The translations under genes were made by a program, and so were the position numbers. The notes under the pieces are model-generated. The model was given only the letters and a program-made list of their open reading frames with translations. It searched no databases and was not told where the DNA came from. This document shows, one piece after another, positions 1 through 64,000 of a stretch of 64,000 nucleotides of DNA. Source of the DNA: Thermoplasmata archaeon (lineage in GTDB: Archaea; Thermoplasmatota; Thermoplasmata; Lutacidiplasmatales; UBA184); the NCBI GenBank assembly GCA_050749465.1, contig JBOGRO010000050.1, positions 364 to 64,363 of the forward strand, in the 5' to 3' direction. Positions within the stretch are counted from its first letter, which is position 1. Every line of letters starts with the position of its first letter.

Positions 1-1182
1 GTGGTGGTTCAGCCCCCGCCACTTCCTCCCCTCGAAATGATCCATCCCCAACTCCATTTTCGCCTCCTCGTGGAACCGCTCGATGAGGTACCGTCGGCGG
101 GCCACCACGGCCAGCTCCTTCAACCGCAGCTTGTTCACTCCCCAGCAGATCCACGCACGGGGACCCTCCTCGGTCTTCTCCAGCAGAAGCCACCCGACCT
201 CGTTGGTGGGGAACAGGGCCGTGCGACACACCCGGACCTTCCTCCGCGTGAACTGCCCTTCCAAGGGCCCTTTCGTCCCCTTGCCATACCGCACGGTCAC
301 CCAGTCCCGGGCCTCCTCGGCCAGGGCCTTCGGTGAGACGCCGGTGATTCCCGGCGGAAGGCGAGGCCGGACCCGAACCCGACCCCGTTTCGCCGCAGGG
401 GCACGGCCCCCGGGTTCGAGGAGAACCGTGGAGGCGGGCACGACCCGCACCTCGCTGGACGTGACCTCCATCACGTAGGGCTCTTTCCCCGCCCGCAGCT
501 GCCCTCGGAACTCCTGGGCATCTCCATACCCACAGTCCCCCCGCACGGCCTCAGGTGGGAGGCCATGCCGACGTGCTCGGTCCACTTGTTCCAGGGCGAT
601 CCGCCATTTCTCCCGGAAGACCACCGGGGTGGGAATCCCGGCCTCCTCGCATCGCGCTGGGTCCTCCGCCCAGACTCTGGGAAGGTAGAGGTCGAGGGCG
701 AAGCACCAGCCTACGGTCTCTCGATAGGCGCCGTCTCGGGGGAGGAGGTAGACGCAATCCACCACGGACTGGCAATTGTCGACACTCCCCCGAACCCCGC
801 TGTACTGCTTGCTCACTCCCGGGCTCTTCTTCCCCTGCTTGGGGAGGGGCACATCATCGATGACGAGGAGGCCCGAGCGACCGCTGGCCACCCCTTTCAT
901 CTCGTCGGTGAGGCGGGACTGGCACTCCTTCCAGTCCCAGGGGGAGTCCGTGATGAAGTTCTGGATGGACTCGTGCTGTGCTTCGGGGACACGGGAAGCG
1001 ACGGGTTGCATGCTCTTGCGTTCCCCGGGAAAGAGAAGGCCGAGGGTGTAGCGCAAGGCGAGGGCACGACGCCTCCTCTCCCGGGGCGTATCGCGGAAGC
1101 GTCCTCCGATGCCGATGCGCTGGATATGCGCTTGGAGGCGGGAGAGGGAGGGGGCGGCCTTCCTCCGACGCGGAGGACTCAC
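1..1182 (-). mobile_element. IS701-family DDE transposase gene, first 394 codons; 3' end runs off the window start
   Basis: My own minus-strand translation, in a frame ending exactly at nt 1. GTG at 1182 is preceded by an in-frame TGA at 1192-1194. Sequence reads ..ALRYTLGLLFPGERKSMQPVASRV..SIQNFITDSPWDWKEC..LLVIDDVPLPKQGKKSPGVSKQYSGVRGSVDNCQSVV..LDLYLPRVWAEDPARCEEAGIP..RGDCGYGD.., which matches the IS701-type signature. Not in the supplied ORF track because it has no stop inside the window. Confidence 0.8.
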
Positions 1183-1480
1183 GCCGTTAGGTCAAGGGGA
1201 GGCCGGATTTAAGACCCTCACTTCGGTGAGAAACGAAGATCGGCGGATTCGAGCCTTCGCGCTCGTCAGAAAACCGGGGATTCTGCCAAAGTAGTGGCAC
1301 TTACGTCGCGCCCTCCCGGTCGATTCCCTGACGCAGACTGACCCGTTGGGGCACGCCCAAAGTGCTCCTGTTCGGAACGCTCCAAACGCGTAGGAAATGG
1401 TTAGCCCCAGCCCGTCCCGCTTTCACGGGAGGGTTGTGAGGCAGGTGGTCCGCCACCCGCCCCGAGTCGTGCTTCAGTGT

Positions 1481-3730
1481 CTACGTGACGTAATTGACCG
1501 AAGTCCCCCAGTTGGCGAAACCGTCCCGGGTCCCATGGCAAGTCCCGATCACCAGAGAGAACGCGGACCCGGTGCAGCTCGCATACTGAATGTAGTTCGT
1601 CGCGAAGTAGACCGCCCCGTTCGAGAACGGAACGAAGATCGCCGCACTGTAGTCCCCCCAGCGCGGTCGGGTACCGCCCGGGAGACCTTGGTACTCCGAG
1701 AAGCCGTCCTGCGGGCTCTTCCCCTGATCGGCAATGTGGATCGTCGAGCCCACGAGGCCACTCGAGGTGGGGGTGATCCAGCCGTAGGCCGTGCTCGGAT
1801 AGTACCCGCCGTTGTGGGCGCCCGTGGGTCCCCCGTTCCCCGACAGGGAGAAGGTGATGAGCGCACCACCGTTGCCGCCGTCCTGGCTCGAATAGCCTTC
1901 CGCGGCGATCGTCGGGAACTCGAGCTCCTCGTGCATCGCCGTCACGTACGCCTGGTTCGTCAGCGTGAGCTTCCCGCCCGTGTTGAAGGCAAGGGTGGAG
2001 ACCACGTAGTACGCGACGCCGATGTGCGGCTCCGTGCACGGGCATCCCGGACCCTTCGCGAAGGTCTGCTCGACCAGCGTCGAGAGGGAGCCGTAGATGT
2101 GCCCGTTGGCCAACGACGCCTGGGTGAAGTCATCGCCGTTCGTAGCGATCCCTTGCTCCGGGCAGCTCGGTAGGATGCTGGCGTTCGTGAGCCCGGCCGC
2201 GCCGCACTCTGACCCGAGCGGGATCGCGCCCGCCTTCTGCGGGGCGAGGAAGCCCAGTTCGTAGTATGGCTCGACCCCCGAGAACAGTTGTCCGCCGAAC
2301 TGGATGCCGGCGCAGTGGGCGCATCCGTTGCTGTTGAGGTTGCTCAGGCCCGTCCAGTCGAAGACCGCGATCCGGTTATCCCCGGCGCCGTAGAAGTCGA
2401 GCGACTCCATCATGAAGCCGGAACCCCCGTGGGAGTTGTCGAACTGGCTCGGGTCAGGCGACTGGGCTGGGATGACCGCGTACCAGCACGTGATCCCGCC
2501 GAGATGGTACGTGTTGTCGGAGGGACAGATGCCGTTCGGGGTGGGCAGCAGGCCCATGTTCTCGATCGCTACGTTGAACTTGGGGTTGGCGTGTCCATTC
2601 TTCAGCATAGTCGGCAAGCCCATCTCCAGCGCGTTCTTGTCGAAGGCGAGCTGCTGCGCCCCGTTGAAACCGCCGCCTCCGAAGCCTCCACCGCGCTGTG
2701 GGAACTCGTCGTAGAAGAGGAGGAAGGCGTCCCGAGTGGTCGCGATCTTCGCGAAGTCGTTCAGCTGGTACGGGAACCCTGGCTCGTAGGGGTTGTAGTT
2801 CGCGTTGAGGAAGTACGTGTTGTACGGCCCGTAGGGGCTCGCTCCGGTGCTGACCGCGATTCCCTCGTAGCAAGTATTAGCGATGGCCGCGAAGCATCCC
2901 GCGAAAGTTCCCCCGATGCTCTCCGGGGTCGAGGAAACGATCTCCGTGATGAACCAGTGGCCCCCGTTGCTGTAGTCGTAGAGGCACGACGGGTCCCCTC
3001 CGCTGCTCCATCCGATCCCCGAGAGCCCCATCAGCGCGTCGAGGGAGATCGGCGCGGAGCTCGTCGTGAGGCTCGAATCGAAGATCTGGATTTCTCCGAT
3101 GTTGTTGGACTCGATCGCATAGCCGTTGCCCGCACACAGTGCCTGGTCCGCCGGCTCGATGTCTTCATTGTAAAGGCTGCCGCTCGAGACCGCGTTCAGT
3201 CCCTTCACGCCGACCGCACCCCCGGCCGACGAGCTGATACGGTCGCAGCCCGGGCCAAGCGGTTGGCAGCTGATGCTGGGGACGAACCCGGCGAGTGAAC
3301 TCTGGGATTGCCCTGCCGCGGCCGCAGCCTGCTGAGGAGTGACCGTGTTCCCGTCCGAGAGCGAGAAGGTGTCGCCTTGGGTGCTCCGCGTGAGAGCGGA
3401 AGCACTGTTAATCGCCGGCGAGGCGGTCACGGGGCCGAACGGTCCCGTCAGGAGCGAACACCCGGGTAGGTTGCACCCGGTGGCAGCGGGCCCGACGAAA
3501 GTCGGGGCCCCACTCCCTAGATTCGAGGACGTGACGCCCGGTACTCCAACCACGGGAGCCGCCACGGAACCGGGGGCCGCCCCCGAACTCGCCGGAAGGG
3601 CGGCCGAAACGCCCACCGGAGCGGCGGTGGGGGCCCCTGCGGCCAAGGATAGACTACCCAGGACCATCAGCGCCATCGTCGCAATCGACAACCACCCGGC
3701 CAGTCGTTTTCGTTGCTTATCGACCGACAT
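1481..3730 (-). CDS. large secreted or membrane-anchored protein, unknown function
   Basis: Part of the 796-aa ORF. I moved the start to ATG 3730 (MSVDKQRKRLAGW). This is followed by a hydrophobic span LSIATMALMVLGSLSLAAGA, a Ser/Gly/Ala/Pro-rich linker and then a large globular part. A TATA-like TTTATCTA lies on the minus strand at 3760-3767. No family recognised. Confidence 0.6.
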   Translation of the reverse strand: MSVDKQRKRLAGWLSIATMALMVLGSLSLAAGAPTAAPVGVSAALPASSGAAPGSVAAPVVGVPGVTSSNLGSGAPTFVGPAATGCNLPGCSLLTGPFGPVTASPAINSASALTRSTQGDTFSLSDGNTVTPQQAAAAAGQSQSSLAGFVPSISCQPLGPGCDRISSSAGGAVGVKGLNAVSSGSLYNEDIEPADQALCAGNGYAIESNNIGEIQIFDSSLTTSSAPISLDALMGLSGIGWSSGGDPSCLYDYSNGGHWFITEIVSSTPESIGGTFAGCFAAIANTCYEGIAVSTGASPYGPYNTYFLNANYNPYEPGFPYQLNDFAKIATTRDAFLLFYDEFPQRGGGFGGGGFNGAQQLAFDKNALEMGLPTMLKNGHANPKFNVAIENMGLLPTPNGICPSDNTYHLGGITCWYAVIPAQSPDPSQFDNSHGGSGFMMESLDFYGAGDNRIAVFDWTGLSNLNSNGCAHCAGIQFGGQLFSGVEPYYELGFLAPQKAGAIPLGSECGAAGLTNASILPSCPEQGIATNGDDFTQASLANGHIYGSLSTLVEQTFAKGPGCPCTEPHIGVAYYVVSTLAFNTGGKLTLTNQAYVTAMHEELEFPTIAAEGYSSQDGGNGGALITFSLSGNGGPTGAHNGGYYPSTAYGWITPTSSGLVGSTIHIADQGKSPQDGFSEYQGLPGGTRPRWGDYSAAIFVPFSNGAVYFATNYIQYASCTGSAFSLVIGTCHGTRDGFANWGTSVNYVT

Positions 3731-4069
3731 AGGACCCTGCGAGGGTATAGCACTCCTCATAGATAAATTCCGGTTATACGCTTCGTGTCCACCGGGCTTT
3801 TCGGAGAGAAAACGACCTTCGACTCTGCCCGCCGAGGGCCGAGACGAGCCGGGCTTCCGGCCCCCTTCCACGGCGACTGTCTACGCACCTCGTAACGGGC
3901 CGAGGCTGCCTGGGCAAACGGGCAGCGGCTCGCCGGTTCCCCGGTAATGTCGAGTTGTCCCACGAAACCGGGGTAAGTCAATATCGGCCCCCGCAGTGCG
4001 CATCTGGGGTTGGGAGCTTCAAAACGGGACCCCCTCCAAAGTGTCGGCGGGTAACCGCGTGGTCGTCGA

Positions 4070-4337
4070 CGCGAACCGGTAGACCCGCCTGGGGTCAGCC
4101 TTTAGAGCACGACCCCCCGAGTCACGACCATGGAGGAGGTTCCGAGATCGGGGAGGAAATCGGTCCCAGCCTGAAGGCGTTGGGGAAACGTGTAGGGTCA
4201 ACAGCTCGCAGCAAGTTGCGTCCTCCATGGCCACCGTTGCTCCCGGCCCCTGGACTTCGCCGAGTGAGAGAGTTCCCGGACGCGTCGGTCTCGGCCTCCG
4301 GCAAACGAGAAGGGCTGGATTCGAACCGGTACTTTTT
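4070..4337 (+). ncRNA. candidate structured RNA with RNase P RNA-like motifs; identity unproven
   Basis: Lies in an ORF-free region. GGGGAGGAAA at 4150-4159 resembles CR-I, and ACGAGAAGGGCTGGATT at 4305-4321 resembles CR-V. AAT+CCAGCC (4158-4171) is complementary to GGCTGG+ATT (4313-4321). ACCGGT at 4075-4080 can pair with ACCGGT at 4325-4330. A T5 run sits at 4333-4337. The topology and size do not fit a canonical type A RNA. Confidence 0.3.
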
Positions 4338-4481
4338 CAGCCGCCTCCGCGCCCGCTCCGCCGCCGTCCCCTCCCCCTCCCGGGTCCGTGACACTCCCTC
4401 ACATTCGACCCCCTAGCTCTTTAGGCCCGGCGCGGGTCGCTACAGTGAGAACTCCTTCCCACCGGGGGGCGGCTCGAATCC

Positions 4482-5909
4482 ATGGATCGTTACGAGCGAG
4501 TGCCGATTCGCGAGGAGAGCAAGCAGGAGCGGATCGAGAAGTTCGCGTTGATCGACGAGCCGTACACGCTCGAGGAGTCGGTCCTCGAGGGCCAACGGTG
4601 CCTGCAGTGCGCGATGCCGTACTGCATCCAGGGGTGCCCGATCACCCAGGACGCCCGCGGCTACAACATCCTCGTCGGGGAGCGCGACTTCGACGGCGCG
4701 GCCCGCCTCGTGCTGCGCGAGAACCCCCTCGCGACCGTGCTGTGCAAGACCTGCTACCACTTCTGCGAGGACGACTGCATCATGACCGGTAAGGGTGTGC
4801 CGATCGCGATCCGTCACCTCAAGCGCGCAGCCCTCGACTACGGGAAATCCGACCTGCTCTACGTGCCCTCGAAACGGAAGGAGGAGCGCGTCGCGGTCGT
4901 CGGCGCGGGTCCGGCGGGCCTCATGGCCGCGTGGGACCTCGCGATCCGCGGCCATCCCGTGACGGTCTACGAGTACGAGCCGTTCCTCGGCGGCCAGATC
5001 AACACGATCCCGCGGTACCATCTCGACCCGGACGACCTCGATACCGACATCGCCCGGTGGAAGAATCTCGACGTCCAGTTCGTCGTCGGGAAGAAGGCGG
5101 GCGTGGACTACACCCCGAAGAGCCTTCTCGCCGAGGGATATGAGGCGGTCCTCGTCTCGATCGGTGCCTCCCAAGCGCGCGAGCTCGGGGTTCCGGGCGA
5201 GGAGCTGCCCGGCGTGTACCACGCGCTCCCGTTCCTGCTCGCGATGAACAAGCGCCCCGAGGGCCTCTTCGGGCGCAAGGGACGTCGGGTGATCGTGATC
5301 GGGGCCGGGGACGTCGCGCTCGATGCCGCGCGCTCCGCGCTCCGCCTGAGCGAGGGCGGGGAAGTGCGCCTCGTCTACCGCCGCGGTCCGGAAGACATGA
5401 AGGCGACCGAGGAGGAGAAGACCGGCGGCGAGATCGAAGGGATCCGCTACGTCTTCTTCCGGGCGCCGAAGGCGATCGTCGGTCGGGAGCACGTCGAAGG
5501 ACTCGTCGTGGAGCGCACCGAGCACGGACCCCCGGACGCGAAGGGCCGGCGCACGCTCCAGGTCGTCCCGAACTCGGAAGAGACGCTCCCGTGCGACATG
5601 ATCATCGTCGCCGTCGGCGAAGTCGCGGACGTCTCGGGTTTTGACCCCGACTACGGCTTCAAGTTCGCCTCGATGGGCTGGCCGGAAGGCAAGCGCGAGG
5701 ATTGGATGACGGACGTGGAAGGTGTCTTCGCGACCGGCGGGCGGTCCGTCGTGCACGCGATGGCCGCCGGCGAGCGGGCCGCGGCCGCGATCGACGTCTA
5801 CCTCGCGAAGAAGCACGGACGCGCCCCGGAGCCCCGACCGGACCCGTTCGGGGGCGCGACGCCGCCCGAGCGTCCGACCGGGTACGGCGGCGCGACCTGG
5901 ACGCCGTAG
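4482..5909 (+). CDS. glutamate synthase small-subunit-like (GltD/PreT-type) FAD/NAD(P)-dependent oxidoreductase with N-terminal Fe-S cysteine cluster
   Basis: 475-aa ORF. N-terminal CLQCAMPYCIQGCP..CKTCYHFCEDDC, a dinucleotide fold VAVVGAGPAGLMAA, and a second fold VIVIGAGDVALDAA. Confidence 0.85.
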   Translation: MDRYERVPIREESKQERIEKFALIDEPYTLEESVLEGQRCLQCAMPYCIQGCPITQDARGYNILVGERDFDGAARLVLRENPLATVLCKTCYHFCEDDCIMTGKGVPIAIRHLKRAALDYGKSDLLYVPSKRKEERVAVVGAGPAGLMAAWDLAIRGHPVTVYEYEPFLGGQINTIPRYHLDPDDLDTDIARWKNLDVQFVVGKKAGVDYTPKSLLAEGYEAVLVSIGASQARELGVPGEELPGVYHALPFLLAMNKRPEGLFGRKGRRVIVIGAGDVALDAARSALRLSEGGEVRLVYRRGPEDMKATEEEKTGGEIEGIRYVFFRAPKAIVGREHVEGLVVERTEHGPPDAKGRRTLQVVPNSEETLPCDMIIVAVGEVADVSGFDPDYGFKFASMGWPEGKREDWMTDVEGVFATGGRSVVHAMAAGERAAAAIDVYLAKKHGRAPEPRPDPFGGATPPERPTGYGGATWTP

Positions 5910-6134
5910 CGTCGACCGGGCGCCCGAACGGAAATCACGGCGGGCTGCCCGTCGAAGCGCCCTCGACCCCACCCTCCCGTCCGACGTCCGGTAACGGGGA
6001 AGGCTAAAGGCCCGGTCCGAGGTCGCCGAGACCGTGAGGTCGTTGGAAGTCGGTGAACGCGCGCCGGCCGAGCGAGTCGCCGAGCGACCCCTCGCCGATC
6101 GTCGAGCGTTCCGAACGATCGAGAGAGAGATACC

Positions 6135-6956
6135 GTGACCGAGAGCGCCGGCTCGCCGAAGAGGACCGCCGACTTGGCGGCCGTCGAAGGAGCCGTCGCT
6201 CCCCGCGTCGTCTTCGTAACGGGCGCCAGCGCGGGCTTCGGCGCGGCGATCGCGCGCCGCTTCGTTCGACGAGACGCGCGGGTCGTCGCTCTCGCCCGGA
6301 GATCGGACCGATTGAACGGCCTCGCGGAGGAGCTGGGTCGAGACCGGGTCCACGCGATCGCGCTCGATGTCCGGGACCGTTCCGCGATCGAGCGGGCCGT
6401 CGGGGCCCTCCCCGCGGAGTTCGCCGAGGTCGATCTGGTCGTGAACAACGCGGGACTCGCGCTCGGGCTTGAACCGGCTCACCGCTCCCGACCGGAAGAC
6501 TGGGAGCAGATGATCGACACGAACTGCAAGGGCGTCGTCTACGTCACCCGAGCCCTCCTCCCGGGGATGGTGGCCCGCGGTCGGGGGCACGTCGTCAACA
6601 TCGGTTCGACGGCGGGGACGTATCCGTACCCCGGGGGCAACGTCTACGGCGCCTCGAAGGCCTTCGTCCACCAGTTCAGCCTCAATCTGCGGAGCGACCT
6701 CCACGGAACCGGGGTGCGCGTCACCTGCATTGAACCCGGCATCTGCGGGGGTACGGAGTTCTCTGGGGTCCGCTTCCGGGGAGACCAGAAGAGGGCCGCC
6801 GAGGTGTACGCCGGGATGCGACCGCTCACGCCGGAGGACGTTGCCGCGACCGTGGAGTGGGTAAGCAGCCTTCCCGCCCGGGTGAACGTCAACACCGTCG
6901 AGCTGATGCCGGCCGACCAGAGCTTCGGCCCGTACCAGGTTCACCGAGCCCCGTAG
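6135..6956 (+). CDS. short-chain dehydrogenase/reductase (YdfG-like NADP-dependent)
   Basis: VFVTGASAGFGAAIARRF, NNAG, and the catalytic YGASKAFV motif. The exact start is uncertain; GTG 6135 is the longest option. Confidence 0.85.
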   Translation: MTESAGSPKRTADLAAVEGAVAPRVVFVTGASAGFGAAIARRFVRRDARVVALARRSDRLNGLAEELGRDRVHAIALDVRDRSAIERAVGALPAEFAEVDLVVNNAGLALGLEPAHRSRPEDWEQMIDTNCKGVVYVTRALLPGMVARGRGHVVNIGSTAGTYPYPGGNVYGASKAFVHQFSLNLRSDLHGTGVRVTCIEPGICGGTEFSGVRFRGDQKRAAEVYAGMRPLTPEDVAATVEWVSSLPARVNVNTVELMPADQSFGPYQVHRAP

Positions 6957-6989
6957 ACCGGGTCCCCGGTCCGTACTCCGCCGCGGGGG

Positions 6990-7289
6990 CTAGCGCTGCT
7001 TCCCGTAATGGATCCAACTTTCTACGGCCCCGAGCGCGGCGCGCGCGTCGTGGCCCAACGCGGCTTCCTCGCGCCGGAACCGCTCGATCAGGGTCCCCCG
7101 AGTGTTATCTGCGAGCGTCAGCAGGTCGTTCGGGTGGGTCTGGGTGGCCACAGAGAAATGATGGAGCCCCTCGAGATACTCGTCCGCGTGTTCTCCGGTA
7201 CCTTCCAAGAGCGAGCGGTACCAGTGCTGGACATTCGGGTCGGCTTTCAGCTTGTTGAATGGTCCGATCGGCCCGGGATGCCCGAACAC
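6990..7289 (-). CDS. hypothetical 99-aa protein; possibly the N-terminal remnant of a recombinase or of foreign origin
   Basis: Intact ORF whose composition looks like a real protein. It has noticeably more A/T-ending codons (aat, tat, cat, tct, gat, act, gta, agt) than neighbouring genes. Confidence 0.4.
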   Translation of the reverse strand: MFGHPGPIGPFNKLKADPNVQHWYRSLLEGTGEHADEYLEGLHHFSVATQTHPNDLLTLADNTRGTLIERFRREEAALGHDARAALGAVESWIHYGKQR

Positions 7290-7340
7290 GGCGGACCAGA
7301 GCGAATACGACCTAAACCTCTTGCGATGAGACCCCGGGGA

Positions 7341-7709
7341 TCAGCGCAAGGTCTCCGAGGAGAAGGTCTCCGGCTGCCGGCGATGACAGCTGAGATAGAG
7401 TAGGCGGCCTTCGGCGCGGATCGAGCGCCGCGCTCCCTTGGGAATGACGAGCGCGGTTCCGGACTCAATCGCCTCGCGGGTGTCATCGACCCGGAGCTCG
7501 CCCTCCCCGCGGAGGCCCACGAGCAGCACGTCGCACGCCGCGTTGACGTGAGCCGAGACGCCATGGCCGGCGGACCAGGCGACGAGATTCAGGTCGAGCT
7601 CATCCGTCCGCAGGTGCCACACAACGCCTTCGTCGGGTCCCTCCGCGTAAGCGTCCAGCTGCAAGGGGGTGAGGGGTCCCTTCGTGGGCAACGCGTCCTC
7701 CTCGACCAC
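7341..7709 (-). CDS. cupin domain protein
   Basis: 122 aa. GHGVSAHVNAACDVLLVGLRGEGELRVDD..ALVIPKGARRSI resembles a cupin beta-barrel with metal-site His residues. Confidence 0.7.
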   Translation of the reverse strand: MVEEDALPTKGPLTPLQLDAYAEGPDEGVVWHLRTDELDLNLVAWSAGHGVSAHVNAACDVLLVGLRGEGELRVDDTREAIESGTALVIPKGARRSIRAEGRLLYLSCHRRQPETFSSETLR

Positions 7710-7816
7710 ATCGCCCGCAGTCGATGGGAGACCTTGAACATTCCTCGCCGGGGCCGATTACTCCGTTCATCGCCGGGGCGTCGCCGAGCGTGCGCCATGC
7801 CCGGACCCGCGCGGAA

Positions 7817-8404
7817 CTACAAGTACGAGGCTCGGTAGGTCAGTACGATGCTCAACGACACTGTGCCGTTGCCCGAACCCCCGAGATCGAAGGCGTAGTT
7901 GCCGCAGACGGGTACGGTGAATGTCGCGTTCGCCGCGTTCGAGTTTGACGTCCAGAGGGTCGTGCCGTTCGGCGCGAAGACCTGAACGACGAGCGAGACG
8001 GTCGGGCTCGCGGTGTAGCTCACCGAAGCGCGAGCGCCGGTCCGACAGAGCGACTGGGGATAGGAATAGTTGAACTCGTACGACCCACCCCCGAAGCTAC
8101 TGGTGCTAATCTGGTACGTGACGCGCTGCGGGACCGGAATGGACGCGAGCGCGACGCTCGCCACGATGACGGCGACAAAGATAATCGCGAGGGCCACCCG
8201 CACTCTCCGCGAGAAACCGCGAGGGAGGGGGCGCAACCGGACCGACCGCCGTGCCTCTCTCCTCCGCCGCCCTGGCATCCGCTCGGTGGATGGCGAAGCG
8301 AACGACGGGTACTCCCGGCGAAGCATTAGGGCTTCGGCGGCCGGGGCTCGGCCTCCGCCCCGAGAAGGACCTCGCGCCGGTGGCGGGGCCGGGGTGCTCG
8401 GCAT
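7817..8404 (-). CDS. membrane-anchored extracytoplasmic protein, unknown function
   Basis: Arg-rich N-terminus, then TM helix VALAIIFVAVIVASVALASI, then a Ser/Thr/Asn-rich beta-like ectodomain. Start chosen at ATG 8404 because the longest-ORF start lies inside the AT-rich promoter. Confidence 0.5.
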   Translation of the reverse strand: MPSTPAPPPARGPSRGGGRAPAAEALMLRREYPSFASPSTERMPGRRRREARRSVRLRPLPRGFSRRVRVALAIIFVAVIVASVALASIPVPQRVTYQISTSSFGGGSYEFNYSYPQSLCRTGARASVSYTASPTVSLVVQVFAPNGTTLWTSNSNAANATFTVPVCGNYAFDLGGSGNGTVSLSIVLTYRASYL

Positions 8405-8429
8405 CCTCGAAGTAGGCGGGGCGAAGCAG

Positions 8430-8447
8430 TTATATCGAATTATATTC
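8430..8447. promoter_or_regulatory. shared divergent AT-rich promoter (TTATAT direct repeat, TATA boxes)
   Basis: TTATATCGAATTATATTC is the only AT-rich patch between the divergent genes. It lies 22-28 nt upstream of padR ATG 8458 and about 26-33 nt upstream of ATG 8404 on the other strand. Confidence 0.55.
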
Positions 8448-8457
8448 ATAACTCAAT

Positions 8458-9096
8458 ATGGTTCTTCCTGTCCGCCTCGCCGGCCCTCGCCCCGGGCGGT
8501 TGCTCGGGCTCTACGCGCTCTCGGTGATGGAGCACGACGGGCCCGTGTACGGCTACGCTCTCGCCGACCGCATCTCGGACCGAACGGACGGAGCCTGGCG
8601 ACCCGGTGCGGGAGCAATCTACCCGGCGTTGAGCTCGCTCGTCGCGCGGGGATCGGCCCGCACGAACCGTGTCGGTCGACGCCGGGTCTACGGCATCACC
8701 CCGGCCGGCCGCGCGTTCCTGACTCGGATCCGGAGGAACTGGACGAGCGCGGGACGCTCCGGGCCGGACCTCGGCTTACTCTGGTCGGAGATCGCCGGCG
8801 CGGGCGACCCCGGACAGCACCTCCTGCGTCACCTGCGTCGCCACCTAGAAGGGATGGGGACGTACCTCGAGCGTAACCCCGGGGCCCGCGTCGGGGGCGA
8901 GAGCCTCCGCGAGCTCCTCCGGAGCGAGCTGAGGCACTCGGAGACCCGGCTCCGCCTGCTCGCGAAGGCAAACCGCCGACCGACCAAGCCGAAGGCCCGA
9001 GGTGCGGCCGGGGGAACGCCCCCGCCATTGAAGTCCGTTCGCTCACTAAGCGATACGGCTCGAACGCCCACGCGGTCCTCGCGCTCGACCGAGTGA
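8458..9096 (+). CDS. PadR-family transcriptional regulator; the C-terminal tail is probably an artefact of an indel
   Basis: Winged-helix core LYALSVMEHDGPVYGYALADRISDRT..WRPGAGAIYPALSSLVARG..RRVYGITPAGR. The last roughly 25 codons overlap the ABC ATPase N-terminus in another frame. Confidence 0.75.
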   Translation: MVLPVRLAGPRPGRLLGLYALSVMEHDGPVYGYALADRISDRTDGAWRPGAGAIYPALSSLVARGSARTNRVGRRRVYGITPAGRAFLTRIRRNWTSAGRSGPDLGLLWSEIAGAGDPGQHLLRHLRRHLEGMGTYLERNPGARVGGESLRELLRSELRHSETRLRLLAKANRRPTKPKARGAAGGTPPPLKSVRSLSDTARTPTRSSRSTE

Positions 9097-10006
9097 GCCT
9101 GTCGATCCCGGCGGCACGGTCTTCGGTCTCCTGGGACCGAACGGCGCGGGCAAGACGACGCTCATCAAGCTCCTCACGGGGATCAGCGACATCACGTCCG
9201 GGGAAGCGACCGTCGCCGGGTTCAACGTCCGGACGGAGTCGCTCAAGGTCCGAGCGCGGATTGGCTGGGTAGCGGCCGAGGTCATTCTGGATGACGACCT
9301 GACGGCGCGCGAGAACCTCTGGCTCCAGGCGAAACTTCAGTCCCTGAAGGAGTGGGAGCCCCGCGCCGACCTCCTGCTTCGGTATTTCTCGCTCTACGAC
9401 CGCGCCGGCGACAAGGTCAGCAAGTTCTCCACCGGGATGCGCAAGAAGCTCGAGATCGCGCTCGCCCTCCTGCACCAGCCCTCGGTGATCTTCATGGACG
9501 AGCCGACGATCGGGCTCGACGTCAGCACCCGGCGGATGCTCTGGGACATCGTGAGCGGGATCCACCGCGAGTTCGGCGTTACGGTCCTCCTCACGACGCA
9601 CTACATCGAGGAGGCCGACGCGCTCTGCGACCGGATCGCAATCATCGACCAGGGTCGCGTGATCGCCGAAGGGACGCCGTCGGAGCTCAAGAGCCGGGTC
9701 AAGGCCGACGTGGTCCAGCTCGAGACGTCGGAACCGATCGACGTGGCGCGGATCTCCCAGCTGGCGGGAGTTCTGGACGTCCGGGCCCAGGGCAACGACT
9801 AGGTCATCCGGGTCGCCTCCGCGGAGGCGACGCTCCCCGCCCTCCTCGGTTCGATCCGGACCGAGACCGTGCGGCGGGTCAGCATCGAAAAACCGAGCCT
9901 CGAGACGGTCTTCCTCGACCTGACCGGACACCGCCTCGGCCAGGACGACGAGCCGATGCGGGACATCCGGAAGTTCTACGCCCAGATGCGGCAGGTGCGC
10001 CGATGA
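9002..10006 (+). pseudogene. ABC transporter ATP-binding protein (DrrA/ABC-2 type), disrupted
   Basis: IEVRSLTKRYG..LDRVSLSIP is in frame 0 (9027-9108). Walker A GLLGPNGAGKTT, signature FSTGMRKKL, Walker B VIFMDEP and the H-loop TTHY are in frame 2. There is an in-frame TAG at 9800-9802 before the conserved C-terminal PSLETVFLDLTG. No in-frame start codon exists for the N-terminal piece. Confidence 0.8.
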
Positions 10007-10769
10007 GGAGCCAGTTCTCGGGACTCTACCTCCGCGAGATCTTGCGGACGTTCCGCAACCCGTTCGTCCTCCGGATCACGATCGTCCAGCCGTTCATGTG
10101 GCTCGCGTTCTTCGGCTCGAGCTTCGCGAACGCGACGGCCTCGGTGTTGCACGCGCTCGTCGGCGCGAACAGCTACATCGCTTTCCTGTTGCCGGGGACG
10201 CTCTCGACCTCGATGCTCTCGGTCGGGATGTTCGGCTCGATGAGCACGATCCAGGACAAGCGGTTCGGTTTCATGAGCGGATCCTGATCACCCCGACCTC
10301 GAAGGGCGTGATCTTCCTGTCGAAGGCGCTCGGCGGCGCGACGCGGGGGCTCGTCCAGTTCCCGATCATGATCGTCGCGGCGACCCTCTTCGGGGTCTCG
10401 TTCCACCTCTCGCCGATCGATTGGCTCGCGTGGGTCGCCGGCCTCTTTTCGCTCTCGATCGGTTTCGCGAGCCTCTTCCTCGCGATCACCGCTTCCTCGA
10501 CGGACTGGCAGACCCCGGGGGTGGTGTCGAACTTCATCACAATGCCGCTCATGTTCGCGAGCACTTCCTTGTTCAACGGCCAGTTCTTCCCGCCCTGGAT
10601 GCTCGCGATCTCGGCGGTCAACCCCATCACGTTCTCGGCGCTCCTCGGCCGCGCGTTCGTCCTCCAGACGACGGTCCCGTGGATCAACCTCGGCTATCTC
10701 GTGCTGTTCGCGGGCGTCATGCTCCTCCTCGGCTGGCAGGTGTCGGCCCGCGGGCTGAGGGTGGACTAG
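10003..10769 (+). pseudogene. ABC-2 type transporter permease, frameshifted
   Basis: N-terminus MRSQFSGLYLREILRTFRNPF..STIQDKRFGFM is in frame 1 up to about 10275. The remainder, ERILITPTSKGVIFLSKALGG plus the TM helices, is in frame 0. A single missing base lies near 10276 (atgGagcgg expected). Confidence 0.8.
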
Positions 10770-10784
10770 GCCGGCGTCGGAGCG

Positions 10785-13193
10785 TTAGCGGGGGGCCGCG
10801 GTCACCACGTAGTCCCGGCCCTCCCAGCGATCCTCGGCGGGCCAGTAGAAGGTGAACCGCCAGGACCGCCCGGCGCTCTCGAGGGGGAGCAGGTCGACGT
10901 AGTGCAGGCCGAGGCCGGTCTCCACGGAGTCGAGGTCGACCGGGTGCGCCCACTCGTCGTCGCTCGCGTGCAGGCGGAACGCGCGGTCGACGATCACGCG
11001 CACGGTCTCGTCGGGCGCCGCGGTCGAGGGCTGGCGCGCGAACTTCCAGACGGTGAAGGCCCGGCGAGGATTGCCGGGCGCGCCGTATCGGGCCTCGACG
11101 TCGGGGACCCGGTCGAAGAGGACCCCGTCCGTCACGGACCGCAGGAGCGTGATGTACTCCGCGTGCGCCCAGGCCAGCGGGGTCGCTGACTCGGTAGGCC
11201 GTCCGAACTCGAGGTGGAGGGCCGGGCGGTCGGCCTCGTCCCAGACCTGCTCGGGGAGCAGTCCGGTCGAGGTGGCGAATCGTTCGAGCGCCCGCAGATA
11301 CGGCTTCGGGTCGTGGCCGAGGGCGAACTCGTAGTGGCCGCGCTCCCCGGTGAGGAGCGGCCAGGCTCGCCCTCGCCCCCATCTCACGAACGGGCCGCCG
11401 TCGTCCCGGTCGCCGTAGCCGTCGTGGTTGTACCGTCGCCAGGCCGGGCCGAACGGCGTGTCGACCTGAAGCACCCGGTCGATCACGCGGACCGAGTCGA
11501 CGACGATGGGGTCGTCCGCGCGACGCACTCCGAAGCGGACCAGGTCGAGGAATCCGCCGTCGACGATCTCGCGGGCGGGAAACTCGTTCGGCGCTCCCGG
11601 GGGAAGGTTCGGAAGTCGGAGGGTCCCCATGTCCGGCCCTTCGTGGGGGTCCGGGTCGTCCACGCGCGCCGGTCGGATCCGTACGTAGTGGCGCGGGATG
11701 CCGGGCACGAGGGTGCCACTGTCGGTCACCGTCCACCGCTCGACGTGGCTTTCGAGGAAGTCGGCGTACTCCTGAACGAAGTCGGAGGTCGCGGAATCCC
11801 CGTGCCGGCGCGCCGCGGCGGCGGCGACCGTGAGCGCACTGATGCAGATGGCGAGCGTGGCGGGGGAGTACCCGCTCACCTCCTCCCAGCGGTCCTGCTG
11901 GGTCACCGGACTGTGCTCGATGAGGAATCGAGCCGCGAGCCGGATCATCGGGTACGGTTCGAACAGAGCCAATGCCTCGCCCTCGTAGACCCGCCGTGCG
12001 AGCAGGATCGGCAACGCGACCTCGTCGAGCTGCATGCCCTGCCAGTACGCGGTCCCGTCGACCCAGAAGTTCTGGGGGAACCCCCCGTCGGCGCGCTGGC
12101 GCGTCGCGAGATAGATGAGCGCGCGCAGCGGCGCGTCCGTCGACCCGGAGGCAGCGAGCCCGTTCGCCGTGTGGAAGAGATCGCGCGTCCAGACGAGGTG
12201 GTAGCCGCCGCGGTTCTCGTCGCCCGCCGCCGCCCCCCACGGGATCGAGAGGGAGGCGATGAATGCTCCCGGGTAGATCTTGTCCTCATGGGCGAGGAGG
12301 ATCGCGCGGCTCGCCCGGTAGAGCCGACCTCCGTCGCCGTGGGAGCCCGCGAGCGGCAGCTGGTGGGCGACCGTGCGGCCCCACTGCTCGAGAAAACGCC
12401 GATAGTGGACGTCGAAACCGGTTCCGAGCGACTGAACGAGGGTCGTCAGCGCGGCCGGGACGGTCTCGCCGAACGCCAGCCCGAGCGTGAACTCGGGCGC
12501 GTCGCGCACCGGGATCTCCCCGGTGAGGGCGACGTTGCCGTTCGGTGCTTGGTCGAAATCAAACGTCATGTCGAGGTGCTGCGACACGTCGGTCCAGCCG
12601 TCGCTCGTCCCCACATATCCGACCGACGCGCGGAGGAACCGCGCCGTGCACCCCAGCGCGAGCGCGACGCCGTTGTGTTGCGCCACGAGGACCGGCCGGT
12701 CCAGGATGGGCACGACCATCGCCGTGTTCCCCCAGCCGCCGACATCGAGATGCGGCGCCGCGAGGACGAAGAGTCGCAGCCGGTCGGCGAGACCCAGCGC
12801 TCGCGTCTCGACGCGGACGTGCTCGAGCAGGCACGGCAGGTGAGGGTCGCCGATCACGGTCTTGTGGATCCGGTACCGCCCCTCGGGGTCGTCAGAGCGG
12901 ATGCGGTAGCCGAGCGCGTGGTCGTTCGGCCGCTCGGTGACCGAGACGAGGTTCCGTTTCTCCTCGTGGAAGAACGTCTTCCCGTCCGTCAGGAGGAACT
13001 GCATGTCGCGCAGCTGCGGCCGGTCGATCGTCGGGAAGTACGTCTCGGTCACGATCCCTCGCCACAGGGTGTACCAGAGTCGAGAGTCCGCGGAGTAGGC
13101 GGTCCCGACGCCGTCCTTGTTACTGTGGGACCAGCGGGGCGTCATGCCCGGGGCGCCGAACGCAATGCGGTTTCCCCGGGGCGCGACGGTCAT
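10785..13193 (-). CDS. GH15-family glycoside hydrolase (glucoamylase/trehalase type)
   Basis: 802 aa. N-terminal beta-domain GAPGMTPRWSHSNKDGVGTA..LWYTLWRGIVTETYFP. The (alpha/alpha)6 catalytic region has GGYHLVWTRD, WEEVSGYSP and PEQVWD-type motifs. Confidence 0.9.
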   Translation of the reverse strand: MTVAPRGNRIAFGAPGMTPRWSHSNKDGVGTAYSADSRLWYTLWRGIVTETYFPTIDRPQLRDMQFLLTDGKTFFHEEKRNLVSVTERPNDHALGYRIRSDDPEGRYRIHKTVIGDPHLPCLLEHVRVETRALGLADRLRLFVLAAPHLDVGGWGNTAMVVPILDRPVLVAQHNGVALALGCTARFLRASVGYVGTSDGWTDVSQHLDMTFDFDQAPNGNVALTGEIPVRDAPEFTLGLAFGETVPAALTTLVQSLGTGFDVHYRRFLEQWGRTVAHQLPLAGSHGDGGRLYRASRAILLAHEDKIYPGAFIASLSIPWGAAAGDENRGGYHLVWTRDLFHTANGLAASGSTDAPLRALIYLATRQRADGGFPQNFWVDGTAYWQGMQLDEVALPILLARRVYEGEALALFEPYPMIRLAARFLIEHSPVTQQDRWEEVSGYSPATLAICISALTVAAAAARRHGDSATSDFVQEYADFLESHVERWTVTDSGTLVPGIPRHYVRIRPARVDDPDPHEGPDMGTLRLPNLPPGAPNEFPAREIVDGGFLDLVRFGVRRADDPIVVDSVRVIDRVLQVDTPFGPAWRRYNHDGYGDRDDGGPFVRWGRGRAWPLLTGERGHYEFALGHDPKPYLRALERFATSTGLLPEQVWDEADRPALHLEFGRPTESATPLAWAHAEYITLLRSVTDGVLFDRVPDVEARYGAPGNPRRAFTVWKFARQPSTAAPDETVRVIVDRAFRLHASDDEWAHPVDLDSVETGLGLHYVDLLPLESAGRSWRFTFYWPAEDRWEGRDYVVTAAPR

Positions 13194-13303
13194 CTCAGTT
13201 GGGACCGGTCGCGCACGGAACCCGTGGTCTTGAGGTTTCTCCGCGCGTCGCTCCGCGAGGCCGCGGGCACCGGACTTTTCTTCCGTCGCGCCTCGGGAGC
13301 GAC

Positions 13304-14158
13304 GTGGAACTCGGCCTCTTCGTGCTCCTCATCGCGCTGTTCGCGATCGCAGCGGGGTTCATCGGGTCGCTGACGGGCCTCGGCGGCGGGGTCGTCATGA
13401 TCCCGGTCCTGGTCGTGCTGTTCGGCGTGCCGTTCCCGATCGCGGTCGGCGCCGGGTCGATGACGATCCTCGCGACGTCGTCGACGACGGGCGCCGCGTA
13501 CGTCCGCGACCGCCTCACCGACATCCGGATCGGGATGTTCCTCGAGATCGCCACGGTGCCCGGCGCGCTGATCGGCGCGACCCTCACGGTCATCCTCACC
13601 CACGCGAACCTCGACAACGCGCTCCTCATCGCCCTCGGGTTCATCCTGCTCGCGATCGTCCCCGGCGCGATCGCCCGGCGCGGCCAGGAGCTGCCGACCG
13701 GTGTCGTGCCGGACTCCCGCTCGACCGCGCTCGGCCTCGCCGGCGAGTACCACGACGAGGCGCTCGGTCAGGAGGTCGCCTACCGCGCCGCCGATACGAG
13801 CCCGGCGCTCGGGGTGATGTTCGGCGCCGGCGTCGTTTCGGGGACGTTCGGGATCGGGGCCGGCGTGTTCAAGGTCCTCGCGCTCGAACGGTACCTCCGC
13901 CTGCCGATGAAGGTCTCGACCGCGACCAGCAACTTCATGATCGGCGTCACCGCCGCGGCGGGCGCGGGCGTGCTCCTCGCCGCGGGCTACGTGGACCCAC
14001 TGATCGCCGCGCCGGCAGCGATCGGCACCGTCGCGGGCGCGTACATCGGGAGCCGGCTCCTCCCCGGCCTCCGGAACCGAACCGTACGGCTCCTCTTCAT
14101 TCCGATCGTGGTGGCGCTCGCGATCGAGACGATCCTGCGCGGGTTGGGCCTACCTTGA
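13304..14158 (+). CDS. TauE/SafE (DUF81) family anion exporter membrane protein
   Basis: Repeated GxxGGG-type motif FIGSLTGLGGGVVMIP and multiple TM helices. Start set to GTG 13304 to avoid overlap with the GH15 start. Confidence 0.8.
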   Translation: MELGLFVLLIALFAIAAGFIGSLTGLGGGVVMIPVLVVLFGVPFPIAVGAGSMTILATSSTTGAAYVRDRLTDIRIGMFLEIATVPGALIGATLTVILTHANLDNALLIALGFILLAIVPGAIARRGQELPTGVVPDSRSTALGLAGEYHDEALGQEVAYRAADTSPALGVMFGAGVVSGTFGIGAGVFKVLALERYLRLPMKVSTATSNFMIGVTAAAGAGVLLAAGYVDPLIAAPAAIGTVAGAYIGSRLLPGLRNRTVRLLFIPIVVALAIETILRGLGLP

Positions 14159-14571
14159 CCGCCGCCGCCGCGCCGCCCCGATACCCGCATCCCGAGCTCC
14201 CGGAGTCGGCGTACCGCCGGATGACGCTCGTCCTCCGCGTCGGCCTGCTCGGCGCCGCCGGGATCGTGCTCGCCGCGCTCTTGGCCTACCTGGTCGAGAA
14301 CTCGAGCGCCTCGTCGTCGTCCACCTTCGCGTCGAACGCGGTGATCCCGTACCTCCATCCGGGGCACCTCGCCCACGGCCTCGCCCACGGCTCGCCCGAG
14401 GCCTACCTCCTCGTCGGGCTCTACGTCCTCATCGCGACCCCGATCGTGCGCGTACTCACGGGCGTCTACTACTTCGGGCGCGGCGGGGAGCGCGCGATGA
14501 CCTGGGTCACCACCGTGGTCTTCCTGCTCCTGCTCCTCGGCCTCTTCGTCATCGGGCCGTACGTTCACTGA
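14155..14571 (+). CDS. DUF1634-like small membrane protein (usual TauE partner)
   Basis: 138 aa with 3-4 TM helices. Its start overlaps the TauE stop. Confidence 0.6.
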   Translation: MTAAAAPPRYPHPELPESAYRRMTLVLRVGLLGAAGIVLAALLAYLVENSSASSSSTFASNAVIPYLHPGHLAHGLAHGSPEAYLLVGLYVLIATPIVRVLTGVYYFGRGGERAMTWVTTVVFLLLLLGLFVIGPYVH

Positions 14572-14609
14572 ACGAGCACCGGTCGAGGCGTCGTTCCGGC
14601 GGAGCGGGG

Positions 14610-15986
14610 TCAGCCCTTCCGGTCGAGCTCGGCCAGAGCGGTCCGCACCGCCGAGAGACCGGAATCCGCGAGCGCGCGCGCGCGGGCCGGGTCCTTCGAC
14701 TCCGCGAAGATCCGGAAGAGCGGTTCCGTGCCCGAGGGGCGTACCAGCATCCAGCCGCCGTCGCGGTAGACCTTGATCCCGTCGATCGTGACGACCCGCT
14801 CGCTGCCCGCTGTGAGCGCTTCGGTGACGCGCGCGAGGACCGGACCGCGGAGCGGCACCGGGCACGGAGCCTTCTCCTTGACCAGCGTATACCGGGGGAG
14901 GCCGACGAGCACCTCGGCGAGCCCCTCACCTTTCCGCGCGAGCAGGTCGAGCACGGCCGCCGCGGTCATCGCGCCATCGCGGGCGAGCTGGAACTCGGGG
15001 TGGATGAGTCCACCGTTCTCTTCGCCGCCGAAGACCCCCTTGCGAGCCTCGAGCTCGTGGGTCACGGACGGAGAGCCGATGCGGGTGTAGACGACGCTCC
15101 CGCCCAACGGGCGCACCGCGTCCTCCACGCTCTGCGATGCCGATACCGGCGTGACGACGACCCCCCCGTGGTGGCGCTCGACCGCGTCGCGGGCGAGCAG
15201 TGTGAGGATCTCCTCGCCGGGGACGAACCGACCCGAGGCATCGACGAACACCGCCCGGTCCGCGTCGCCGTCGTGGGCGATGCCCAGGTCGGCCCCGGCG
15301 GCGGGAACCATCCGTTTGAGGTCGGAGAGGTGGTCCTCGGTCGGTTCCGAAAGGTGACCCGGAAAGGTGCCGTCAATGTGCCCGTTGAGCGTCACGACGC
15401 GGCAGCCGAGCCGCCGCAAGAGGGCCGGGCTCGTCGGGATCGACGCGCCGTTCCCGCAGTCCAGCACGACCGAGTACCGGCGGGCACGGATCCGCTCCCC
15501 GTCGACCCGGGCCAGGATCCCGTCGACGTACCGGCGTGCCCCGTCGGTCCGCGGGGTGATCTCGCCCACTTGGTCGAACGGGACGGCGATTCCGCGGCCC
15601 GCGTCGACCGCCACCTCGATCGACTCTTCGGTCTCTCGGGCGACCTCGAGACCGTCCGCGGCGATGCACTTCAGACCGTTGAACTCGGGGGGATTGTGGG
15701 AGGCCGTGACGATGACCGCCATCTGCGCCTCGAGGCGAGGAACACTGTATTGGATCGCGGGGGTCGGGAGGACCCCGAGGTCGATCACGGGATGGCCCCC
15801 GAGCGAAAGCGTCGCGCAGACGATGCGAGAGAAGGCCGGGCTCGACGTCCGTCCGTCCTGACCGACGACGATCCGCGCGCCGGGCGGAGCGACCGCCGCG
15901 ATCGCGCCGGCGATGCGGGTGACGAACGGGGCCGTCAGCGTCGTGCCGACGACCTCGCGGATCCCGTTCGTACCGAAGAGCCGCAT
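14610..15986 (-). CDS. alpha-D-phosphohexomutase (phosphoglucosamine mutase / phosphomannomutase family)
   Basis: MRLFGTNGIRE start, active-site VTASHNP, metal-loop HDGDADR, and GEENGG. Confidence 0.9.
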   Translation of the reverse strand: MRLFGTNGIREVVGTTLTAPFVTRIAGAIAAVAPPGARIVVGQDGRTSSPAFSRIVCATLSLGGHPVIDLGVLPTPAIQYSVPRLEAQMAVIVTASHNPPEFNGLKCIAADGLEVARETEESIEVAVDAGRGIAVPFDQVGEITPRTDGARRYVDGILARVDGERIRARRYSVVLDCGNGASIPTSPALLRRLGCRVVTLNGHIDGTFPGHLSEPTEDHLSDLKRMVPAAGADLGIAHDGDADRAVFVDASGRFVPGEEILTLLARDAVERHHGGVVVTPVSASQSVEDAVRPLGGSVVYTRIGSPSVTHELEARKGVFGGEENGGLIHPEFQLARDGAMTAAAVLDLLARKGEGLAEVLVGLPRYTLVKEKAPCPVPLRGPVLARVTEALTAGSERVVTIDGIKVYRDGGWMLVRPSGTEPLFRIFAESKDPARARALADSGLSAVRTALAELDRKG

Positions 15987-16022
15987 CGCAGGCCTGCCGG
16001 GGGCGCCCGAGGCGGCGAGCGG

Positions 16023-16029
16023 TATATTA
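16023..16029. promoter_or_regulatory. TATA-like element in a divergent intergenic region
   Basis: TATATTA sits between the mutase start (15986) and the Mut7-C start (16079). A second GTAAATT at 16047-16053 lies 26-32 nt upstream of 16079. Confidence 0.4.
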
Positions 16030-16078
16030 CGGGCGTCAGGGCAACCGTAAATTCTCCGGACCCGCTCGCGCCCCCGCG

Positions 16079-16552
16079 ATGCCGCCCCGCTTGCTCGCCG
16101 ACGAGATGGTGGGGAGCCTCGCCCGCTGGCTCCGCATGATGGGGTGCGACACCGCCTACGCGCGGGGCTGGTCGGACGACGACCTCCTCCGGCGCGCGCG
16201 GCTCGATGGCCGCATCGTCCTCACCCGCGACCGGGAGCTGGCCCAGCGGGCCGACCGGGTCCTCCTGCTCGAGAGCCCGCGACTCGAAGACCAGGTCCGC
16301 GCGGTGTGGCTCGCGTTCGCCGACGTGCCCCGCGAGGTGCGGTTCGAGCGGTGCGCCCTCTGCAACGGAGTGCTCGCGCCGTACTCGGCGCCGAGTTCCC
16401 GGGCCGCGGACGACGGGATCCCCTGGGACCGGGTGGCCCGCGGTCTCCCGCTCTTCCGATGCCCGGAGTGTGGCCAGGTCTACTGGGAAGGCTCGCACAC
16501 GGAGGAGATCCGACGGCGCTTGCGCCGGTGGGCCGAGGCGCCCGCCGGATGA
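16079..16552 (+). CDS. Mut7-C RNase domain (DUF82, PIN-like plus Zn-ribbon) protein
   Basis: LLADEMVGSLARWLRMMGCDT..ILTRDREL plus C-terminal CxxC..CPECG. Confidence 0.8.
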   Translation: MPPRLLADEMVGSLARWLRMMGCDTAYARGWSDDDLLRRARLDGRIVLTRDRELAQRADRVLLLESPRLEDQVRAVWLAFADVPREVRFERCALCNGVLAPYSAPSSRAADDGIPWDRVARGLPLFRCPECGQVYWEGSHTEEIRRRLRRWAEAPAG

Positions 16553-17565
16553 TGCGGGCGTACGTCGAGCTCTCCGGAGAGAGCCGCGAGCTCGCGGCCG
16601 CCGAGTCGGCCGCCGCGAGCGAGGCCCTCGGCGGCCGGGCGGTCCCCGACCCGCGCTTCGACCGGTCCGGTCTCGTCGCGGTCGAGATGCCGGACGAGCC
16701 GTCCGTGCGCGCCCTCGCGGCGCGGATCGCCCTCGCGCGACGGTGCCTCCTCTCGCGGGGCACGGACGTCGCCGACGCCCTCGTTGGGGCCGCGAGCTCG
16801 GGCGGGTCCGCGGCGGTCCGGCGGCTCGGTCGACCGACGTCCGGGGGGGACGACCCGGCCCTGCTCTCGGCGGGGCGCGCCTACAAGGCCGGGGGAGGGA
16901 CGATCGACCTCGAGGAACCGTCGCGGCGATTTTGGCTCGTCCGGGAGACCGGGGGGAACGACTGTCTCTTCGAGGAGGTCGCGCGCGTCGACCGTCCCTC
17001 GGCGTCCGCTCGTCGGATGCCCGCGCTCCCGTTCCGGCGGCCCGTCAGTCTTCCCCCGCGACTCGCCCGCGCCGCGGCGAACCTCGCCCGGGTCCGGCCC
17101 GGTGACCGGGTCGTCGACCCGTTCCTCGGAACCGGGGCGCTGCTCGCCGAGGCCGGTCTGCTCGGTGCGCGGCTTTTCGGGATCGACCGGGACGCGGACA
17201 TGGTCCGGGGGGCGCTGAGGAACCTCGCGCACCTCGACGTCGTCGCGGACGAGCTGGTCGTCGGCGACGCGGGCGAAGCGGAGTTCGTGGACCCGACGGC
17301 CCCGTTCGACGCGGTCCTCACCGACCCGCCGTACGGGCGCGCCTCGAGTACCGGAGGGGAAGGGGCCGCCGCGGTCGTCGACCGGGTCCTCCCGCGGTGG
17401 GCGGCGCGAGTGCGTCCCGGCGGACGACTGGTCGTGGTCGTCTCGGCCCCCGTCCGCTCGCCGGGTCCGGAGTGGCGGTCGGTGGTCGCCGTGCCCGTGC
17501 GGGTCCACCGTAGTCTGACGCGAGAGTTCCGGGTCTACGAACGCGCGTCGGGTCAGGGCCAGTAG
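16549..17565 (+). CDS. THUMP-domain tRNA (guanine-N2) methyltransferase (Trm11/Trm-G10-like)
   Basis: ATG 16549 overlaps the previous stop (ATGATGA). SAM-binding VVDPFLGTGALLAEA and catalytic TDPPYG. Confidence 0.8.
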   Translation: MMRAYVELSGESRELAAAESAAASEALGGRAVPDPRFDRSGLVAVEMPDEPSVRALAARIALARRCLLSRGTDVADALVGAASSGGSAAVRRLGRPTSGGDDPALLSAGRAYKAGGGTIDLEEPSRRFWLVRETGGNDCLFEEVARVDRPSASARRMPALPFRRPVSLPPRLARAAANLARVRPGDRVVDPFLGTGALLAEAGLLGARLFGIDRDADMVRGALRNLAHLDVVADELVVGDAGEAEFVDPTAPFDAVLTDPPYGRASSTGGEGAAAVVDRVLPRWAARVRPGGRLVVVVSAPVRSPGPEWRSVVAVPVRVHRSLTREFRVYERASGQGQ

Positions 17566-19145
17566 GCCGTCAGCGTTGAGCTCGCGGTGCCCGCTCCGCT
17601 CGGCGCGCAGAACTCGGTCGCGGTCCAAGCGACCGTCGCGGTGAGGGTCGACTCCGTGTTCGAGAGCGTCACGACGATCCGGACCGAGTTCGCGCCGCCC
17701 ACGGCGGGGACGGTGACGAAATCCTCGGTCGGGTACGCCTCGTTGCCCGTGAGCGTGAGGGCCGTGCCGTTCGGCAGATGATAGACCCACGTCGCGTTCG
17801 CCGCCCAGGCGGCTAACCCCAGGCCGGTGAGGTACTCGGTCGAATTATTGACCCGTAAGGAGACGTTCTCGACCGTCGTCGCGAAGACGAATCCGTGCGG
17901 CTCCGGGTCGCCGTTCACGAGCTGAACGGTCAGGTTCGCCGCGACCGCGGCACCGGGCGGCGGGGTCGTCAAGGACGTCGCGACCGCGGAGGGGATGTGG
18001 ACGGTCCCGGGCGCGGTCGCGATCGGCGTCAAGGCGAATCCGGCGACGAGCACGACGCCGACGCAGATCCCGACCGCGACCCGTTTCGTGTCGAGCCGCG
18101 TCGCGTCGTTGAGCGGCGGGGGATGGCGGACGCCCAGGAACAATATGAGGAACGCGAAGATCAGCCAGCCGTAATAGAACAGGATCCCGATGATCAACAG
18201 GAAGCCGACGATCGCGTAGCTGAGGAACCGCGCGTTGTCCCCGAGGAGGGCGCGCCAGACGTGGCCGCCGTCGAGCTGGCTCGCGGGCAGGAGGTTGATC
18301 GCCGTGACGAAGATCCCGACCCAGCCCGCGAGCGCGAGCGGCGAGATCGCGACGAGCGACGGAGGGAAGAACAGCTGGAGGACCGACCAGAACGGCGGCG
18401 TCCCGATCAACAGATTCCCGTAGCTGACGCCCAGGATAGTGGGACCGCAGTAGCTCAGCGGCACGACCGGGGGGTGGAGGCCGAGGTAGAGGCCCACGAG
18501 GGCGATCGGGATGGACGCAGCGAAGCCGGCGAGCGGCCCGGCGGCGCCGATGTCGAAGAGCGCCTTGCGGTCCGGGAACGGCTCGCGGATCGAGATGAAC
18601 GCGCCGAACGTGCCGAAGAGGAACGGCGGCGGGATCGGGATGAAGTACGGGAGCGTCGCCTCGACGTGGTGGTGGCGCGCCACAAGGTAGTGAGCGAGCT
18701 CGTGCAATCCCAGGATCGTCATGACGGGGAGTCCGAAGTACAGCGCGCCGTAACCGAGGTCGCTCCATCCGAGGGTGGGCGCGCCCCCCCACGTGAGCCA
18801 GAGGAGGGAACCCGCGAACGCCGTCGTCCCGATCGTTCCGAGCAGGAGGAGGATGTTCACCCACAGCCGCGACCGACCGAGCGCCGGCCGGCGGACGACC
18901 TCGATGAACTCCTCGCCCCCGTGCCGACGCAGCAGCGGGACGTACTGGAGGGTCCAGAGTTCCCGGCGGAGCCGGTCGAACTTCGTCGCGAGGGTCGCGG
19001 GGTCGACGTGGACCGCGAGGAGGACCGACTGGGGTCCGACGCGGGTCTCGTAGACCGGGAAATACTGACTGACGATCGTGCGCAGCCGGTCGAGCTCGGT
19101 CGAGCCGCCGGCGGAGGTGAGAGGGCCGGAGCCCCGCGCCGCCAT
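17553..19145 (-). CDS. site-2 protease family (M50) membrane metalloprotease with C-terminal extracytoplasmic domain
   Basis: HELAHYLVARHH zinc motif inside a polytopic TM core, DIGAAGPLAGF, and a C-terminal Thr/Asn-rich beta domain. Confidence 0.8.
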   Translation of the reverse strand: MAARGSGPLTSAGGSTELDRLRTIVSQYFPVYETRVGPQSVLLAVHVDPATLATKFDRLRRELWTLQYVPLLRRHGGEEFIEVVRRPALGRSRLWVNILLLLGTIGTTAFAGSLLWLTWGGAPTLGWSDLGYGALYFGLPVMTILGLHELAHYLVARHHHVEATLPYFIPIPPPFLFGTFGAFISIREPFPDRKALFDIGAAGPLAGFAASIPIALVGLYLGLHPPVVPLSYCGPTILGVSYGNLLIGTPPFWSVLQLFFPPSLVAISPLALAGWVGIFVTAINLLPASQLDGGHVWRALLGDNARFLSYAIVGFLLIIGILFYYGWLIFAFLILFLGVRHPPPLNDATRLDTKRVAVGICVGVVLVAGFALTPIATAPGTVHIPSAVATSLTTPPPGAAVAANLTVQLVNGDPEPHGFVFATTVENVSLRVNNSTEYLTGLGLAAWAANATWVYHLPNGTALTLTGNEAYPTEDFVTVPAVGGANSVRIVVTLSNTESTLTATVAWTATEFCAPSGAGTASSTLTAYWP

Positions 19146-19148
19146 GCG

Positions 19149-19475
19149 TCAGTCCCCAGACGGTGCGGCCGTCGCCGCCTTCCGCAGGCGGCGCGCTCGC
19201 TCCTTGGAACCGTAGCCCGTGGCCGCCTCGAGGAAGCGGTTGTAGCGTTGGATCGTCTCGGCGGCCACCCTCTCGGGTACCTTCGGGTCCATCGTGAGCT
19301 CGACCTCGAGCTCCCGTCCTGCCGCTCGGGCCGCGAGTCGCTGGATCGCTCCAAAGCTCGCGGTCACCGTCGCCCCGTCGGCCGCGACCGAGTCGAAATG
19401 CGCGGTTAGGACCGTGGCGAGCGACCCCGGCTCGAGGTTCTTTCGGTGGCTCGGGCGCACCGGGTACCGCTGCAC
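19149..19475 (-). CDS. hypothetical small protein
   Basis: Only the 3' part of the 413-aa ORF looks protein-like (..LATVLTAHFDSVAADGATVTASFGAIQRLAA..IQRYNRFLEAATGYGSKERARRL). GTG 19475 is a plausible start. The upstream part is Arg/Pro junk that overlaps a real gene in another frame. Confidence 0.45.
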   Translation of the reverse strand: MQRYPVRPSHRKNLEPGSLATVLTAHFDSVAADGATVTASFGAIQRLAARAAGRELEVELTMDPKVPERVAAETIQRYNRFLEAATGYGSKERARRLRKAATAAPSGD

Positions 19476-19537
19476 GATGTCCGGTTGAAATCGGTGCGGG
19501 TTAAAAGGGCTCCATCGCGCGGCGCGACGGGTCCGGC

Positions 19538-19759
19538 TTAAACCGTCTCGATCTCGAGGCGCACCCGGTAGCCGCGGAGGCGGCGGGTGATCTCGTCGGA
19601 GAGGTCGAGGATCTGCTCGCGGTCGGCGGAGCCCTGCCAGTCGTAGACGAAATCGTAGTTCCCGTGGGTCGGGACGAATCCCGAGGTGCGCAGCCGGTCC
19701 GCGATCTCCGACGGCTTCGCTCCCTCGCTGTCGAACGTCACCCGGAGGTACGTTTCCAT
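19538..19759 (-). CDS. hypothetical 73-aa protein
   Basis: Compact ORF with balanced composition: METYLRVTFDSEGAKPSEIADRLRTSGFVPTHGNYDFVYDW... Confidence 0.5.
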   Translation of the reverse strand: METYLRVTFDSEGAKPSEIADRLRTSGFVPTHGNYDFVYDWQGSADREQILDLSDEITRRLRGYRVRLEIETV

Positions 19760-19783
19760 GCGGAGACCCAGCCGCGGGAGGGG

Positions 19784-20590
19784 CTAAATCCTCTGCGTCG
19801 AACGGCCGGGGGCGAGCAGACGGGTGAGCGCGGCCGCGAACTGGGCGGGCGAGCGCCGGGGGACCCCCCGCGGGACGAGCCCGATCGCGCCCGCCCGCTC
19901 GATGAGGAGGCGACGGGTCGGGCTGACCCGTCGGACCGCGACCCCCAGGTCCCCCGCCGCGGCCGCCCGGCGGGCGGCGGACCCGAGACGGGCGGACGCG
20001 CGGCCTCGCTTCGGGTACGGCACCGGGACGATCCGCGCGTGGGGGAAAGCGGCGCGGATCGCCGCCCGCGCGGGGGCGAGGTCCTCCGGATCGTCGACCG
20101 CGAGCCCGACCCCGATCGGGGCGCGACGTCGTCCCGCCGGGTCGATCTCGCCCGCGCGGATGCGTCGGGAGCTGACGGGCTGCAGGTCGTCGCCGAGGAC
20201 GAGGGGGACGACCCGGACCGGCACGGGCGGGAAGCCCCGGCGTCGACGCTCCGCGAGGACCGCCTGCGCCCCCGACCGGGTGTCCGCCGAGACGACGAGC
20301 GCGTCCACGCCGGGCCCGACCGAGCGGCCGAACGGGTCGTCGAGCGGGGTGAGGGTCCATCGCCACGCGGGAAACCGCGCGGAGAGCCACCGGGTGAGGG
20401 CGCGGCGGCGGGCGGCGTACGGCTGGATCGCGGCCGCGCCGGGTTTCGGGTGCCGGGCGAGGAATCCCTCGGTCGTCACGCCGATCGCGACCGTCCGCCC
20501 GGTCCGGAACGCGCTCGCCAAGAGCGCCTCATGGCCGACGTGCAGTCGGTCGAACGTACCTCCGAGCACGGCGCGCGCGACGCGGGCCAC
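19784..20590 (-). CDS. coaD: phosphopantetheine adenylyltransferase (archaeal cytidylyltransferase-type) with an approximately 110-aa C-terminal extension
   Basis: GGTFDRLHVGHEALL nucleotidyltransferase motif and ..SSRRIRAGEID. The C-terminal third is unassigned. Confidence 0.7.
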   Translation of the reverse strand: MARVARAVLGGTFDRLHVGHEALLASAFRTGRTVAIGVTTEGFLARHPKPGAAAIQPYAARRRALTRWLSARFPAWRWTLTPLDDPFGRSVGPGVDALVVSADTRSGAQAVLAERRRRGFPPVPVRVVPLVLGDDLQPVSSRRIRAGEIDPAGRRRAPIGVGLAVDDPEDLAPARAAIRAAFPHARIVPVPYPKRGRASARLGSAARRAAAAGDLGVAVRRVSPTRRLLIERAGAIGLVPRGVPRRSPAQFAAALTRLLAPGRSTQRI

Positions 20591-20603
20591 GGACTCCGCC
20601 TCG

Positions 20604-20783
20604 CTAGATGTGGACGAAGAGGAGGATCACGAGAAGGACGATCACGCCGTACATGAGATACGTGTACATCCGCCGCGTCTGGGCGCCCTGCTCGCGCTTC
20701 GCGCGGCACGTCTTGCTGCAGGTCTCCTCGCCGGGGGCGCACACCTTGCCGCAGACCTTGCAGTGGCGATGATCGTCGGGCAC
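20604..20783 (-). CDS. DUF2116-like Zn-ribbon small membrane protein (59 aa)
   Basis: My own translation: VPDDHRHCKVCGKVCAPGEETCSKTCRAKREQGAQTRRMYTYLMYGVIVLLVILLFVHI. Below the length cutoff of the ORF track. Confidence 0.65.
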   Translation of the reverse strand: MPDDHRHCKVCGKVCAPGEETCSKTCRAKREQGAQTRRMYTYLMYGVIVLLVILLFVHI

Positions 20784-20834
20784 CGACGCGGACAGGGTCG
20801 AGCGGGGCCTTAGCCTTGACCGGCGGGGAACGCG

Positions 20835-23800
20835 TTAGGGCGCGCGTCGGACGCGCCGGCGATCCGTGCTCGATTCGAGGTCCGGCGCCTCCGCCTCGGG
20901 GTCGAGGGGGTTCACCGGGTCGTCGTCGAACGGCGCGAAGTTCGCGCGCGGTCGCAGCGGAGCGCTGCGCGCGTCGGGGCGAGCCGAGGCCGCCGCGGCC
21001 CGGGTCGCGCGCCGTAGCGAGCGCGCCGCCGCGTCGGTCGGCGGGGCGTCGATGTCGTCGTCCGACGCCGCCATCTGCCGGACGAAGTTGAGCCAGATCC
21101 GGCCCTGGTGGGCGATCGCGCCCTCCATCCGGTCGCGGAGCTCGGTCGTCTGCTCGAGCATCTCCCCTTCGAGGCGGCGCAGCTCGCGGCTGAACTCCCG
21201 CCGGAACTCCTTGAGCCGGGCGTCCGCCGCCGCCGACGGCCCCCCGTCGCGCTGGAGCTCGTCGACCTTGAGCCACGTGCTCCGTACGAGCGGCACCATC
21301 CGGTCCGCCATCACCTGGAGACGTCGGTCGAGGTCCTCGAGGTCCCGCCGGACCGTTTGCTCGACGGCCGCGAGCGCGCTCGCCCGCTCCTTGAGCTGGG
21401 CTTCGACCTGGGCGAGGCGGTCGATCGCCGCCTCCTGCTGCGTGCGGTTCCGGGCCGTGGCGTCCGCGATCCGGGCTTCGAGCGTCTTGTGGTCGGCGAG
21501 CCGCAGTGACTCGACCACTCGGGTCGTACGCTCCCGGACCGCGCGGTCGAACTCGGGGGAGTCGATCGTGTGGGCGAGACCTTGGTCGACGTCGGTCTTG
21601 AGCCGAGCCAGGAGCTCCACATACTTCTCGCGCTCCCGGTCCTGGTCTTCGCGCATCCGCTGGTCGAAGTACGACTGCAGCCGGACCTGGAGTCCGGCGA
21701 GCGCCTGGGTCTGGGCCTCGGACGCCGCGGTCACGCGCGCCTCGTGGGCGAGCTCGAGCCGGCGCTCGGTCTGGGCGAGCTGGTCCTGCCAGCCTTGGAG
21801 CATGTTCTCGCGCTGCTCGGTTCCGCCGACGAGGACCCGGTTCTCGAGGTCCTTCGTCCGGCCGTCCACGAGGAGGCCGAGGCGTTGCTCGAGCTCGCGG
21901 ATCTCGCGGGAGCGGCGCACGTCGGACTCGGAGAGCCGCTCCTTGAGGAGCTCCCGGACGCGACCTTCGATCTCCTCGCGGAGTGTCGCACCCTGCTCCT
22001 TCGCCTCGCGGAGCTCGATATCCATTTGGGCGATCAGCGCCGCCCGGAGGTCCTCCTCGGACTTCGCGCCGCGCGCCTTCGTCTCGTCGATCGACTCCGC
22101 GATCTCCGAGCGCAGCTGCACCCCGAGCGAGTCGGTGGACGCTTTCAGCGCGAGGCGGGACTTCTCGAACTGTTCCGCGAGCTTGGGGCTCACCGTCTCC
22201 CGAAGCTGCCGGGCGATCTCGTCCGGGACGGAGTTCGGGGGGAGCACCGGTCGAGCCTCGACGGCGGCGAGGCGCGCGGCGAGGTCCCCGTGGGACGTCG
22301 CGAGCGCGCGGGACTGGGACTCGGTGAGCTCGCGGACCCGGCGATCCATCGCGGAGTTCGACCGCGACTCGGAATCGAGCACGGCGGCGGTCACGCGCGT
22401 CTCGATCGCCTTCGGGTCGACCGCCGTCGGGAGCCGGGCGGTGACCTCGCGGACCCGGTCGGCCACGTACGACCGAAGCCGGGCATCGGATTCCGCCGAC
22501 CGCGCGGGAGAGAGGCCGGGGTCGGGAGGGAGCAGCGTCGGCGCGACCGGCGCGAGCGCGACGGGCGCGGCTGGCGCCGGCGCGACCGGCGGGGGGGAGA
22601 GCGGCGGAGGGACCGCCGCGCCCGCGGGGAGGGTGGACGGATCGTCCTGTACGGAGACGGGCACGGCGACCGGACCCGGCGAGGGGACGCGGATCTCGGG
22701 CGGCCGCTGCAGCCACGGAGGGACCTGGCTCGTGAGCGTCCGCGCCACCGCCTCGGCGACCGCCGGAGCGGGCCGAGAGTTGGCGACGGCCCCCGCCGTG
22801 ACGTCGGGGTCCGGGTGCGCCTGCAGGTACTGGCTCGCGCGTTTCGCGGCCTCGCCGCTCATCGGGATCGAGCGGCCCCTCGGGCGAGCGAGGAGGAGCG
22901 CGGCGCTCTCCATCGCGGTGCCGATCCGCCACATCTCCTTGCGTCGGTCCTTGCCGCCCTGGCGGTCCGAGTCCTCGAGGTGGCCCCGCAGCCGGTCCGC
23001 CTCGACGAGGTCGACCCGTCGACTGACCTCGACGATCTTCGTGTCGTCGTGGTCGCGAACGTACTGGAGAACCAGGGGCAGCGCCTCCTTCGCGCGGCTC
23101 GCGACCGGCTTCGTCAGGTCGCGGAGCGAGATGGGAGCGGCCTCCCAGCTCTGGAGTCGCTTCGAGTGTCGGTCTCCGGCGGCCTCCCGCTCGGCGACCC
23201 GCATCACCGCGAGCGCGAGCGGGATCTGCTCCGCGAACTCATGCAGGTTGACCTTCCCTTCGGGAAGGAAGTACGGGAAGACCAGGAAGGCCCCGAGGGC
23301 CGTGAGCGACGTCGGGAGGAGCCGCACGAGCTCGCGGACCGCGTCGATCGCGCTCTCCCACTGGTCGGCGGCGACGATGACGACCGGTTCGGTCGTGCCG
23401 CGGTGGAAGAGGAAACCCTCGCCGACCGCCTGGTAGACCGACGGCTCGGGTTCCGCGCGCCGTCGGCCCGCGCCGGGGCGGCCGCCCATCGAGTCCCACG
23501 CCTGGAGTACGGCCCCGCCGAAGTCCCCGCTCGCGATCAGCTGCGGCGTGTCGAGGACGAGCGTTTTCATCCCGAGCCGCGGTCGGTCCTCGGTCGAGAG
23601 GAACATCCGGCCGACGCACGTGTAACGGCCGTTGCCGGCCGGGTAGAGGAAGAGGTTCGGATAGTACGACAGCGTCTGCGCCGGGTCCGGGTCCCAGTAG
23701 TCGTGGGTGTCGGCGACGTTGACCGTCAGGTTGCCGACGAGCCGGATCGTCTCGAGCGTCTCGCGCCGGGCCGGAAAATCCTCGGGGATCGTCGTGTACC

Positions 23801-23894
23801 CGGGGCTTTCGGCCTCGTTGTCCACCTGGCGGCACCAAACGACCGAGACCGGCGCGAATCCGCCGCCGGGCCGAAGGTCGGGGGCGGCCATCAT
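20835..23894 (-). CDS. 1019-aa protein: novel N-terminal globular domain, Pro-rich linker and a roughly 550-aa coiled coil
   Basis: Start ATG 23894 overlaps the GTPase stop (ATGA). The N-terminal roughly 330 aa is not recognisable (..VVWCRQVDNEAESPGYTTIPEDFP..). This is followed by PPLSPPPVAPAPAAP and then long heptad-like Glu/Arg/Leu-rich segments. Confidence 0.75.
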   Translation of the reverse strand: MMAAPDLRPGGGFAPVSVVWCRQVDNEAESPGYTTIPEDFPARRETLETIRLVGNLTVNVADTHDYWDPDPAQTLSYYPNLFLYPAGNGRYTCVGRMFLSTEDRPRLGMKTLVLDTPQLIASGDFGGAVLQAWDSMGGRPGAGRRRAEPEPSVYQAVGEGFLFHRGTTEPVVIVAADQWESAIDAVRELVRLLPTSLTALGAFLVFPYFLPEGKVNLHEFAEQIPLALAVMRVAEREAAGDRHSKRLQSWEAAPISLRDLTKPVASRAKEALPLVLQYVRDHDDTKIVEVSRRVDLVEADRLRGHLEDSDRQGGKDRRKEMWRIGTAMESAALLLARPRGRSIPMSGEAAKRASQYLQAHPDPDVTAGAVANSRPAPAVAEAVARTLTSQVPPWLQRPPEIRVPSPGPVAVPVSVQDDPSTLPAGAAVPPPLSPPPVAPAPAAPVALAPVAPTLLPPDPGLSPARSAESDARLRSYVADRVREVTARLPTAVDPKAIETRVTAAVLDSESRSNSAMDRRVRELTESQSRALATSHGDLAARLAAVEARPVLPPNSVPDEIARQLRETVSPKLAEQFEKSRLALKASTDSLGVQLRSEIAESIDETKARGAKSEEDLRAALIAQMDIELREAKEQGATLREEIEGRVRELLKERLSESDVRRSREIRELEQRLGLLVDGRTKDLENRVLVGGTEQRENMLQGWQDQLAQTERRLELAHEARVTAASEAQTQALAGLQVRLQSYFDQRMREDQDREREKYVELLARLKTDVDQGLAHTIDSPEFDRAVRERTTRVVESLRLADHKTLEARIADATARNRTQQEAAIDRLAQVEAQLKERASALAAVEQTVRRDLEDLDRRLQVMADRMVPLVRSTWLKVDELQRDGGPSAAADARLKEFRREFSRELRRLEGEMLEQTTELRDRMEGAIAHQGRIWLNFVRQMAASDDDIDAPPTDAAARSLRRATRAAAASARPDARSAPLRPRANFAPFDDDPVNPLDPEAEAPDLESSTDRRRVRRAP

Positions 23895-25054
23895 CCCCCC
23901 TTCGTCGCCCGACGATCGAGGATCTTCTCGCACGCCCGCGCGAGTGGTAACGTCGTGTTGACCATCACCGGGACCCCCATCGTCGGGGTCCCGACGGTCG
24001 GTGCCTCTTGGCCGCTCTCCCCGATGAAGAGAGGATGGCCCTCCCCGGTCGAGACGGCGCTGGAGACGAGGAAGACGTCGTCCCGGACGGAGATCCCCTG
24101 GCCCTCCTGCGCGACGAGGATCGTCCCCATGCCCGCCCCATCGCGCCGGAGCAGGAACTCGAACGCGTCGAACGAGCTCTGGAAGGTGCGGTCCCGGACG
24201 GTCGACTCGACCTCGGAGTAGAACTCCTTGAGTTTGTCCGCCTTCGAGATCGCGATCACGAGCGGGACGTCGTGGCTCTTCGAGTAGCGGAAGACCCCGC
24301 GCGCGAGGTTCACCTGCTGCGCCTGGTCCCGGAGCGACGGGAGCGCCGGCGAGAGCAGGAGGATGATCGCGTCCGCGCCGTGGACGAAGCGCCCGAGGAG
24401 GGTCAGGCCGTGGCGCCAGAGATCGCGCCGGTCGGGCCGCCAGGAGTCGAAGTGGGGGATGACCCGGCAGCTCTTCTCCGAGACCTCGTCCTCCGCCGAC
24501 TCGACCCAGAGCCGGTCGTAGGTGAAGTAGTCGGCGATGATCCCGCCGGCCTCATCGATCGTGTTGAGCTCGAGCGGCCTCGAACCGTCGCCGCCCGGGG
24601 CGCCGTAGCGGAAGCGGAGCTTCATCTCGACGAACTGGTTGAACTTCGTCGGGAGCGGGTACTTCGTGAGGACCCCTTGCTCCTCTCGCCCGGCGGAGAG
24701 TTCGACCCAGAGCTTGCGCCGGTCCTCCATCGGACGGTTGACGTAGTACCGGGTCGTCGTCTCGAGGCTCCCCTCGGGGTCGGTCGGGTCGGTCGTCTCG
24801 TACGTCGTCTCCTCCAGCGCGACGTCGTTCTCGAGGTCCCCGTAGAGCGGGATCTGGTTCGAGTCGGCCCGGGACGGGATGTACAGGACCGGGAGGTTCA
24901 GGCCGAAGTGCCCGGAGAGGAAACGGAAGTACGTGGTCTTCCCCGAGGCCGGGATCCCGATCACCGCGATGCGGGCCGTCTCGGCGCTCGGCTTCGTCTC
25001 GCGCTTCGCGCCCGGCGCCCGCCGGGTCTTTGTGGTGACCTTGACCGCCGGCAT
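23891..25054 (-). CDS. P-loop GTPase (small-GTPase-like G1-G5 motifs) with a large insert
   Basis: G1 GIPASGKTT, G3 DEAGG, G4-like ISKADK, G5-like SSAV. About 130 aa lie between G1 and G3. ATG 25054 sits 10 nt after the vWA stop and is preceded by GGAG. Confidence 0.75.
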   Translation of the reverse strand: MPAVKVTTKTRRAPGAKRETKPSAETARIAVIGIPASGKTTYFRFLSGHFGLNLPVLYIPSRADSNQIPLYGDLENDVALEETTYETTDPTDPEGSLETTTRYYVNRPMEDRRKLWVELSAGREEQGVLTKYPLPTKFNQFVEMKLRFRYGAPGGDGSRPLELNTIDEAGGIIADYFTYDRLWVESAEDEVSEKSCRVIPHFDSWRPDRRDLWRHGLTLLGRFVHGADAIILLLSPALPSLRDQAQQVNLARGVFRYSKSHDVPLVIAISKADKLKEFYSEVESTVRDRTFQSSFDAFEFLLRRDGAGMGTILVAQEGQGISVRDDVFLVSSAVSTGEGHPLFIGESGQEAPTVGTPTMGVPVMVNTTLPLARACEKILDRRATKGG

Positions 25055-25064
25055 GGAGTGCTCC

Positions 25065-26570
25065 TTACCGCATCTCCGCGAGGCATATCTCGATAAAGTC
25101 GAGCGCCCCCTCGACCGCCGGGCCATTCGCGGAGAGGTCGAGACGGGCGTCCTGCAACATGCCGAAGACCTGACCGACCGCCTCCTCGTGCTTCTGCGCG
25201 GCGTCCTGGAGGTCGCCGGCCCCGGCGAGCCGGGTCAGCTCGTACGTGCCGCGCAGCTCCATCAGCCGCGCGAATAGGGTCATCAGGCGTTCCCGGGTCG
25301 TCCCATCCGCCCCGCCGAGCCGGTGCTCGGTGTCATCGATGAATCGGACGAGAGTTTCGGTCTCCTTATCGTTCTGCATCCGTGCCTGCAGTAACGCGAG
25401 CCTCCGAAGAATCTTCGGTTGGACCGAGCGCGGCAGCTTTTCGGCCTCCGCCCAGGCCTGGAGGAGGGCGCGCGCGGCCTCGACCACCGCGCGGTTCGAG
25501 TACTGGATCCGGGCCTCCCAGTAGAGCCGCGTGACCGGCGGAAGCACCGACGACGCCTTGGCGAGGAGGGAGAGCGCGACATCGGGCTGACCGGCCATGT
25601 ACGCCTCGACGACCTCCCCGAGCGGCCCGTACCGCTCGCGGAGGTAGGCGGGCGTCGTCCCGCCGGTCGTCTTCACGACGTCGACCTCGAGGTCCGGCGT
25701 CTCCGAGTAGGTGGGGTCGGCCGACTGCGACGCACCGTGCGCGGAGTGGATGCGCGATACCGTCGCGTGCTGCTGCGGCTCCTTGAGCGCCCTCGCAGCG
25801 TTCGCGGCGTGCCGGGCGAGCTCCTCCGGGTGGAGCTCCTCGATCGGCCGATCGTCCTCGTAGCCGACGTCGAGGAACGCGTTGACCATTTGGGCGAAGA
25901 GCTGCGAGCCCGTCGTGACCTCCTGGAAGCTGAAGGCCGCCGGCAGGCCGACCTCACCGGCTCGGCGCTCCATCTGGGAAATGAGGTAGTTGATGCGAGC
26001 GGCGTCGACCCCCTTGTCCTTCTCTCCGCCGTTCCCGATCCCGATCACGCGGAGGGCGAGCTGCGATCCCGCGGGCAGCATGTACGACACGAGGTCGATC
26101 CGGCCCGGGGAGATATTCGGGCCTTCCGGGAGCTGGACGTCGAAGCGGGACGAAGCGTTGTCCCAACCGTCCGTGACGAGGACAAGGTTCCCCTGGACGC
26201 CGAGGGTGCCCATCCGCAAGAGGTCGGCCCCGACCGCGAGGGCATCCCAGATTGCCGAGCGGCCGCTGGGGGTCAGGAGCGAGATCAAGTTCTCGATGTA
26301 CGGTAGGTTCTCGCGGTGGATCTCGGTCAGCGGGACCGCGACCCGGACCGTCTCCGTGAACGTGACGAGTCCGAAGAGCGAGCCCGAGGTCGAGGCGTCC
26401 TGGAGGATGCGGAACACCGCGGTGCGGGCGACCTCGATCTTCTGGCGCTCGGGCTGGTCGGGGGTCGCGTCCGGGAGCGGCGCCAGCATGCTCTTCGACA
26501 GGTCGAGGAGCAGCACGTTCCGCTCGCGGTGGGGAGGGAGGGCTGCGGAGGTTCCGGAATCGTCCGCCAT
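25065..26570 (-). CDS. von Willebrand factor A (vWA) domain protein with C-terminal helical-repeat domain
   Basis: MIDAS DLSKSM..T..D(GWDN) with NVLLLDLSKSM and LVLVTDGWDNAS. The C-terminal roughly 230 aa is alpha-helical and TPR-like. Confidence 0.8.
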   Translation of the reverse strand: MADDSGTSAALPPHRERNVLLLDLSKSMLAPLPDATPDQPERQKIEVARTAVFRILQDASTSGSLFGLVTFTETVRVAVPLTEIHRENLPYIENLISLLTPSGRSAIWDALAVGADLLRMGTLGVQGNLVLVTDGWDNASSRFDVQLPEGPNISPGRIDLVSYMLPAGSQLALRVIGIGNGGEKDKGVDAARINYLISQMERRAGEVGLPAAFSFQEVTTGSQLFAQMVNAFLDVGYEDDRPIEELHPEELARHAANAARALKEPQQHATVSRIHSAHGASQSADPTYSETPDLEVDVVKTTGGTTPAYLRERYGPLGEVVEAYMAGQPDVALSLLAKASSVLPPVTRLYWEARIQYSNRAVVEAARALLQAWAEAEKLPRSVQPKILRRLALLQARMQNDKETETLVRFIDDTEHRLGGADGTTRERLMTLFARLMELRGTYELTRLAGAGDLQDAAQKHEEAVGQVFGMLQDARLDLSANGPAVEGALDFIEICLAEMR

Positions 26571-26969
26571 GTTGGAAGAACGGAAGCCCTACGGTCCGGC
26601 GGGCACGGGCCGGTCAGGCCGCCAGAGCCTCCCGATCGATCCGGACGCAGCGCACGAAGTAGGTTTACCTCGGGCAGAGTATTTGTGGCTTCCGACGGAA
26701 CCGCCCCCACGCGCCTCGGAGCCGACGGTCGCATCGTCGCGCCGGCTTGCCCGCGTGTCGCACGCGAGCCCGAGAGTCCAACCCCGCCGCGGTCCGAGGA
26801 TAGAACCATATCCTACTCCGTCGCTCTTTCGTGACGAAGCCGACGCGTCACGCGGTCGGGAAGCCTGTGCACCGCGCCCCGCGCCGGCCGAAGTCGGACC
26901 GTGACGCGGGGAGCCCGAGAGGAAACCAGCCGAGTGTACGTCGACCCGGGTCGCGCGGACGGGTGACCC

Positions 26970-27761
26970 GTGGACAACTGGTCGCTCGGGGCGGGGGCTG
27001 TGGCGCTCGCGGTCCTGCCGGTCTACCTCTATGTCGGCGAACGGCTCCGGCGGCGGCCGGTGCCCGCGAGCGCGCAACTCGCGTCGTCCCAGTTCGTCGT
27101 CTGGTGGTGGGGAATCGGTCTCGCGGGCGCGTCCAGCGGCGTGGAGGCGATCCTCTGGGCATTCGGCGTCTTGACCCTCCCCACAGCCATCACCTTCCAG
27201 GTCCTGGTCGTGATCCTCGACTGCGTCTTCCTCTGGGGGCTACTCGGCTACCTGACCTATATCTACACGGGCCGGAACCGGCTCGTACCCTGGAGCGTAT
27301 TCTACATCGCGTTCTTTGTCGTGACGCTCAACTACGAGTTCACCCTCCAACCAATCGGGGTCTCGGCGCCTCGGGGCGCCCCGCAGCTCGTCTTTGCGCA
27401 CGTGGCCGTGCTCGGGGACCCCGTGGTCATCTACGTTCTCTTTGGGCTCCTCGTTCCCGAGATCGCGGGGCTCGTGTTGTACTTCACCCTCTTCTTTCGG
27501 ACCCACGATCGGACGCTCCGATACCGGATCGGACTCGTGACCCTGAGCCTCGCGCTCTGGTTCGGGGTGACGTTCTACACGCCCCCCTCGAGCGCGATCC
27601 TGCCCCAGCTGTGGACCCTGCTGTCGGCTATCATTGAGGCGTCCGCCTCCCTGATCGCCCTCCTCGCCTACTTTCCGCCTGAGGGGGTTCAACGACGATT
27701 CCGGATCGGCTCGTTGTCCAATTCCGAAGAGCGGCCGGAGGGGCGGCCCGCGAGCGAATGA
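26970..27761 (+). CDS. polytopic (about 7 TM) membrane sensor module, HisKA_7TM-like
   Basis: 263 aa, 7-8 hydrophobic helices. The stop overlaps the HK start (ATGA at 27758-27761). Confidence 0.65.
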   Translation: MDNWSLGAGAVALAVLPVYLYVGERLRRRPVPASAQLASSQFVVWWWGIGLAGASSGVEAILWAFGVLTLPTAITFQVLVVILDCVFLWGLLGYLTYIYTGRNRLVPWSVFYIAFFVVTLNYEFTLQPIGVSAPRGAPQLVFAHVAVLGDPVVIYVLFGLLVPEIAGLVLYFTLFFRTHDRTLRYRIGLVTLSLALWFGVTFYTPPSSAILPQLWTLLSAIIEASASLIALLAYFPPEGVQRRFRIGSLSNSEERPEGRPASE

Positions 27762-29008
27762 CCCCGCGACCTCGCGCCCTCCTCGCGGTCGTCGTCGCGG
27801 GGGCGATCTTCCGTCGGGACCGCCCGGTCGGGCCCGACGCCCTGCTTCCGTTCCTGCTCGAGTCGGTGTCGGGCGGGATGCTGCTTCTCGATCGATCGCA
27901 CAAGGTCCGGTTCGCCACGGGGTCGGTGCATTCGCTCCTGGGGTACGAGCCGGGCGAGATGGTGGGGCGGGACGTGAGCGCGTTCGTCGACCCCGAGTCG
28001 CACGCGGCGCTCCGCACGTTGCTCGAGAGCGCGGCCGACCTTCGGCCGGACCACAGGGCCGAGGTGAATGGGCTCGGGCAGGGGGGCCGACGGGTGCCGT
28101 TGCGCCTCTCGGCGCGCCGGGGCGACGACCACGGCGCGCCGGTCTACGCCCTCTACTTGCAGGACCTCGCGGAGCGGGAGGCGCTCGTTAACGCGCTCGC
28201 CCTGCGCGCGGCGGAGCTTGCGCGATCGAACCGCGACCTCGAGCAGTTCGCGTACGTCGCCTCCCACGACCTGCAGGAGCCGCTGCGGATGGTCGGCAGC
28301 TACACCCAGCTCGTCCACCAGCGCTACGAGGGCCAGCTCGACGCCGACGGCCGGGAGTACCTCCAGTTCGCCCATGACGGCGTGCTGCGGATGCAGGAGA
28401 TGATCGACGACCTCCTCACCTTCGCTCGGCTCGGCAGCCGGGGGCAGCCGTTCGCGGCGATCTCGCTCGACCGGATCGGCGAGCAGGCGCTGACGAACCT
28501 CGAGGTGGCCGTCCGGACCCGGAAAGCGCAGGTGCAGGTCGACCCCTTGCCGGTCATCCAGGGGGACCGAGTGCAGCTCGTCCAGCTGTTCCAGAACCTG
28601 ATCGGCAACGCGCTGAAGTTCTGCAAGAGCGACGTGCCGCGCGTCCGGGTCCGCGTCGCCGATTCGGGGTCGGAGTGGACCGTCACGGTCTCCGACAACG
28701 GGATCGGTATCTCCCCCGAATTCCAGGAGAAGGTCTTCCAGATCTTCCAGCGGTTGCACACCCGAGAGGAGTACCCGGGCTCGGGGATCGGTCTCTCGAT
28801 CTGCCGACGCGTCGTGGAGCGCCACGGGGGCCGGATCTGGGTGGAGAGCACCGGCACCCCGGGCGAGGGGACCGCGTTCCATTTCACGTTCCCGAAGTCA
28901 GGACCGGCGCCCGCGACGGTCGCGGCGAGCGCCCCGGTCGCCGTCGACGCGGGGGTCGCCGAGCGGGCGCAGCAGCTCATCGAGGACCGCCTCCGCGAGC
29001 TGATCTAG
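27758..29008 (+). CDS. PAS-domain sensor histidine kinase
   Basis: PAS region (LLLDRSHKVRFATGSVHSLLGYEPGEMVGRDV), H-box FAYVASHDLQEPLRMV, and ATPase N/G boxes (NLIGNALKF, DNGIGI, GSGIGLSI). Confidence 0.9.
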   Translation: MTPRPRALLAVVVAGAIFRRDRPVGPDALLPFLLESVSGGMLLLDRSHKVRFATGSVHSLLGYEPGEMVGRDVSAFVDPESHAALRTLLESAADLRPDHRAEVNGLGQGGRRVPLRLSARRGDDHGAPVYALYLQDLAEREALVNALALRAAELARSNRDLEQFAYVASHDLQEPLRMVGSYTQLVHQRYEGQLDADGREYLQFAHDGVLRMQEMIDDLLTFARLGSRGQPFAAISLDRIGEQALTNLEVAVRTRKAQVQVDPLPVIQGDRVQLVQLFQNLIGNALKFCKSDVPRVRVRVADSGSEWTVTVSDNGIGISPEFQEKVFQIFQRLHTREEYPGSGIGLSICRRVVERHGGRIWVESTGTPGEGTAFHFTFPKSGPAPATVAASAPVAVDAGVAERAQQLIEDRLRELI

Positions 29009-29094
29009 CGAGGCGGCCGGCGGGGGTATCCGGAGGCGTTCGGACCGCCCATGCGCAGTCTTATAGTGCCGGACCCCCCTCGACCCGGACAGCG

Positions 29095-29547
29095 ATGACG
29101 CCCGCCGCCCGCGACTTCACCGCGCCGGTCGATATCCTCATGGTGGAGGACAATCCGGCGGACGCCCGCCTCGTCGTCGAGGCGATGAAGGACAGCCAGA
29201 TCCGCCATGAACTCCACGTCGTCCCCGACGGGCTCCAGGCACTCGACTACCTCCACCGGCGCGGCGCCCACGCGGGCGCGAACCGCCCGAGCCTCATCTT
29301 CCTCGACCTCAACCTGCCCCGGATCGACGGGCGGGAGGTCCTCCGCCAGATCAAGGCCGACGCGGACCTCCGTCGGATCCCCGTCGTGGTCATGTCCTCC
29401 TCCCGCGCGCCGGAGGACGTCGCGCGTGCGTACGACGCCCACGCGAACTGCTACGTCCGCAAGCCGATCGACTTCACGCAGTATCGGGACGTCGTGCGGA
29501 AGATCGAGTCGTTCTGGCTCAGTGCCGTTCAACTGCCGGTGAGCTGA
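29095..29547 (+). CDS. single-domain response regulator (REC)
   Basis: ILMVEDNPADARL, phospho-acceptor FLDLNLP, and the K in YVRKP. ATG 29095 lies within the longer ORF. Confidence 0.85.
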   Translation: MTPAARDFTAPVDILMVEDNPADARLVVEAMKDSQIRHELHVVPDGLQALDYLHRRGAHAGANRPSLIFLDLNLPRIDGREVLRQIKADADLRRIPVVVMSSSRAPEDVARAYDAHANCYVRKPIDFTQYRDVVRKIESFWLSAVQLPVS

Positions 29548-29575
29548 CCCCCCCGCCTCGCCTCGGGAGCGGTCT

Positions 29576-30733
29576 GTGGCGCCCGGAGTGCTCCGCGTTC
29601 TGCTGGTCGAGGACCAGACGGCGGACGCCAAGCTGGTCGAGCTCGCGCTGGGGGGTGCCGCTTCGACCCGATTCCGCGTCGTTCGGGTCAGCCGCGTCTC
29701 GGAGGCGGTCGCGCGGATCGGTACGACGGCGTTCGACGCGGTCCTCCTCGACCTCGGGCTCCCCGATAGCCAGGGACTGGACGGCCTCGCGCGGGTCCGG
29801 CAGGCTTCCCCGACGACCGCGGTGGTCGTCCTCTCCGGCTCGCAGGACCCTACCCGGGGTCGAGCGGCGCTCGTGGCGGGTGCGCAGCGCTTCGAGACGA
29901 AGCGGGTCTACCGCCGGGGCGAGCTCGAGCGGGCCATCCGGTCGGCCGTCGCGCGGGCGAAGGCGGAGGCAGAGTTCGCGCGGGGCGGCGCGATCTCCGA
30001 GGCGGCCGGCCGTGAGCTCGGTGCGCTCGCGGACGGCGTGATCGCGTTCGACCGCGGCCGCGTCGCCTACGTCAACGACGCGGGCGCGGCGCTCTGGGCG
30101 ACCCTCACCGTATCGGACGCACCCCTCGCACGATCGATCGTCACGGTGGCCGGTCCGAACCGCTCCGGTCCGTCGGTGTGCGAGGAACTCGTCTTCCGTC
30201 GCTTGGACGGCAGCGGGGTGCGACTTCGCTACCTGGTGCGTCGCACTCCGTCCGCCGACGGCCGCGCGCTGCTCTACCTCGAGCGTCTCGAGCCCGACCC
30301 CGGCGTCGAGGGACCCCGTCGTCCCCGCGAGTCGGCCCGGGAAGGCGCCCGCCCCTCGACGCCGCCGCCGGTGATCGACCCATCGGCATGGCGGGACCTC
30401 GGGGAGCTCGCCCGCGGCGACCCCACGTTCGTTCCGTCCCTCGTCCGCGTCTACCTCGAGGAGGGGGGCCGCCTTTTCGCCGAGGTGAACCGCGCGGCGC
30501 AGGACGCTGAGATGCGAACCGTCGGTCGGATCGCCCACAACCTGAAGTCGGCGTCGGCCCAGGTGGGAGCGTTGTCGCTCTCCCGCACCCTCGCGCGCCT
30601 CGAGCGGGCGGCCGAGCGCGCGGAAGCGGAGCAGGTCGAGGAGCGCCTCCGCGAGGCCGTGGACGAGTTCGTGCGCGTCGGAGACGCGCTGCACGCGCTC
30701 GCCGAGACCGACCGCGACGACGCGGGCGGCTAG
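29576..30733 (+). CDS. REC - PAS-like - Hpt hybrid phosphotransfer protein
   Basis: N-terminal REC (VLLVEDQ.., LLDLGLPD), a central PAS-like segment, and a C-terminal Hpt motif AHNLKSASAQVGA. Confidence 0.8.
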   Translation: MAPGVLRVLLVEDQTADAKLVELALGGAASTRFRVVRVSRVSEAVARIGTTAFDAVLLDLGLPDSQGLDGLARVRQASPTTAVVVLSGSQDPTRGRAALVAGAQRFETKRVYRRGELERAIRSAVARAKAEAEFARGGAISEAAGRELGALADGVIAFDRGRVAYVNDAGAALWATLTVSDAPLARSIVTVAGPNRSGPSVCEELVFRRLDGSGVRLRYLVRRTPSADGRALLYLERLEPDPGVEGPRRPRESAREGARPSTPPPVIDPSAWRDLGELARGDPTFVPSLVRVYLEEGGRLFAEVNRAAQDAEMRTVGRIAHNLKSASAQVGALSLSRTLARLERAAERAEAEQVEERLREAVDEFVRVGDALHALAETDRDDAGG

Positions 30734-31173
30734 AGGTCCTTGCGCATTCGCTCGAGCAGCTCGCGGATCACGGTCGCACGGACCGGTTTTTGCAGGACGT
30801 CGAACGCGCCGCCGCGCACGAGCTCGCGCACACGCGGGTCCTCCGGCGGGTTGCCGGTGCAGACGACGAGCTTCAGCGCGGGGTTCTTCGCGAGCATGTA
30901 GCGCGCGGCCTCCGGGCCGCCGTCGGCGTTGGTGTTCGACGCGAGGAACGCGAAGAAGCTCTCGCTCCCCTGGGCGAGCGGGGCGCCCATCGGGAGGTTG
31001 ATGTCGACGAAAACGATCTCGGGGCGCTCCTGGTTGAACAGCTCGATCGCCTCGCTCGCCGTTCCCGCCTCGAAGATCGCCGCCTCTTCGACGCCGCTGC
31101 TCTTCAGCGCTTGGCGGATCGTCAGTCGGACGACGGGCGAATCCTCGACCAGGAGTACCTTCGACTCACTCAT
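30730..31173 (-). CDS. CheY-like single-domain response regulator
   Basis: VLLVEDSPVVR, FVDINLP, and LVVCTG..K-type residues. Confidence 0.85.
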   Translation of the reverse strand: MSESKVLLVEDSPVVRLTIRQALKSSGVEEAAIFEAGTASEAIELFNQERPEIVFVDINLPMGAPLAQGSESFFAFLASNTNADGGPEAARYMLAKNPALKLVVCTGNPPEDPRVRELVRGGAFDVLQKPVRATVIRELLERMRKDL

Positions 31174-31281
31174 CGCCTGCCGCCCTGTCCCCCCGGGGTT
31201 GGGTTGCCGGAGAAAAGAGCCGGCGGGCGCCGATAAGCATTGGGGGCTTGGATCCGGTCCGTGCGCGGCAAGCGCCGCGCC

Positions 31282-32925
31282 TCAGACGATCCGCAGGAGC
31301 TCATACGGCCCTCCGTTGGAGCCTTCCGCGAGGACGAACCCGGACGTCCACGGCTTGAGACCGTAGAGGAAGACCCGTCCCAGGCGGTTGCGCAGCCGGA
31401 TGCGGATGGCGGCCACGGAGAGGATCCGGTTGAACAGCTCGGACCCCGGCCGACCGATCATGAACAGGTGAAGGTTCGCGCCCCCGAGCGTCGACTGGAT
31501 CCCGGCGAGGAAATTCGCGGCGACGTCGGGCGTGATCGAGATCTTCATCGACGCCGCGAGTGACTGAAGGCCGGTCTCGTAGAGGAGGACGAGGCCCGGG
31601 TGGGTCTCGGACGGCGGACCCTTTAGCCAGCGGGTCAGCTCCGCTCCCTTCGCGTCCGGGTCGGAGAGCGTCGGGACGAGGCGCTCGGGAGGGACGACCG
31701 CTTGTAGGAACTCCGGGTGCGACTGACCGGTCGTGGTCGCCAGTTGGTGGCTGACGTCCACCACCCGCATCCGCTGGCAGATCAGCGCCGGGTCGGCGGC
31801 ACCGGCCACGCTCGCCCAGATCTCCTCCGCGGAGCGAGCGAGCGATGGGACGAGCAGCACGCGCCCCCCCGCGTGGAGCGTCCAGCGAATCGCCGGGCGC
31901 AGCAGGTGACCCAGCATCTGGTCGGGGAGGTCGTCATCGGCCTCGAAGATGCTGAGCCGGCCGAGCGGGAGTCGGCCGAAGCTCTCGACGAAGCTCTTGG
32001 ACCCCGGCCACAGGTAGTTCGGGAGCGGGTCCGGCTCCGGCTCGTATTCGCCCGGTTGCAACTGTCCGTACGCACGGATCGGGTCGATGCATTGGAACTT
32101 GGCGCCGTCGACGGTGTACGGATATGCCGAGTTCGCGATCCGGATCCCTCGGAGCTTCGGGAGGGAGAGCCACCGTTCGAGTCGGTCGTCGTTCACTTCT
32201 CGGCGGGTGACGATCACACCGTTGACGAGGTAATCGAGCGGGGTCTGATCTTCCCGCTCCACGACCAGCACGAGGTGACAGGGGACGTGCCCCATCCGAC
32301 GGAGGAGGATCCGCTCGATCTCGGAGCGCTCGATCGTCCGCCCGGAACTCGTCGAGCGCCGTCCGAGGTACTGCTCGACGAGCGCGTCCCAGGAGTCGAT
32401 GACGACCACGGACGGACCGTCCCGAGGTAGACGGCTCCACGCATCCTGGACCGGGGAGGGGAGGTGAAGGAACTCGGTGAGCTCCCGGCGCTCGCGGGGG
32501 CTCGGGTCGTCGACGAGGAGCGTCGGCTCCTTCGTTCCGTCCGGTGGGTCGAACGGCGGTTCGACATCGCTCGAGTCGACGACCTGGATTCCGCCGGAGT
32601 TCGCGCCGAGCCAGGGGAACTCCCGGTGCAACTCGCCGGTCGAGACTCGGCTCGTGATCAGGATCTTCTCGCCGGGCGAACTCTCGAGCAGCGCGAGGCA
32701 AAGGGTCGACTTGCCCGACCCCGGTGGTCCCCGGACGAGGAGCGTTTGGGGGCCCCGCAACTGCAGGAAGGCTCGCAACTCTGCGGGTAGCCGAACCGCC
32801 GTACTCACTGCAGGACACCGCGCCAACCGGCGCGGGCACCTCGGGATGTGAAGGGATAGCAGGGGTATTAGAACCTCGCTCCCCGCGGCCCCCCGGAAGT
32901 TTGCGCGAGGATTTCCCGGCGGCAT
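31282..32925 (-). CDS. KaiC/GvpD/RAD55-family RecA-like ATPase (one intact P-loop domain plus a degenerate second domain)
   Basis: Walker [10 protein letters not shown] and Walker [11 protein letters not shown]. The second half lacks a P-loop. ATG 32925 lies about 24 nt from the palindromic TATA. Confidence 0.7.
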
Positions 32926-32943
32926 TCGCCGGCGTCCGGGAAA

Positions 32944-32953
32944 TGGTTATAAC
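32944..32953. promoter_or_regulatory. palindromic bidirectional TATA element GGTTATAACC
   Basis: Perfect 10-nt palindrome centred between the divergent ATGs 32925 (minus) and 32979 (plus), each about 24-30 nt away. Confidence 0.55.
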
Positions 32954-32978
32954 CCGCACCCGGGGTGGAGCACTCCGC

Positions 32979-33203
32979 ATGGGCAGCATCCGGCAAACGT
33001 ACATCAAGCGGGTCGCGATCGAGCTGATCCGCCACTACCCCGACGACTTCACCGGAGACTTCGCCCACAACAAGCAGAAGGTCCTCGAGCTCACCGACCT
33101 CGGTGTCCAGGTCGACGGCAAGATGTCCGTGACGCACAAGAAGCTCGCGAACCGGATCGCCGGCTACGCCGTGCGTTACGTCAAGCGTAAGCGCGGCACC
33201 TGA
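32979..33203 (+). CDS. rps17e: 30S ribosomal protein S17e
   Basis: [35 protein letters not shown]... Confidence 0.9.
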
Positions 33204-33212
33204 TCGGATTCG

Positions 33213-33878
33213 CTATACGAAGACCTGCAGGCCTTCCTGCAGGTGCGCGATCTCGACCGCGGTCGTCGGTCGCCCCATGAGGAGTCCCCGCGAGTTCGCG
33301 ACCACGCACGCGCCGACGATCGGCACGCCGAAGTTCGCGGTCGAGCGGTGGACCGGCACGCCGAGGACCTCCCCGGCGAGGGCTGCCTCGCGCTCCGTCG
33401 TCTTCGGGTGGACGATGACGCCGCGGTTCGTCGCGAGGCCCGCCATTCCGACCGTGCCCAGGCCGGCGAGCGTTCCGCGGCGCACCGGCACGGCGAGCGC
33501 TGCGCCGATCGCGGCGATGGTGTCGTCCGAGAACTCGGGGTGGACGAGCGCGCCGCGGTCGTTCGCGAGGACGTTGTTCCCCATCGCGTTCTGTCGCTGC
33601 CGAACGACGGAGACCGTTCCGAACCCTTCGAGGGCGCGCCGCTCGCCGAGGTCGAGCTCGTCCCCGACGACGACGCCGTTCGAGTTCAGCGCCACGAGCG
33701 CCCCGACGACCTCGCTGTCCGCGACGTTCGAGCGGACGACCTTCACGTCCAGCGTCCGCTCCACGTCCCGCTCCAGCGCGCCCTGGGCCGAGGGGGGAAC
33801 GAGCGCCGCGCGCTCGCTCACCCGCAGGTAGACGCCGAGGTAGGGGCTTCCCCCGTAGAGCGTACGACCGACCGGCAC
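33213..33878 (-). CDS. eif6: translation initiation factor 6 (aIF6)
   Basis: GSPYLGVYLRVSERAALVPP, pentein-repeat pattern ..NSNGVVVG.., ..NDRGALVHP.., ..NRGVIVHP.., ..NSRGLLMG. Confidence 0.9.
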   Translation of the reverse strand: MPVGRTLYGGSPYLGVYLRVSERAALVPPSAQGALERDVERTLDVKVVRSNVADSEVVGALVALNSNGVVVGDELDLGERRALEGFGTVSVVRQRQNAMGNNVLANDRGALVHPEFSDDTIAAIGAALAVPVRRGTLAGLGTVGMAGLATNRGVIVHPKTTEREAALAGEVLGVPVHRSTANFGVPIVGACVVANSRGLLMGRPTTAVEIAHLQEGLQVFV

Positions 33879-33900
33879 GCGAGAGTCTCCCGCGGGGACC

Positions 33901-34203
33901 CTACTCGGGACCGAGCAGGTCGACCTCGATGAGGCCGTCCTCGAAGCGAATCGCCCGGACCCGAACGAACGACGGGATGTGCTGGATGCCGCGCTCCCAG
34001 ATGTGCTCGTTGAGCCGCGGGTCGATCCACACGTCCTCCGAGCGTCCCTTCATGTGGCGAATGACGAACCGGCGGACCGTCTCGAGCGCGTGGCCGGCGC
34101 GGCGACGTCGGCTCGGCTGGTGCTTGCTCGCGCGCAGCGGAATGACGTACTCGCGCTCGAGCTCCTCCCCGCGCCGCGGGGGGGTCTTCTTCTTCGGTGC
34201 CAT
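33901..34203 (-). CDS. rpl31e: 50S ribosomal protein L31e
   Basis: EREYVIPLR...RAGHALETVRRFVIRHMK..VWIDPRLNEHIWERG. Confidence 0.9.
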   Translation of the reverse strand: MAPKKKTPPRRGEELEREYVIPLRASKHQPSRRRRAGHALETVRRFVIRHMKGRSEDVWIDPRLNEHIWERGIQHIPSFVRVRAIRFEDGLIEVDLLGPE

Positions 34204-34224
34204 GCGAAACTCCCGAGGCGCGTC

Positions 34225-34383
34225 CTACTTGTGGAGGTGCCCGCGCTTCCACGTGTGCCGCTTCGGGTGACGAGTGACGTGACGGTTCGTTCGCTGCATC
34301 ACCCAGGCCGGCACGCGCCGGTTCCCCTTCACGACCCGAAAGAGCCGGATCTTGCGGGCGAGACTCTTCCTACGGTTCGCCAT
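34225..34383 (-). CDS. rpl39e: 50S ribosomal protein L39e (52 aa)
   Basis: My own translation: [52 protein letters not shown]. Too short for the ORF track. Confidence 0.9.
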
Positions 34384-34395
34384 GCTTCGCTCCGT

Positions 34396-34755
34396 TCACC
34401 GCCGCGTGATCGTGATGTCGCGCCGCTCGGGCATGATCCGCTCGAGGAGCGCCCGCAAGGTCGCGTCGTCGACCTGACGTTGAAGGCGCCCGGTCGCCGC
34501 GAGCTGGAGCAGCTGCTGCTCGACCGACGCGGCGATGTCGGGCTTCGCGAGGCGGATGCGGCCGAGGCGCTCGCGCGCTTCGGGAGTGAGGATGCGACGC
34601 AGCGCGTCGGAGCGTTCCTGGTCGCGGCGCTGCATCTCCGCTTCCTGGGCGGCGTACGCCTGAGGGTTCGCGGCCTCCGCGAGTTGCTGTTGCTGGAGCT
34701 GCTGGAGCCGGCGCCGCCGCAGCTCGTTCAGCTCGGCATCGTCTCCTTGCGCCAT
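34396..34755 (-). CDS. PDCD5/TFAR19-like DNA-binding protein
   Basis: ELRRRRLQQLQ..ILTPEARERLGRIRLAKPD..VEQQLLQLAATGRL. Confidence 0.8.
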   Translation of the reverse strand: MAQGDDAELNELRRRRLQQLQQQQLAEAANPQAYAAQEAEMQRRDQERSDALRRILTPEARERLGRIRLAKPDIAASVEQQLLQLAATGRLQRQVDDATLRALLERIMPERRDITITRR

Positions 34756-34787
34756 CGACCACCTCTCGAGCTCCTAGCGTACGGACA

Positions 34788-35243
34788 TCACAGGTACTTG
34801 GCGAGTTCGGGTCGCTGGGCGGCGAGCGAAGTCAGGACCTCGCGCGAGATGGAGTCGAGCAGCTTCGCCCCCTCGGGGCTCACGCGCCGGCCCTTCGTTT
34901 TGTACGGTTGCAAGAGACCGGCCTGCTCGAGCTGGTGGACGATCTCCCGGAGGACCGAACGCGAACCGCTGCGCGTGTGCTTCGGCGCACTGCCGCGGTC
35001 TTTCTTCCCGCCGTACTCCGCGCTCAGCCGCTGGATCCCGACGTACCCCTGCAGGTAGACCTTCCGCAGCACCGACGCGCTGCGCAGATACCACCAGTCG
35101 GTCTGGGTCGGGGCCCGCTCCTTGTGGACGCCGGTCTTCACGAACATCGCCCACGGAGGGGGTTGGACGGCGTTTCGCTGGCGGAGCTCGGTCGCGAGCC
35201 GCGGAAGGAACGCCGACGGCGGCACATCGTTAGGATGGGTCAT
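34788..35243 (-). CDS. rps19e: 30S ribosomal protein S19e
   Basis: PPWAMFVKTGVHKERAPTQTDWWYLRSASVLRKVYL..GGKKDRGSAPKH. Start at ATG 35243, 28-35 nt from the TATA. Confidence 0.9.
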   Translation of the reverse strand: MTHPNDVPPSAFLPRLATELRQRNAVQPPPWAMFVKTGVHKERAPTQTDWWYLRSASVLRKVYLQGYVGIQRLSAEYGGKKDRGSAPKHTRSGSRSVLREIVHQLEQAGLLQPYKTKGRRVSPEGAKLLDSISREVLTSLAAQRPELAKYL

Positions 35244-35270
35244 GACGCGGCGCGGCCACTCGGCCGGGCT

Positions 35271-35278
35271 ATTTAAAT
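35271..35278. promoter_or_regulatory. palindromic TATA box ATTTAAAT
   Basis: Perfect palindrome and the only AT-rich octamer in the S19e/amidohydrolase divergent spacer. Confidence 0.55.
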
Positions 35279-35463
35279 GCGACCGCACGTCCGCGCCGGA
35301 AAACCCTCGGCGCCATCGGTACGACCTCTTCCCCAGCGGTTACAGCCGCCCCGACGATCGGGCAGGGGCCGGGTGAGGTAGCACGGGAGCCCCCGCCCCC
35401 CTCGCGATCCGGGACGCCCCGGTCTACGCGACGCCGGACGCCGTCTCCCCTCCTCACACCCCC

Positions 35464-36546
35464 GTGATCGTCCGGGACGGTCGCATCGCGGCGGTCGGAC
35501 CGGACGTCGAGATACCGACGGACGCCGAGGTCCTCGAGGCCCGCGGGCGAGTCGTGACCGCGGGGTTCTGGAATGCCCACGTCCATTTCACCGAACGGAA
35601 GTGGCGCGCGGCGGCGTCGGCGCCGGCGGTTGAACTGAACGCCCATCCCCACGAGATGCTCGTCGGCCGCGGGTTCACGACCGTGGTCGACGCGGGTTCG
35701 GACCCGCGAACGACCCTGCCCCTGCGACGGCGTATCGAGTCGGGGGAGCTTCCGGGCCCCTCGATCTACACGGCGGCGAGCGGTCTCTACCCTCCGCACG
35801 GTATCCCGTACTATCTCGAGGGAGCAATCCCGTTCTGGGTCCGTCCGTTCGTGCCCCAACCGCCGACCGCGGCCGCCGCGGTACGTGCCGCGACGCGGGC
35901 CCTTTTTCGCGGTGCCGACCTGATCAAGCTGTTCCCGGGGGCGTACGTCGCACGGGGCCAGGTCCGAACGATGCCCGAGCCGGTCGCGCGGGCCGCGGTC
36001 GAGGTCGCCCACGCGCACGGCCGCCCCGTGTACAGCCATCCGTCGAACCTGGAGGGGGCGCGCGTCGCGGTCCGCGCCGGCGTTGATGTCCTGGCGCCCC
36101 CACCGGACGCGACCGACGGCGTCGACGACGCACTGCTCGCGGAGATCGTTCGTCGAGGGAGGGGAAGGTTCCCGACGCTGAAGATGTTCGCCGACACGGT
36201 CTCGAAGGAGCCAGAGTACTTCGAGCCGATCCTCGCGGTCGTCCGCCGGTTTCACGCGCTCGGGGGCCAGCTTCTCTTCGGCACCGACGTGGGCTATCTC
36301 ACCGACTACTCCACCGAGGGGGAGTTCTCCGCCCTCGCGCGGGCCGGGCTGGACGGGCGCACGATCCTGCGGATGCTAACGACCGCCCCGCTGGAGCGCT
36401 TTCGCGTCTCCGACCGCGGGGCGGTGTCGGTCGGCCAACGGGCGGACCTCGTCCTCCTGGACGGCGACCCCCTCTCCGACCCGACAGCGTTCGCGCGGGT
36501 TCGCGCGACCGTCCGCGCGGGGCGAGTGCTCTTTGGCCGGGAGTAG
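35464..36546 (+). CDS. amidohydrolase-family metal-dependent hydrolase
   Basis: VRDGRIAAVG..VVTAGFWNAHVHF (HxH metal site). GTG 35464 is the first in-frame start, but homology-like sequence continues upstream without a start codon. Confidence 0.75.
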   Translation: MIVRDGRIAAVGPDVEIPTDAEVLEARGRVVTAGFWNAHVHFTERKWRAAASAPAVELNAHPHEMLVGRGFTTVVDAGSDPRTTLPLRRRIESGELPGPSIYTAASGLYPPHGIPYYLEGAIPFWVRPFVPQPPTAAAAVRAATRALFRGADLIKLFPGAYVARGQVRTMPEPVARAAVEVAHAHGRPVYSHPSNLEGARVAVRAGVDVLAPPPDATDGVDDALLAEIVRRGRGRFPTLKMFADTVSKEPEYFEPILAVVRRFHALGGQLLFGTDVGYLTDYSTEGEFSALARAGLDGRTILRMLTTAPLERFRVSDRGAVSVGQRADLVLLDGDPLSDPTAFARVRATVRAGRVLFGRE

Positions 36547-36643
36547 GGGTCGATCGGTCCCTTCGCGTTGCGGCCGGTGGCTTAACTAACCCTCCCGACG
36601 TGTCGAAATCAGGGCCGGTGCGGCCGCACGGGTCCGCCATCCG

Positions 36644-37252
36644 ATGAGCACGGCGGCAATCCTACTGAGCGGCGGGGCGTCGACCCGATTCGGGGGGTAC
36701 CCGAAGGCGCTCGTCTCGGCCGGCGAGCGGTCCGCGATCCGGCGCATGGCCGAGCTGAGCCTCGACCTCGCCCTCGACCCGGTCCTCGTGGTCGTCGGGC
36801 CTCACCACCATGCGGTCGTGGAGGAGCTGCGCGGCGTCGACGTCCAGATCGTCGACTCGGAGGAGTGGTACGAGGGCCGCACGGCGTCCGTCCAATCCGG
36901 GCTCCGGGCCGCGCCGGAGGGAGCGGACGTGCTGCTCTGGCCGGTCGATCATCCGTTCGTCCGGACCCGGACGATCGAACGCCTCCTCGCCGCCCGCGAC
37001 TCCGACCTGCTCGGCCTGTGGTTCGTCCCGGCGTACGACGGACAGGGCGGACATCCCGTTGTCTGGAAGGACCGGGTCCGCGCCGACGTTCTCGAACTGC
37101 GTCCGGACGCTCCGATCCGCGCGCTGATGCCCGAGCTCGGCCCGCAGGTCCGCCGCGTCGCGGTGGACGATCCCGGGATACTCGCGAGCATCGACACCCC
37201 CGAGGAGTACCGGAACTCGTTCGACGCGTGGCTCGCACGGCGGGAGGACTGA
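36644..37252 (+). CDS. mocA: MobA/MocA-like molybdenum cofactor nucleotidyl(cytidylyl)transferase
   Basis: AAILLSGGASTRFGG.PKAL, ..LLWPVDHPFV. Confidence 0.8.
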   Translation: MSTAAILLSGGASTRFGGYPKALVSAGERSAIRRMAELSLDLALDPVLVVVGPHHHAVVEELRGVDVQIVDSEEWYEGRTASVQSGLRAAPEGADVLLWPVDHPFVRTRTIERLLAARDSDLLGLWFVPAYDGQGGHPVVWKDRVRADVLELRPDAPIRALMPELGPQVRRVAVDDPGILASIDTPEEYRNSFDAWLARRED

Positions 37253-38097
37253 TGGATCGACGGCTGACCCGGGAAGCCCTCCGCCTGATGGAAGCCCACC
37301 AGTCGTTCGTGTGCGCCACCGTGGTGCGCGCGACCGGCTCCGTGCCCGGGAAGCAGGGCGCGTCGATGCTCGTCCGCGGCGACGGGTCGATCGTCGGCAC
37401 GGTCGGAGGCGCCGCGCTCGAAGAGCGAGTCAAAGAGCTCGCCACCCGCGCGTTCGCCGAACGGACCGGTGACCTCCACCACTTCGACCTCCAGGCGTGG
37501 ACTCCGGGCGGGCTCCCCAGCCTCTGCGGCGGGTCGGTCGACATCGCGATCGAGTACCTGCCCGCGCGGCCGAACCTCCTCCTGTGGGGCGGCGGTCACG
37601 TGGCGCACGCCCTCGCCGCCCTCCTTCCGACGCTCGAGTACGACTTCAGCGTGGCCGACGACCGGGCGGACTGGGTCGGCGCCGACCGGTTTCCCGCCGC
37701 CGAGCGGCGCGAGGTCGTCGAGCCCGACCGGCTCTGGACGGTCTTCGAACCGGCCTCGTTCACGCACCTCTACCTGCTCGGGTACGACGCAATGAAGGAC
37801 CTCGAGGTCCTCGCGGGCGCGATCGAGCGCTTTCCGAACGCGATCGGCGTGATCGCGAGCGCGGCGAAGCGCGAGCACCTGTTCGCGTCGCTCCGAGGCC
37901 GCGGAGTGCCCCGAGAGGCCCTCGCCCGGGTCCACTCCCCAGTGGGCCTCGAGATCGGCGCCCAGAGCCCGTCCGAGATCGCGGTGAGCATCGTCGCGGA
38001 GCTCGTGCGCGAACTGCACCCCGCGACACTACCTACTGCCTCGCGTGAGCCTCGCCGAATCCCTCCGGAGGACGATGTCGTCTCCCGATCCACTTAG
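37252..38097 (+). CDS. XdhC/CoxI-family molybdoenzyme maturation factor
   Basis: ATG overlaps the mocA stop (TGATG). FVCATVVRATGSVPGKQGASMLV..GTVGGAALE, and Rossmann-like LLLWGGGHVAHAL. Confidence 0.8.
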   Translation: MDRRLTREALRLMEAHQSFVCATVVRATGSVPGKQGASMLVRGDGSIVGTVGGAALEERVKELATRAFAERTGDLHHFDLQAWTPGGLPSLCGGSVDIAIEYLPARPNLLLWGGGHVAHALAALLPTLEYDFSVADDRADWVGADRFPAAERREVVEPDRLWTVFEPASFTHLYLLGYDAMKDLEVLAGAIERFPNAIGVIASAAKREHLFASLRGRGVPREALARVHSPVGLEIGAQSPSEIAVSIVAELVRELHPATLPTASREPRRIPPEDDVVSRST

Positions 38098-38548
38098 GTT
38101 CCGGCTGAACGGCCATCCGCTCGAGGCGCCGTGCCCGGCGCCCCGGATCCTCCTCGACTTCCTCCGCGAGGACCTCCAGCTCACGGGGACGAAGCGCGGC
38201 TGCGACCTCGGCACCTGCGGCTGTTGCACCGTCCTGCTCGACGGCCGCCCGACCTTGAGCTGCCTCACGCTCGCGCGGCTCGCGGAGGGGCACGAGGTCA
38301 CGACGATCGAGGGACTTTCGCCGCCACAAGGGCTCTCGCCGGTCCAGAGCGCGTTCGTCGCCCACGGGGCGACGCAGTGCGGGTTCTGCACCCCCGGATT
38401 CGTCGTCACCGCGACCGCGCTCCTCCGAGAGCACCCCCACCCGAGCCGCGACGAGGTGGTCCGCGCGATCTCGGGTAACCTGTGCCGGTGCACCGGCTAC
38501 ACGAAGATCATCGAGGCGATCGAGGCCGCGGCCCGGGGAGAGAGCTGA
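38075..38548 (+). CDS. [2Fe-2S]-binding small subunit of a xanthine dehydrogenase/CO dehydrogenase-family molybdoenzyme
   Basis: GTKRGCDLGTCGCCTV and QCGFCTPG..CRCTGY. GGAG lies 5 nt upstream of ATG 38075. Confidence 0.9.
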   Translation: MSSPDPLRFRLNGHPLEAPCPAPRILLDFLREDLQLTGTKRGCDLGTCGCCTVLLDGRPTLSCLTLARLAEGHEVTTIEGLSPPQGLSPVQSAFVAHGATQCGFCTPGFVVTATALLREHPHPSRDEVVRAISGNLCRCTGYTKIIEAIEAAARGES

Positions 38549-40872
38549 TGGCGACGGCGCCGCCCCCGCAGTACCGGCTCCTCGGCGGCCGCATCCCGTA
38601 CGTCGAGGGCCCGCTCAAGGTCACCGGCCGTGCGGAGTACACCGACGACATTCGGAGACCCGGAATGCTCGTCGCGCGCCTCCTGAGGAGCCCGTGGCCG
38701 CACGCGCGGCTGCGGTCGATCGAGACGAGCCGTGCCCGGGCGCTTCCCGGGGTCTTCGCGGTCCTGACGGGGGAGCGGTACCCGACCCCGTTCGGGGTCC
38801 TGCCGATCACGCATGACGAGACCGCGATCGCGGTCGGCAAGGCGCGGTACAACGGCGACATCCTCGCCGCCGTCGCCGCCCAGGACGAGGTGACCGCCGA
38901 GGCGGCGCTCGCGCTCATCCGATGCGACGTCGAGGAACTGCCCGAGTACTCCGACCCGCGCGGGGGTCTCTCGAAGGTCGTCGAGCCGATCCACGCGCGC
39001 GGCCTCAACGGTACGAACATCCAGAAGGAGGTCGTCCAGCACTTCGGGGACGTCGACGCCGCGTTCGCCCACGCGGCCCACTCGGTGCGCGTCCGCGGCA
39101 CGTTCGCCGGCGTGACCCATGCGTTCACCGAGCCGCTCGCGACGATCGCCGAGGCGACCCCGGACGGGCGATTGACCGTCTGGAGCGCGACGCAGGTACC
39201 CCACTACCTTCACCGCTCCCTCTCCGAGGTCCTCGGGATCCCGATGCACCGGATCCGCGTCATCAAGCCCGAGGTCGGCGGCGGCTTCGGAGGGAAGTCG
39301 GACCCCCTCCCGCATGAGATCGTCTGCGCGGCGCTCGCGATCGAGACCGGCCGACCGGTCAAGCTCCTGGTCGACCGGGAGGACGTATTCTACACCAACC
39401 ACGGCCGCCATCCGACGCAGAACGACGTGCGGATCGCGATGGACGCGGACGGCCGGATCCTCGCCTACGACATCGAGGCGCTGATCGACGGCGGGGCGTG
39501 GAGCTCGTTCGGGACCGTCACGACCTACTACAACGGCGTCCTCTCGATGGGCCCGTACCGGGTCCCGAACTTCCGGTACAAGGGCCGCCGGGTCTACACG
39601 AATCGGCCGCCGTCCGGCGCGATGCGCGCTCACGGGGGCACGAACATCCGCTACTCGGTCGAGGTCGCCCTCGACCAGCTCGCCGAACGGCTCGGCGTCG
39701 ACCCGTTCGAACTGCGGGAACGGAACGCCCTCCCGCCGAACTCGACGACCGTCAACGACTTCCGGATCACCTCGACGTCGTTCCGGAAGTGCCTGGTCGC
39801 GGCGCGGGAGAAGAGCGGCTGGGACGCGAAGTTCCGCCGGCTGCCGTACGGGAAGGGGATCGGCCTCGGGTGCGGCTTCTACATCTCGGGTTCGAACAGC
39901 CCGATCCATTTCACGCCGAAGATGCCGCAATCGACCGTTCACTTGAAGGTGGACATGGACGGTGGCATCGCCGTCCACTCGATGCAGGCCGACATCGGGC
40001 AGGGGTCGAACACGCTCCTTGCCGCGATCGTCGCCGAAGTCCTCGGGGTCGACCTCGAGCGCGTCCACGTTCAGCGCGTCGACTCCGACGTGAGCCCGAT
40101 CGACATCGGGTCGTACTCGAGCCGGGTGACGTTCATGATGGGCAACGCCGCGCGGGCCGCGGCCGAGGAACTGAAGGGAAAGCTCGTCGCCGCCGCCGCC
40201 GAGCTCCTCGGCCGGCCCGTGGGGTCGATCGAGGTCGTCCGGGAGCGCTACCAGGTCCGCGGCGAGCCCACGGTCGGCGTCTCGTTCCTCGAGGCGCTGC
40301 ACCGGGCGATGGAGCGGGCCGGCGCGCTCACCGCGAGCGGGTCGTACGACACGACGCCAAAGGGCGGGACGTTCAAGGGTGCCCGCGCCGGAACGGCACC
40401 GGCGTATTCCTTCGCGGCGTACGTCGCCCAGGTCGACGTCGACGTTGACACCGGCGAGTACCGCGTCGAGAAGATCTGGGCCGGCTTCGACTGCGGCCGG
40501 GCGCTCAACCGGCTCGCGGTCGAGGGCCAGATCGAGGGGTCGATCCATATGGGCCTCGGCCAGGTCCTCGGCGAGTCGATGAACTACCGGGGGACCCGAT
40601 TGTTCAACCCGTCGCTCCTCGAATACAAGATCCCGACACCCTCCCAGATGCCCGAGGTCGAGATCCTGCTCGTCGGGGACGACGACCCCGAGGGCCCGTT
40701 CGGCGCGAAGGAGGCGGGGGAAGGTCCCCTCATCGCCACCCTTCCCGCGGTCGGCAACGCCCTCTACGACGCCCTCGGTGTCCGGTTCACGGAGCTCCCG
40801 ATCACGCCGGACCGCGTCGTCCGCGGGATCGACCAACGGCAGAAGGAGGGTCGACCCTGGAAGGGGTCGTAG
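38548..40872 (+). CDS. molybdopterin-binding large subunit (aldehyde oxidase/xanthine dehydrogenase family)
   Basis: 775 aa. KVTGRAEYTDD.., GGGFGGK, ..AKEAGEGPL. Confidence 0.9.
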   Translation: MATAPPPQYRLLGGRIPYVEGPLKVTGRAEYTDDIRRPGMLVARLLRSPWPHARLRSIETSRARALPGVFAVLTGERYPTPFGVLPITHDETAIAVGKARYNGDILAAVAAQDEVTAEAALALIRCDVEELPEYSDPRGGLSKVVEPIHARGLNGTNIQKEVVQHFGDVDAAFAHAAHSVRVRGTFAGVTHAFTEPLATIAEATPDGRLTVWSATQVPHYLHRSLSEVLGIPMHRIRVIKPEVGGGFGGKSDPLPHEIVCAALAIETGRPVKLLVDREDVFYTNHGRHPTQNDVRIAMDADGRILAYDIEALIDGGAWSSFGTVTTYYNGVLSMGPYRVPNFRYKGRRVYTNRPPSGAMRAHGGTNIRYSVEVALDQLAERLGVDPFELRERNALPPNSTTVNDFRITSTSFRKCLVAAREKSGWDAKFRRLPYGKGIGLGCGFYISGSNSPIHFTPKMPQSTVHLKVDMDGGIAVHSMQADIGQGSNTLLAAIVAEVLGVDLERVHVQRVDSDVSPIDIGSYSSRVTFMMGNAARAAAEELKGKLVAAAAELLGRPVGSIEVVRERYQVRGEPTVGVSFLEALHRAMERAGALTASGSYDTTPKGGTFKGARAGTAPAYSFAAYVAQVDVDVDTGEYRVEKIWAGFDCGRALNRLAVEGQIEGSIHMGLGQVLGESMNYRGTRLFNPSLLEYKIPTPSQMPEVEILLVGDDDPEGPFGAKEAGEGPLIATLPAVGNALYDALGVRFTELPITPDRVVRGIDQRQKEGRPWKGS

Positions 40873-40876
40873 CGCG

Positions 40877-41863
40877 ATGCACCTCGACCCGTTCGAACTT
40901 CACCGACCGACGTCGCTCGACGCGACGCTCCGCCTCGCGGGCGACCTCGCCGGCCACTTCGATTACCTCGCTGGCGGGACCGACCTCCTGCCGAACTACA
41001 AGATGCACATCAATCTCCGCCCGCACCTGATCGCGCTGGACGCGGTCCCCGAGCTCGGCGGGCACTCGACCGAGCGGATCGGCGCGATGGAGCGCCTCGC
41101 CGACCTCGAGCGAGACGCGGCGCTCTGCGGCGCGTACCCCGCGCTCGCGGATGCCCTCGGCGAGGTCGCGACGCCGCTCGTCCGGGCGAGCGGCACGCTC
41201 GGCGGCAACCTCCTCGTGGAGACGCGGTGCTTCTTCTTCAACCAGAGCTACTTCTGGCGCGCGAGCCTCGGCTTCTGCCTCAAGGCGGACGGCGACCGCT
41301 GCCACGTCGTCCCGCAGAAGGAGCGCTGCTACGCGACGTTCTCCGGCGACCTCGCCCCCGCGCTCCTCGCCCTGGACGCGGAGGTCGAGGTCGCGGGCCC
41401 GTCGGGCCGGCGACGGATGGCCCTCGGCGGCCTCTACGACGGCCAGGGCGACGGGATCCGGCGGACGCGGCTCGCCGCCGGCGAGGTCGTCGTGGCGGTC
41501 CACCTGTCCGCGGGGGCACGCGGGCTCCGGGGGCGGTACAAGAAGCTCCGCGTCCGGCCGTCGTACGACTTCCCCGAGCTCGGCGTCGCGGTCGCGGGCC
41601 GCTGGGAGCCGGGGGGCCGAGTGGAGCGCCTCCGCCTCGCGATCGGCGGGGCCGAGTCGTACCCGCGCCGGTTCGACGACCTCACCGACGCGCTCGCCGG
41701 GTCGACCCTCTCGGAGGAGCGCGTTCGCGCGCTCGGCGACGCGGTCGCCGCCCGGGTCCGTCCGGTCCACAACACCTTCCTCCTGCCGGACTACCGCCGG
41801 CGCATGATCGCGGTCTACCTCCGGCGCGCGATCGCCGAAGCCCGCGAGGGAACGGCGGCATGA
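40877..41863 (+). CDS. FAD-binding medium subunit (CoxM/XdhB-like)
   Basis: ..DYLAGGTDLLPNYK.., ..SGTLGGNL... Confidence 0.85.
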   Translation: MHLDPFELHRPTSLDATLRLAGDLAGHFDYLAGGTDLLPNYKMHINLRPHLIALDAVPELGGHSTERIGAMERLADLERDAALCGAYPALADALGEVATPLVRASGTLGGNLLVETRCFFFNQSYFWRASLGFCLKADGDRCHVVPQKERCYATFSGDLAPALLALDAEVEVAGPSGRRRMALGGLYDGQGDGIRRTRLAAGEVVVAVHLSAGARGLRGRYKKLRVRPSYDFPELGVAVAGRWEPGGRVERLRLAIGGAESYPRRFDDLTDALAGSTLSEERVRALGDAVAARVRPVHNTFLLPDYRRRMIAVYLRRAIAEAREGTAA

Positions 41864-42345
41864 CGGAGGCGGTGCGGTTCGCCCTCGTGCCGCTCGACGC
41901 GTTGCGCGCCCACGAGCGCGTCGTTCCCCGAAAGGTGACGCGGCTCGTCGCCGAGCTCCGCCGGAGCGGGGTGTTCGTCGACCCGATCTGGGTCGCGCGC
42001 GGGACCGACGTGATCCTGAACGGCCACCACCGCGTCGCGGCGCTGCGCCGGCTCGGCGCGGAGCGCGTCCCCGCCTGGGTCGTCGACTACGACTCCGACG
42101 TCGTCTCGCTCGACCGGTGGACCCCGGGCCCGCCGATCCCCAAGGCCGAGGTCGTTCGCCGCGCGCGGTCGGGGGCGCTCTTCCCGCCGCGCACGACGCG
42201 CCACACGTTCTCGGTCGAGCTCCCGGCGCGGCGGACGACGCTCTCCGAGCTCGGGACCGCCAACGGGAGCTTGGTTCGGAGGCCTCACGCGCGGCGCGCC
42301 GGCGCAGCCCGCGCGTCGCGGGCCGGATCATCGCCGCCCGGGTAG
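41860..42345 (+). CDS. ParB/sulfiredoxin-like domain protein
   Basis: ATG 41860 overlaps the CoxM stop (ATGA). ..LRAHERV..VILNGHHRVAALRRLG. Confidence 0.6.
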   Translation: MTEAVRFALVPLDALRAHERVVPRKVTRLVAELRRSGVFVDPIWVARGTDVILNGHHRVAALRRLGAERVPAWVVDYDSDVVSLDRWTPGPPIPKAEVVRRARSGALFPPRTTRHTFSVELPARRTTLSELGTANGSLVRRPHARRAGAARASRAGSSPPG

Positions 42346-42944
42346 GGGAGCGGCAGCGCCCCTCGCGCGAACCGACGAACGGTCGTCGCGAGCAGCTCGA
42401 CCTCGACCGGTCGCAGTCGCTCGCGGAGCGTTTCGGGCGTGTCGCCGGCGAGGATGGGGAGCCGCGCCTGCGCGACGACCGGACCGCCGTCGACCGCGCC
42501 CGTGACGAGGTGGACGGTCGCACCCGTCTCCCGCTCGCCGGCGGCGAGGACCGCCTCGTGGACCCGCCGGCCGTACATCCCCTTCCCGCCGTAGCGCGGC
42601 AGGAGCGAGGGGTGGAGGTTGACGGCGCGGCCGCGCCAGTGCTCGACCCACTCCGACGGGAGGATCGACAGGAAGCCCGCGAGGACGACGAGGTCGACCC
42701 CGTGGCGAGCGAGCTCGGCGGTGACGGCGCGCGCCCACTCGTTGCGGTCCCGGCCGTGCGCTGGCAGGACGACGGTCTCGAGCCCGCGGGCGCGCACGCG
42801 GTCGAGGACGGCGGCGCCGGGCCGGTCGACGACGACGAGCGCGATCCGCGCCTCCTCGGGCGGGATGGCGAGCGCGACGGCGAGTCCTTCCGCCGTCGTT
42901 CCCTCGCCCGACGCGAGGACTCCGACCCGGAGCCGGGCGGCCAT
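42285..42944 (-). CDS. purN: phosphoribosylglycinamide formyltransferase
   Basis: VGVLASGEGT.., LVVLAGFLSIL, NLHPSLLPRYGG, ..TGATVHLVTGAVDGGP. Confidence 0.9.
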   Translation of the reverse strand: MAARLRVGVLASGEGTTAEGLAVALAIPPEEARIALVVVDRPGAAVLDRVRARGLETVVLPAHGRDRNEWARAVTAELARHGVDLVVLAGFLSILPSEWVEHWRGRAVNLHPSLLPRYGGKGMYGRRVHEAVLAAGERETGATVHLVTGAVDGGPVVAQARLPILAGDTPETLRERLRPVEVELLATTVRRFARGALPLPYPGGDDPARDARAAPARRA

Positions 42945-42964
42945 GCCCTGAACGAGCGGGCCGG

Positions 42965-44341
42965 CTAGAAGAGGGTGGCGGAGGTGAACCGGAACGACTT
43001 CGTCAGGAGTGCCGGGCACGTCGCGGCGGAGCCGGCGCGCTCCGAGCCGTAGCACCGGCGCGCCCGCCCGAGCATTTCCGTGCCCCGGAGGGCGACGAGG
43101 ACGCTCTCGGTGAAGCGGAGGTTCCGCGCCGGCCCGGCGATCTCGCCGTGCTCGATCCGGTACGTCCCATCGCGGGTCATCCCGGTGATGATCCCGCGCC
43201 CGGGGTCGACGACCCGCACGTAGTGGAAGCGCGTGACCAGGAGGCCCCTCCGTGTCGCGCGCACGAGGTCGTCCTCGCTCGCGTCCCCTCCGTCGAGGAG
43301 GAGATGGGTCGGGATCGGCCCCATGTCCCCGTACGGGGACTCCGGTGGGAGGGCGTGGCCGGTGAGCGGACGGCCGAGACGGCCGGAGGTGACGACGTCC
43401 GTGACCGCCGGCCCCACGACGCCGTGGTCGATCAAAGGGGTCGTGCGCGTGGCGGTCCCTTCGTAATCGATCCCGGACGGCAACGACGCGTTCGAGCGCG
43501 CGTCGTCGACGAGGTGGACGGTCGTCGGGGCGATGCGGCGACCCCGCTGGCGGCGGAGGCAGCTCCATCCCCGCTCTTCCGCGACCCCCCCGAACCCCAT
43601 CATCGCGAGGTACGACACGAGGTCGGCGACCGCCGACCCCCGGAGGACGACCCGGTACGCGCCCGGCGCTACCGCGGCGGGCGGCGTGCGGGCGATGCGC
43701 TCCGCGGCTTCCCGCCCTTGTCGGTCCGGCTCCAACCGCGCGACATCCCAGTGCGCTCCTTCCGACCAGCCCGAGACCGGTGGGTCGCGCTCCGGGCGGT
43801 CGGCGAGGACGCTCGACTGCGCCGCGGAGGTCTCGGTCGTGCGGTCGAGGCCGGCGGTGTTCGCGACCCGCCGCCGCTCGCTCCCCACGTTCACGACCCC
43901 CGCGATGCGGGCGCCGGACGCGTGTGCCTCGGCCGCGGCGAGGATCCGCTCGGCGATCCGCGTAGCCGCCTCGGGGTCGAGGGCCGCGGTCGTGCGCGAG
44001 AACGCGACGGGGCGCGGCCGGGGAGGCCCGTCGCGGGGAAACCCGGGGAATCTCGCCTCGGCGGGCGCGATCCTCGCGAGCGCGCGCGCGGACCGCACGA
44101 CCTCGCGGAGTCCGCCGGGAGAAGTGTCGGTCGTGGTGGCCGTCCCGAGCCGGCGCTCGTCGGCGACGCGCACCGAGAGGTGGACGGTCTCTTCCGCGTG
44201 GGGCTGGTGGATGCGGCTGTTCGCAAATCGGATCGTCGTCCATTTGGACCGGGTCCACCGGACGTCCGCCCCGATGCCGCGGGGGAGGTCGGCGAGGACG
44301 GCGTCGACGGGGTCCTTGCGAGCTGCGGCTCGGGACGCCAT
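42965..44341 (-). CDS. PmbA/TldE-family metalloprotease subunit
   Basis: 458 aa. Paired with and adjacent to TldD. C-terminal ..GMTRDGTYRIEHGEI... Confidence 0.8.
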   Translation of the reverse strand: MASRAAARKDPVDAVLADLPRGIGADVRWTRSKWTTIRFANSRIHQPHAEETVHLSVRVADERRLGTATTTDTSPGGLREVVRSARALARIAPAEARFPGFPRDGPPRPRPVAFSRTTAALDPEAATRIAERILAAAEAHASGARIAGVVNVGSERRRVANTAGLDRTTETSAAQSSVLADRPERDPPVSGWSEGAHWDVARLEPDRQGREAAERIARTPPAAVAPGAYRVVLRGSAVADLVSYLAMMGFGGVAEERGWSCLRRQRGRRIAPTTVHLVDDARSNASLPSGIDYEGTATRTTPLIDHGVVGPAVTDVVTSGRLGRPLTGHALPPESPYGDMGPIPTHLLLDGGDASEDDLVRATRRGLLVTRFHYVRVVDPGRGIITGMTRDGTYRIEHGEIAGPARNLRFTESVLVALRGTEMLGRARRCYGSERAGSAATCPALLTKSFRFTSATLF

Positions 44342-44343
44342 CG

Positions 44344-45795
44344 TCAGGCCCCCCGCACCGAGACGTTCCGGAACCGCGCGACCGGAGCGCCGTGGCTGAC
44401 TCGCGCGACCTGGCCCGGCTGGCCCTTCCCGCAGTTCGGGACCCCCCAGAGCTGCCAGGTCGACGCGTCCCCGACCGCGTCCATCGAGCTCCAGAACTCG
44501 GGGGTCATCCCCGCGTAGATCGGGTTCCGGACGAGGGGGCCGAGCTCGCCGCGGACGATCCGCCGGCCGATCTCGGTGCCGAACTGGAAGTTGAGGCGTT
44601 TGTCGTCGATCGACCAGGACCGGTTCGTCTCCATGTAGACGCCGTCGGAGACCCCCTCGAGGAGGTCCTCCATCGATCGGTCACCGGCCTCGAGGTCGAT
44701 GTTCGTCATCCGGAGGAGCGGCGCGCGATCCGGTCCGTCCGCGCGCGCGGTGCCGCCGGACCGAGCGAGGCCGAGCTGCGAGGCCGATTCGCGGGAGGAG
44801 AGGACGCCGACGAGCTGCCCCGCGCGAACGATCGGGAGCCGCTGCGCCGACACCCCTTCGTCGTCCCACCCGAACGTGCCCAGCCCGCCGGGCTCCGTCG
44901 CGTCGGCGACGACGTTCATGAGCGGACTCCCGTAGCGCAACGAGCCGACGCCCGCCGCGCTCACCCAGCTCGTGCCCGCGTACCCGGACTCGCTCCCGTA
45001 GATCCGGTCGAGTTCGACCGCGTGGCCGACGCTCTCATGGACCTGCAGCGCGAGCTGCGACGAGCCGAGGACGAGCGTGGTGCGTCCGGTGGGGCACGCC
45101 GGCGCGTCGAGCAGTGCCCTCGCCTCGGCGCCGACCTCGGGGGCGCGCTCCTCGAGCGCGAGCGAGCGCAGGAACTCGAAGCCGGCCTGGCGGAAGTTGC
45201 CGCCGAACGACGACGGCGCGCCGCGCCGCTGGACCGATGCACCACGGACCGCGGTCGCGCTGACCCCGCCCCCGACGTGGACGATCCGGGAGCGATAGCG
45301 CGAGCCGTCCGAGGAGCGGTACCACTTGTTCTCCTCCCACGCCTGGATCGACGCGAGCCCGCTCTTGATCTCGGGGCCGACGTGGAGGCGCGCCTCCGCG
45401 TCGCGCAGCCAGCGGACGGTCTCCTCCCGGGAGACGGTGAAGGGGTCCTCCTGCAGCGGCGAGGCGTACCGACCGTTCCTCGGCCCGCGCTCCTCGGTGA
45501 GACGGAGCGGCGCTTTCGCCGAGCGGCTCGCGGCGCGCGCGAGTCGGACCGAGCGCGCCGCCGCGGCGCGCACCCCCGCCGGCGAGAGGTCGGTCGTGCC
45601 GGCGAACCCCCACGCGCGCTCGGTGCGCACGCGAACCCCGAGGCCGGCGTAGCGGCCCGACGTCAGCGCGCTCGCCACCCCATCGCGGACGGCGAGGTGG
45701 AGCGAACGGCCCGGGGCGATCAGCCGCACGTCCGCGGCGGCGATCCCGGATTGTTCGGCCGCGCGGAGCCCCAGGTCGACGAGATCCTCGGTCAC
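44344..45795 (-). CDS. tldD: TldD-family metalloprotease
   Basis: GTG 45795 start (VTEDLVDLGL..). HESVGHAVE zinc motif and ..PNCGKGQPGQ... Confidence 0.85.
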   Translation of the reverse strand: MTEDLVDLGLRAAEQSGIAAADVRLIAPGRSLHLAVRDGVASALTSGRYAGLGVRVRTERAWGFAGTTDLSPAGVRAAAARSVRLARAASRSAKAPLRLTEERGPRNGRYASPLQEDPFTVSREETVRWLRDAEARLHVGPEIKSGLASIQAWEENKWYRSSDGSRYRSRIVHVGGGVSATAVRGASVQRRGAPSSFGGNFRQAGFEFLRSLALEERAPEVGAEARALLDAPACPTGRTTLVLGSSQLALQVHESVGHAVELDRIYGSESGYAGTSWVSAAGVGSLRYGSPLMNVVADATEPGGLGTFGWDDEGVSAQRLPIVRAGQLVGVLSSRESASQLGLARSGGTARADGPDRAPLLRMTNIDLEAGDRSMEDLLEGVSDGVYMETNRSWSIDDKRLNFQFGTEIGRRIVRGELGPLVRNPIYAGMTPEFWSSMDAVGDASTWQLWGVPNCGKGQPGQVARVSHGAPVARFRNVSVRGA

Positions 45796-45845
45796 GGTGG
45801 GTCCGCGGGCCGAACGCCCGGGCGAAGATAAACTTCGGCGCGCGT

Positions 45846-46814
45846 CTACAGCATCACGCGCAGGTTGAGCTTCTCGGTGAGCTCCTTGTATCGGTTGCGG
45901 ATCGTGACCTCGGTGACGCCGGCGACCTCGGCGACCTCGCGCTGGGTACGGCGCTCGCCGCACTGGACGCTCGCGATGTAGATCGCGGCGGCCGCGACGC
46001 CCGTCGGTCCGCGCCCGCTCGTGAGCTCGCGCTCGGTCGCTTCCTTCAGGATCTCGTTCGCCCGCGTCTGGATCTCGCCCTTCAGCTTGAGCTCGGAGCA
46101 GAACCGCTGGATGTAATCCTGCGGGCGCGTGGGCATCAACTTCAGGTGGAGCTCGCGGGTCATGAACCGGTACGTCCGGCCGATCTCCTTGCGACCGATC
46201 CGGGACTTCGACGCGATCTCGTCGAGCGTGCGCGGGACGTTGCACTGCCGGCAGCTTCCGTAGAGCGACGCGGCGACGACGCCCTCGATCGACCGGCCTC
46301 GGATGAGGTTGCGGTTGACGGCCTTGCGGTAGATCATCGCGGCGGTTTCGCGCACGTTGCGCGGGAGCGCCATCCCCGATGCGATCCGGTCGAGCTCCGC
46401 GAGCGCGAACGCGAGGTTGCGCTCGGTCGCGTTCGACACGCGGATCCGCCGCTGCCACTTCCGTAGGCGGTAGAGCTGGGCGCGATTGCGCGTCGGGATC
46501 GACTTACCGTACGGGTCCCGGTTCTTCCAGCCGATCTCGGTCGAGAGCCCCTTATCGTGGATCGTGAGGGTCGTCGGCGCGCCGGTCCGGGCCCTTTTCT
46601 CGCCCTGCTCGGCGTCGAACGCTCGCCAGTCCGGCCCCTGGTCGATCATCGACTCCTCGAGGACGAGACCGCACTCGTCGCAGACGAGCTCCCCGCGCTC
46701 GTAGTCGCGCGTCAGGTGCGTCGACCCGCAGCTCGTGCACCGGGTCGCGACCGCCATGTCCTCAGCGCGCGGGGCGCTCGGCTCGGGGACCGGGGGGACC
46801 TCCTTCTCGGCCAT
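45846..46814 (-). CDS. tfb: transcription initiation factor IIB (TFB)
   Basis: Zn-ribbon [24 protein letters not shown] and two cyclin-fold repeats (..[12 protein letters not shown].., ..[15 protein letters not shown]..). Confidence 0.95.
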
Positions 46815-46827
46815 CGTTCGCTCGACC

Positions 46828-47094
46828 TCACTCGCGCTCGAGCGTCGCATCGAGGAGCGCGAGCCCCTCGGCGGGGGTCGGCGGTCGGCGGCCCCGCACG
46901 GTGAGGTACGGGCGCTCGACCGGGCCGAAGACCCGAACGACGCGGCCGCGGAAGACCCCGCGCGAGTCGGTGACGAGAGTGCCCTCGGGAACGACGTCGG
47001 GTCCGGGGGCGCGCACCGTGAGGTGCCCGGCGGGCGTGACGGCTTTCACCGCACCGACGTCGCGCGCTGCCGGTCGCACGCCCCCTCGCGACAA
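46828..47094 (-). CDS. gar1: H/ACA RNP protein Gar1
   Basis: ..[41 protein letters not shown]... TTG 47094 (or GTG 47079) lies about 25-30 nt downstream of the TATA. The conserved gar1-tfb adjacency supports the call. Confidence 0.75.
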
Positions 47095-47118
47095 GTGGTA
47101 TAAACCACTTGCGATAGG

Positions 47119-47126
47119 TATTTTAA
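47119..47126 (-). promoter_or_regulatory. TATA box (TTAAAATA on the minus strand) for gar1-tfb
   Basis: Isolated AT-rich octamer just upstream of the Gar1 start candidates. Confidence 0.5.
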
Positions 47127-47128
47127 GC

Positions 47129-48331
47129 TTACGGGCGGAGCCGCGAAACCCGCGCGCGCGCCCTCCCCGCCGGCGAATTCGGGTCGACGTCGGGTTCGGT
47201 GAGCGCCGGAATGTCGGGAGGAATGTACGGGTTATAGGGATGGAACGCGACCGGGGGTCGGCGCTCTTCGACGACCTCCTCGTCGTCGCCGATGCCGTTG
47301 CCGGCCTCGGTCGCCCCTTCCGGCGGGCTCGGCCCTTCACTCTCGGGGACCGTGGGCCGATCGACCTCCCGGCGAGGGGGGACGAGCGGTTCGAACGCCT
47401 CCGCGGGAGCCTCCGAAGGGATGGCCGCGACGCTCGGCGCTGCGGCGTCGTCCTTGGACACGGCGAGTTCGGGGACATCCGGCTCCGCCGCGAGCCGGCG
47501 CTCGCGCGAGATCCGGTCCACCTCGAGGTAAAGCGCCTCGATCTCCTCCTCGGGGGTCCCGTAGCGGCGTTCCTCGCTCAGGGCCGCGCGCACTTGGGCC
47601 ATCAGGCGGGCGGCGGAGTGCGCGTCGCGCGCCTTCCCCTTGATCCGCTGCAGGCGGCGGGCGAGGTTCCGGGCCTCCAGGAGGATCTCCTCCTCCTCGT
47701 GCGGGGTCGAAGCGGGCAGGACGGGCGCGCGCGGGATGCGTGAGACCGCGCGCCGCGTCTCGACCAACCGCTGCGCGGACGACGCGAGGTTCTGGTCCTG
47801 GACTGCCTGGAGGAGCAGCGTGAACGCACGGGCCGCGTCGCGCACCTCCTCGCCGCGATTGCGCGCCCGGCGGATCGACTCTCCGAGGTTCTGGGCCTCC
47901 TGCACGCAGAACTTGGGGATCGTGTCGTTCAGCACCGCCAGCGCGAGCGACGCGCTGGCAGCCGCCTTCTCCATCGAGCCCGAGCTCAACGCGTCCGTCT
48001 GGAGGCGCGTGCGCGGGTTGCCGACCCGCGCGTCCAGATGCTGGATGTCGACGCCGAGCGTCGTGGCGATCGCGCGAAGCTCGTCCGCGCGGCGGAGGAG
48101 CTCGCGGATCCAGGTCCAATCCCGGGCGACCTTCGCGAGGAGGTTCTCGCCGCCCTTCACGACGAGCGCGGCCCTCTCCGAGGAGCCGGCAGTGAGCGCC
48201 TGGTCGAACGACTCGCGGATCTGCGCGGTCGGGAACGGAAGGCCCTCGAGCTCGAGGGCATGGCCCTGCGTCGAGAGCCGGTCGAGCCGGGCGCGCAGTT
48301 CCACCGAGGACGCGGGCTCGCTCTTCGGCAC
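47129..48331 (-). CDS. 400-aa helical protein with acidic/Pro-rich C-terminus; paralog of the upstream gene
   Basis: Shares a block with the 417-aa neighbour: DWTWIRELLRRADELRAIATTLGVDIQHL versus DWRGLQGLLRQIDTLRKEATDLGIPLGEI. No family recognised. Confidence 0.65.
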   Translation of the reverse strand: MPKSEPASSVELRARLDRLSTQGHALELEGLPFPTAQIRESFDQALTAGSSERAALVVKGGENLLAKVARDWTWIRELLRRADELRAIATTLGVDIQHLDARVGNPRTRLQTDALSSGSMEKAAASASLALAVLNDTIPKFCVQEAQNLGESIRRARNRGEEVRDAARAFTLLLQAVQDQNLASSAQRLVETRRAVSRIPRAPVLPASTPHEEEEILLEARNLARRLQRIKGKARDAHSAARLMAQVRAALSEERRYGTPEEEIEALYLEVDRISRERRLAAEPDVPELAVSKDDAAAPSVAAIPSEAPAEAFEPLVPPRREVDRPTVPESEGPSPPEGATEAGNGIGDDEEVVEERRPPVAFHPYNPYIPPDIPALTEPDVDPNSPAGRARARVSRLRP

Positions 48332-48334
48332 GGT

Positions 48335-49588
48335 CTACGCCCCTTCGGGCTCGCTGGAGAGCATGCGCATCAGCCGCGCGAGCGCCTGGTCGGCGCCGCG
48401 CAACTCGCGGTTGCGCAGGAGGTCGGTGACGTCGCGGATCTTGGCCGCCGCCTCGCGGGCGACCTCGCTGTCGGGGGGGAGCGTACGAACCCGGCCCGCG
48501 AGGCGGCGGGCCTTCTTCAGCAGGCGGTCGAGCGTCTCCGCTTCCGTCTCGGCCGGAGACGCGCCGGCGGGGGCGGCGGCTATCGATGCCGCGCCGACCG
48601 CGACCTCGCTGAGCTCCCGGGACTGCTCGAGCCGCTCGATCTCACGGCGCAGCTCGCGCACGCTCGCGACGGCGTCGGTGAGTCGACCCTTGCGCAGGTG
48701 GCGCGTCGCCTCCCCGTGGAGCCGCCGGGCAGAGGCGCTCGGCGGGTGCTCTTCCGAGTAGCGACCGAGGACCTTCTCGTGGCGTCCGAGCTCCTCCTCG
48801 AGCGACGTCGGGATCGCTTCGTGCAGCAACATCAGTGTCTGGGCCGCGGCCTGGGCGATCCCGTCGAGCCCGTCCTCGGTGATGTCGGGCTCGCGGAGCC
48901 GGTCGCGGATCTCCGAGACCTCGCCCGCGATCTCTCCGAGCGGGATCCCGAGGTCGGTCGCCTCCTTACGGAGAGTATCGATCTGCCGGAGCAGTCCCTG
49001 GAGGCCCCGCCAATCGGACTCGAACTGCGCGACGCGGCGCTCGGTCTCGACCAGCAGGCCCGAGGCCGTCTCGCGCTGACCGCCGGTCACGGCGTCCTCG
49101 AGACCCTTCAGGTCGTTGACGAGCGCGAAGCGGACCCCGGTCTCGCGCAGCGCCGCCTCCCTCGACTGCAGCGACTGGACGCGCTTTTGGAGCAGCTCGT
49201 CCGTCTGCCGGTCGAGACTGCGCTGCGCGCGGCGGAGGACGTCGAGCGCCTCGTTGACGTGGCCCTCGGCCTCGTTGAGCGCCGCCTGGCAGAGATCGCT
49301 CGTCACGTCCGGGGCGCCGCGGCCCAGTTCTCGAACATACTCCAGCTTCGTCCGGAGGTCCCGGCTGATCGTCGCGCACAGTTCCGCCTCGGCGGAGACC
49401 GGCCCGGGCGCGAGGGGAGCCGGTTTCTCGGACGGGAGCAGCGGAGTGTCGGCCTCCGGGGTGCTGGAACCGTCGGGTCCGAGCGAGCGAAGGCCTTCGA
49501 TCGCGAGGGCAGTCGGGAAGCCGCAGACCGAGCAGTGACCGACCGTGGACGGGATCGCTTGCTCGCAGATAGGACAGCTGGTGGCCAC
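48335..49588 (-). CDS. 417-aa N-terminal Zn-ribbon plus helical-repeat protein
   Basis: CPICEQAIPSTVGHCSVCG, followed by a Pro-rich linker and long helical segments. The stop lies 3 nt before the next gene. Confidence 0.65.
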   Translation of the reverse strand: MATSCPICEQAIPSTVGHCSVCGFPTALAIEGLRSLGPDGSSTPEADTPLLPSEKPAPLAPGPVSAEAELCATISRDLRTKLEYVRELGRGAPDVTSDLCQAALNEAEGHVNEALDVLRRAQRSLDRQTDELLQKRVQSLQSREAALRETGVRFALVNDLKGLEDAVTGGQRETASGLLVETERRVAQFESDWRGLQGLLRQIDTLRKEATDLGIPLGEIAGEVSEIRDRLREPDITEDGLDGIAQAAAQTLMLLHEAIPTSLEEELGRHEKVLGRYSEEHPPSASARRLHGEATRHLRKGRLTDAVASVRELRREIERLEQSRELSEVAVGAASIAAAPAGASPAETEAETLDRLLKKARRLAGRVRTLPPDSEVAREAAAKIRDVTDLLRNRELRGADQALARLMRMLSSEPEGA

Positions 49589-49678
49589 GGAACCTCGGAA
49601 TCTACCCTAGAGACGAACCACGGCACCTTAACCCCTTCCACGGCGGAGGCGGGACCGGGCCGACCCCCGGTCGTCGCG

Positions 49679-49891
49679 TTACCCGCCGGAGAACGTTGGA
49701 ACCACCGTGAGTCGGGTTGGTCGATCAATGGGAGTATCGAGTGGGATCGGTAGGTCGTCGACGAGCACCGCGCTCCCTTCGGGGGCGTGACCAGCCGACC
49801 GGAGCACCGCCCGGACCGTCGTCCCCGGCACGACGCGGAGGCGGCGCCGAACGACCGAACCACCGCGCGTCGTCTCGATGACGACCGCGAC
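49679..49891 (-). CDS. ThiS/MoaD/SAMP-like beta-grasp ubiquitin-like protein ending in Gly-Gly; start unresolved
   Basis: ..VVIETTRGGSVVRRRLRVVPGTTVRAVLRSAGHAPEGSAVLVDDLPIPLDTPIDRPTRLTVVPTFSGG*. The N-terminal 25 codons of the 100-aa track ORF are tRNA sequence. Confidence 0.6.
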   Translation of the reverse strand, partial: VAVVIETTRGGSVVRRRLRVVPGTTVRAVLRSAGHAPEGSAVLVDDLPIPLDTPIDRPTRLTVVPTFSGG

Positions 49892-49905
49892 CGGAGGAGA
49901 GGAGG

Positions 49906-50025
49906 CGCTGAGGGGGAGAGTGTCCGGGGCCCGGGAGGGTTTCCGGGCGCCTTTTGAACTCCCGCGATGCATACGCACCACCAGATCTCGAATCTGGCGC
50001 CTTGGCCGAGCTAGGCTACCTCAGC
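49906..50025 (-). tRNA. tRNA-Ser(CGA) with an approximately 33-nt intron in the T-loop
   Basis: Acceptor GCTGAGG/CCTCAGC plus discriminator G. D-arm GCCT..AGGC. Anticodon arm CCAGA-TTCGAGA-TCTGG, with the anticodon at 49988-49990. Long variable arm GGTGC-GTAT-GCATC. T-stem GGGAG/CTCCC, interrupted at about 49920-49952. Confidence 0.85.
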
Positions 50026-50051
50026 ACCTAGCGCGCGCAGGTGGGGGGCGC

Positions 50052-50059
50052 ATAAAAAA
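50052..50059 (-). promoter_or_regulatory. TATA box (TTTTTTAT) for tRNA-Ser; the same T-run is a likely terminator of pgi/pmi
   Basis: Ends 26 nt upstream of the mature tRNA 5' end and lies 17-24 nt downstream of the PGI/PMI stop at 50076. Confidence 0.6.
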
Positions 50060-50075
50060 GAGTATCGTCCTCGCG

Positions 50076-51080
50076 TCAACGCGCGCGCCCCGCGTCGAGT
50101 ACCGCCTTCCATCGTGTGATCGCGTCGATCGGGTACGGGTCCACCCCCCGGCGGTCGGCAAGGAAGAGGCTCACTTGGTCGCCGAGCGCGAAGCCCGCGG
50201 CGACCGTCTCGAGTCGGTCCTCCCCCGGGAGCGGCACCGGAATGACCTCCGCACCGCGCGCGGCGAGCAAGCGCTCCAGGTGGGCGAACGCGCGGCGGCT
50301 CGCGGCGGTCGCGCCTTCGGACTCGAGGAGGACGGCCGCAAATCGGCTCGCGTCCCGGCGCGAGGCCGCGTCCCAGCCGACGATCGCGTTGTGCAGGAGC
50401 TCGGGGATCTCGTCCGAGACCGCGAGCCGCTTTGCGTTCTCCTCGATCTGCGTCGCCCAGCGGCGGGCGAGCCCGGAGAACGGACTCTCCGCGTAGACGA
50501 ACGGAAAGCGCGAGCCGATCCGTCGCGCGACCGCCGACGCCGGACCGCTCGGTCGGGCGTAGCGCGGGATCCGCGACTCGAGCTGGGCCGCGATGCGGCC
50601 GATGCGCTCCTCGTTCGACTCGGGGAACCACGGGTCCAGCAGTCCGAGGAACGAACCCAGGATCTGACCGACCGCGGCTCGCGGCGGCAGCCCCGGCGGC
50701 AGCGTGACGAGCGGCACCCGGTCGCGTTCGGCCCGCTCCGCAAGCGAGCCTCCGGAACTGATCACGACGCGACCCGCCCCGGTCCGGCCCGCGGTGTCGT
50801 ACGCCCGCAGGGTCTCCCAGGTGTCGCCCGAGTAACTGACCAGGACGACGCGGCTGCGGCGCTCGACCGCGCGGGGGAGCTCAGAGGAGCGCACGGTCGC
50901 GATCGCGAGCGGGGTCTCGGACTCGACGACCCCCCGCGCGAGGTCCGGCGCGATCGCCGAACCGCCCATCCCGACGACGAAGACGGTCGTCGACCGGTCC
51001 GTCGCCGCCGGGGCGACTTCCAGTCCGGCGCGGAATCCGTCGCGCAGCTGACCGGGGAACTCCGCCGCGAGCGCACGCAT
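50076..51080 (-). CDS. bifunctional phosphoglucose/phosphomannose isomerase (SIS domain)
   Basis: ATG 51080. ..VFVVGMGGSAIAPD.., ..LVSYSGDTWET.., ..IPELLHNAIVGW... Confidence 0.75.
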   Translation of the reverse strand: MRALAAEFPGQLRDGFRAGLEVAPAATDRSTTVFVVGMGGSAIAPDLARGVVESETPLAIATVRSSELPRAVERRSRVVLVSYSGDTWETLRAYDTAGRTGAGRVVISSGGSLAERAERDRVPLVTLPPGLPPRAAVGQILGSFLGLLDPWFPESNEERIGRIAAQLESRIPRYARPSGPASAVARRIGSRFPFVYAESPFSGLARRWATQIEENAKRLAVSDEIPELLHNAIVGWDAASRRDASRFAAVLLESEGATAASRRAFAHLERLLAARGAEVIPVPLPGEDRLETVAAGFALGDQVSLFLADRRGVDPYPIDAITRWKAVLDAGRAR

Positions 51081-51193
51081 GCGATCGGAGCCCGACGACG
51101 CGGCCGACCTTGCGGGCACGGGCGGCCGGGCCCGCCGGCAAAGATAGCCCTTGCGGCGCCGCGACCGGCCACCGGCCGTGGTCCCGAAAGTAC

Positions 51194-53740
51194 TTGAAGC
51201 GGGGGGGCGCATCTTATCGACGCGGCGGCCCTCCTCGAGGGCGAATCGCCGCGGGAGGAACCACCGCGTCCGCACGAGGACCCCCGGCCCCGGAGGCCGA
51301 CATCCGCATCTCCACCGGGAACCCCGGGCTTGACACGATGCTGGAGGGCGGCGTGATCCCGCGCCGGCCGTACCTCATCGTTGGCCCCGCCGGGACCGGG
51401 AAGACCACGCTCGCGATGCAGTTCCTTCTGGAGGGAGTCCGCCGCGGCGAGCGATGCCTCCTCGTCACACTGGAGGAGCCGCCGAACGAGGCGCGGCTCA
51501 ACCACCTGGGGTTCGGGCCCGAGTTCGACCGGGTCGAGGTCTTCGACGCGATCCCGGACGTCATGCGCTACGAGCGGGTCCCGTTCAAGGACATCTCCGC
51601 GGTCCGCTCGGCGATGCCGTTCGGCCTGGTGCCGTTCGTCATCCGGCGGACCCCCGAGCTCACGGGCGTCGAGGTCACGATCACGGCGCTCGAGCAGATG
51701 CTCCGCAGCGAGGTCGCGCGGCGCGGCTACACCCGCGTCGTGATCGACTCGCTCACGGCGCTGCAGTACTTTTGCATGAAAGGGTTCAACGAGGTCGCCG
51801 GCGCGCAGACGTTCCTGCGCTTCCTGTCCGACCTCCAGGTCACGACCGTGCTCACGGTCGAGTCCCCGCTCGAGGACGTCGACTCGACCGAGCGGATGCT
51901 CGCGCGGGGGGAGATCCGGCTCTTCCGCTGGGAGTTCGAGGGGTCGACCGTCCGCGCGGTCGGGGTCGAGAAGTTCCGCGGGAGCGCCCACGACGTGCGC
52001 CTGCACCCGTATCGGATCGGACCGCACGGGATCGACATCAACCTCACGGCCACGATCTCCCGCGACACGCGCCAGATCATCCAGCCGGAGCCGATCGTTT
52101 CCGTCGTGGTCCCCTCGGTCGCACCGGTCGGTGCCGGCACGCCGCTCGACCCGTTAAAGGACGAGGTGGCGGACCTCGTGACGATCGGGGCCGATGTCGG
52201 ACCGATCCGCGCCGAGGTCGAGGCCGCGCTCGCCGCGCTCGCCGGCCCGAAGCCGGAGTCCGCTCCCGCGCATCTCGCGCGAGCGTCCGCGCTCGCGATG
52301 GACGTCGCCGGGGCGTTCCGGACGCTCGCCCCGCCGGACCCGGCGCACCGGACCGCCGCGGCCTCTGAGGCGCTGATGCGGGTCGTCGCCCGGGCCGAGA
52401 CCGCGCGCGCCGGGGTCGCGCCGACGACGCTGCCCCCCTCGCCCCAATTGGAGCAACAGCTCGAGCAGGTGCTCTCGGTTCTCGCGCGCGCCCCCTTACC
52501 GACCGCGCCGAGCCCCCCGACCCCGGCCGGCGCCGCGGCACCCCCCGCGCCCGCGGTCCGGATCGTCCCGGCATCGATGCCCGCTCCCGCCCCTCCGGCG
52601 CCCGAGCCTGCCCCGGTCGAGGAGCCGCTCGACACGGCGCCTGCCGAGGTCCCGGTCGTGGAACCAACGCCGCCCATCGCCGCGGCCCGGGTCGCACCCC
52701 CCCCGATCTCCCCTCCACCCCCTCTGAAGGTCGAGTTCGTCGCTCCGCGCGCTCTGCCCCCTCCCCCACCCCCACCCCCACCCTCGGTCACGGTCACCGT
52801 AACGGTCGCACCGACCCCCCCCGCTTCAGCGCCGACTCCCGGTCCTGCCGCAGAGGTCGTCGCGATCCTGGCGCCGCCACCGCCGGCCGCGCCCGTGGTC
52901 CCGGCCGAGCGTCCGTCGCCCGAGTTCCGGATGGACGCGGTGCCCCCACCGCCCCCTCCCCTTCCTCTCCCGCCTCCCCCGCCGCCGGTCTCGGCCGCGT
53001 CCGCTCCACGACGCGCGCCTCCGCCCGAACCGCCGGTGCGGCCGACCGGGTTCGCACCGGTGACCGCTGCCGGAGGACCGGCCCCTCCGGCTCGAGCGCC
53101 GCCCGCGCCCGTTGCGCAGCGGGCACCAGCCGTGAGCGTCACCGCAACGTCGCCTCCGGCTCGGGCGCCGCCCCCTCCTCCGCTTCCGGCTTTTGGCGCC
53201 ACTCCGGCGACCCCGCCGTCTCCCACCGCCGTCTCCGCTGCGCCGTCTACCCCTCCTCCGCCGGCGAGCGGACCACCGACGGTCGCGGTCCCTGCCCCTG
53301 CGACGCCCCCCCCTCCTCTCGCTGCGCCCACTCCCGTTTCGGTTCCCGCGTCGACCCCGTCGCCCGCTCCTACCTCCGAGATGGGGGTTCCTCCGTCTAC
53401 ATCGGCGAGGACGGACTCCACCGCTCCCCCAAAGCGAAAGGGAAAGCGCGCCCCCCGCCCCCCACGGAAGTCGGAACGGAGTTCCGAGACCGACGGCGCG
53501 GGAGGGGCCCCGGGGTCCGAAGCGTCTCCCGCGTTGCCCGCCGGTGCGGGTCCGGCAGAACACGAGGATGCGGCGTCGCGGCCCAAGGGTCGCCGACGTT
53601 CCGTGCGGAAGCGGAGGGCACCGACCGTCGTCTCGGCGACCGCGGGTATCGCACCGGCCGAGCCGGCCGCCGCGCCCGACGTAACGGCCCCCGAGCCGGT
53701 CCCGCCGCCGTCGGAGTCGCCGCCGAAGGAAGGTCCATGA
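51194..53740 (+). CDS. KaiC/RecA-like ATPase fused to an approximately 550-aa Pro/Ala-rich disordered tail
   Basis: STGNPGLDTMLEGG, Walker A GPAGTGKTT, Walker B VVIDSLTAL. The tail carries runs of P9 and P6-L-P-L-P6 and ends with a Lys/Arg-rich segment. TTG 51194 or TTG 51110 are the only possible starts. Confidence 0.75.
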   Translation: MKRGGASYRRGGPPRGRIAAGGTTASARGPPAPEADIRISTGNPGLDTMLEGGVIPRRPYLIVGPAGTGKTTLAMQFLLEGVRRGERCLLVTLEEPPNEARLNHLGFGPEFDRVEVFDAIPDVMRYERVPFKDISAVRSAMPFGLVPFVIRRTPELTGVEVTITALEQMLRSEVARRGYTRVVIDSLTALQYFCMKGFNEVAGAQTFLRFLSDLQVTTVLTVESPLEDVDSTERMLARGEIRLFRWEFEGSTVRAVGVEKFRGSAHDVRLHPYRIGPHGIDINLTATISRDTRQIIQPEPIVSVVVPSVAPVGAGTPLDPLKDEVADLVTIGADVGPIRAEVEAALAALAGPKPESAPAHLARASALAMDVAGAFRTLAPPDPAHRTAAASEALMRVVARAETARAGVAPTTLPPSPQLEQQLEQVLSVLARAPLPTAPSPPTPAGAAAPPAPAVRIVPASMPAPAPPAPEPAPVEEPLDTAPAEVPVVEPTPPIAAARVAPPPISPPPPLKVEFVAPRALPPPPPPPPPSVTVTVTVAPTPPASAPTPGPAAEVVAILAPPPPAAPVVPAERPSPEFRMDAVPPPPPPLPLPPPPPPVSAASAPRRAPPPEPPVRPTGFAPVTAAGGPAPPARAPPAPVAQRAPAVSVTATSPPARAPPPPPLPAFGATPATPPSPTAVSAAPSTPPPPASGPPTVAVPAPATPPPPLAAPTPVSVPASTPSPAPTSEMGVPPSTSARTDSTAPPKRKGKRAPRPPRKSERSSETDGAGGAPGSEASPALPAGAGPAEHEDAASRPKGRRRSVRKRRAPTVVSATAGIAPAEPAAAPDVTAPEPVPPPSESPPKEGP

Positions 53741-54519
53741 CGATCCCCGCCGCCCCGGTCCTCCAGTATCGAGTTCCGACCGGCGTCCCCGGCCTCGACC
53801 GGATGCTCGGCGGAGGGTTGATCGGTGGTCGGCCGTACCTCGTGACGGGAGCGACCGGGAGCGGTAAGACCCTCCTCAGCCTGACGTTCCTTCTCGAGGG
53901 GCTGCGGCGCGGAGAGAACGTCCTTCTGGTCGCGGTCGACGAGCCGCCGAACGAGATCATGGAGAACGTCCGCTCGTTCGGATGGGACCTCTCGGCGGTG
54001 AAGACGCTCGACGCGAACCCGGGAACGCGGGCGATCAAGCGCCAGGCCGCGGTCCAGGAGATCCGAACGATGACCGACCTCAAGTCGATGCGCGATCTCG
54101 CTGGCTACGAGAAGCGCGCGTCGGAGGTCGAGGACATCTCGATCCAGTCGATCTACCTCAAGCTCCGCCAGCAGATGGTCGACGCGAAGTTCACGCGCGT
54201 CGTCGTCGACTCGATCACCTCCGTCCGACGGTTCGCGGTCAAGTCGTCCCAGGACCCCCAGGCCGAGCGGACCGAGATCCAGTCGCTCCTGCGCTTCCTC
54301 TCCGAGCAGAACGTGACGGCGCTGATCACCGCGACGCCGGGGAACCCGGGGATCCTCACGCCCGAGGAGGTCCTGACCCGTGGCGAGGTCCTCCTCACGC
54401 GAAAGTGGATCGGCGACCGCTCCGTCCGCCAGATCAAGATCGTCCGGATGCGCGGCGCGGCGCACGACCCCGAGCGTCGGCCGTTCGCGATCACCCCGCA
54501 GGGCGTCGTCTTGGGTTAG
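53737..54519 (+). CDS. KaiC/RecA-like ATPase (single domain)
   Basis: ATGA overlap with the previous stop, with AAGGAAGG upstream. PTGVPGLDRMLGGG, GATGSGKT, VVVDSITS. Confidence 0.85.
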   Translation: MTIPAAPVLQYRVPTGVPGLDRMLGGGLIGGRPYLVTGATGSGKTLLSLTFLLEGLRRGENVLLVAVDEPPNEIMENVRSFGWDLSAVKTLDANPGTRAIKRQAAVQEIRTMTDLKSMRDLAGYEKRASEVEDISIQSIYLKLRQQMVDAKFTRVVVDSITSVRRFAVKSSQDPQAERTEIQSLLRFLSEQNVTALITATPGNPGILTPEEVLTRGEVLLTRKWIGDRSVRQIKIVRMRGAAHDPERRPFAITPQGVVLG

Positions 54520-54569
54520 GCCGGGGCGCGGCCCGACACGGTTACGAGGCGGCGCGGCTCCGAGCGACC

Positions 54570-55055
54570 ATGGCCCGCTGGCTCGCGAAGTCGGAACCCA
54601 GTGTCTACTCCTGGTCCGACCTCGAGCGCGACGGTCGCACGGAGTGGGACGGGGTGCACAACGCGACCGCGCTCCAGAATCTGCGACGGATGCGCCCCGG
54701 CGACGAGCTCTTCTTCTATCACTCCGGGTCCGAGCGGGCCGCGGTCGGGATCGCCCGCGTCTCCGGCACGCCGCACCCCGACCCGCGCGACGCGCGGGGC
54801 TCGTGGTCGGTCGAGGTGCGCCCGGTCCGCCCCTTGCGGGGCGCGGTCTCGCTCTCCGCCTTGCGACCGGACCCGTCGCTGTCCGGCTTCGTGCTCCTGC
54901 GGATGTCTCGGCTCTCCGTGATGCCGGTGACCGACGCGCAGTGGAAGCGGGTCCTCGCGCACGAGCCCGGAGGCGGCGGGGCCGCTCAGGGAAGCAGGGG
55001 CGGGTCCCGCGCCAGCCACCGCGCCGCGGCCGCGCGGAAGCGCGGGGCGACGTAG
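54570..55055 (+). CDS. EVE (PUA-like) domain protein
   Basis: MARWLAKSEPSVYSWSDLERDGRTEWDGVHNATALQNLRRMRPGDELFFYHS... Confidence 0.75.
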   Translation: MARWLAKSEPSVYSWSDLERDGRTEWDGVHNATALQNLRRMRPGDELFFYHSGSERAAVGIARVSGTPHPDPRDARGSWSVEVRPVRPLRGAVSLSALRPDPSLSGFVLLRMSRLSVMPVTDAQWKRVLAHEPGGGGAAQGSRGGSRASHRAAAARKRGAT

Positions 55056-56251
55056 ACGCTCACTGCCCAGTCGGCGGGCGGGCGGTTGACGAGGGCGCGC
55101 CACGGACCGGTCCGGCCGAACGGATACGACACCGACCCCTCCGAGAGGATCCCCACACCCGCCCAATCCTCGGCCGGGTCGCCGCGCGGTTCGACGCCCG
55201 CGAGGTCGATGAGCACCGAACCCTCGGGGGCGCGGAGGCGGTCCGCGATCCCGTCCTCGAGCGCGCGACGCGCCACCGGCTTCCTCGCGAGCGTACGCCA
55301 GCGCGTGCGCGCGGGCCGGTCGAGCTCGCGCCAACCGTGGGCGCGCTTGTGCAGGCGCCGCATCGAGATCGCGCGAACGAGCTCTCGCCCCGGTCCGCCG
55401 GCGTCCGCGAGGCGGACGAGGAGTTCCCCGTCGGTCCCGTCGAACAGTTCGCGCGCCCCCTGCGGGAATCCGGGGGACCGCTCGACCGCCGCCTGGGCCA
55501 TCATCTCCGCCGCGCGGACGGTCTTGTGGAAGTACACGGTGGAGTACATCAGCGCCCGACCGACGAGGAACCCCTCCACGGCGCTGCGGCCCTTCTCGGC
55601 GAAGACGACCTGCCGGCCCACGCGCCGGATCGTATCGAGCAGTCGAACCGCATCGATCGCCCCGTGGCCAACGCCGGTGTAGTGGGCGTCCCGCTGCAGG
55701 TAATCGATGCGGTCGGCGTCGATCGCACCGTGGAGGGTCGAGCCGAACCACGGTCTCGACCTTCCGGGGGTCGGGTCGACCAGCTCGGCGACCTCTTCCG
55801 GGTCGAGCCCATGCCGGCGCAGGACGCTCGGTACCTCGGGGGGTGGACCCGTCGCCGGCGGGCGCGCGCCGAGGATCCGCTCGCGCGAGACGGTCTCGTG
55901 GCCGTAGCCGAGCACTTCCCGCATGGGGGTGTCGAGCGTGTGGGAGAAAGGAGCATGACCCAGGTCGTGGAGCAGTGCGCCGGCTCGCAGGCGACGGGCG
56001 TCGACGCTCGACAAGCCGAGGTGCGTCGCGAATCGGCTCGCGACCCAGTAGCTACCGAGCGAATGCTCGAGGCGCGTGTGGTTCGCACCGGGAAAGACGA
56101 GGTGCGCGAAGCCGGTCTGGCGGATCCCCCAGAGCCGTTGGAACTCGGGGGTCCCGATGAGCGAGAGCGCGACGGGGTCGAGCGCGATCGGACCGTGGAT
56201 CGGGTCAAAGATCGCCTTAGGGAGGTCCGCGGGACGGCGAGGCGCGCTCAC
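54986..56251 (-). CDS. HD-domain metal-dependent phosphohydrolase (dNTPase-like)
   Basis: ..FQRLWGIRQTG..NHTRLEHSLG.., LLHDLGHAPFSH, ..DADRIDYLQRD... Confidence 0.8.
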   Translation of the reverse strand: MSAPRRPADLPKAIFDPIHGPIALDPVALSLIGTPEFQRLWGIRQTGFAHLVFPGANHTRLEHSLGSYWVASRFATHLGLSSVDARRLRAGALLHDLGHAPFSHTLDTPMREVLGYGHETVSRERILGARPPATGPPPEVPSVLRRHGLDPEEVAELVDPTPGRSRPWFGSTLHGAIDADRIDYLQRDAHYTGVGHGAIDAVRLLDTIRRVGRQVVFAEKGRSAVEGFLVGRALMYSTVYFHKTVRAAEMMAQAAVERSPGFPQGARELFDGTDGELLVRLADAGGPGRELVRAISMRRLHKRAHGWRELDRPARTRWRTLARKPVARRALEDGIADRLRAPEGSVLIDLAGVEPRGDPAEDWAGVGILSEGSVSYPFGRTGPWRALVNRPPADWAVSVYVAPRFRAAAARWLARDPPLLP

Positions 56252-56425
56252 GCGCAGCCCGAGCCGCGCGGGCGGATAACGCGCCGGCCGGACCCGGGGG
56301 TCCGAGGCGACCTTGGTGCCCTCGACACGGATCGGACCCCGCCCAGCGCTCCGCCCGGACCTTTCCGAGCGGGATCCCGGAAGCGGTGCGTCTCCCGACG
56401 GACCACCAAGTTGCGAGTCGAGCCG

Positions 56426-56432
56426 TTATATC
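56426..56432 (+). promoter_or_regulatory. TATA box TTATATC for the TPR gene
   Basis: 32-38 nt upstream of ATG 56464. Only AT-rich patch in the HD/TPR divergent spacer. Confidence 0.5.
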
Positions 56433-56463
56433 TATGGAGGGAGGTAGTTCGGAGTACGCAAAG

Positions 56464-59400
56464 ATGGCCAGCGCGACCGCCTCCAACGTCGCCCCGACGA
56501 GCGGGCCCCTCGATGAGGTCCGCCGCCGGTACCGGGGGGTCCAGGACGCGGAGGGAGGACCCGACCGCAGTCAGTACACGAGCGCCCTGAAGGCGTTCCT
56601 CGCGGTCGTCGAGTCCCACCGCAAGGAGCTGGGCGACGCCGGGACCGAACTCGCGCCCTGGCTCGACGAGACCGCGATGTCGTTCTACCGGGCGAGCCAG
56701 CCCGACCTCGCCCGCCGCGCGGTCGACCTCGGGCTCGAGTTTGCGCCCGGCGCGACGTCGCTGCTCCACCACAAGGCGCTGATCCTGCTCGCGCAGAACG
56801 AGAACCTGCCCGAGGTCGTCGCGCTGACCGACAAGGCGCTCGAGGGGAACCCGCACGACAAGGGGCTCTGGGCGACCCGCGGCGACGCGCTGAAGCTGCT
56901 CGGCCAGCCGGGCGAGGCCGCCGAGGCCTACCTCCGGGCGCAGCAGCTCGACGCCTCCTCCACCCAGTACGTCGACAAGGCGCTGAAACTCCTGCCCGCC
57001 AACCCCCGCGCCCTCCGCATGAAACTCGAGCTCGCGCGGGCCCAGGGGGGCGAGCTGCCGGCGCTCGCGGCGTGCGAGGAGCTCCTGAAGGCGACGCCGG
57101 ACGACGCCGAACTCCTCCTCGCTCGCGCCGATCTCCTCGTCGCGCTCGGACGTCTTCCCGAGGCGCTGGACGCGCTCGAGCGGGTCCACGCCGTCGCGCC
57201 GGACGATCCCCGCGCGAAGATCCTCCACGTTCGCGCCCTCTTCCGGCTCGACCGGAAGGCCGAGGCGGTGCCGATGGCGAAGGGGGTGGTCGCCGCCGCG
57301 GCCTTGTCCGACTCCGCGGCGCTCGAGGAGATCGCGCGCTCGGTCGAGGCCGACGCGCCCGACCTCGCGGTCGCCGCCCGCGAGCGCCTGCGCGAGGTCG
57401 ACCCGCGGAACCTGCAGAACCTCATCGAGCTGCGCGACCTTGGCCTGCGGCTCGACCGCGTCGACGTCGCGCTCGGGGCGTGCCGCGCCCTCCTGGCGGC
57501 GCAGCCCGACCACCTCGAGGCGCTGCGCGGCATCGCCGAGCTCGAGCTCGCCGAGGGCCACACGGACGCCGCGATCGAGGGGTACCGGGCGCTCCGTGCG
57601 GCGAACCCGCACGCCGTCGGTGACCTTCGCAAGGCGATGGAGCTCGCGCGCAGTGCGAGCCAGAACGACGCGGTCCGCGAGTTCGCGCAAGCGATCCTCG
57701 CCGAAGAGCCGACCGATGTCGGCGGCCAGGTCGAGCTGGCCCGTACGCTCTCGACCGGTGGGGATGTTCCGGGCGCGCTCAAGGCGTACGACACGCTCCT
57801 CGCGGCGCACCCGGGGGAGCTCCCGTACCTCCTCGAAAAGAAAGAGGTCGTCGCGCGGACGAACGACCCGGCCCAGCTCGCGCCGGTCTTGGACGAGCTG
57901 TTCCGACTCGACCCGACGCGCACGGACGTCGCGGTCGAGCGCGGCAACCTCTACCTCGCCCTCGCCTACGACCGACCCGAAGGATCCACGGAGCGCGACC
58001 AGGCGGCCCGCACCGCGCTCGTCGCCTACGAACGCGCCTCGACGGACCCGGACGCGGCCGGGGTGAGCGAGCTCGGCATCGCGCGGGCGTCCCGTCTCGT
58101 CGGCGACCACGAGCGGGCGATCCGAGGGTACTCCGCCTTCCTCGACCGCGAGGCGAACCACGCCCGGAACGACATCCGGAAGGAGCTCGGTCACGCGCTC
58201 CGGGAGGCCGGCCGCACGTCGGAAGCGACCGAGGCGTACTCGCGCGCGATCGCAGGCGGCCTCGAGGACGCCGACCTGTTCTGGGGCACGGTCGAGGTCC
58301 TCGCGCACTCCAACCAGGAGGCCCGCGCGCTCCAGCTTCTCGAGCTCCTCCTCCAACGCGAACCGGGGAACCCGATGTACCTTCGGAAGAAGGGCCAGCT
58401 CCTCCTCCTCGCCGGACGCCGTCCCGAGGCGCTCACCGTGCTCCAGGCCGCGGTGCAAGGGACGCCGGGCGACCCGCACGCCTACTTCGAGGTCGCCGAG
58501 GCGCTCCGCGCGCAGGGCGCGTACGCGGACGCGATCGTCTACTACCGGCGCGGGCTCGAGGTCGACCCCCGCAGCCGGCACGGCCGTCTGGCGCTCGCCG
58601 AGTCCCTCCTGCTCGCCGGCCAGTACCCCGAGGTCGTCACGCTGGCCGACCAGCTGCTGAAGGAGGACCCGAACGAGCTCGCCGCGTGGAAGGCGCGCGG
58701 CGACGCCTGGCGCGCGCTCGGCCGCCCGTCGGAGCTGCTCTACTCGCTGACCGCGATCCTCCTGCTCGAACCGGACAACGCGCCGGCGCTGCTGGAAAAG
58801 TGTCGGATGCACCGGGACGCGGGCGAGAAGAAGGAGGCGTTCGAGACCCTCACGAAGCTGCTCGCGACGCACGGCGCGGAGGCGCAGGACGCGACGCTCC
58901 ATCTCGAGCGCGGCGACCTCGCCGCGAGCCTCGGTCTCGCCGAGGAGGCGAACCACTCCTACGAGCGCGCGGCGGAGATCGACCCCGTCTACCGAGTCGA
59001 GATCGCGATCCGCCGGGCGCGCCTGCGGCTCAGTTCGGGTCGACCGGACCTCGCCCTCGAGGTCCTGGATGAGGGGCTGAAGGCGTCCCCGGCCGGGGCC
59101 CCTGCGAACATCGCGGCCCTCTTGCTCCGGGCGGAGGTCCTGAGCGCCCTCGAGCGGCCGGCCGAAGCCCGGGCCGTTTACGAGGAGGTCCGACAGCGCG
59201 AGCCGCGCTCGCCGCTCGCGATCGCCGGGACCGCACGCTCGCTCCTGGACGAGGGTCGGCACGCGGATGCGCTCGAACTCCTTCGGCAGGCGATCCCGCA
59301 GGTTCCCCCACAAGAGTCGCTCTTCCTCCTCCTCGCCGAGGCGTTGAGCGGCCTCGGACACCCGGACGCGGCCTCGGACGCGCTGAAAAAGGGCGTCGAG

Positions 59401-61029
59401 GTCCTCCCGAAGAGCGTCGCCCTCTGGGTACGCTGGGGCGAGCTGGGCGTCGCACGTCAGACGTGGGCCGAGGCGGCGAACGCCTTCGCCCACGCGCTCA
59501 GCCTTACTCCGGCCGCGGTCGAGGTGCTCCTGCGGGCCGGGTTCGTCGCCGAACGGATGGGCCACCCGAACGAGGCGCTCTCCTTCTACGAACGCGCGTC
59601 CGACGCCGACCCCGCGAACAAGCAGGCGTGGACGAGCCGCGGTCTCGCGCTCCTGGCGACCGGCCGGCCCGCCGACGCGCAGGCGAGCTTCGACCGGGCG
59701 CTCGCGATCGACTCCGACTTCGGCCCGGCGAAGGACGGGAAGAAGCTCGCCACCCAGAAGACGCGGGACGTCGAGATCCAACGCTACGGCCGCGAGGCGC
59801 TCCTGCTCGAGGCGAAGTTGAACCGGACGATCGCGAAGAACGACCTTTTCGTCACGCTCCACGTCCCGTACGAGTTCCTCGAGCCGGTGCTCGCGACGAT
59901 CGGCAAGCCGCCCGACCTTCGCCTCGACCGGATCGAGGCGACGGAGGTCCACGACCTCGAGAACGCGTCCTACCACCTCGTGACCCAGGCGCTCGAGCGC
60001 CGGCCGCCCGGCATCGAGCGGCGCGGGTTCACGATGGCCGACGTGGCGGTCCTCTCCCCGCCGGGGTTCACGCTCGATCAGATCCAGCGGCTGTTCGGCT
60101 ACCTCAAGGCGGTCCTCGAGGCGGACCTGCGGCCGGAGAACCTCCAGCTCACCCCCGACGTGGAGGAGCTCGCCCGGAAGGCGTTGCTCCTGCCGCCCGA
60201 GCAGCGGACGCTCTTCCAGCTCGTGCGGAACCTGCGCGTGGGCCTGTACAAGGCCCGACTCATCAAGGTCGTCGAGGAAGCGGGCTCCGCGGTCCACGCG
60301 CCGCTCCCCTCGCTCGACCTCGGTGCGTACTCGCCCGAGTTCCGCGCGGAGGCGGACGGTGGGACCGCTCCGGAGCCGCCGGTCTCGGGCGAGGTGTACT
60401 TCGCGCCCGAGACGACCGCCGCCCTCTCTCCCGGCGCCCCGCTCGCCCCCACTGTGGCGGTCGCGGCCGCCCTCCCGCGCGCCGCACCCGCGGCGTCGGC
60501 CCCCGCCGCGGCTCCGCCCTCACCCGGACCCGCCGCCCCGCGCTGTGTCGGCTGCGGGGGGCTCGCCTCGGTGCTTCACTCTTGCGGCGTTCCCCTCTGC
60601 CAACATTGCATCGGCTCGTTCCCGAAGTGCCCCAAGTGTGGCCAGCCGATCTCGATCGACAACACCCGCGGCACGGTGGGTGTCGCGGTTCGGGCCACGT
60701 CCCCCGCTTCGGCACCGACCGGCCTCCGGGCGGTCTTCCACCGCTCGAAACCCGCCGCGGCGAGGGCCGCGGACCCCTCCGCCCCGCGCAGGGACCATCC
60801 GGCACCCGCTCGTTCCGCCCCGGAGCGACGCGTGGCACCGGCGGCCCCGCCGGCGGGGGGCGCCGCCCCGCGAAAGGATGGCGCGGCTCCGCCCGCCGTC
60901 AAGCCGCCGCCCGCGCCCACCGCGGCGCCCCATCCGATGGCCCCCAAGGTCCCGGAGCCTCCGGCCCCTCCTTCCGCGCCGGTCGCGAAGCCCCGCCGGG
61001 AGAAACCGGACGACGAGCCCCGACTCTGA
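56464..61029 (+). CDS. 1521-aa TPR-repeat protein with a C-terminal Cys/His zinc module and Pro-rich tail
   Basis: Dozens of 34-aa A/L/G/Y-patterned repeats (..AWTSRGLALLATGRPADAQASFDRALAIDSD..). C-terminal CVGCGGLASVLHSCGVPLCQHCIGSFPKCPKCG. Start moved to ATG 56464 on the basis of the TATA position. Confidence 0.8.
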   Translation: MASATASNVAPTSGPLDEVRRRYRGVQDAEGGPDRSQYTSALKAFLAVVESHRKELGDAGTELAPWLDETAMSFYRASQPDLARRAVDLGLEFAPGATSLLHHKALILLAQNENLPEVVALTDKALEGNPHDKGLWATRGDALKLLGQPGEAAEAYLRAQQLDASSTQYVDKALKLLPANPRALRMKLELARAQGGELPALAACEELLKATPDDAELLLARADLLVALGRLPEALDALERVHAVAPDDPRAKILHVRALFRLDRKAEAVPMAKGVVAAAALSDSAALEEIARSVEADAPDLAVAARERLREVDPRNLQNLIELRDLGLRLDRVDVALGACRALLAAQPDHLEALRGIAELELAEGHTDAAIEGYRALRAANPHAVGDLRKAMELARSASQNDAVREFAQAILAEEPTDVGGQVELARTLSTGGDVPGALKAYDTLLAAHPGELPYLLEKKEVVARTNDPAQLAPVLDELFRLDPTRTDVAVERGNLYLALAYDRPEGSTERDQAARTALVAYERASTDPDAAGVSELGIARASRLVGDHERAIRGYSAFLDREANHARNDIRKELGHALREAGRTSEATEAYSRAIAGGLEDADLFWGTVEVLAHSNQEARALQLLELLLQREPGNPMYLRKKGQLLLLAGRRPEALTVLQAAVQGTPGDPHAYFEVAEALRAQGAYADAIVYYRRGLEVDPRSRHGRLALAESLLLAGQYPEVVTLADQLLKEDPNELAAWKARGDAWRALGRPSELLYSLTAILLLEPDNAPALLEKCRMHRDAGEKKEAFETLTKLLATHGAEAQDATLHLERGDLAASLGLAEEANHSYERAAEIDPVYRVEIAIRRARLRLSSGRPDLALEVLDEGLKASPAGAPANIAALLLRAEVLSALERPAEARAVYEEVRQREPRSPLAIAGTARSLLDEGRHADALELLRQAIPQVPPQESLFLLLAEALSGLGHPDAASDALKKGVEVLPKSVALWVRWGELGVARQTWAEAANAFAHALSLTPAAVEVLLRAGFVAERMGHPNEALSFYERASDADPANKQAWTSRGLALLATGRPADAQASFDRALAIDSDFGPAKDGKKLATQKTRDVEIQRYGREALLLEAKLNRTIAKNDLFVTLHVPYEFLEPVLATIGKPPDLRLDRIEATEVHDLENASYHLVTQALERRPPGIERRGFTMADVAVLSPPGFTLDQIQRLFGYLKAVLEADLRPENLQLTPDVEELARKALLLPPEQRTLFQLVRNLRVGLYKARLIKVVEEAGSAVHAPLPSLDLGAYSPEFRAEADGGTAPEPPVSGEVYFAPETTAALSPGAPLAPTVAVAAALPRAAPAASAPAAAPPSPGPAAPRCVGCGGLASVLHSCGVPLCQHCIGSFPKCPKCGQPISIDNTRGTVGVAVRATSPASAPTGLRAVFHRSKPAAARAADPSAPRRDHPAPARSAPERRVAPAAPPAGGAAPRKDGAAPPAVKPPPAPTAAPHPMAPKVPEPPAPPSAPVAKPRREKPDDEPRL

Positions 61030-61089
61030 GCTTCCATCCCGCCGGCTCACCGTCTTATACTGGCCGATGCTTTTTCCGAGAAGCCTCTC

Positions 61090-61644
61090 ATGACGACTTC
61101 CGCGCCGCCGGCGCCCCGGACCCGCCTCGGCGGGATCGTGCTGACGCTGATCTTCCTCGTCGTCGCCGCCCTCATCTTCTACCTCATCTACATCGCCCTC
61201 CCCCAGAGCCAACACTTCTACGGGCTCGTCTGGATCGGAATCGTCGCCCTCCTCTTCGCGACCTTGAGCTACTTCGCCGAGTCGTTCTCGCGCGACCCGA
61301 GCGCCCAACGCTCGCTCGCGTGGGGATTCTACGGGATGGGGTTCGCCGTCCTCTTCCTGACGATCGGCCTCGCACCGTCGTACGGGATCGCGCTCGGCAT
61401 CTGGCTTCCCGTCGGCCTTCTCCTGACGGCGATCGCGCTCGGCGTCTCGATCGCGCTCGTCATCTGGCGGATCCGCGCCGTCACGACGACCGCCCAGCGC
61501 CTGGAGGTCCGCGAGCAGTGGCGCGAGCGTCCGGCCCCGTCGGCGTTCACGTACGCGGCCGCGAACTCGCCGAGCGTCCCGGCCTCCGCGCCGGCGCCCT
61601 CGCCGCCGCCGCCGAGCCCGACGTCTCCGCCCCGGAGCCCGTGA
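61090..61644 (+). CDS. four-TM membrane protein with Pro-rich C-terminus
   Basis: Four hydrophobic helices. TATA-like CTTATAC at 61054-61060, 30 nt upstream of the start. Confidence 0.6.
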   Translation: MTTSAPPAPRTRLGGIVLTLIFLVVAALIFYLIYIALPQSQHFYGLVWIGIVALLFATLSYFAESFSRDPSAQRSLAWGFYGMGFAVLFLTIGLAPSYGIALGIWLPVGLLLTAIALGVSIALVIWRIRAVTTTAQRLEVREQWRERPAPSAFTYAAANSPSVPASAPAPSPPPPSPTSPPRSP

Positions 61645-61645
61645 G

Positions 61646-62302
61646 ATGGCGGCCTCGATCTCCTGTCCGAAGTGCGGCGCGTCGGCCCCGGGGGGCACGA
61701 AGTTCTGCCCGCAGTGCGGCGCCGCGCTCGCTCCGCCCCCGGCCCCCGTCGCCGCATCGGGCGCCACGCCGATCGACCTGCGCCAAAAGGTCGACGCCGA
61801 CCGCGGCGTACTGAAGCGGCTCCAGCTCCTCGTTCCCGGCTACCGCGGGTACCGGGAAGCGACGGACATTCAAGCGGCCGACAGCCTGCTACGGATCCAG
61901 GTCGCCGACAAGCTCAAGAACGCCCGGACGACCGTCGAGAACACCCGCCAGGCGCTCGTGCAGGCGAACCAGTTCACGGCGCTCAACGACCTCGCACCAC
62001 TCCTCGCCGACCTCTGGAAGCTTGAGGGGGAGATCCGCAACGCGGAGCAGGGGTACACGGGAATGTCGCCCGCGGTCCGTATCAATCCGCAGCAGCTCGA
62101 CCGGCTCTACGAGTACGACTTCGGCTTCGCGCAGGCCGGCGATCAGCTCTCGCAGACGGTCGCGAGCCTACCGGCCCTCGCCACCGGCCCGTCGGCGAGC
62201 CAGTCGGGTGCGGTGATCGCGACCGCGCGCGGCCAGGTCGGCCAGCTCGACCAGGCGTTCAAGGCCCGGGTCCAGGCGATCGAAGGGATCCGCGTTTCGT
62301 AA
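61646..62302 (+). CDS. N-terminal Zn-ribbon plus helical protein
   Basis: CPKCGASAPGGTKFCPQCG followed by a helical domain. The start lies 1 nt after the previous stop. Confidence 0.65.
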   Translation: MAASISCPKCGASAPGGTKFCPQCGAALAPPPAPVAASGATPIDLRQKVDADRGVLKRLQLLVPGYRGYREATDIQAADSLLRIQVADKLKNARTTVENTRQALVQANQFTALNDLAPLLADLWKLEGEIRNAEQGYTGMSPAVRINPQQLDRLYEYDFGFAQAGDQLSQTVASLPALATGPSASQSGAVIATARGQVGQLDQAFKARVQAIEGIRVS

Positions 62303-62323
62303 TCCAACGGAGGTAGAGAACCG

Positions 62324-63490
62324 ATGGTGACCAACAACCCGATCCCGGCGCAGGGCGGCAGCCTGATCGGCGCGACGACGATCAACTGGGAGGACGCCTA
62401 CAAGGGCCCCAACGTGATGTGGCGCGTCCCGCGCAACATCAAGTGGGGCGACAACGTCGTCGTCCGCCAGGACGAGACCGCGGTCTTCTACCGGGACGGG
62501 AAGGTCCTCGCCTACCTCGAGCGACCCGACCGCTACTCGCTCACGAGCCTGAACGCGCGGCTGCTCGGGAACATCGTCCAGGCGCTGTCGGGCGTCCGCC
62601 AGGAGGCAGAGGTCTACTACCTGCAGCGCCGCGTCTTCGACGGGAAGTTCGGGAGCACCGAGCCGTACGTCTTCCGGGACCCCGACTTCGGCCTCGTCCA
62701 GCTCCGGGTCTTCGGCTCCTACCGCTGGCGCGTCGGCGCGCCGGACAACTTCATCAACCAGTTCGTCGGGACGTTCGGCGCGGTCACGTCGCCGGACGTC
62801 GAGGCGCGCCTGCGCGACCAGATGGTCCTGCTCGTCTACAACACGCTCGGGAAGCTCAAGGACCAGGGAATGCGGGTCACCGACCTGGCGACCCAGCTGA
62901 CGACGATCGAGCAGGCCGTGCTCGGCGCGGTCCCCCAGCACTTCGGCCCGTTCGGGGTCGAGGTCCCGCAGATCCAGGGCCTCTCGATCAACCTCCCCGA
63001 CGACGTCCAGCAGGCGGTCGACACCCGCTCGAAGATGGGCGTCCTCGGCGTGAACTACATGCAGTACCAGGCCGGCCAGGCGATGACGACCGCGGCCGCG
63101 AACACCTCGGGCGCGGCCGGCACGCTCGCGGGCGCCGGGGTCGGGCTCGGCGCGGGGATGGGGATCGGCTACGGGATGACCGGCCAGATGGCGAACGCCT
63201 ATGGCCCCGGCCCGATGACGCCGTGCCCAAAGTGCGGGACGCTCGTCCCGCCGTCGTCCCGGTTCTGCCCGAGCTGCGGACAAGCGATGGGCGGCGGTCC
63301 CCCCGCGGGTGCGACCGGTGGGACGCCGTGCCCGAAGTGCGGTCAACCGGTTCCGCCGGGGATGAAGTTCTGCCCGAACTGCGGGGCGTCCATGGCGCCG
63401 CCGGCGCCTCGGACCTGCCCGAAGTGCGGGAAGTCGGTCACGACGAGCGGGAAGTTCTGTCCGGAATGCGGAGCGCCGCTCTCCCCGTAG
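62324..63490 (+). CDS. SPFH/band-7-related (YdjI-like) protein with three C-terminal double-zinc-ribbon repeats
   Basis: GGAGGT lies 9 nt upstream of the start. N-terminal ..VVVRQDETAVFYRDGKVL.. beta-rich SPFH-like domain. C-terminus carries CPKCGTLVPPSSRFCPSCG, CPKCGQPVPPGMKFCPNCG and CPKCGKSVTTSGKFCPECG. Confidence 0.75.
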   Translation: MVTNNPIPAQGGSLIGATTINWEDAYKGPNVMWRVPRNIKWGDNVVVRQDETAVFYRDGKVLAYLERPDRYSLTSLNARLLGNIVQALSGVRQEAEVYYLQRRVFDGKFGSTEPYVFRDPDFGLVQLRVFGSYRWRVGAPDNFINQFVGTFGAVTSPDVEARLRDQMVLLVYNTLGKLKDQGMRVTDLATQLTTIEQAVLGAVPQHFGPFGVEVPQIQGLSINLPDDVQQAVDTRSKMGVLGVNYMQYQAGQAMTTAAANTSGAAGTLAGAGVGLGAGMGIGYGMTGQMANAYGPGPMTPCPKCGTLVPPSSRFCPSCGQAMGGGPPAGATGGTPCPKCGQPVPPGMKFCPNCGASMAPPAPRTCPKCGKSVTTSGKFCPECGAPLSP

Positions 63491-63523
63491 CGGGGGCGCC
63501 GACGTCGAGCTCGAGAGGTTCAG

Positions 63524-64000
63524 ATGACGGTCTACTGCGAGAAGTGCGGAGCCCAGCTGCCGGACGGAGCCCAATTCTGCTTCAAGTGCGGCACCCCGAC
63601 CGGAAGCGCCAAGGCGCCGTCCGCGGCCGGGCCGGCAAAACCGAGCGGCGCCGGCGTTCCGCTGATCGGGGGGGGCGGGGCCCAGGAGTTGAAGTGCCCC
63701 TCGTGCGGCGCGCCGATCCACCCGACGTTCGGGGAGATGGTGATCAGCTGCGACTACTGCGGCGCGTCCGTCACGCTCGGCGGAGCGGGCTGGAAGGAGA
63801 TCAACAAGCACACGATGCTGAAGATCAAGGTCGTGGACCAGAACGGCGCCCGGGACGTCGTGCGCGCCTATCTCGACCAGGGGTTCTTTCACCACAAGGA
63901 TTTCGAGGAGTCGAAGGTCGCCGAGGCCCACCTCAGCTACGTTCCGTTCTGGGTGATGCCGGTCTCGGCGTCGACGACCTACCAGTACCAGGCGGTGGCG
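63524..64000 (+). CDS. Zn-ribbon protein, 5' partial (continues beyond the window)
   Basis: My own translation: MTVYCEKCGAQLPDGAQFCFKCG..KCPSCGAPIHPTFGEMVISCDYCG... Open to the window end. GAGAGG upstream of the start. Not in the ORF track. Confidence 0.65.
   Translation, partial: MTVYCEKCGAQLPDGAQFCFKCGTPTGSAKAPSAAGPAKPSGAGVPLIGGGGAQELKCPSCGAPIHPTFGEMVISCDYCGASVTLGGAGWKEINKHTMLKIKVVDQNGARDVVRAYLDQGFFHHKDFEESKVAEAHLSYVPFWVMPVSASTTYQYQAVA

Follow-up and report, generated by a model that had tools for sequence, protein, structure and literature searches.

The question raised by this locus is what three consecutive genes on the minus strand, none of which belongs to a characterised family as a whole, do together in a Thermoplasmata archaeon, known from a MAG and probably Lutacidiplasmatales-like. 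In the window (the whole stretch of 64,000 nucleotides that was analysed), the ORFs read from the sequence are P1 (25065-26570, 501 aa), with a vWA domain and a helical C-terminal domain, P2 (23891-25054, 387 aa), a divergent TRAFAC-type P-loop GTPase with two inserts, and P3 (20835-23894; 1019 aa, 112.7 kDa), made of head, linker, stalk and tail; these and all positions below refer to the minus strand. Gene calls made independently on identical public contigs gave proteins of 501, 387 and 1018 aa. P1 and P2 are separated by the 10-nt spacer GGAGCACTCC (25055-25064), which carries a Shine-Dalgarno-like GGAG, and the sequence from the P1 stop to the P2 start at 25054 reads TAA-GGAGCACTCC-ATG. 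The P2/P3 junction is GGATGATGG, where the P3 ATG at 23894 overlaps the P2 TGA in an ATGA (23891-23894), and a second in-frame P3 ATG, 3 nt downstream, overlaps the P2 stop by 1 nt. This reading agrees with a preliminary description of the locus, which had reported the same genes, the same spacer and the same overlap.

Each of the three proteins is an orphan family, and all three occur in the same two clades; no close characterised homologue was found for any of them, in support of the preliminary description. The divergent clade 2 keeps the triad at 42% (P1), 59% (P2) and 38-41% (P3) identity. The order P1-P2-P3 is intact in 48 of the 48 related loci with full 8-kb flanks, and a P1 orthologue was found at every related locus having sufficient flank. 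The junctions are tight: P1-P2 spacing in orthologous loci is mostly 7-19 nt, and the P2-P3 junction ranges from -4 to +13 nt (scored in the 51 of 79 qualifying orthologous loci with an in-frame ATG, of which 27 have -1 nt, 13 have -4 nt and the others lie between 0 and +13 nt). The neighbourhood comparison thus bears out the claim of a co-conserved, tightly coupled unit. The P3 head is encoded in 150 GTDB species genomes; the 80 of these that are listed are Thermoplasmata/Thermoplasmatota MAGs, except one deposited as 'bacterium'. The triad is chromosomal and has a fixed downstream location; in every related genome examined it lies beside housekeeping genes. These neighbours include PPAT and M50, and ribosomal proteins occur further off.

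P1 matches the Pfam models VWA_2 (2e-9) and VWA (4e-6), both above the curated cut-offs, while its best NCBIfam match (4e-5), to the vWA portion of a cobaltochelatase subunit, lies far under the cut-off. The vWA domain (about aa 1-235) is followed by a polar linker and by a helical C-terminal domain (about aa 300-501), which is possibly TPR-like; a faint TPR_19 match (E 0.35) falls in this half of the protein. The translation shows an intact MIDAS motif, D23-L-S25-K-S27 (DxSxS, 26490-26504), as had been described together with the helical domain. The clade-2 orthologue, 42% identical, has DTSKS at this place and also keeps the stretches GxSAIWDAL (here GRSAIWDAL) and LVLVTDGWDN. P1 lacks a TM segment and is predicted to be cytoplasmic.

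P2 carries the motifs of a guanine-nucleotide-binding protein, all invariant across both clades: G1/Walker A is G33-I-P-A-S-G-K-T40 (24935-24958), G3/Walker B is D167-E-A-G170 (24545-24556), with an invariant Glu after the Asp, G4 is S270-K-A-D273 (24236-24247), a variant of [NT]KxD that resembles the septin AKAD and where the Pfam GTP_EFTU alignment is weak (E 0.07), and G5 is S332-A333 (24056-24061), after a predicted strand at 327-331. A predicted beta-strand precedes each motif, in the canonical order, according to a low-confidence AlphaFold model. Two inserts, a beta-rich one at about aa 50-128 and another at about aa 179-206, interrupt the domain, which agrees with the insert-bearing GTPase first described; the protein begins with a basic tail (aa 1-25) and has a conserved helix at its C-terminus. 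Because the model is poor (pLDDT 45), statements on the P2 fold rest on the motifs. Foldseek searches with this model gave MglA as the highest-probability match, with septin chains also among the matches. No family model in Pfam, NCBIfam, PADLOC or PHROGs reached threshold with P2, and matches to FeoB, Der and small_GTP occur only at the P-loop level. When phmmer was run exhaustively against 1.84 billion cluster representatives, it returned the family of P2 itself and no outside relatives. The homologues form 354 clusters at 90% identity, of which the best 120 are at least 82% identical, and collapse at 50% identity to essentially one cluster plus fragments.

The P3 head (aa 1-345, 22860-23894) is globular and confidently modelled (AlphaFold pLDDT 83, pTM 0.86). 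In the model, a beta-alpha-beta3-alpha2 sandwich (aa 17-135) is followed by a Rossmann-like alpha/beta domain (151-280) and then by a pair of long helices (284-336). Column identity in the head is 0.7-0.95, its invariant signatures are WCRQVDNEAESP, DTxDYWDPDP and GRMFLSTEDRPRLGxKT, and conservation is highest in a loop at aa 20-40 that is modelled with low confidence and holds many invariant Arg, Asp and Glu residues. The preliminary description could not assign this domain, and our searches lead to the same result: Pfam, NCBIfam, PADLOC and PHROGs hold no family for the head, no family member has a Pfam match, and the model has no significant structural match in the PDB. The best PDB match is weak, a chain of the C9orf72-SMCR8-WDR41 complex (longin-DENN; E 5.8e-3, TM 0.24), followed by other weak matches to Lst4-longin and Asgard roadblock-longin, and an unnamed viral model scores similarly (3.1e-3). 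The longin/DENN resemblance of the predicted structure is therefore borderline, and sequence and profile methods gave no longin, roadblock or DENN signal.

The rest of P3 is extended. A linker (aa 346-470, 22485-22859) has 23% proline, which agrees with the proline-rich linker previously noted, and 20% alanine; it contains a conserved short motif, VPPWLQRP...VPVSVxDDPS, with a PPW core kept also in clade 2. The region after it (aa 471-945, 21060-22484) is rich in R, A, L and E and poor in Pro and Gly. The description of this region as heptad-like coiled coil was not sustained, as its hydrophobic period peaks at 3.6-3.74, above the 95th percentile of shuffles, with no signal at 3.5. Autocorrelation lags of 4, 11 and 22 and Gly/Pro breaks every 40-80 aa were found, and the region is a long, segmented amphipathic helical stalk. 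Homology links its final ~100 aa (...QGRIWLNFVRQM) with the C-terminus of the shorter P3 of clade 2, and a variable, acidic, proline-rich tail with an NFAPFDDDP motif closes the protein (aa 946-1019 and the stop codon, 20835-21059). In clade 1 the P3 orthologues are 945-1207 aa long, and those of clade 2 have 559-564 aa.

The ORFs are genuine genes, and purifying selection acts more strongly on P1, P2 and the P3 head than on most of the housekeeping genes nearby. The dN/dS of P1, P2 and the head is 0.09-0.15, against 0.13-0.43 for PPAT, M50 and PGM, values that are approximate with dS near saturation. Measured to the nearest species, P2 has a dN of 0.05-0.06, P1 of 0.08-0.10 and the P3 head of 0.06-0.09, compared with 0.27-0.36 for PPAT, 0.23-0.27 for M50 and 0.14-0.18 for PGM; among the neighbours, only an unnamed 73-aa gene is as constrained (0.03-0.09). 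The P3 stalk is looser than the head, with dN/dS of 0.29-0.35 against the closest species, rising to as much as 0.63 against more distant ones.

How such a conserved triad should be understood depends on several readings. It could be that the genes have no joint function and lie together through inherited gene order in a young clade: the downstream DUF2116, PPAT, 73-aa and M50 genes, probably unrelated, are largely syntenic in both clades too, and conserved order inside one order-level clade could partly be plain vertical synteny. In addition, P3 head distances correlate with those of the neighbouring M50 peptidase (r = 0.79) as they do with P1 and P2, so the mirror-tree signal is non-specific. 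However, P1-P2 distances correlate best (r = 0.89) and with the highest partial correlation (0.71), the start/stop overlap and the 7-19-nt spacers are conserved family-wide, and three orphan families share one distribution. Moreover, the triad stays unbroken where downstream synteny is interrupted by an ABC-transporter operon and where its upstream surroundings are different, and the insertions and rearrangements in the loci compared fall on either side of it, never within, so that a mere inherited neighbourhood seems very unlikely. Another idea makes P3 an SMC/Rad50-type protein, or some other known long coiled-coil protein of the chromosome, and has the triad act on DNA. P3 is indeed long and helical, and the basic N-terminal tail of P2 could bind nucleic acid, but P3 shows neither Walker A/B nor ABC signature, and Pfam gives no match to SMC_N, Rad50 or hinge models; its single head is N-terminal, with no C-terminal half-head, its period is not that of heptads, long antiparallel arm halves are absent and the head model resembles no SMC structure. 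We give this identity hardly any credence, and the preliminary description had likewise not taken P3 for an ordinary SMC/Rad50-type protein. That description had also offered conflict or defence as an option, and an active anti-virus system, with an NTP-gated sensor and effector assembly, would fit the recurrence of a vWA protein, an NTPase and a large protein of variable length in conflict systems (PMC7159879), as well as the differences in length and sequence of P3 stalk and tail among orthologues. Yet PADLOC and PHROGs gave nothing significant for the triad, the best PADLOC matches being the merely marginal PtuA (E 0.0035) and ZorA (E 0.055), and no homologues were found on plasmids or phages. 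It is one locus beside housekeeping genes in every related genome examined, P1, P2 and the P3 head rank with the slowest-evolving genes around them, and there is no horizontal spread of the family outside two sister clades. Since no effector domain and no link to mobile elements were found, a role in defence or conflict is unlikely, and an active antiviral assembly in particular strikes us as very improbable.

A closer parallel comes from operons that combine a vWA protein, a divergent P-loop GTPase and a head/coiled-coil protein, already described as FtsZl1 (PMC2875224) and GTPase-centric GAP1-N2 systems (PMC7159879). The vWA/FtsZl1 operons (Makarova & Koonin 2010, PMC2875224) overlap the tubulin-containing GAP1-N2 systems (Kaur et al. 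2020). Like the triad, these neighbourhoods have a MIDAS-intact vWA, a P-loop GTPase that has diverged strongly and is annotated as 'hypothetical', and a large protein with an N-terminal head, an extended coiled-coil/helical region and a helical C-terminus, and GTP-dependent assembly has been proposed as their role. The DO-GTPase/GAP1 systems (Kaur, Burroughs, Iyer & Aravind 2020, PMC7159879) share with the triad a TRAFAC GTPase with a Walker B Glu (DEAG in P2), a partner with three globular sub-domains encoded immediately downstream and, in some subtypes, linked vWA and coiled-coil components. The triad could accordingly be a remote, 'domesticated' descendant of DO-GTPase/GAP1 systems (the vWA/FtsZl1 'membrane-remodelling' operons) fixed for a cellular function, with P2 as a very divergent DO-GTPase and a P3 whose three-part head would be GAP1-like and which would combine the GAP1 and coiled-coil roles; the few archaeal occurrences of conflict systems (type unspecified) include one in a Thermoplasmata species (PMC7159879). 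Against such a descent, neither P2 nor P3 of either clade has even a 'faint' precomputed Pfam match to DO-GTPase, GAP1, GASH, FNIII or tubulin, HMM matches to DO-GTPase, GAP1-N/M/C and GASH are likewise missing, and phmmer with P2 reaches no GTPase outside its own family. P3 has no GGGTG(S/T)G signature and its head no FtsZ/tubulin structural match. The triad has a single GTPase, with no zinc ribbon or TM segment, and lacks effector and EAD domains; neither P1 nor P2 has TM or secreted parts, and OmpA, kinase, GASH and FNIII partners are absent. It is narrow, vertical and strongly constrained, present in every related genome examined, in contrast to the patchy, operon-variable vWA/FtsZl1 and the mobile systems. 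The triad thus resembles both kinds of operon in architecture and is a member of neither, since the tests that define these families were negative, and descent from them appears unlikely. The claim that no known system has this composition has to be qualified as regards architecture.

We favour, with moderate confidence, the reading of the triad as a lineage-specific, vertically inherited GTPase module of Lutacidiplasmatales-like soil/peat Thermoplasmata and one sister clade, most likely serving core cell organisation and not defence. Its conservation in every related genome examined, together with a rate of evolution below that of most neighbouring housekeeping genes, makes it look like uncharacterised core cell machinery. 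The observations of the preliminary description are confirmed, and its interpretation is partly supported: the co-conserved unit, the rejection of an SMC/Rad50 protein and the lack of close characterised homologues hold, the conflict/defence option and the heptad-like coiled coil do not, and the stoichiometric complex and the cytoskeletal or tethering role stay hypotheses. P1, P2 and P3 would form a physical complex in which P2, with G1, G3, G4 and G5 intact, may act as a guanine-nucleotide switch and the P3 head as a partner dedicated to it, whether a GAP- or GEF-like regulator or an effector, with the loop at aa 20-40 as the likely contact or catalytic element. The interaction of head and GTPase is suggested by the P3 gene, immediately downstream of P2 and overlapping it, and by the confident head model, in which an N-terminal alpha/beta sandwich precedes an alpha/beta domain. 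A comparison can be drawn with small-GTPase/roadblock-longin partner pairs (MglA-MglB) and with eukaryotic longin-DENN regulators (C9orf72-SMCR8, FLCN-FNIP, DENND; PMC3521125, PMC12290439): here too a GTPase gene adjoins a gene whose product opens with an alpha/beta sandwich of the longin/roadblock kind, after which come an alpha/beta domain and helices. However, P2 has 387 aa with two large inserts, versus the Ras-like GTPases of about 200 aa in those pairs, the P3 head is fused to ~650 aa of linker and stalk, unlike roadblock/longin partners, and the structural scores are borderline.

The stalk would self-associate or span distance, and the nucleotide state of P2 might decide whether a scaffold or tether assembles or comes apart; a scaffold, cytoskeletal or tethering role in some cellular process is what we infer for the triad. 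Septins, whose AKAD shares xKAD with the SKAD of P2, are also GTPases associated with long helical regions. P2 differs from them in having no Septin Pfam match and no septin unique element, the helical region lies on a separate protein, and the septin matches come from a model too poor for fold-level assignment. For P1, the nearest precedents are MoxR(AAA+)-vWA pairs (RavA-ViaA, CoxD-CoxE, Mg-chelatase ChlI-ChlD, midasin), which also couple an NTPase to a MIDAS vWA, in their case an AAA+ ATPase and not a TRAFAC-class GTPase, and there is no MoxR gene in the neighbourhood. In such pairs the vWA adaptor clamps acidic residues of the client. The MIDAS of P1 could similarly clamp, in a metal-dependent manner, an acidic residue of P3, P2 or a cellular target, and its helical-repeat domain may provide the docking platform.

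The triad consists of three consecutive genes on the minus strand, encoding a vWA protein of 501 aa (P1, 25065-26570), a P-loop GTPase of 387 aa (P2, ATG at 25054, end at 23891) and a head-linker-stalk-tail protein of 1019 aa (P3, ATG at 23894, end at 20835), with zero transmembrane segments in each of them. The interval from the P1 stop to the P2 start reads TAA-GGAGCACTCC-ATG, with a 10-nt spacer containing GGAG, and the P3 start lies inside GGATGATGG, where its ATG overlaps the P2 TGA as ATGA; a second ATG at the same junction has a one-base overlap with the P2 stop. On this reading of the sequence, the three frames, the spacer and the overlap are as the preliminary description gave them, and independent gene calls on identical public contigs return 501, 387 and 1018 aa.

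The proposed grouping of the three genes is also borne out by their co-conservation. In each of the 48 related loci that extend about 8 kb to either side, P1, P2 and P3 are adjacent, co-oriented and in the same order, and the same holds in a divergent sister clade (clade 2, clade 1 being the window's own Lutacidiplasmatales-like group). Across orthologous loci, the P2-P3 junction is of -4, -1 or a few nt in the 51 of 79 that could be scored, namely those with an in-frame ATG, and the P1-P2 spacer is mostly of 7-19 nt. The genes 5′ of the triad vary among genomes, the window's upstream membrane protein and two-component cluster being present only in its nearest relatives, and the 3′ block (DUF2116, archaeal PPAT, a 73-aa gene, DUF5611 and an M50 peptidase) is usually syntenic. 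In the related locus L041, an opposite-strand ABC transporter operon (locus positions 11379-15440; PBP_like_2, two BPD_transp_1 permeases and ABC_tran) sits between P3 and DUF2116, with similar operons in L033, L034, L037 and L043; this insertion interrupts the downstream synteny and the triad stays intact. Rearrangements therefore flank the triad on both sides, and never fall within it. A functional tie of the triad to the flanking two-component, KaiC-like or ribosomal genes was rejected because none of them is conserved beside it in other genomes, and a tie to DUF2116/PPAT because the ABC operon intervenes in several genomes.

When compared with ten related species, dN/dS is 0.09-0.20 for P2, 0.09-0.26 for P1 and 0.10-0.27 for the P3 head, and 0.29-0.63 for the P3 stalk; the neighbouring genes give 0.29-0.46 (PPAT), 0.24-0.47 (M50) and 0.13-0.28 (PGM). 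Towards the nearest species, P2 has a dN of 0.05-0.06 and PPAT one of 0.27-0.36. Over 25 species, mean protein distances are 0.19 for P2, 0.33 for the head and 0.36 for P1, and 0.57-0.75 for the neighbours, except for the 73-aa gene (0.25). In a mirror-tree analysis, the best correlation is that between the P1 and P2 distance matrices (r = 0.89; 0.71 controlling for neighbours), a non-specific signal that is only suggestive because the P3 head also tracks M50. These observations, together with the gene layout, support a co-functional module under strong purifying selection, which is fixed in one archaeal lineage.

Exact copies of P2 occur on a MAG contig that GenBank labels Thermoplasmata archaeon and in one Logan assembly, with archaeal ribosomal proteins and eIF6 encoded among the neighbours. 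The G+C content of the window, about 70%, fits Lutacidiplasmatales (TMEG), which are acidic-soil archaea with about 69% GC and 2.1-Mb genomes (PMC9287336). With one genome scanned for each GTDB species, the P3 head was found encoded in 150 of them, Candidatus Lutacidiplasma silvani being one genome with a match, and the 80 listed among these 150 are all Thermoplasmata/Thermoplasmatota MAGs, bar one deposited as “bacterium”. Homologues of P2 form 354 clusters at 90% identity, the best 120 of which are all at least 82% identical to P2. Clade 2, made up of Thermoplasmatota MAGs, keeps the triad in unchanged order with identities to the window of 42% (P1), 59% (P2) and 38-41% (P3 head); its P3, of 559-564 aa, shares the head, the PPW linker motif and the C-terminal ...QGRIWL... 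helices, and has a short stalk. Searched exhaustively with phmmer against 1.84 billion representatives of 50%-identity clusters, P2 gave 15 matches at E<=1e-3, of which one is a full-length clade representative (60% identity) and nearly all others are fragments of the same family (57-86%), with no other GTPases. P2 and the P3 head are thus orphan families with a two-clade distribution. In clade-2 loci, the vWA gene is immediately preceded by two additional genes on its strand (locus positions 4850-5089 and 3383-4744 in L006; also in L003-L005 and L007). One of them encodes a small Cys-rich protein of 75-79 aa and its end overlaps the vWA start, and the other a protein of 339-453 aa with a conserved N-terminus of ~90 aa, a Pro/Ala-rich linker and a helical C-terminus; neither was found beside clade-1 triads, and both may be additional module components in clade 2.

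In scans of the three proteins and their sub-regions against Pfam, NCBIfam, PADLOC and PHROGs, the only family match was that of P1 to vWA, with Pfam scores above the curated thresholds for both VWA_2 (38.4 bits, cut-off 27) and VWA (27.7 bits, cut-off 23.8). The MIDAS DxSxS corresponds to D23-L-S-K-S27 (aa 23-27), and the segments GRS105AIWDAL and LVTD134GWDN are kept in the clade-2 orthologue (42% identity). S105 and D134, assigned by position only, are the likely further ligands, and the MIDAS, with its DxSxS plus downstream Ser and Asp, appears intact, as had been claimed for this vWA protein. The C-terminal half of P1 is helical, and its sole faint match is TPR.

The second protein carries G1 GIPASGKT (33), G3 DEAG (167), G4 SKAD (270) and G5 SA (332), all of them invariant throughout the family, which upholds its description as a P-loop GTPase; its G4 has Ser where [NT]KxD has Asn/Thr. 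Strands 27-33, 158-167, 265-269 and 327-331 of a low-confidence AlphaFold model precede these motifs in the canonical order, and inserts occupy about aa 50-128 and aa 179-206. With G1, G3, G4 and G5 in order, each after a predicted beta-strand, P2 has the motif pattern of a TRAFAC-class P-loop GTPase. None of the curated GTPase family models reaches threshold with P2 (best small_GTP, E 0.019, and GTP_EFTU, 0.07), and FeoB/Der show P-loop similarity only (E 0.2-0.9). The P2 profile found nothing past P-loop similarity among PDB sequences, and in hhalign only the P-loop aligned with H-Ras, a negative that, like the one for the P3 head, is weak because the query profiles are shallow (Neff 1.5 for P2 and 2.5 for the head). 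The poor AlphaFold model (pLDDT 45) is likewise due to a shallow alignment, composed of sequences 82-92% identical plus one at 58-60%. Foldseek with this model places kinesin motor domains first (E 2e-3 to 5e-2), followed by septins and MglA (prob 0.92), all matches having E > 1e-3, a list that says no more than “TRAFAC-like” and is class-level noise for kinesin. Kinship with kinesin/myosin was rejected because P2 is devoid of the SSR and DxxGxE switch motifs and retains the G4 xKxD.

P3 starts with a head (aa 1-345), continues through a linker that is 23% proline (aa 346-470) and a helical region rich in R/A/L/E and with nearly no Pro/Gly (aa 471-945), and ends in a variable, acidic and proline-rich tail beyond aa 945. 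The helical region had been taken for a heptad-like coiled coil, which does not hold: its hydrophobic periodicity is 3.6-3.74, significant versus shuffles, and no heptad power is detected at 3.5. Its autocorrelation shows lags of 4, 11 and 22, and Gly/Pro residues interrupt it at intervals of 40-80 residues. The region is therefore a long segmented amphipathic helical stalk with no demonstrated heptad coiled coil, in which self-BLAST found no internal repeats. SMC/Rad50 proteins, the ordinary identity against which P3 had to be checked, have an ABC-type head (N-terminal Walker A, C-terminal Walker B/signature), antiparallel heptad arms and a hinge or zinc hook. P3 has no Walker A, no SMC_N, Rad50 or hinge match, and a period other than 3.5, and such an identity was rejected.

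The head is modelled confidently by AlphaFold (pLDDT 83, pTM 0.86) as three sub-domains, of which the first is a beta-alpha-beta-beta-beta-alpha-alpha sandwich (aa 17-135), the second has a Rossmann-like alpha/beta structure (aa 151-280) and the third is a pair of long helices (aa 284-336). The preliminary description of a globular domain that could not be assigned to any family agrees with the absence of Pfam matches, and with a Foldseek search of the model in which no PDB chain matched at E<1e-3. The top PDB match is 7mge_C, from the C9orf72-SMCR8-WDR41-ARF1 complex (E 5.8e-3, prob 0.51, TM 0.24), whose two large subunits other than the propeller one are both longin-DENN proteins; further down, amid unrelated dehydrogenases, come the Lst4 longin domain and a roadblock-longin protein from Asgard archaea (E 0.5-0.9). 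In a whole-head comparison, the order of secondary structure elements is compatible with a longin, a central alpha/beta DENN and a helical d-DENN. Foldseek against viral models gave nothing meaningful, and an unnamed one of these scores about equal to 7mge_C, which suggests that the longin-DENN match is at noise level. Among 22 P3-head homologues, Pfam matches to longin, DENN, uDENN, GAP1 or tubulin and C9orf72-like sequence similarity were absent at E<=10, hmmsearch of the head profile against PDB sequences retrieved no longin/DENN, and hhalign with human C9orf72, a target sequence checked against PDB, gave a prob of 0.2 (single-sequence target, low power; Neff 2.5). The resemblance of the model to longin/DENN proteins thus serves as a lead and does not amount to a finding. 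Conservation within P3 is highest in WCRQVDNEAESPGYTTIPEDF (aa 20-40), where column identity is 95% and the model shows a loop of low confidence, a combination typical of segments that become ordered on a partner, and many Arg, Asp and Glu residues of the head are invariant. It is quite improbable that the head would be a prokaryotic longin + DENN-like GTPase-regulator outside Asgard archaea and eukaryotes, set on a tether-like stalk and provided with its own orphan GTPase and MIDAS adaptor; on this long-shot reading, the conserved W-x4-D-x4-S-P loop and the invariant R22, R96, R104 and R106 would act as the WD/GP/Arg-finger elements do in C9orf72-, SMCR8- and FLCN-type GAPs. If true, it would give a euryarchaeal-grade lineage its own self-contained system of GTPase, longin-DENN regulator and long tether. 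The triad could be used to test longin/roadblock-type GTPase regulation in such modules outside Asgard archaea.

A comparison with the systems catalogued by the Aravind group, as first advised, proved apt. DO-GTPases form a TRAFAC family with Glu in Walker B, which are often duplicated and often bear a zinc ribbon or TM segment, and their partner GAP1, of three globular domains, is encoded just downstream (PMC7159879). Neighbourhoods of the GAP1-N2 type contain vWA proteins as well as tubulin + coiled-coil proteins (PMC7159879), and were described earlier as vWA/FtsZl1 operons, whose large protein has an N-terminal FtsZ/tubulin GTPase domain with GGGTG(S/T)G (PMC2875224). Like DO-GTPases, P2 has Glu in its Walker B (D167-E168, DEAG), and like GAP1, the three-sub-domain head of P3 is encoded downstream of the GTPase; unlike many DO-GTPases, P2 is single-copy and has neither zinc ribbon nor TM segment. 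The likeness to FtsZl1 operons is of architecture only, with a MIDAS-intact vWA and a diverged P-loop GTPase as partners of a large protein where the head is followed by an extended helical region and a helical C-terminus. In the family-model comparison, no DO-GTPase Pfam match is on record for P2 in either clade, GAP1 Pfam models do not match P3 family members at E<=10, and the DO-GTPase, GAP1, GASH, FNIII and tubulin models give not even a faint match in either clade. P3 shows no GGGTG, no Tubulin/Tubulin_2 Pfam match and no FtsZ/tubulin among its Foldseek PDB matches. Judged by sequence, the triad shares the architecture of DO-GTPase/GAP1 and FtsZl1 systems but appears to fall outside their defining families, and a remote evolutionary link to either of them, while plausible, is unlikely. 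An active conflict system, one of the roles initially proposed, is also an unlikely identity for the triad: no GASH, FNIII or effector/EAD domains occur in it or its flanks, no plasmid or phage copies were found, PHROGs families do not match its proteins, and PADLOC-DB v2 gives no significant match (the best are PtuA at E 0.0035, confined to the P-loop, and ZorA at E 0.055, in the helical tail). Unlike GTPase-centric conflict systems, with their mobile and patchy neighbourhoods, the locus is fixed in 48/48 cases and restricted to two sister clades.

The other proposed role, an “NTP-gated assembly”, is reasonable but unproven. On the most parsimonious mechanism, P2 would be the nucleotide switch; P3, translationally coupled to it, would supply the cognate regulator or effector with its head and self-association or reach with its stalk; and P1 would provide metal-dependent (MIDAS) clamping and a helical docking platform. 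We infer that the three proteins form a complex, with contact between head and GTPase, which may act as a scaffold or tether or in polarity or membrane organisation. The triad would be an orphan-family form of the recurring vWA + divergent GTPase + head-and-stalk architecture and, if so, a new branch of this theme. The function of such systems is disputed, membrane remodelling versus conflict, and the chromosomal fixation and strong constraint of the triad argue that this architecture can serve core cell biology. Its component families are uncharacterised and their conservation is striking; the taxonomic scope is narrow, and the organisms are uncultured. If the assembly reading is true, an order-level group of abundant archaea from acidic soils would rely on GTPase-based machinery unrecognised by the curated libraries searched (Pfam, NCBIfam, PADLOC and PHROGs). 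This machinery would comprise a MIDAS adaptor, a confidently folding head domain that lacks any clear structural relative, and a GTPase family for which about 15 billion predicted proteins yield no detectable relative. P1, P2 and P3 are putatively soluble, and offer a clean target for structure prediction and biochemistry.

Just downstream of P3, a treble-clef zinc-ribbon protein of the DUF2116 family (20604-20783, minus strand) has a strongly hydrophobic C-terminal helix (2.48 in a 19-residue Kyte-Doolittle window) and thus looks tail-anchored; the gene that follows encodes an archaeal-type phosphopantetheine adenylyltransferase with a C-terminal extension of ~110 aa. The 73-aa protein (19538-19759, minus strand), with no Pfam/NCBIfam match, comes close to P2 in conservation (identity is 75-90% across clade 1 and 58-59% for clade 2; dN/dS 0.04-0.18), and its gene is syntenic in both clades. 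ARAGORN calls a tRNA-Ala(CGC, 85 nt) at 48373-48457 and a tRNA-Ser(CGA, 84 nt) at 49937-50020, which are doubtful in this 70%-GC sequence; Rfam gave no match to them at gathering score, and only a sub-threshold tRNA of 21.8 bits at 49968-50025. Two further P-loop proteins, both ATPases of the KaiC/GvpD type, are a KaiC-like protein of 876 aa (51110-53740, plus strand) and a GvpD_P-loop protein of 508 aa (31282-32808, minus strand). The gene of the latter adjoins those for a histidine kinase, three receiver-domain proteins and an Hpt protein (27758-31173), a cluster that other genomes do not keep beside the triad. A protein of 1547 aa (56386-61029, plus strand) consists almost entirely of TPR repeats, matching many TPR families with E down to 5e-48, and an SPFH/Band-7 domain protein (62324-63490, plus strand) is fused to three C-terminal zinc ribbons.

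What the first reader, a model, noticed from the sequence alone, without database searches (positions are those of the whole stretch)
49906..50025. tRNA-Ser(CGA) interrupted by a non-canonical intron inside the T-loop
All arms of a class II tRNA-Ser are perfectly formed: a 7-bp acceptor, 4-bp D-stem, 5-bp anticodon stem and 5-bp variable arm. The two strands of the T-stem (GGGAG and CTCCC) are, however, separated by about 40 nt instead of a 7-nt loop. Removing about 33 nt (49920-49952) restores a TTCAAAT loop and an 87-nt mature tRNA. The insert itself contains a GCCCGG/CCGGGC hairpin and a CTCCCG decoy for the T-stem. Introns at position 59/60 are a minority class in archaea and are best known from Thermoproteales. 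Standard tRNA finders and ORF callers may miss or mis-call this gene, and the ORF track translates straight through it.
Basis: seen in the sequence. Interest (0 to 1): 0.6.

Follow-up and report, generated by a model that had tools for sequence, protein, structure and literature searches.

The report
Serine tRNA gene with T-loop intron
This is a real, single-copy serine tRNA gene of an uncultured GC-rich soil/cave archaeon (Thermoplasmata) interrupted in its T-loop by a 33-base protein-spliced intron. This is a known kind of intron, found here in a lineage, and at a frequency (13 tRNA genes in this genome), that the literature I could search does not describe.

Summary
On the minus strand, window 50025..49906 encodes a class II tRNA-Ser(CGA). 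Its T-stem strands (GGGAG/CUCCC) are 40 nt apart. Removing 49952..49920 (33 nt) gives an 87-nt tRNA with the T-loop UUCAAAU, which is exactly the loop of the intron-less orthologue in sister families.

The insert behaves as an archaeal bulge-helix-bulge (BHB) intron at position 59/60:
- **Conservation pattern.** In 56 distinct orthologues the exons are almost invariant. The insert varies freely but keeps its length, a hairpin with compensatory changes, and the residues that pair with T-loop nucleotides 54-56.
- **Geometry.** It is 3-4-3, the T-arm equivalent of the canonical 37/38 site. In this genome the 4-bp central helix has only two Watson-Crick pairs (A57·G and U54·C mismatches), so the motif is not strict.
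- **Genome context.** Twelve other tRNA genes in the genome carry an intron at the same site. The genome encodes one two-unit (alpha'2-type) EndA without a broad-specificity loop, and RtcB.
- **Need.** UCG is the most used serine codon, and this is the only tRNA-Ser(CGA) gene.

ARAGORN mis-calls the gene and Rfam scores it below threshold. No spliced RNA was found in public metatranscriptomes, which is uninformative.

Verdict: a new member of a known kind, in an unexpected clade (probably Ca. Lutacidiplasmatales).

The parts
49906..50025 (-). Whole tRNA-Ser(CGA) gene, 120 nt including the intron. No CCA is encoded (the following bases are CCU).
   Evidence: After in-silico removal of the intron, ARAGORN calls a full-length tRNA-Ser(cga).
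49953..50025 (-). 5' exon, 73 nt: acceptor 5' strand, D arm, anticodon arm (CGA at 49990-49988), variable arm, T-stem 5' strand GGGAG (49963-49959) and T-loop nucleotides 54-59 UUCAAA (49958-49953).
   Evidence: Nearly invariant in 56 orthologues. All stems are 100% paired.
49920..49952 (-). 33-nt intron between tRNA positions 59 and 60: AGGCGCCCGGAAACCCUCCCGGGCCCCGGACAC.
   Evidence: The sequence varies among orthologues but the length is conserved (33 nt in 56 variants, 30-32 nt in 5). The intron is absent from the tRNA-Ser(CGA) genes of sister families, whose loop is UUCAAAU.
49926..49951 (-). Inner helix h' and its loop: i2-i10 (49951-49943) pair with i19-i27 (49934-49926), with one C·C mismatch and an 8-nt loop.
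   Evidence: MFE folds. Nine of 10 pairs show changes on both sides. There are 77 compensatory cells against 37.9±4.5 in shuffles, with 0 of 500 shuffles as high. The i2-i27 pair is G-C in 56 of 56.
49955..49958 (-). 5' strand of the central BHB helix H: T-loop U54 U55 C56 A57.
   Evidence: Pairs with i31..i28.
49922..49925 (-). 3' strand of central helix H: i28-i31 = GGAC. Pairing is G28·A57 (mismatch), G29-C56, A30-U55, C31·U54 (mismatch in this genome).
   Evidence: In 56 orthologues i29 is G in 100%, i30 is A or G in 100%, i31 is A or G in 91% and i28 is G in 93%.
49952..49954 (-). 5' bulge (A58, A59 | i1 A). Predicted 5' cleavage lies between 49953 and 49952.
   Evidence: Inferred from BHB geometry (cleavage after the second bulge nucleotide). 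The same layout occurs in all 13 T-loop introns of the genome.
49919..49921 (-). 3' bulge (i32 A, i33 C | U60). Predicted 3' cleavage lies between 49920 and 49919.
   Evidence: i32 is A in 49 of 56 orthologues. Layout as. The cleavage position is inferred.
49906..49919 (-). 3' exon, 14 nt: U60, T-stem 3' strand CUCCC, acceptor 3' strand CCUCAGC and discriminator G.
   Evidence: Invariant in 56 orthologues.
50052..50059 (-). A/T-rich box TTTTTTAT, 27-34 nt upstream of the mature 5' end. It is a candidate archaeal TATA box.
   Evidence: An A/T-rich box sits at the same distance in most of the 20 aligned genus members, although the flanks are otherwise unalignable and about 70% G+C. Promoter function is inferred.

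Best explanation
This is the functional, single-copy gene for tRNA-Ser(CGA) of an uncultured Thermoplasmata archaeon. It is interrupted by a 33-nt archaeal (protein-spliced) intron between T-loop positions 59 and 60.

Proposed pathway:
1. The gene is transcribed from its own TATA-type promoter.
2. In the precursor the T-stem is the outer helix.
3. T-loop nucleotides U54-A57 pair with the four intron bases that lie two nucleotides upstream of the 3' junction, forming the central helix.
4. A58-A59-i1 and i32-i33-U60 form two 3-nt bulges on opposite strands.
5. The rest of the intron forms a hairpin (inner helix).

This is the T-arm copy of the canonical 37/38 bulge-helix-bulge layout. The genome's two-unit (alpha'2-type) EndA dimer would cut after the second nucleotide of each bulge, and RtcB would join the 73-nt and 14-nt exons. 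That yields an 87-nt tRNA with the T-loop UUCAAAU, which is then CCA-tailed and modified.

Shown here: the anatomy, its conservation and covariation, the intron-less orthologue, and the presence of the enzymes. Inferred: the actual cleavage and ligation, and the exact cut sites.
For: - **Cloverleaf.** The cloverleaf with an extended T arm is the unconstrained MFE fold.
- **Conservation.** The 120-nt locus is kept in 21 of 24 other genomes of the genus, and 56 distinct variants were collected.
- **Exons versus insert.** The exons are almost invariant, whereas the insert varies but keeps its length.
- **Covariation.** The intron hairpin has 9 of 10 pairs with compensatory changes, with 0 of 500 shuffles as high.
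- **Central-helix partners.** The partner of C56 is G in 56 of 56, the partner of U55 is A or G in 56 of 56, and the partner of U54 is A or G in 51 of 56.
- **Intron-less orthologues.** Those in sister families read GGGAG-UUCAAAU-CUCCC, which is the predicted spliced product.
- **In-silico splicing.** The spliced sequence is called as a full-length tRNA-Ser(cga).
- **Other genes.** Twelve more tRNA genes in the same genome have an insert at the same 59/60 site with the same 3-4-3 layout. The base opposite position 57 tracks it: C with G57 in 6 of 6; G (6) or U (1) with A57.
- **Enzymes.** One EndA gene with a structural unit plus a catalytic unit carrying Y/H/K, and RtcB.
- **Need.** UCG makes up about 47% of serine codons, and no second tRNA-Ser(CGA) gene exists.
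- **Location.** The gene is intergenic, between a PGI-like gene and a small SAMP2/ThiS-like ORF.
Against: - No spliced RNA was seen. Contigs from eight soil, peat and root (meta)transcriptome runs covering this locus or its relatives are all unspliced and carry genomic flanks. Such libraries rarely capture mature tRNA, so this is uninformative rather than negative.
- In this genome the central helix has only two Watson-Crick pairs (A57·G28 and U54·C31 are mismatches). It is the weakest of the 13 introns.
- Published work describes alpha'2 enzymes as needing a strict 3-4-3 motif (PMC3239211, PMC6379350).
- tRNAscan-SE and SPLITS could not be run.
Confidence: 0.9

Rival explanations
1. The gene is spliced by EndA at a neighbouring junction rather than at 59/60. 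A cut at 57/58 or 58/59 would give the loop UUCAACU, and a cut at 60/61 would give UUCAAAA. This would follow if the central helix forms one register away (CGGA opposite A57-U54).
For: The repeated A's, the conserved C-G-G-R, and the A57·G mismatch in the preferred register allow an alternative pairing. The alternative removals are also 33 nt.
Against: - Only 59/60 gives both cuts after the second nucleotide of a 3-nt bulge with the T stem as the outer helix.
- It gives the loop UUCAAAU, identical to the intron-less orthologues and to this genome's own intron-less tRNA-Ser(UGA).
- With 58/59, position 59 of the mature tRNA would vary among close relatives (i33 is C, G, A or U), while every other exon base is fixed.
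- The invariant G (i29) sits opposite C56 only in the 59/60 register.
Confidence: 0.05
2. The locus is a tRNA pseudogene, disabled by an insertion in the T-loop.
For: Standard finders fail on it. No spliced RNA was seen. The central helix in this genome is weak.
Against: - All mature-tRNA stems are perfect and invariant across 56 variants, while the insert and flanks diverge. That pattern indicates purifying selection on the exons.
- It is the only gene for the decoder of the commonest serine codon.
- Twelve other, different tRNAs share the same architecture.
- An A/T-rich promoter box is conserved.
Confidence: 0.02
3. The insert is not removed. The mature tRNA would carry an enlarged T arm with an extra hairpin.
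For: No RNA evidence is available either way.
Against: - The insert sequence is free to vary except where it builds the BHB.
- A 33-nt hairpin within the T-loop would abolish the conserved T-loop/D-loop elbow contacts needed by the ribosome and elongation factor (established tRNA structural knowledge).
- Sister lineages use the intron-less form.
- EndA and RtcB are present.
Confidence: 0.03

Closest known systems
Non-canonical 59/60 BHB introns of Ca. Micrarchaeum acidiphilum ARMAN-2: pre-tRNA-Cys(GCA), 13 nt, hBH type; pre-tRNA-Pro(GGG) with 53/54 plus 59/60 introns (Fujishima et al. 2011, PMC3239211)
   Same: The insertion site (between T-loop positions 59 and 60), protein-enzyme splicing logic, short size, and a high share of interrupted tRNA genes in a non-crenarchaeal lineage.
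   Different: ARMAN-2 uses a three-unit epsilon2 EndA with a specific loop that confers broad specificity, and its Cys intron is a relaxed hBH. Here the enzyme is a two-unit alpha'2 type with no such loop. The motif keeps both bulges with 3-4-3 spacing.
Non-canonical and multiple tRNA introns of Thermoproteales and other Crenarchaeota/Thaumarchaeota (Marck & Grosjean 2003; Sugahara et al. 2008, as cited in PMC3239211 and PMC8450103)
   Same: BHB-type introns outside the anticodon loop, including the T-loop. Many tRNA genes per genome are affected, and standard finders miss them.
   Different: [quoted passage not shown] Here the introns are concentrated at one site (59/60, 13 genes) with near-canonical geometry, in a euryarchaeal-type class.
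Canonical archaeal 37/38 intron with a strict hBHBh' motif (for example Haloferax tRNA-Trp, or the Archaeoglobus fulgidus EndA-BHB complex 2GJW)
   Same: The architecture is identical if the T arm is substituted for the anticodon arm. A 5-bp stem is the outer helix, loop nucleotides 1-4 form the 4-bp central helix with the intron, and the cut falls after loop nucleotide 6. Bulges are 3 nt and an intron hairpin forms the inner helix.
   Different: The site is in the T-loop. The central helix uses the universally conserved U54-U55-C56-R57 and contains a conserved A57·G mismatch in A57-type tRNAs. In this gene there is a second mismatch (U54·C).

Membership tests
Archaeal protein-spliced (BHB) tRNA intron | Removal of the insert restores a canonical tRNA with all conserved positions. 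| tested here: met
   The 87-nt product has a 7/4/5/5/5-bp cloverleaf and a UUCAAAU T-loop. ARAGORN calls it tRNA-Ser(cga) over its full length. The loop is identical to that of the intron-less orthologues.
Archaeal protein-spliced (BHB) tRNA intron | Two 3-nt bulges on opposite strands, separated by a 4-position central helix and flanked by outer and inner helices, with both junctions after the second bulge nucleotide. | tested here: met
   The MFE fold shows a 7x7 internal loop between the T stem and the intron hairpin, i.e. 4+3 on each side. The layout is tabulated for all 13 introns.
Strict hBHBh' motif (the substrate class reported for alpha4 and alpha'2 EndA) | The central helix consists of four standard base pairs. 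| tested here: not met
   Here only C56-G and U55-A pair; A57·G and U54·C do not. Three of four positions pair in 51 of the 56 orthologues. Six of the other 12 T-loop introns in this genome have four of four.
Archaeal protein-spliced (BHB) tRNA intron | The genome encodes the splicing endonuclease EndA and the RtcB ligase. | tested here: met
   PF01974 matches twice in one ORF, with full-length similarity to the fused M. kandleri EndA and the A. fulgidus alpha'2 EndA. RtcB matches at 568 bits.
Archaeal protein-spliced (BHB) tRNA intron | Exons are conserved; the intron is free to vary except for the structure (compensatory changes). | tested here: met
   nine hairpin pairs with double changes, and a covariation score of 0.117 against 0.070±0.005 in shuffles.
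Archaeal protein-spliced (BHB) tRNA intron | A spliced RNA is observed. | tested here: inconclusive
   Contigs from eight public (meta)transcriptome runs were laid on the locus. Only unspliced contigs with flanks were found, and there were no joints. These libraries are not tRNA-seq.
Broad-specificity EndA ((alpha-beta)2 with the CSL loop, or epsilon2 with the ASL loop) | An inserted specific loop with a conserved Lys in the catalytic unit, a separate beta subunit, or a three-unit architecture. | tested here: not met
   There is a single two-unit ORF. The catalytic unit aligns with M. jannaschii alpha residues 4-171 without an insertion. This test rests on sequence alignment only.
tRNA pseudogene | Disrupted stems or conserved bases, relaxed constraint, and a redundant functional copy elsewhere. 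| tested here: not met
   All stems are intact and invariant. There is no other tRNA-Ser(CGA) gene. UCG is the top serine codon.

The most novel reading that the evidence does not exclude
A whole clade of soil Thermoplasmata (Ca. Lutacidiplasmatales and relatives) has filled the 59/60 T-loop site of about a quarter to a third of its tRNA genes with introns, while keeping an ordinary loop-less alpha'2 endonuclease.

The central helix must be built on the invariant U54-U55-C56-R57. In A57 tRNAs it carries a conserved A·G mismatch, and in this gene a second mismatch as well. If these introns are spliced, one of two things would follow. Either the alpha'2 enzyme tolerates imperfect BHB motifs outside the anticodon loop far better than the current 'narrow specificity' picture allows, or it gets help from the folded tRNA body.

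The site also splits the T-arm/3' segment that integrases use as attachment sites. The introns might therefore persist because they protect tRNA genes from integration.
Probability: 0.3. Interest if true: 0.6.

Novelty: new member of a known kind. Interest (0 to 1): 0.45.

Why it matters
- **Annotation.** The decoder of the commonest serine codon is invisible to or mis-called by general tRNA finders. At least 12 further tRNAs in this genome are affected in the same way. MAG quality metrics and 'missing tRNA' statements for this clade will therefore be wrong unless T-loop introns are modelled.
- **Biology.** The published correlation holds that many non-canonical introns go with a broad-specificity EndA carrying a special loop. 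This is a euryarchaeal-type lineage with a loop-less alpha'2 enzyme and many 59/60 introns, some with imperfect central helices. That makes the substrate range of alpha'2 enzymes directly testable with a defined natural substrate set.

Tried and rejected
- **ARAGORN, default and with -i.** It mis-calls the gene. The -i mode produces dozens of spurious huge 'introns' in this 70% G+C genome, so those calls were not used.
- **Rfam at gathering threshold.** It finds nothing in the whole window. In E-value mode it gives a sub-threshold tRNA hit that forces a false acceptor stem.
- **Public RNA runs.** Only unspliced contigs with flanks were found, most of them from relatives. They probably derive from DNA carry-over or precursors, so they cannot settle whether splicing occurs.
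- **First home-made T-arm scanner.** It was far too permissive (767 hits). It was replaced by scanning, in-silico splicing and ARAGORN confirmation. One remaining hit, 'tRNA-Ala(agc)' at C17:50839-50999, looks spurious and was dropped.
- **Alternative register.** I first thought that G57-type and A57-type introns differed by a 1-nt shift of the CGGR motif. The table shows the same register throughout, with the base opposite position 57 changing instead.
- **Intron-hosted function.** A C/D-box sRNA hosted in the intron, as in haloarchaeal tRNA-Trp, was rejected. The intron is only 33 nt and has no conserved sequence beyond the BHB.
- **Group I or group II intron.** Rejected on size.
- **Common origin of the 13 introns.** Whether they are copies of one another was not tested. 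They are too short and too constrained for a safe homology call.

Full report
**Observation.** I read window 49700-50250 on both strands. The gene lies on the minus strand, from 50025 down to 49906. Its elements are:
- Acceptor stem GCUGAGG/CCUCAGC (7 bp), discriminator G, no encoded CCA.
- D stem GCCU/AGGC.
- Anticodon stem CCAGA/UCUGG with loop UUCGAGA (anticodon CGA, 49990-49988).
- A 5-bp variable arm.
- T stem GGGAG (49963-49959) / CUCCC (49918-49914).
- 40 nt between the two T-stem strands instead of 7.

The unconstrained MFE fold of 131 nt is the cloverleaf plus an elongated T arm (-66.5 kcal/mol; z = -4.3).

ARAGORN reports a wrong 84-nt 'tRNA-Ser(cga)' at 49937-50020, with or without its intron option. 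Rfam finds nothing at gathering threshold. In E-value mode it gives a 21.8-bit hit that skips the real 3' half.

**Organism and setting.**
- The assembly is 1.78 Mb in 52 contigs, 70% G+C and about 96% complete.
- The best DNA holder is a cave metagenome.
- Records carrying the same gene are titled 'Thermoplasmata archaeon' MAGs from soil and peat. They include AcS5-107, AcS5-58, SubAcS10-22 and others.
- Those names are the Ca. Lutacidiplasmatales genomes of Sheridan et al. 2022 (PMC9287336; about 69% G+C, about 2 Mb). That paper does not mention tRNA introns.
- The tRNA is intergenic. It sits 50 nt downstream of a PGI-like gene on the same strand (50076-51275, PF10432). It lies upstream of a small ORF whose C-terminal part weakly resembles SAMP2/ThiS.
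- The long plus-strand ORF 49878-51197 that 'reads through' the tRNA has no Pfam match, and most of it runs antisense to the PGI-like gene.
- An A/T-rich box (TTTTTTAT, 50059-50052) sits 27-34 nt upstream of the mature 5' end. It recurs at that distance in most genus members, although the flanks are otherwise unalignable. This is the expected place for an archaeal TATA box (inference).

**Comparative evidence that the insert is an intron.**
- A search of 40 related genomes found the full 120-nt locus in 21 of 24 other genomes of the same genus, at 84-96% identity. A further genome has it cut by a contig end, and the misses are 62-75% complete assemblies. Other families match only positions 1-73.
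- In the 20-sequence alignment with flanks, the exons are essentially invariant. The insert and the flanks are highly variable.
- A pattern scan of the species-representative genome collection added many more. After de-duplication I had 61 distinct tRNA-Ser(CGA) variants, with inserts of 33 nt (56), 32 nt (2) or 30 nt (3).
- The 56 variants with a 33-nt insert align without gaps.
- On that alignment every mature-tRNA helix is 100% paired and almost never varies.
- The insert's hairpin has 9 of 10 pairs with changes on both sides (GC<->CG, AU and so on). There are 77 compensatory cells against 37.9±4.5 in column shuffles, with 0 of 500 shuffles as high. Paired cells drop from 91% to 34-50% when the partners are slid by one to three columns.
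- tRNA-Ser(CGA) genes of sister families in the same order (G026, G028, G025, G027, G029, G030) have no insert. Their T arm reads GGGAG-UUCAAAU-CUCCC (or CUCCU), exactly the product predicted here. Three of these that I scanned score 52-58 bits with Rfam tRNA.
- More distant class members again carry a 59/60 insert in Ser(CGA): G038 with 33 nt and G036 with about 60 nt. The intron therefore comes and goes within the class.

**The splicing motif.** For a canonical 37/38 intron, the anticodon stem is the outer helix. Loop nucleotides 32-35 form the 4-bp central helix with intron bases that lie two nucleotides before the 3' junction. Each cut falls after the second nucleotide of a 3-nt bulge (established BHB geometry; summarised in PMC3239211 and PMC6379350). 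The T arm has the same 5-bp stem and 7-nt loop, so 59/60 is the exact structural counterpart of 37/38.

The fold found here has a 7x7 internal loop between the T stem and the intron hairpin. It decomposes as follows:
- Central helix H: U54-A57 against i31-i28.
- 5' bulge: A58, A59 | i1.
- 3' bulge: i32, i33 | U60.
- Inner helix: starts at i2-i27.

Across the 56 variants:

| Position | Base(s) | Partner or role |
|---|---|---|
| i29 | G in 56/56 | opposite C56 |
| i30 | A (48) or G (8) | opposite U55 |
| i31 | A (26), G (25), C (5) | opposite U54 |
| i28 | G (52) or A (4) | opposite A57; never a standard pair |
| i2-i27 | G-C in 56/56 | first pair of the inner helix |
| i32 | A in 49/56 | first base of the 3' bulge, mirroring A58 in the 5' bulge |

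The geometry is therefore the canonical 3-4-3, but the central helix is not strict. Three of four positions pair in most orthologues. Only two of four pair in this genome, which is one of the five variants with C at i31.

**Genome-wide context.** I scanned the assembly for T arms with enlarged loops closed by a matching acceptor stem. I then removed the excess in silico and kept the candidates that ARAGORN accepted as full-length tRNAs. Thirteen tRNA genes carry an insert of 23-38 nt at 59/60:
- Ser(GCU), Ser(GGA), Ser(CGA)
- Asp(GUC)
- Arg(UCU), Arg(UCG)
- His(GUG)
- Ala(GGC)
- Glu(CUC)
- Gln(CUG)
- Gly(UCC)
- Asn(GUU)
- Lys(UUU), which also has a D-loop insert

Most of these are the sub-threshold or barely-passing Rfam tRNA hits. 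All 13 fit the same layout. The base opposite position 57 follows it: C with G57 (6 of 6); G (6) or U (1, in His) with A57. The central helix is fully paired in six introns, has one mismatch in six, and has two mismatches only in Ser(CGA).

The same site is occupied in tRNA-Ser genes of Methanomassiliicoccales MAGs (13-25 nt inserts) and of some Woesearchaeota MAGs.

**Enzymes.**
- One ORF on C20 contains two PF01974-type units.
- Its roughly 354-aa product aligns over its full length with the fused beta-alpha EndA of M. kandleri (5X89). It also aligns with the alpha'2 EndA of A. fulgidus (1R0V/2GJW). The Tyr/His/Lys triad lies in the C-terminal unit.
- The catalytic unit aligns with M. jannaschii alpha residues 4-171 without insertion. 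I therefore see no crenarchaeal-type or ARMAN-type specific loop (sequence-level inference only).
- RtcB is present at 568 bits.

**Is the gene needed?** There is no second tRNA-Ser(CGA) gene in the assembly. In 414 high-confidence long ORFs, UCG accounts for 47% of serine codons. Together with the invariant exons, this argues strongly against a pseudogene.

**RNA evidence.** (Meta)transcriptome runs from soil, peat and roots share words with the gene. Laying the contigs of eight of them gave only unspliced contigs that continue into genomic flanks, most of them from related species. There were no joints. Ordinary RNA-seq assemblies rarely contain mature tRNAs, so this neither supports nor refutes splicing.

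**Comparison with what is known.**
- 59/60 introns are documented in ARMAN-2, where splicing by its epsilon2 enzyme was shown in vitro (PMC3239211). They are also documented in Crenarchaeota.
- Reviews tie abundant non-canonical introns to EndA types with a specific loop, and describe alpha'2 enzymes, including that of Thermoplasma acidophilum, as narrow (PMC6379350, PMC5829648).
- The tRNAscan-SE 2.0 paper names Crenarchaeota and Thaumarchaeota as the main holders (PMC8450103).
- I found no paper describing T-loop introns in Thermoplasmata. This is a limited full-text library, so absence there is not proof.
- Earlier notes of this scan report the same phenomenon in many Thermoplasmata genomes. 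I treated them as leads. My own data reproduce the points I rely on.

**Verdict.** It is a new member of a known kind (a BHB intron at 59/60). Its interest lies mainly in the lineage and in the enzyme context. Confidence that this is a functional intron-containing tRNA gene spliced at or next to 59/60 is about 0.9. The exact junction and the competence of the alpha'2 enzyme on this imperfect motif remain to be shown experimentally.

Noticed in passing
G000 contigs (not in the window): C1:6134-6248, C12:24243-24360, C14:118-222, C17:54380-54486, C17:112087-112193, C17:61126-61227, C20:53877-53980, C24:2811-2917, C40:66094-66194, C40:99796-99938, C41:2787-2890, C42:16291-16388: Twelve further tRNA genes of the same genome carry a 23-38-nt insert at T-loop position 59/60 with the same 3-4-3 BHB layout. 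tRNA-Lys(UUU) also has a D-loop insert of about 37 nt. Most are the sub-threshold or barely-passing Rfam tRNA hits.
   Followed up: partly
G000:C14:64910-65015 and G000:C40:32705-32807: Two more tRNA genes appear to have inserts in the D-arm region: a tRNA-Arg(GCG)-like gene and a CAU-anticodon tRNA. ARAGORN mis-types them as 'Pyl' and 'Arg(cct)'.
   Followed up: no
window 48373-48457 (+): ARAGORN's 85-nt 'tRNA-Ala(cgc)' is probably a false positive. It has no Rfam support and no GTTCRA T-loop, and it lies in a region of long overlapping ORFs. A normal tRNA-Ala(CGC) exists at G000:C24:7095-7166.
   Followed up: partly
window 48438-48517: A long G+C-rich perfect palindrome (GGCCGCCGCCUCGCGGGC...GCCCGCGAGGCGGCGGGCC) produces spurious microRNA-family hits on both strands. 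Its role is unknown.
   Followed up: no
window 49679-49981 (-): The C-terminal half of this 100-aa ORF weakly matches SAMP2/ThiS (ubiquitin-like small archaeal modifier). The real gene is probably shorter, and the ORF's 5' extension overlaps the tRNA only by chance.
   Followed up: partly
L088, L096, L104, L114, L156 (Methanomassiliicoccales / Methanobacteriota MAGs): tRNA-Ser(UGA) genes with both a canonical anticodon-loop intron and a 24-25-nt T-loop (59/60) intron. L074, L100 and L142 carry 13-14-nt T-loop introns in tRNA-Ser(CGA).
   Followed up: no
L047, L068, L149 (Woesearchaeota MAGs): tRNA-Ser-like genes with the same T-arm and acceptor sequence and 21-36-nt inserts at 59/60. Their 5' parts also look heavily interrupted.
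   Followed up: no
L138: One pattern hit has a 17-nt gap and no tRNA-like 5' part, in G+C-rich coding-like sequence. It is a chance match to the search pattern, which shows that the pattern alone is not fully specific.
   Followed up: no
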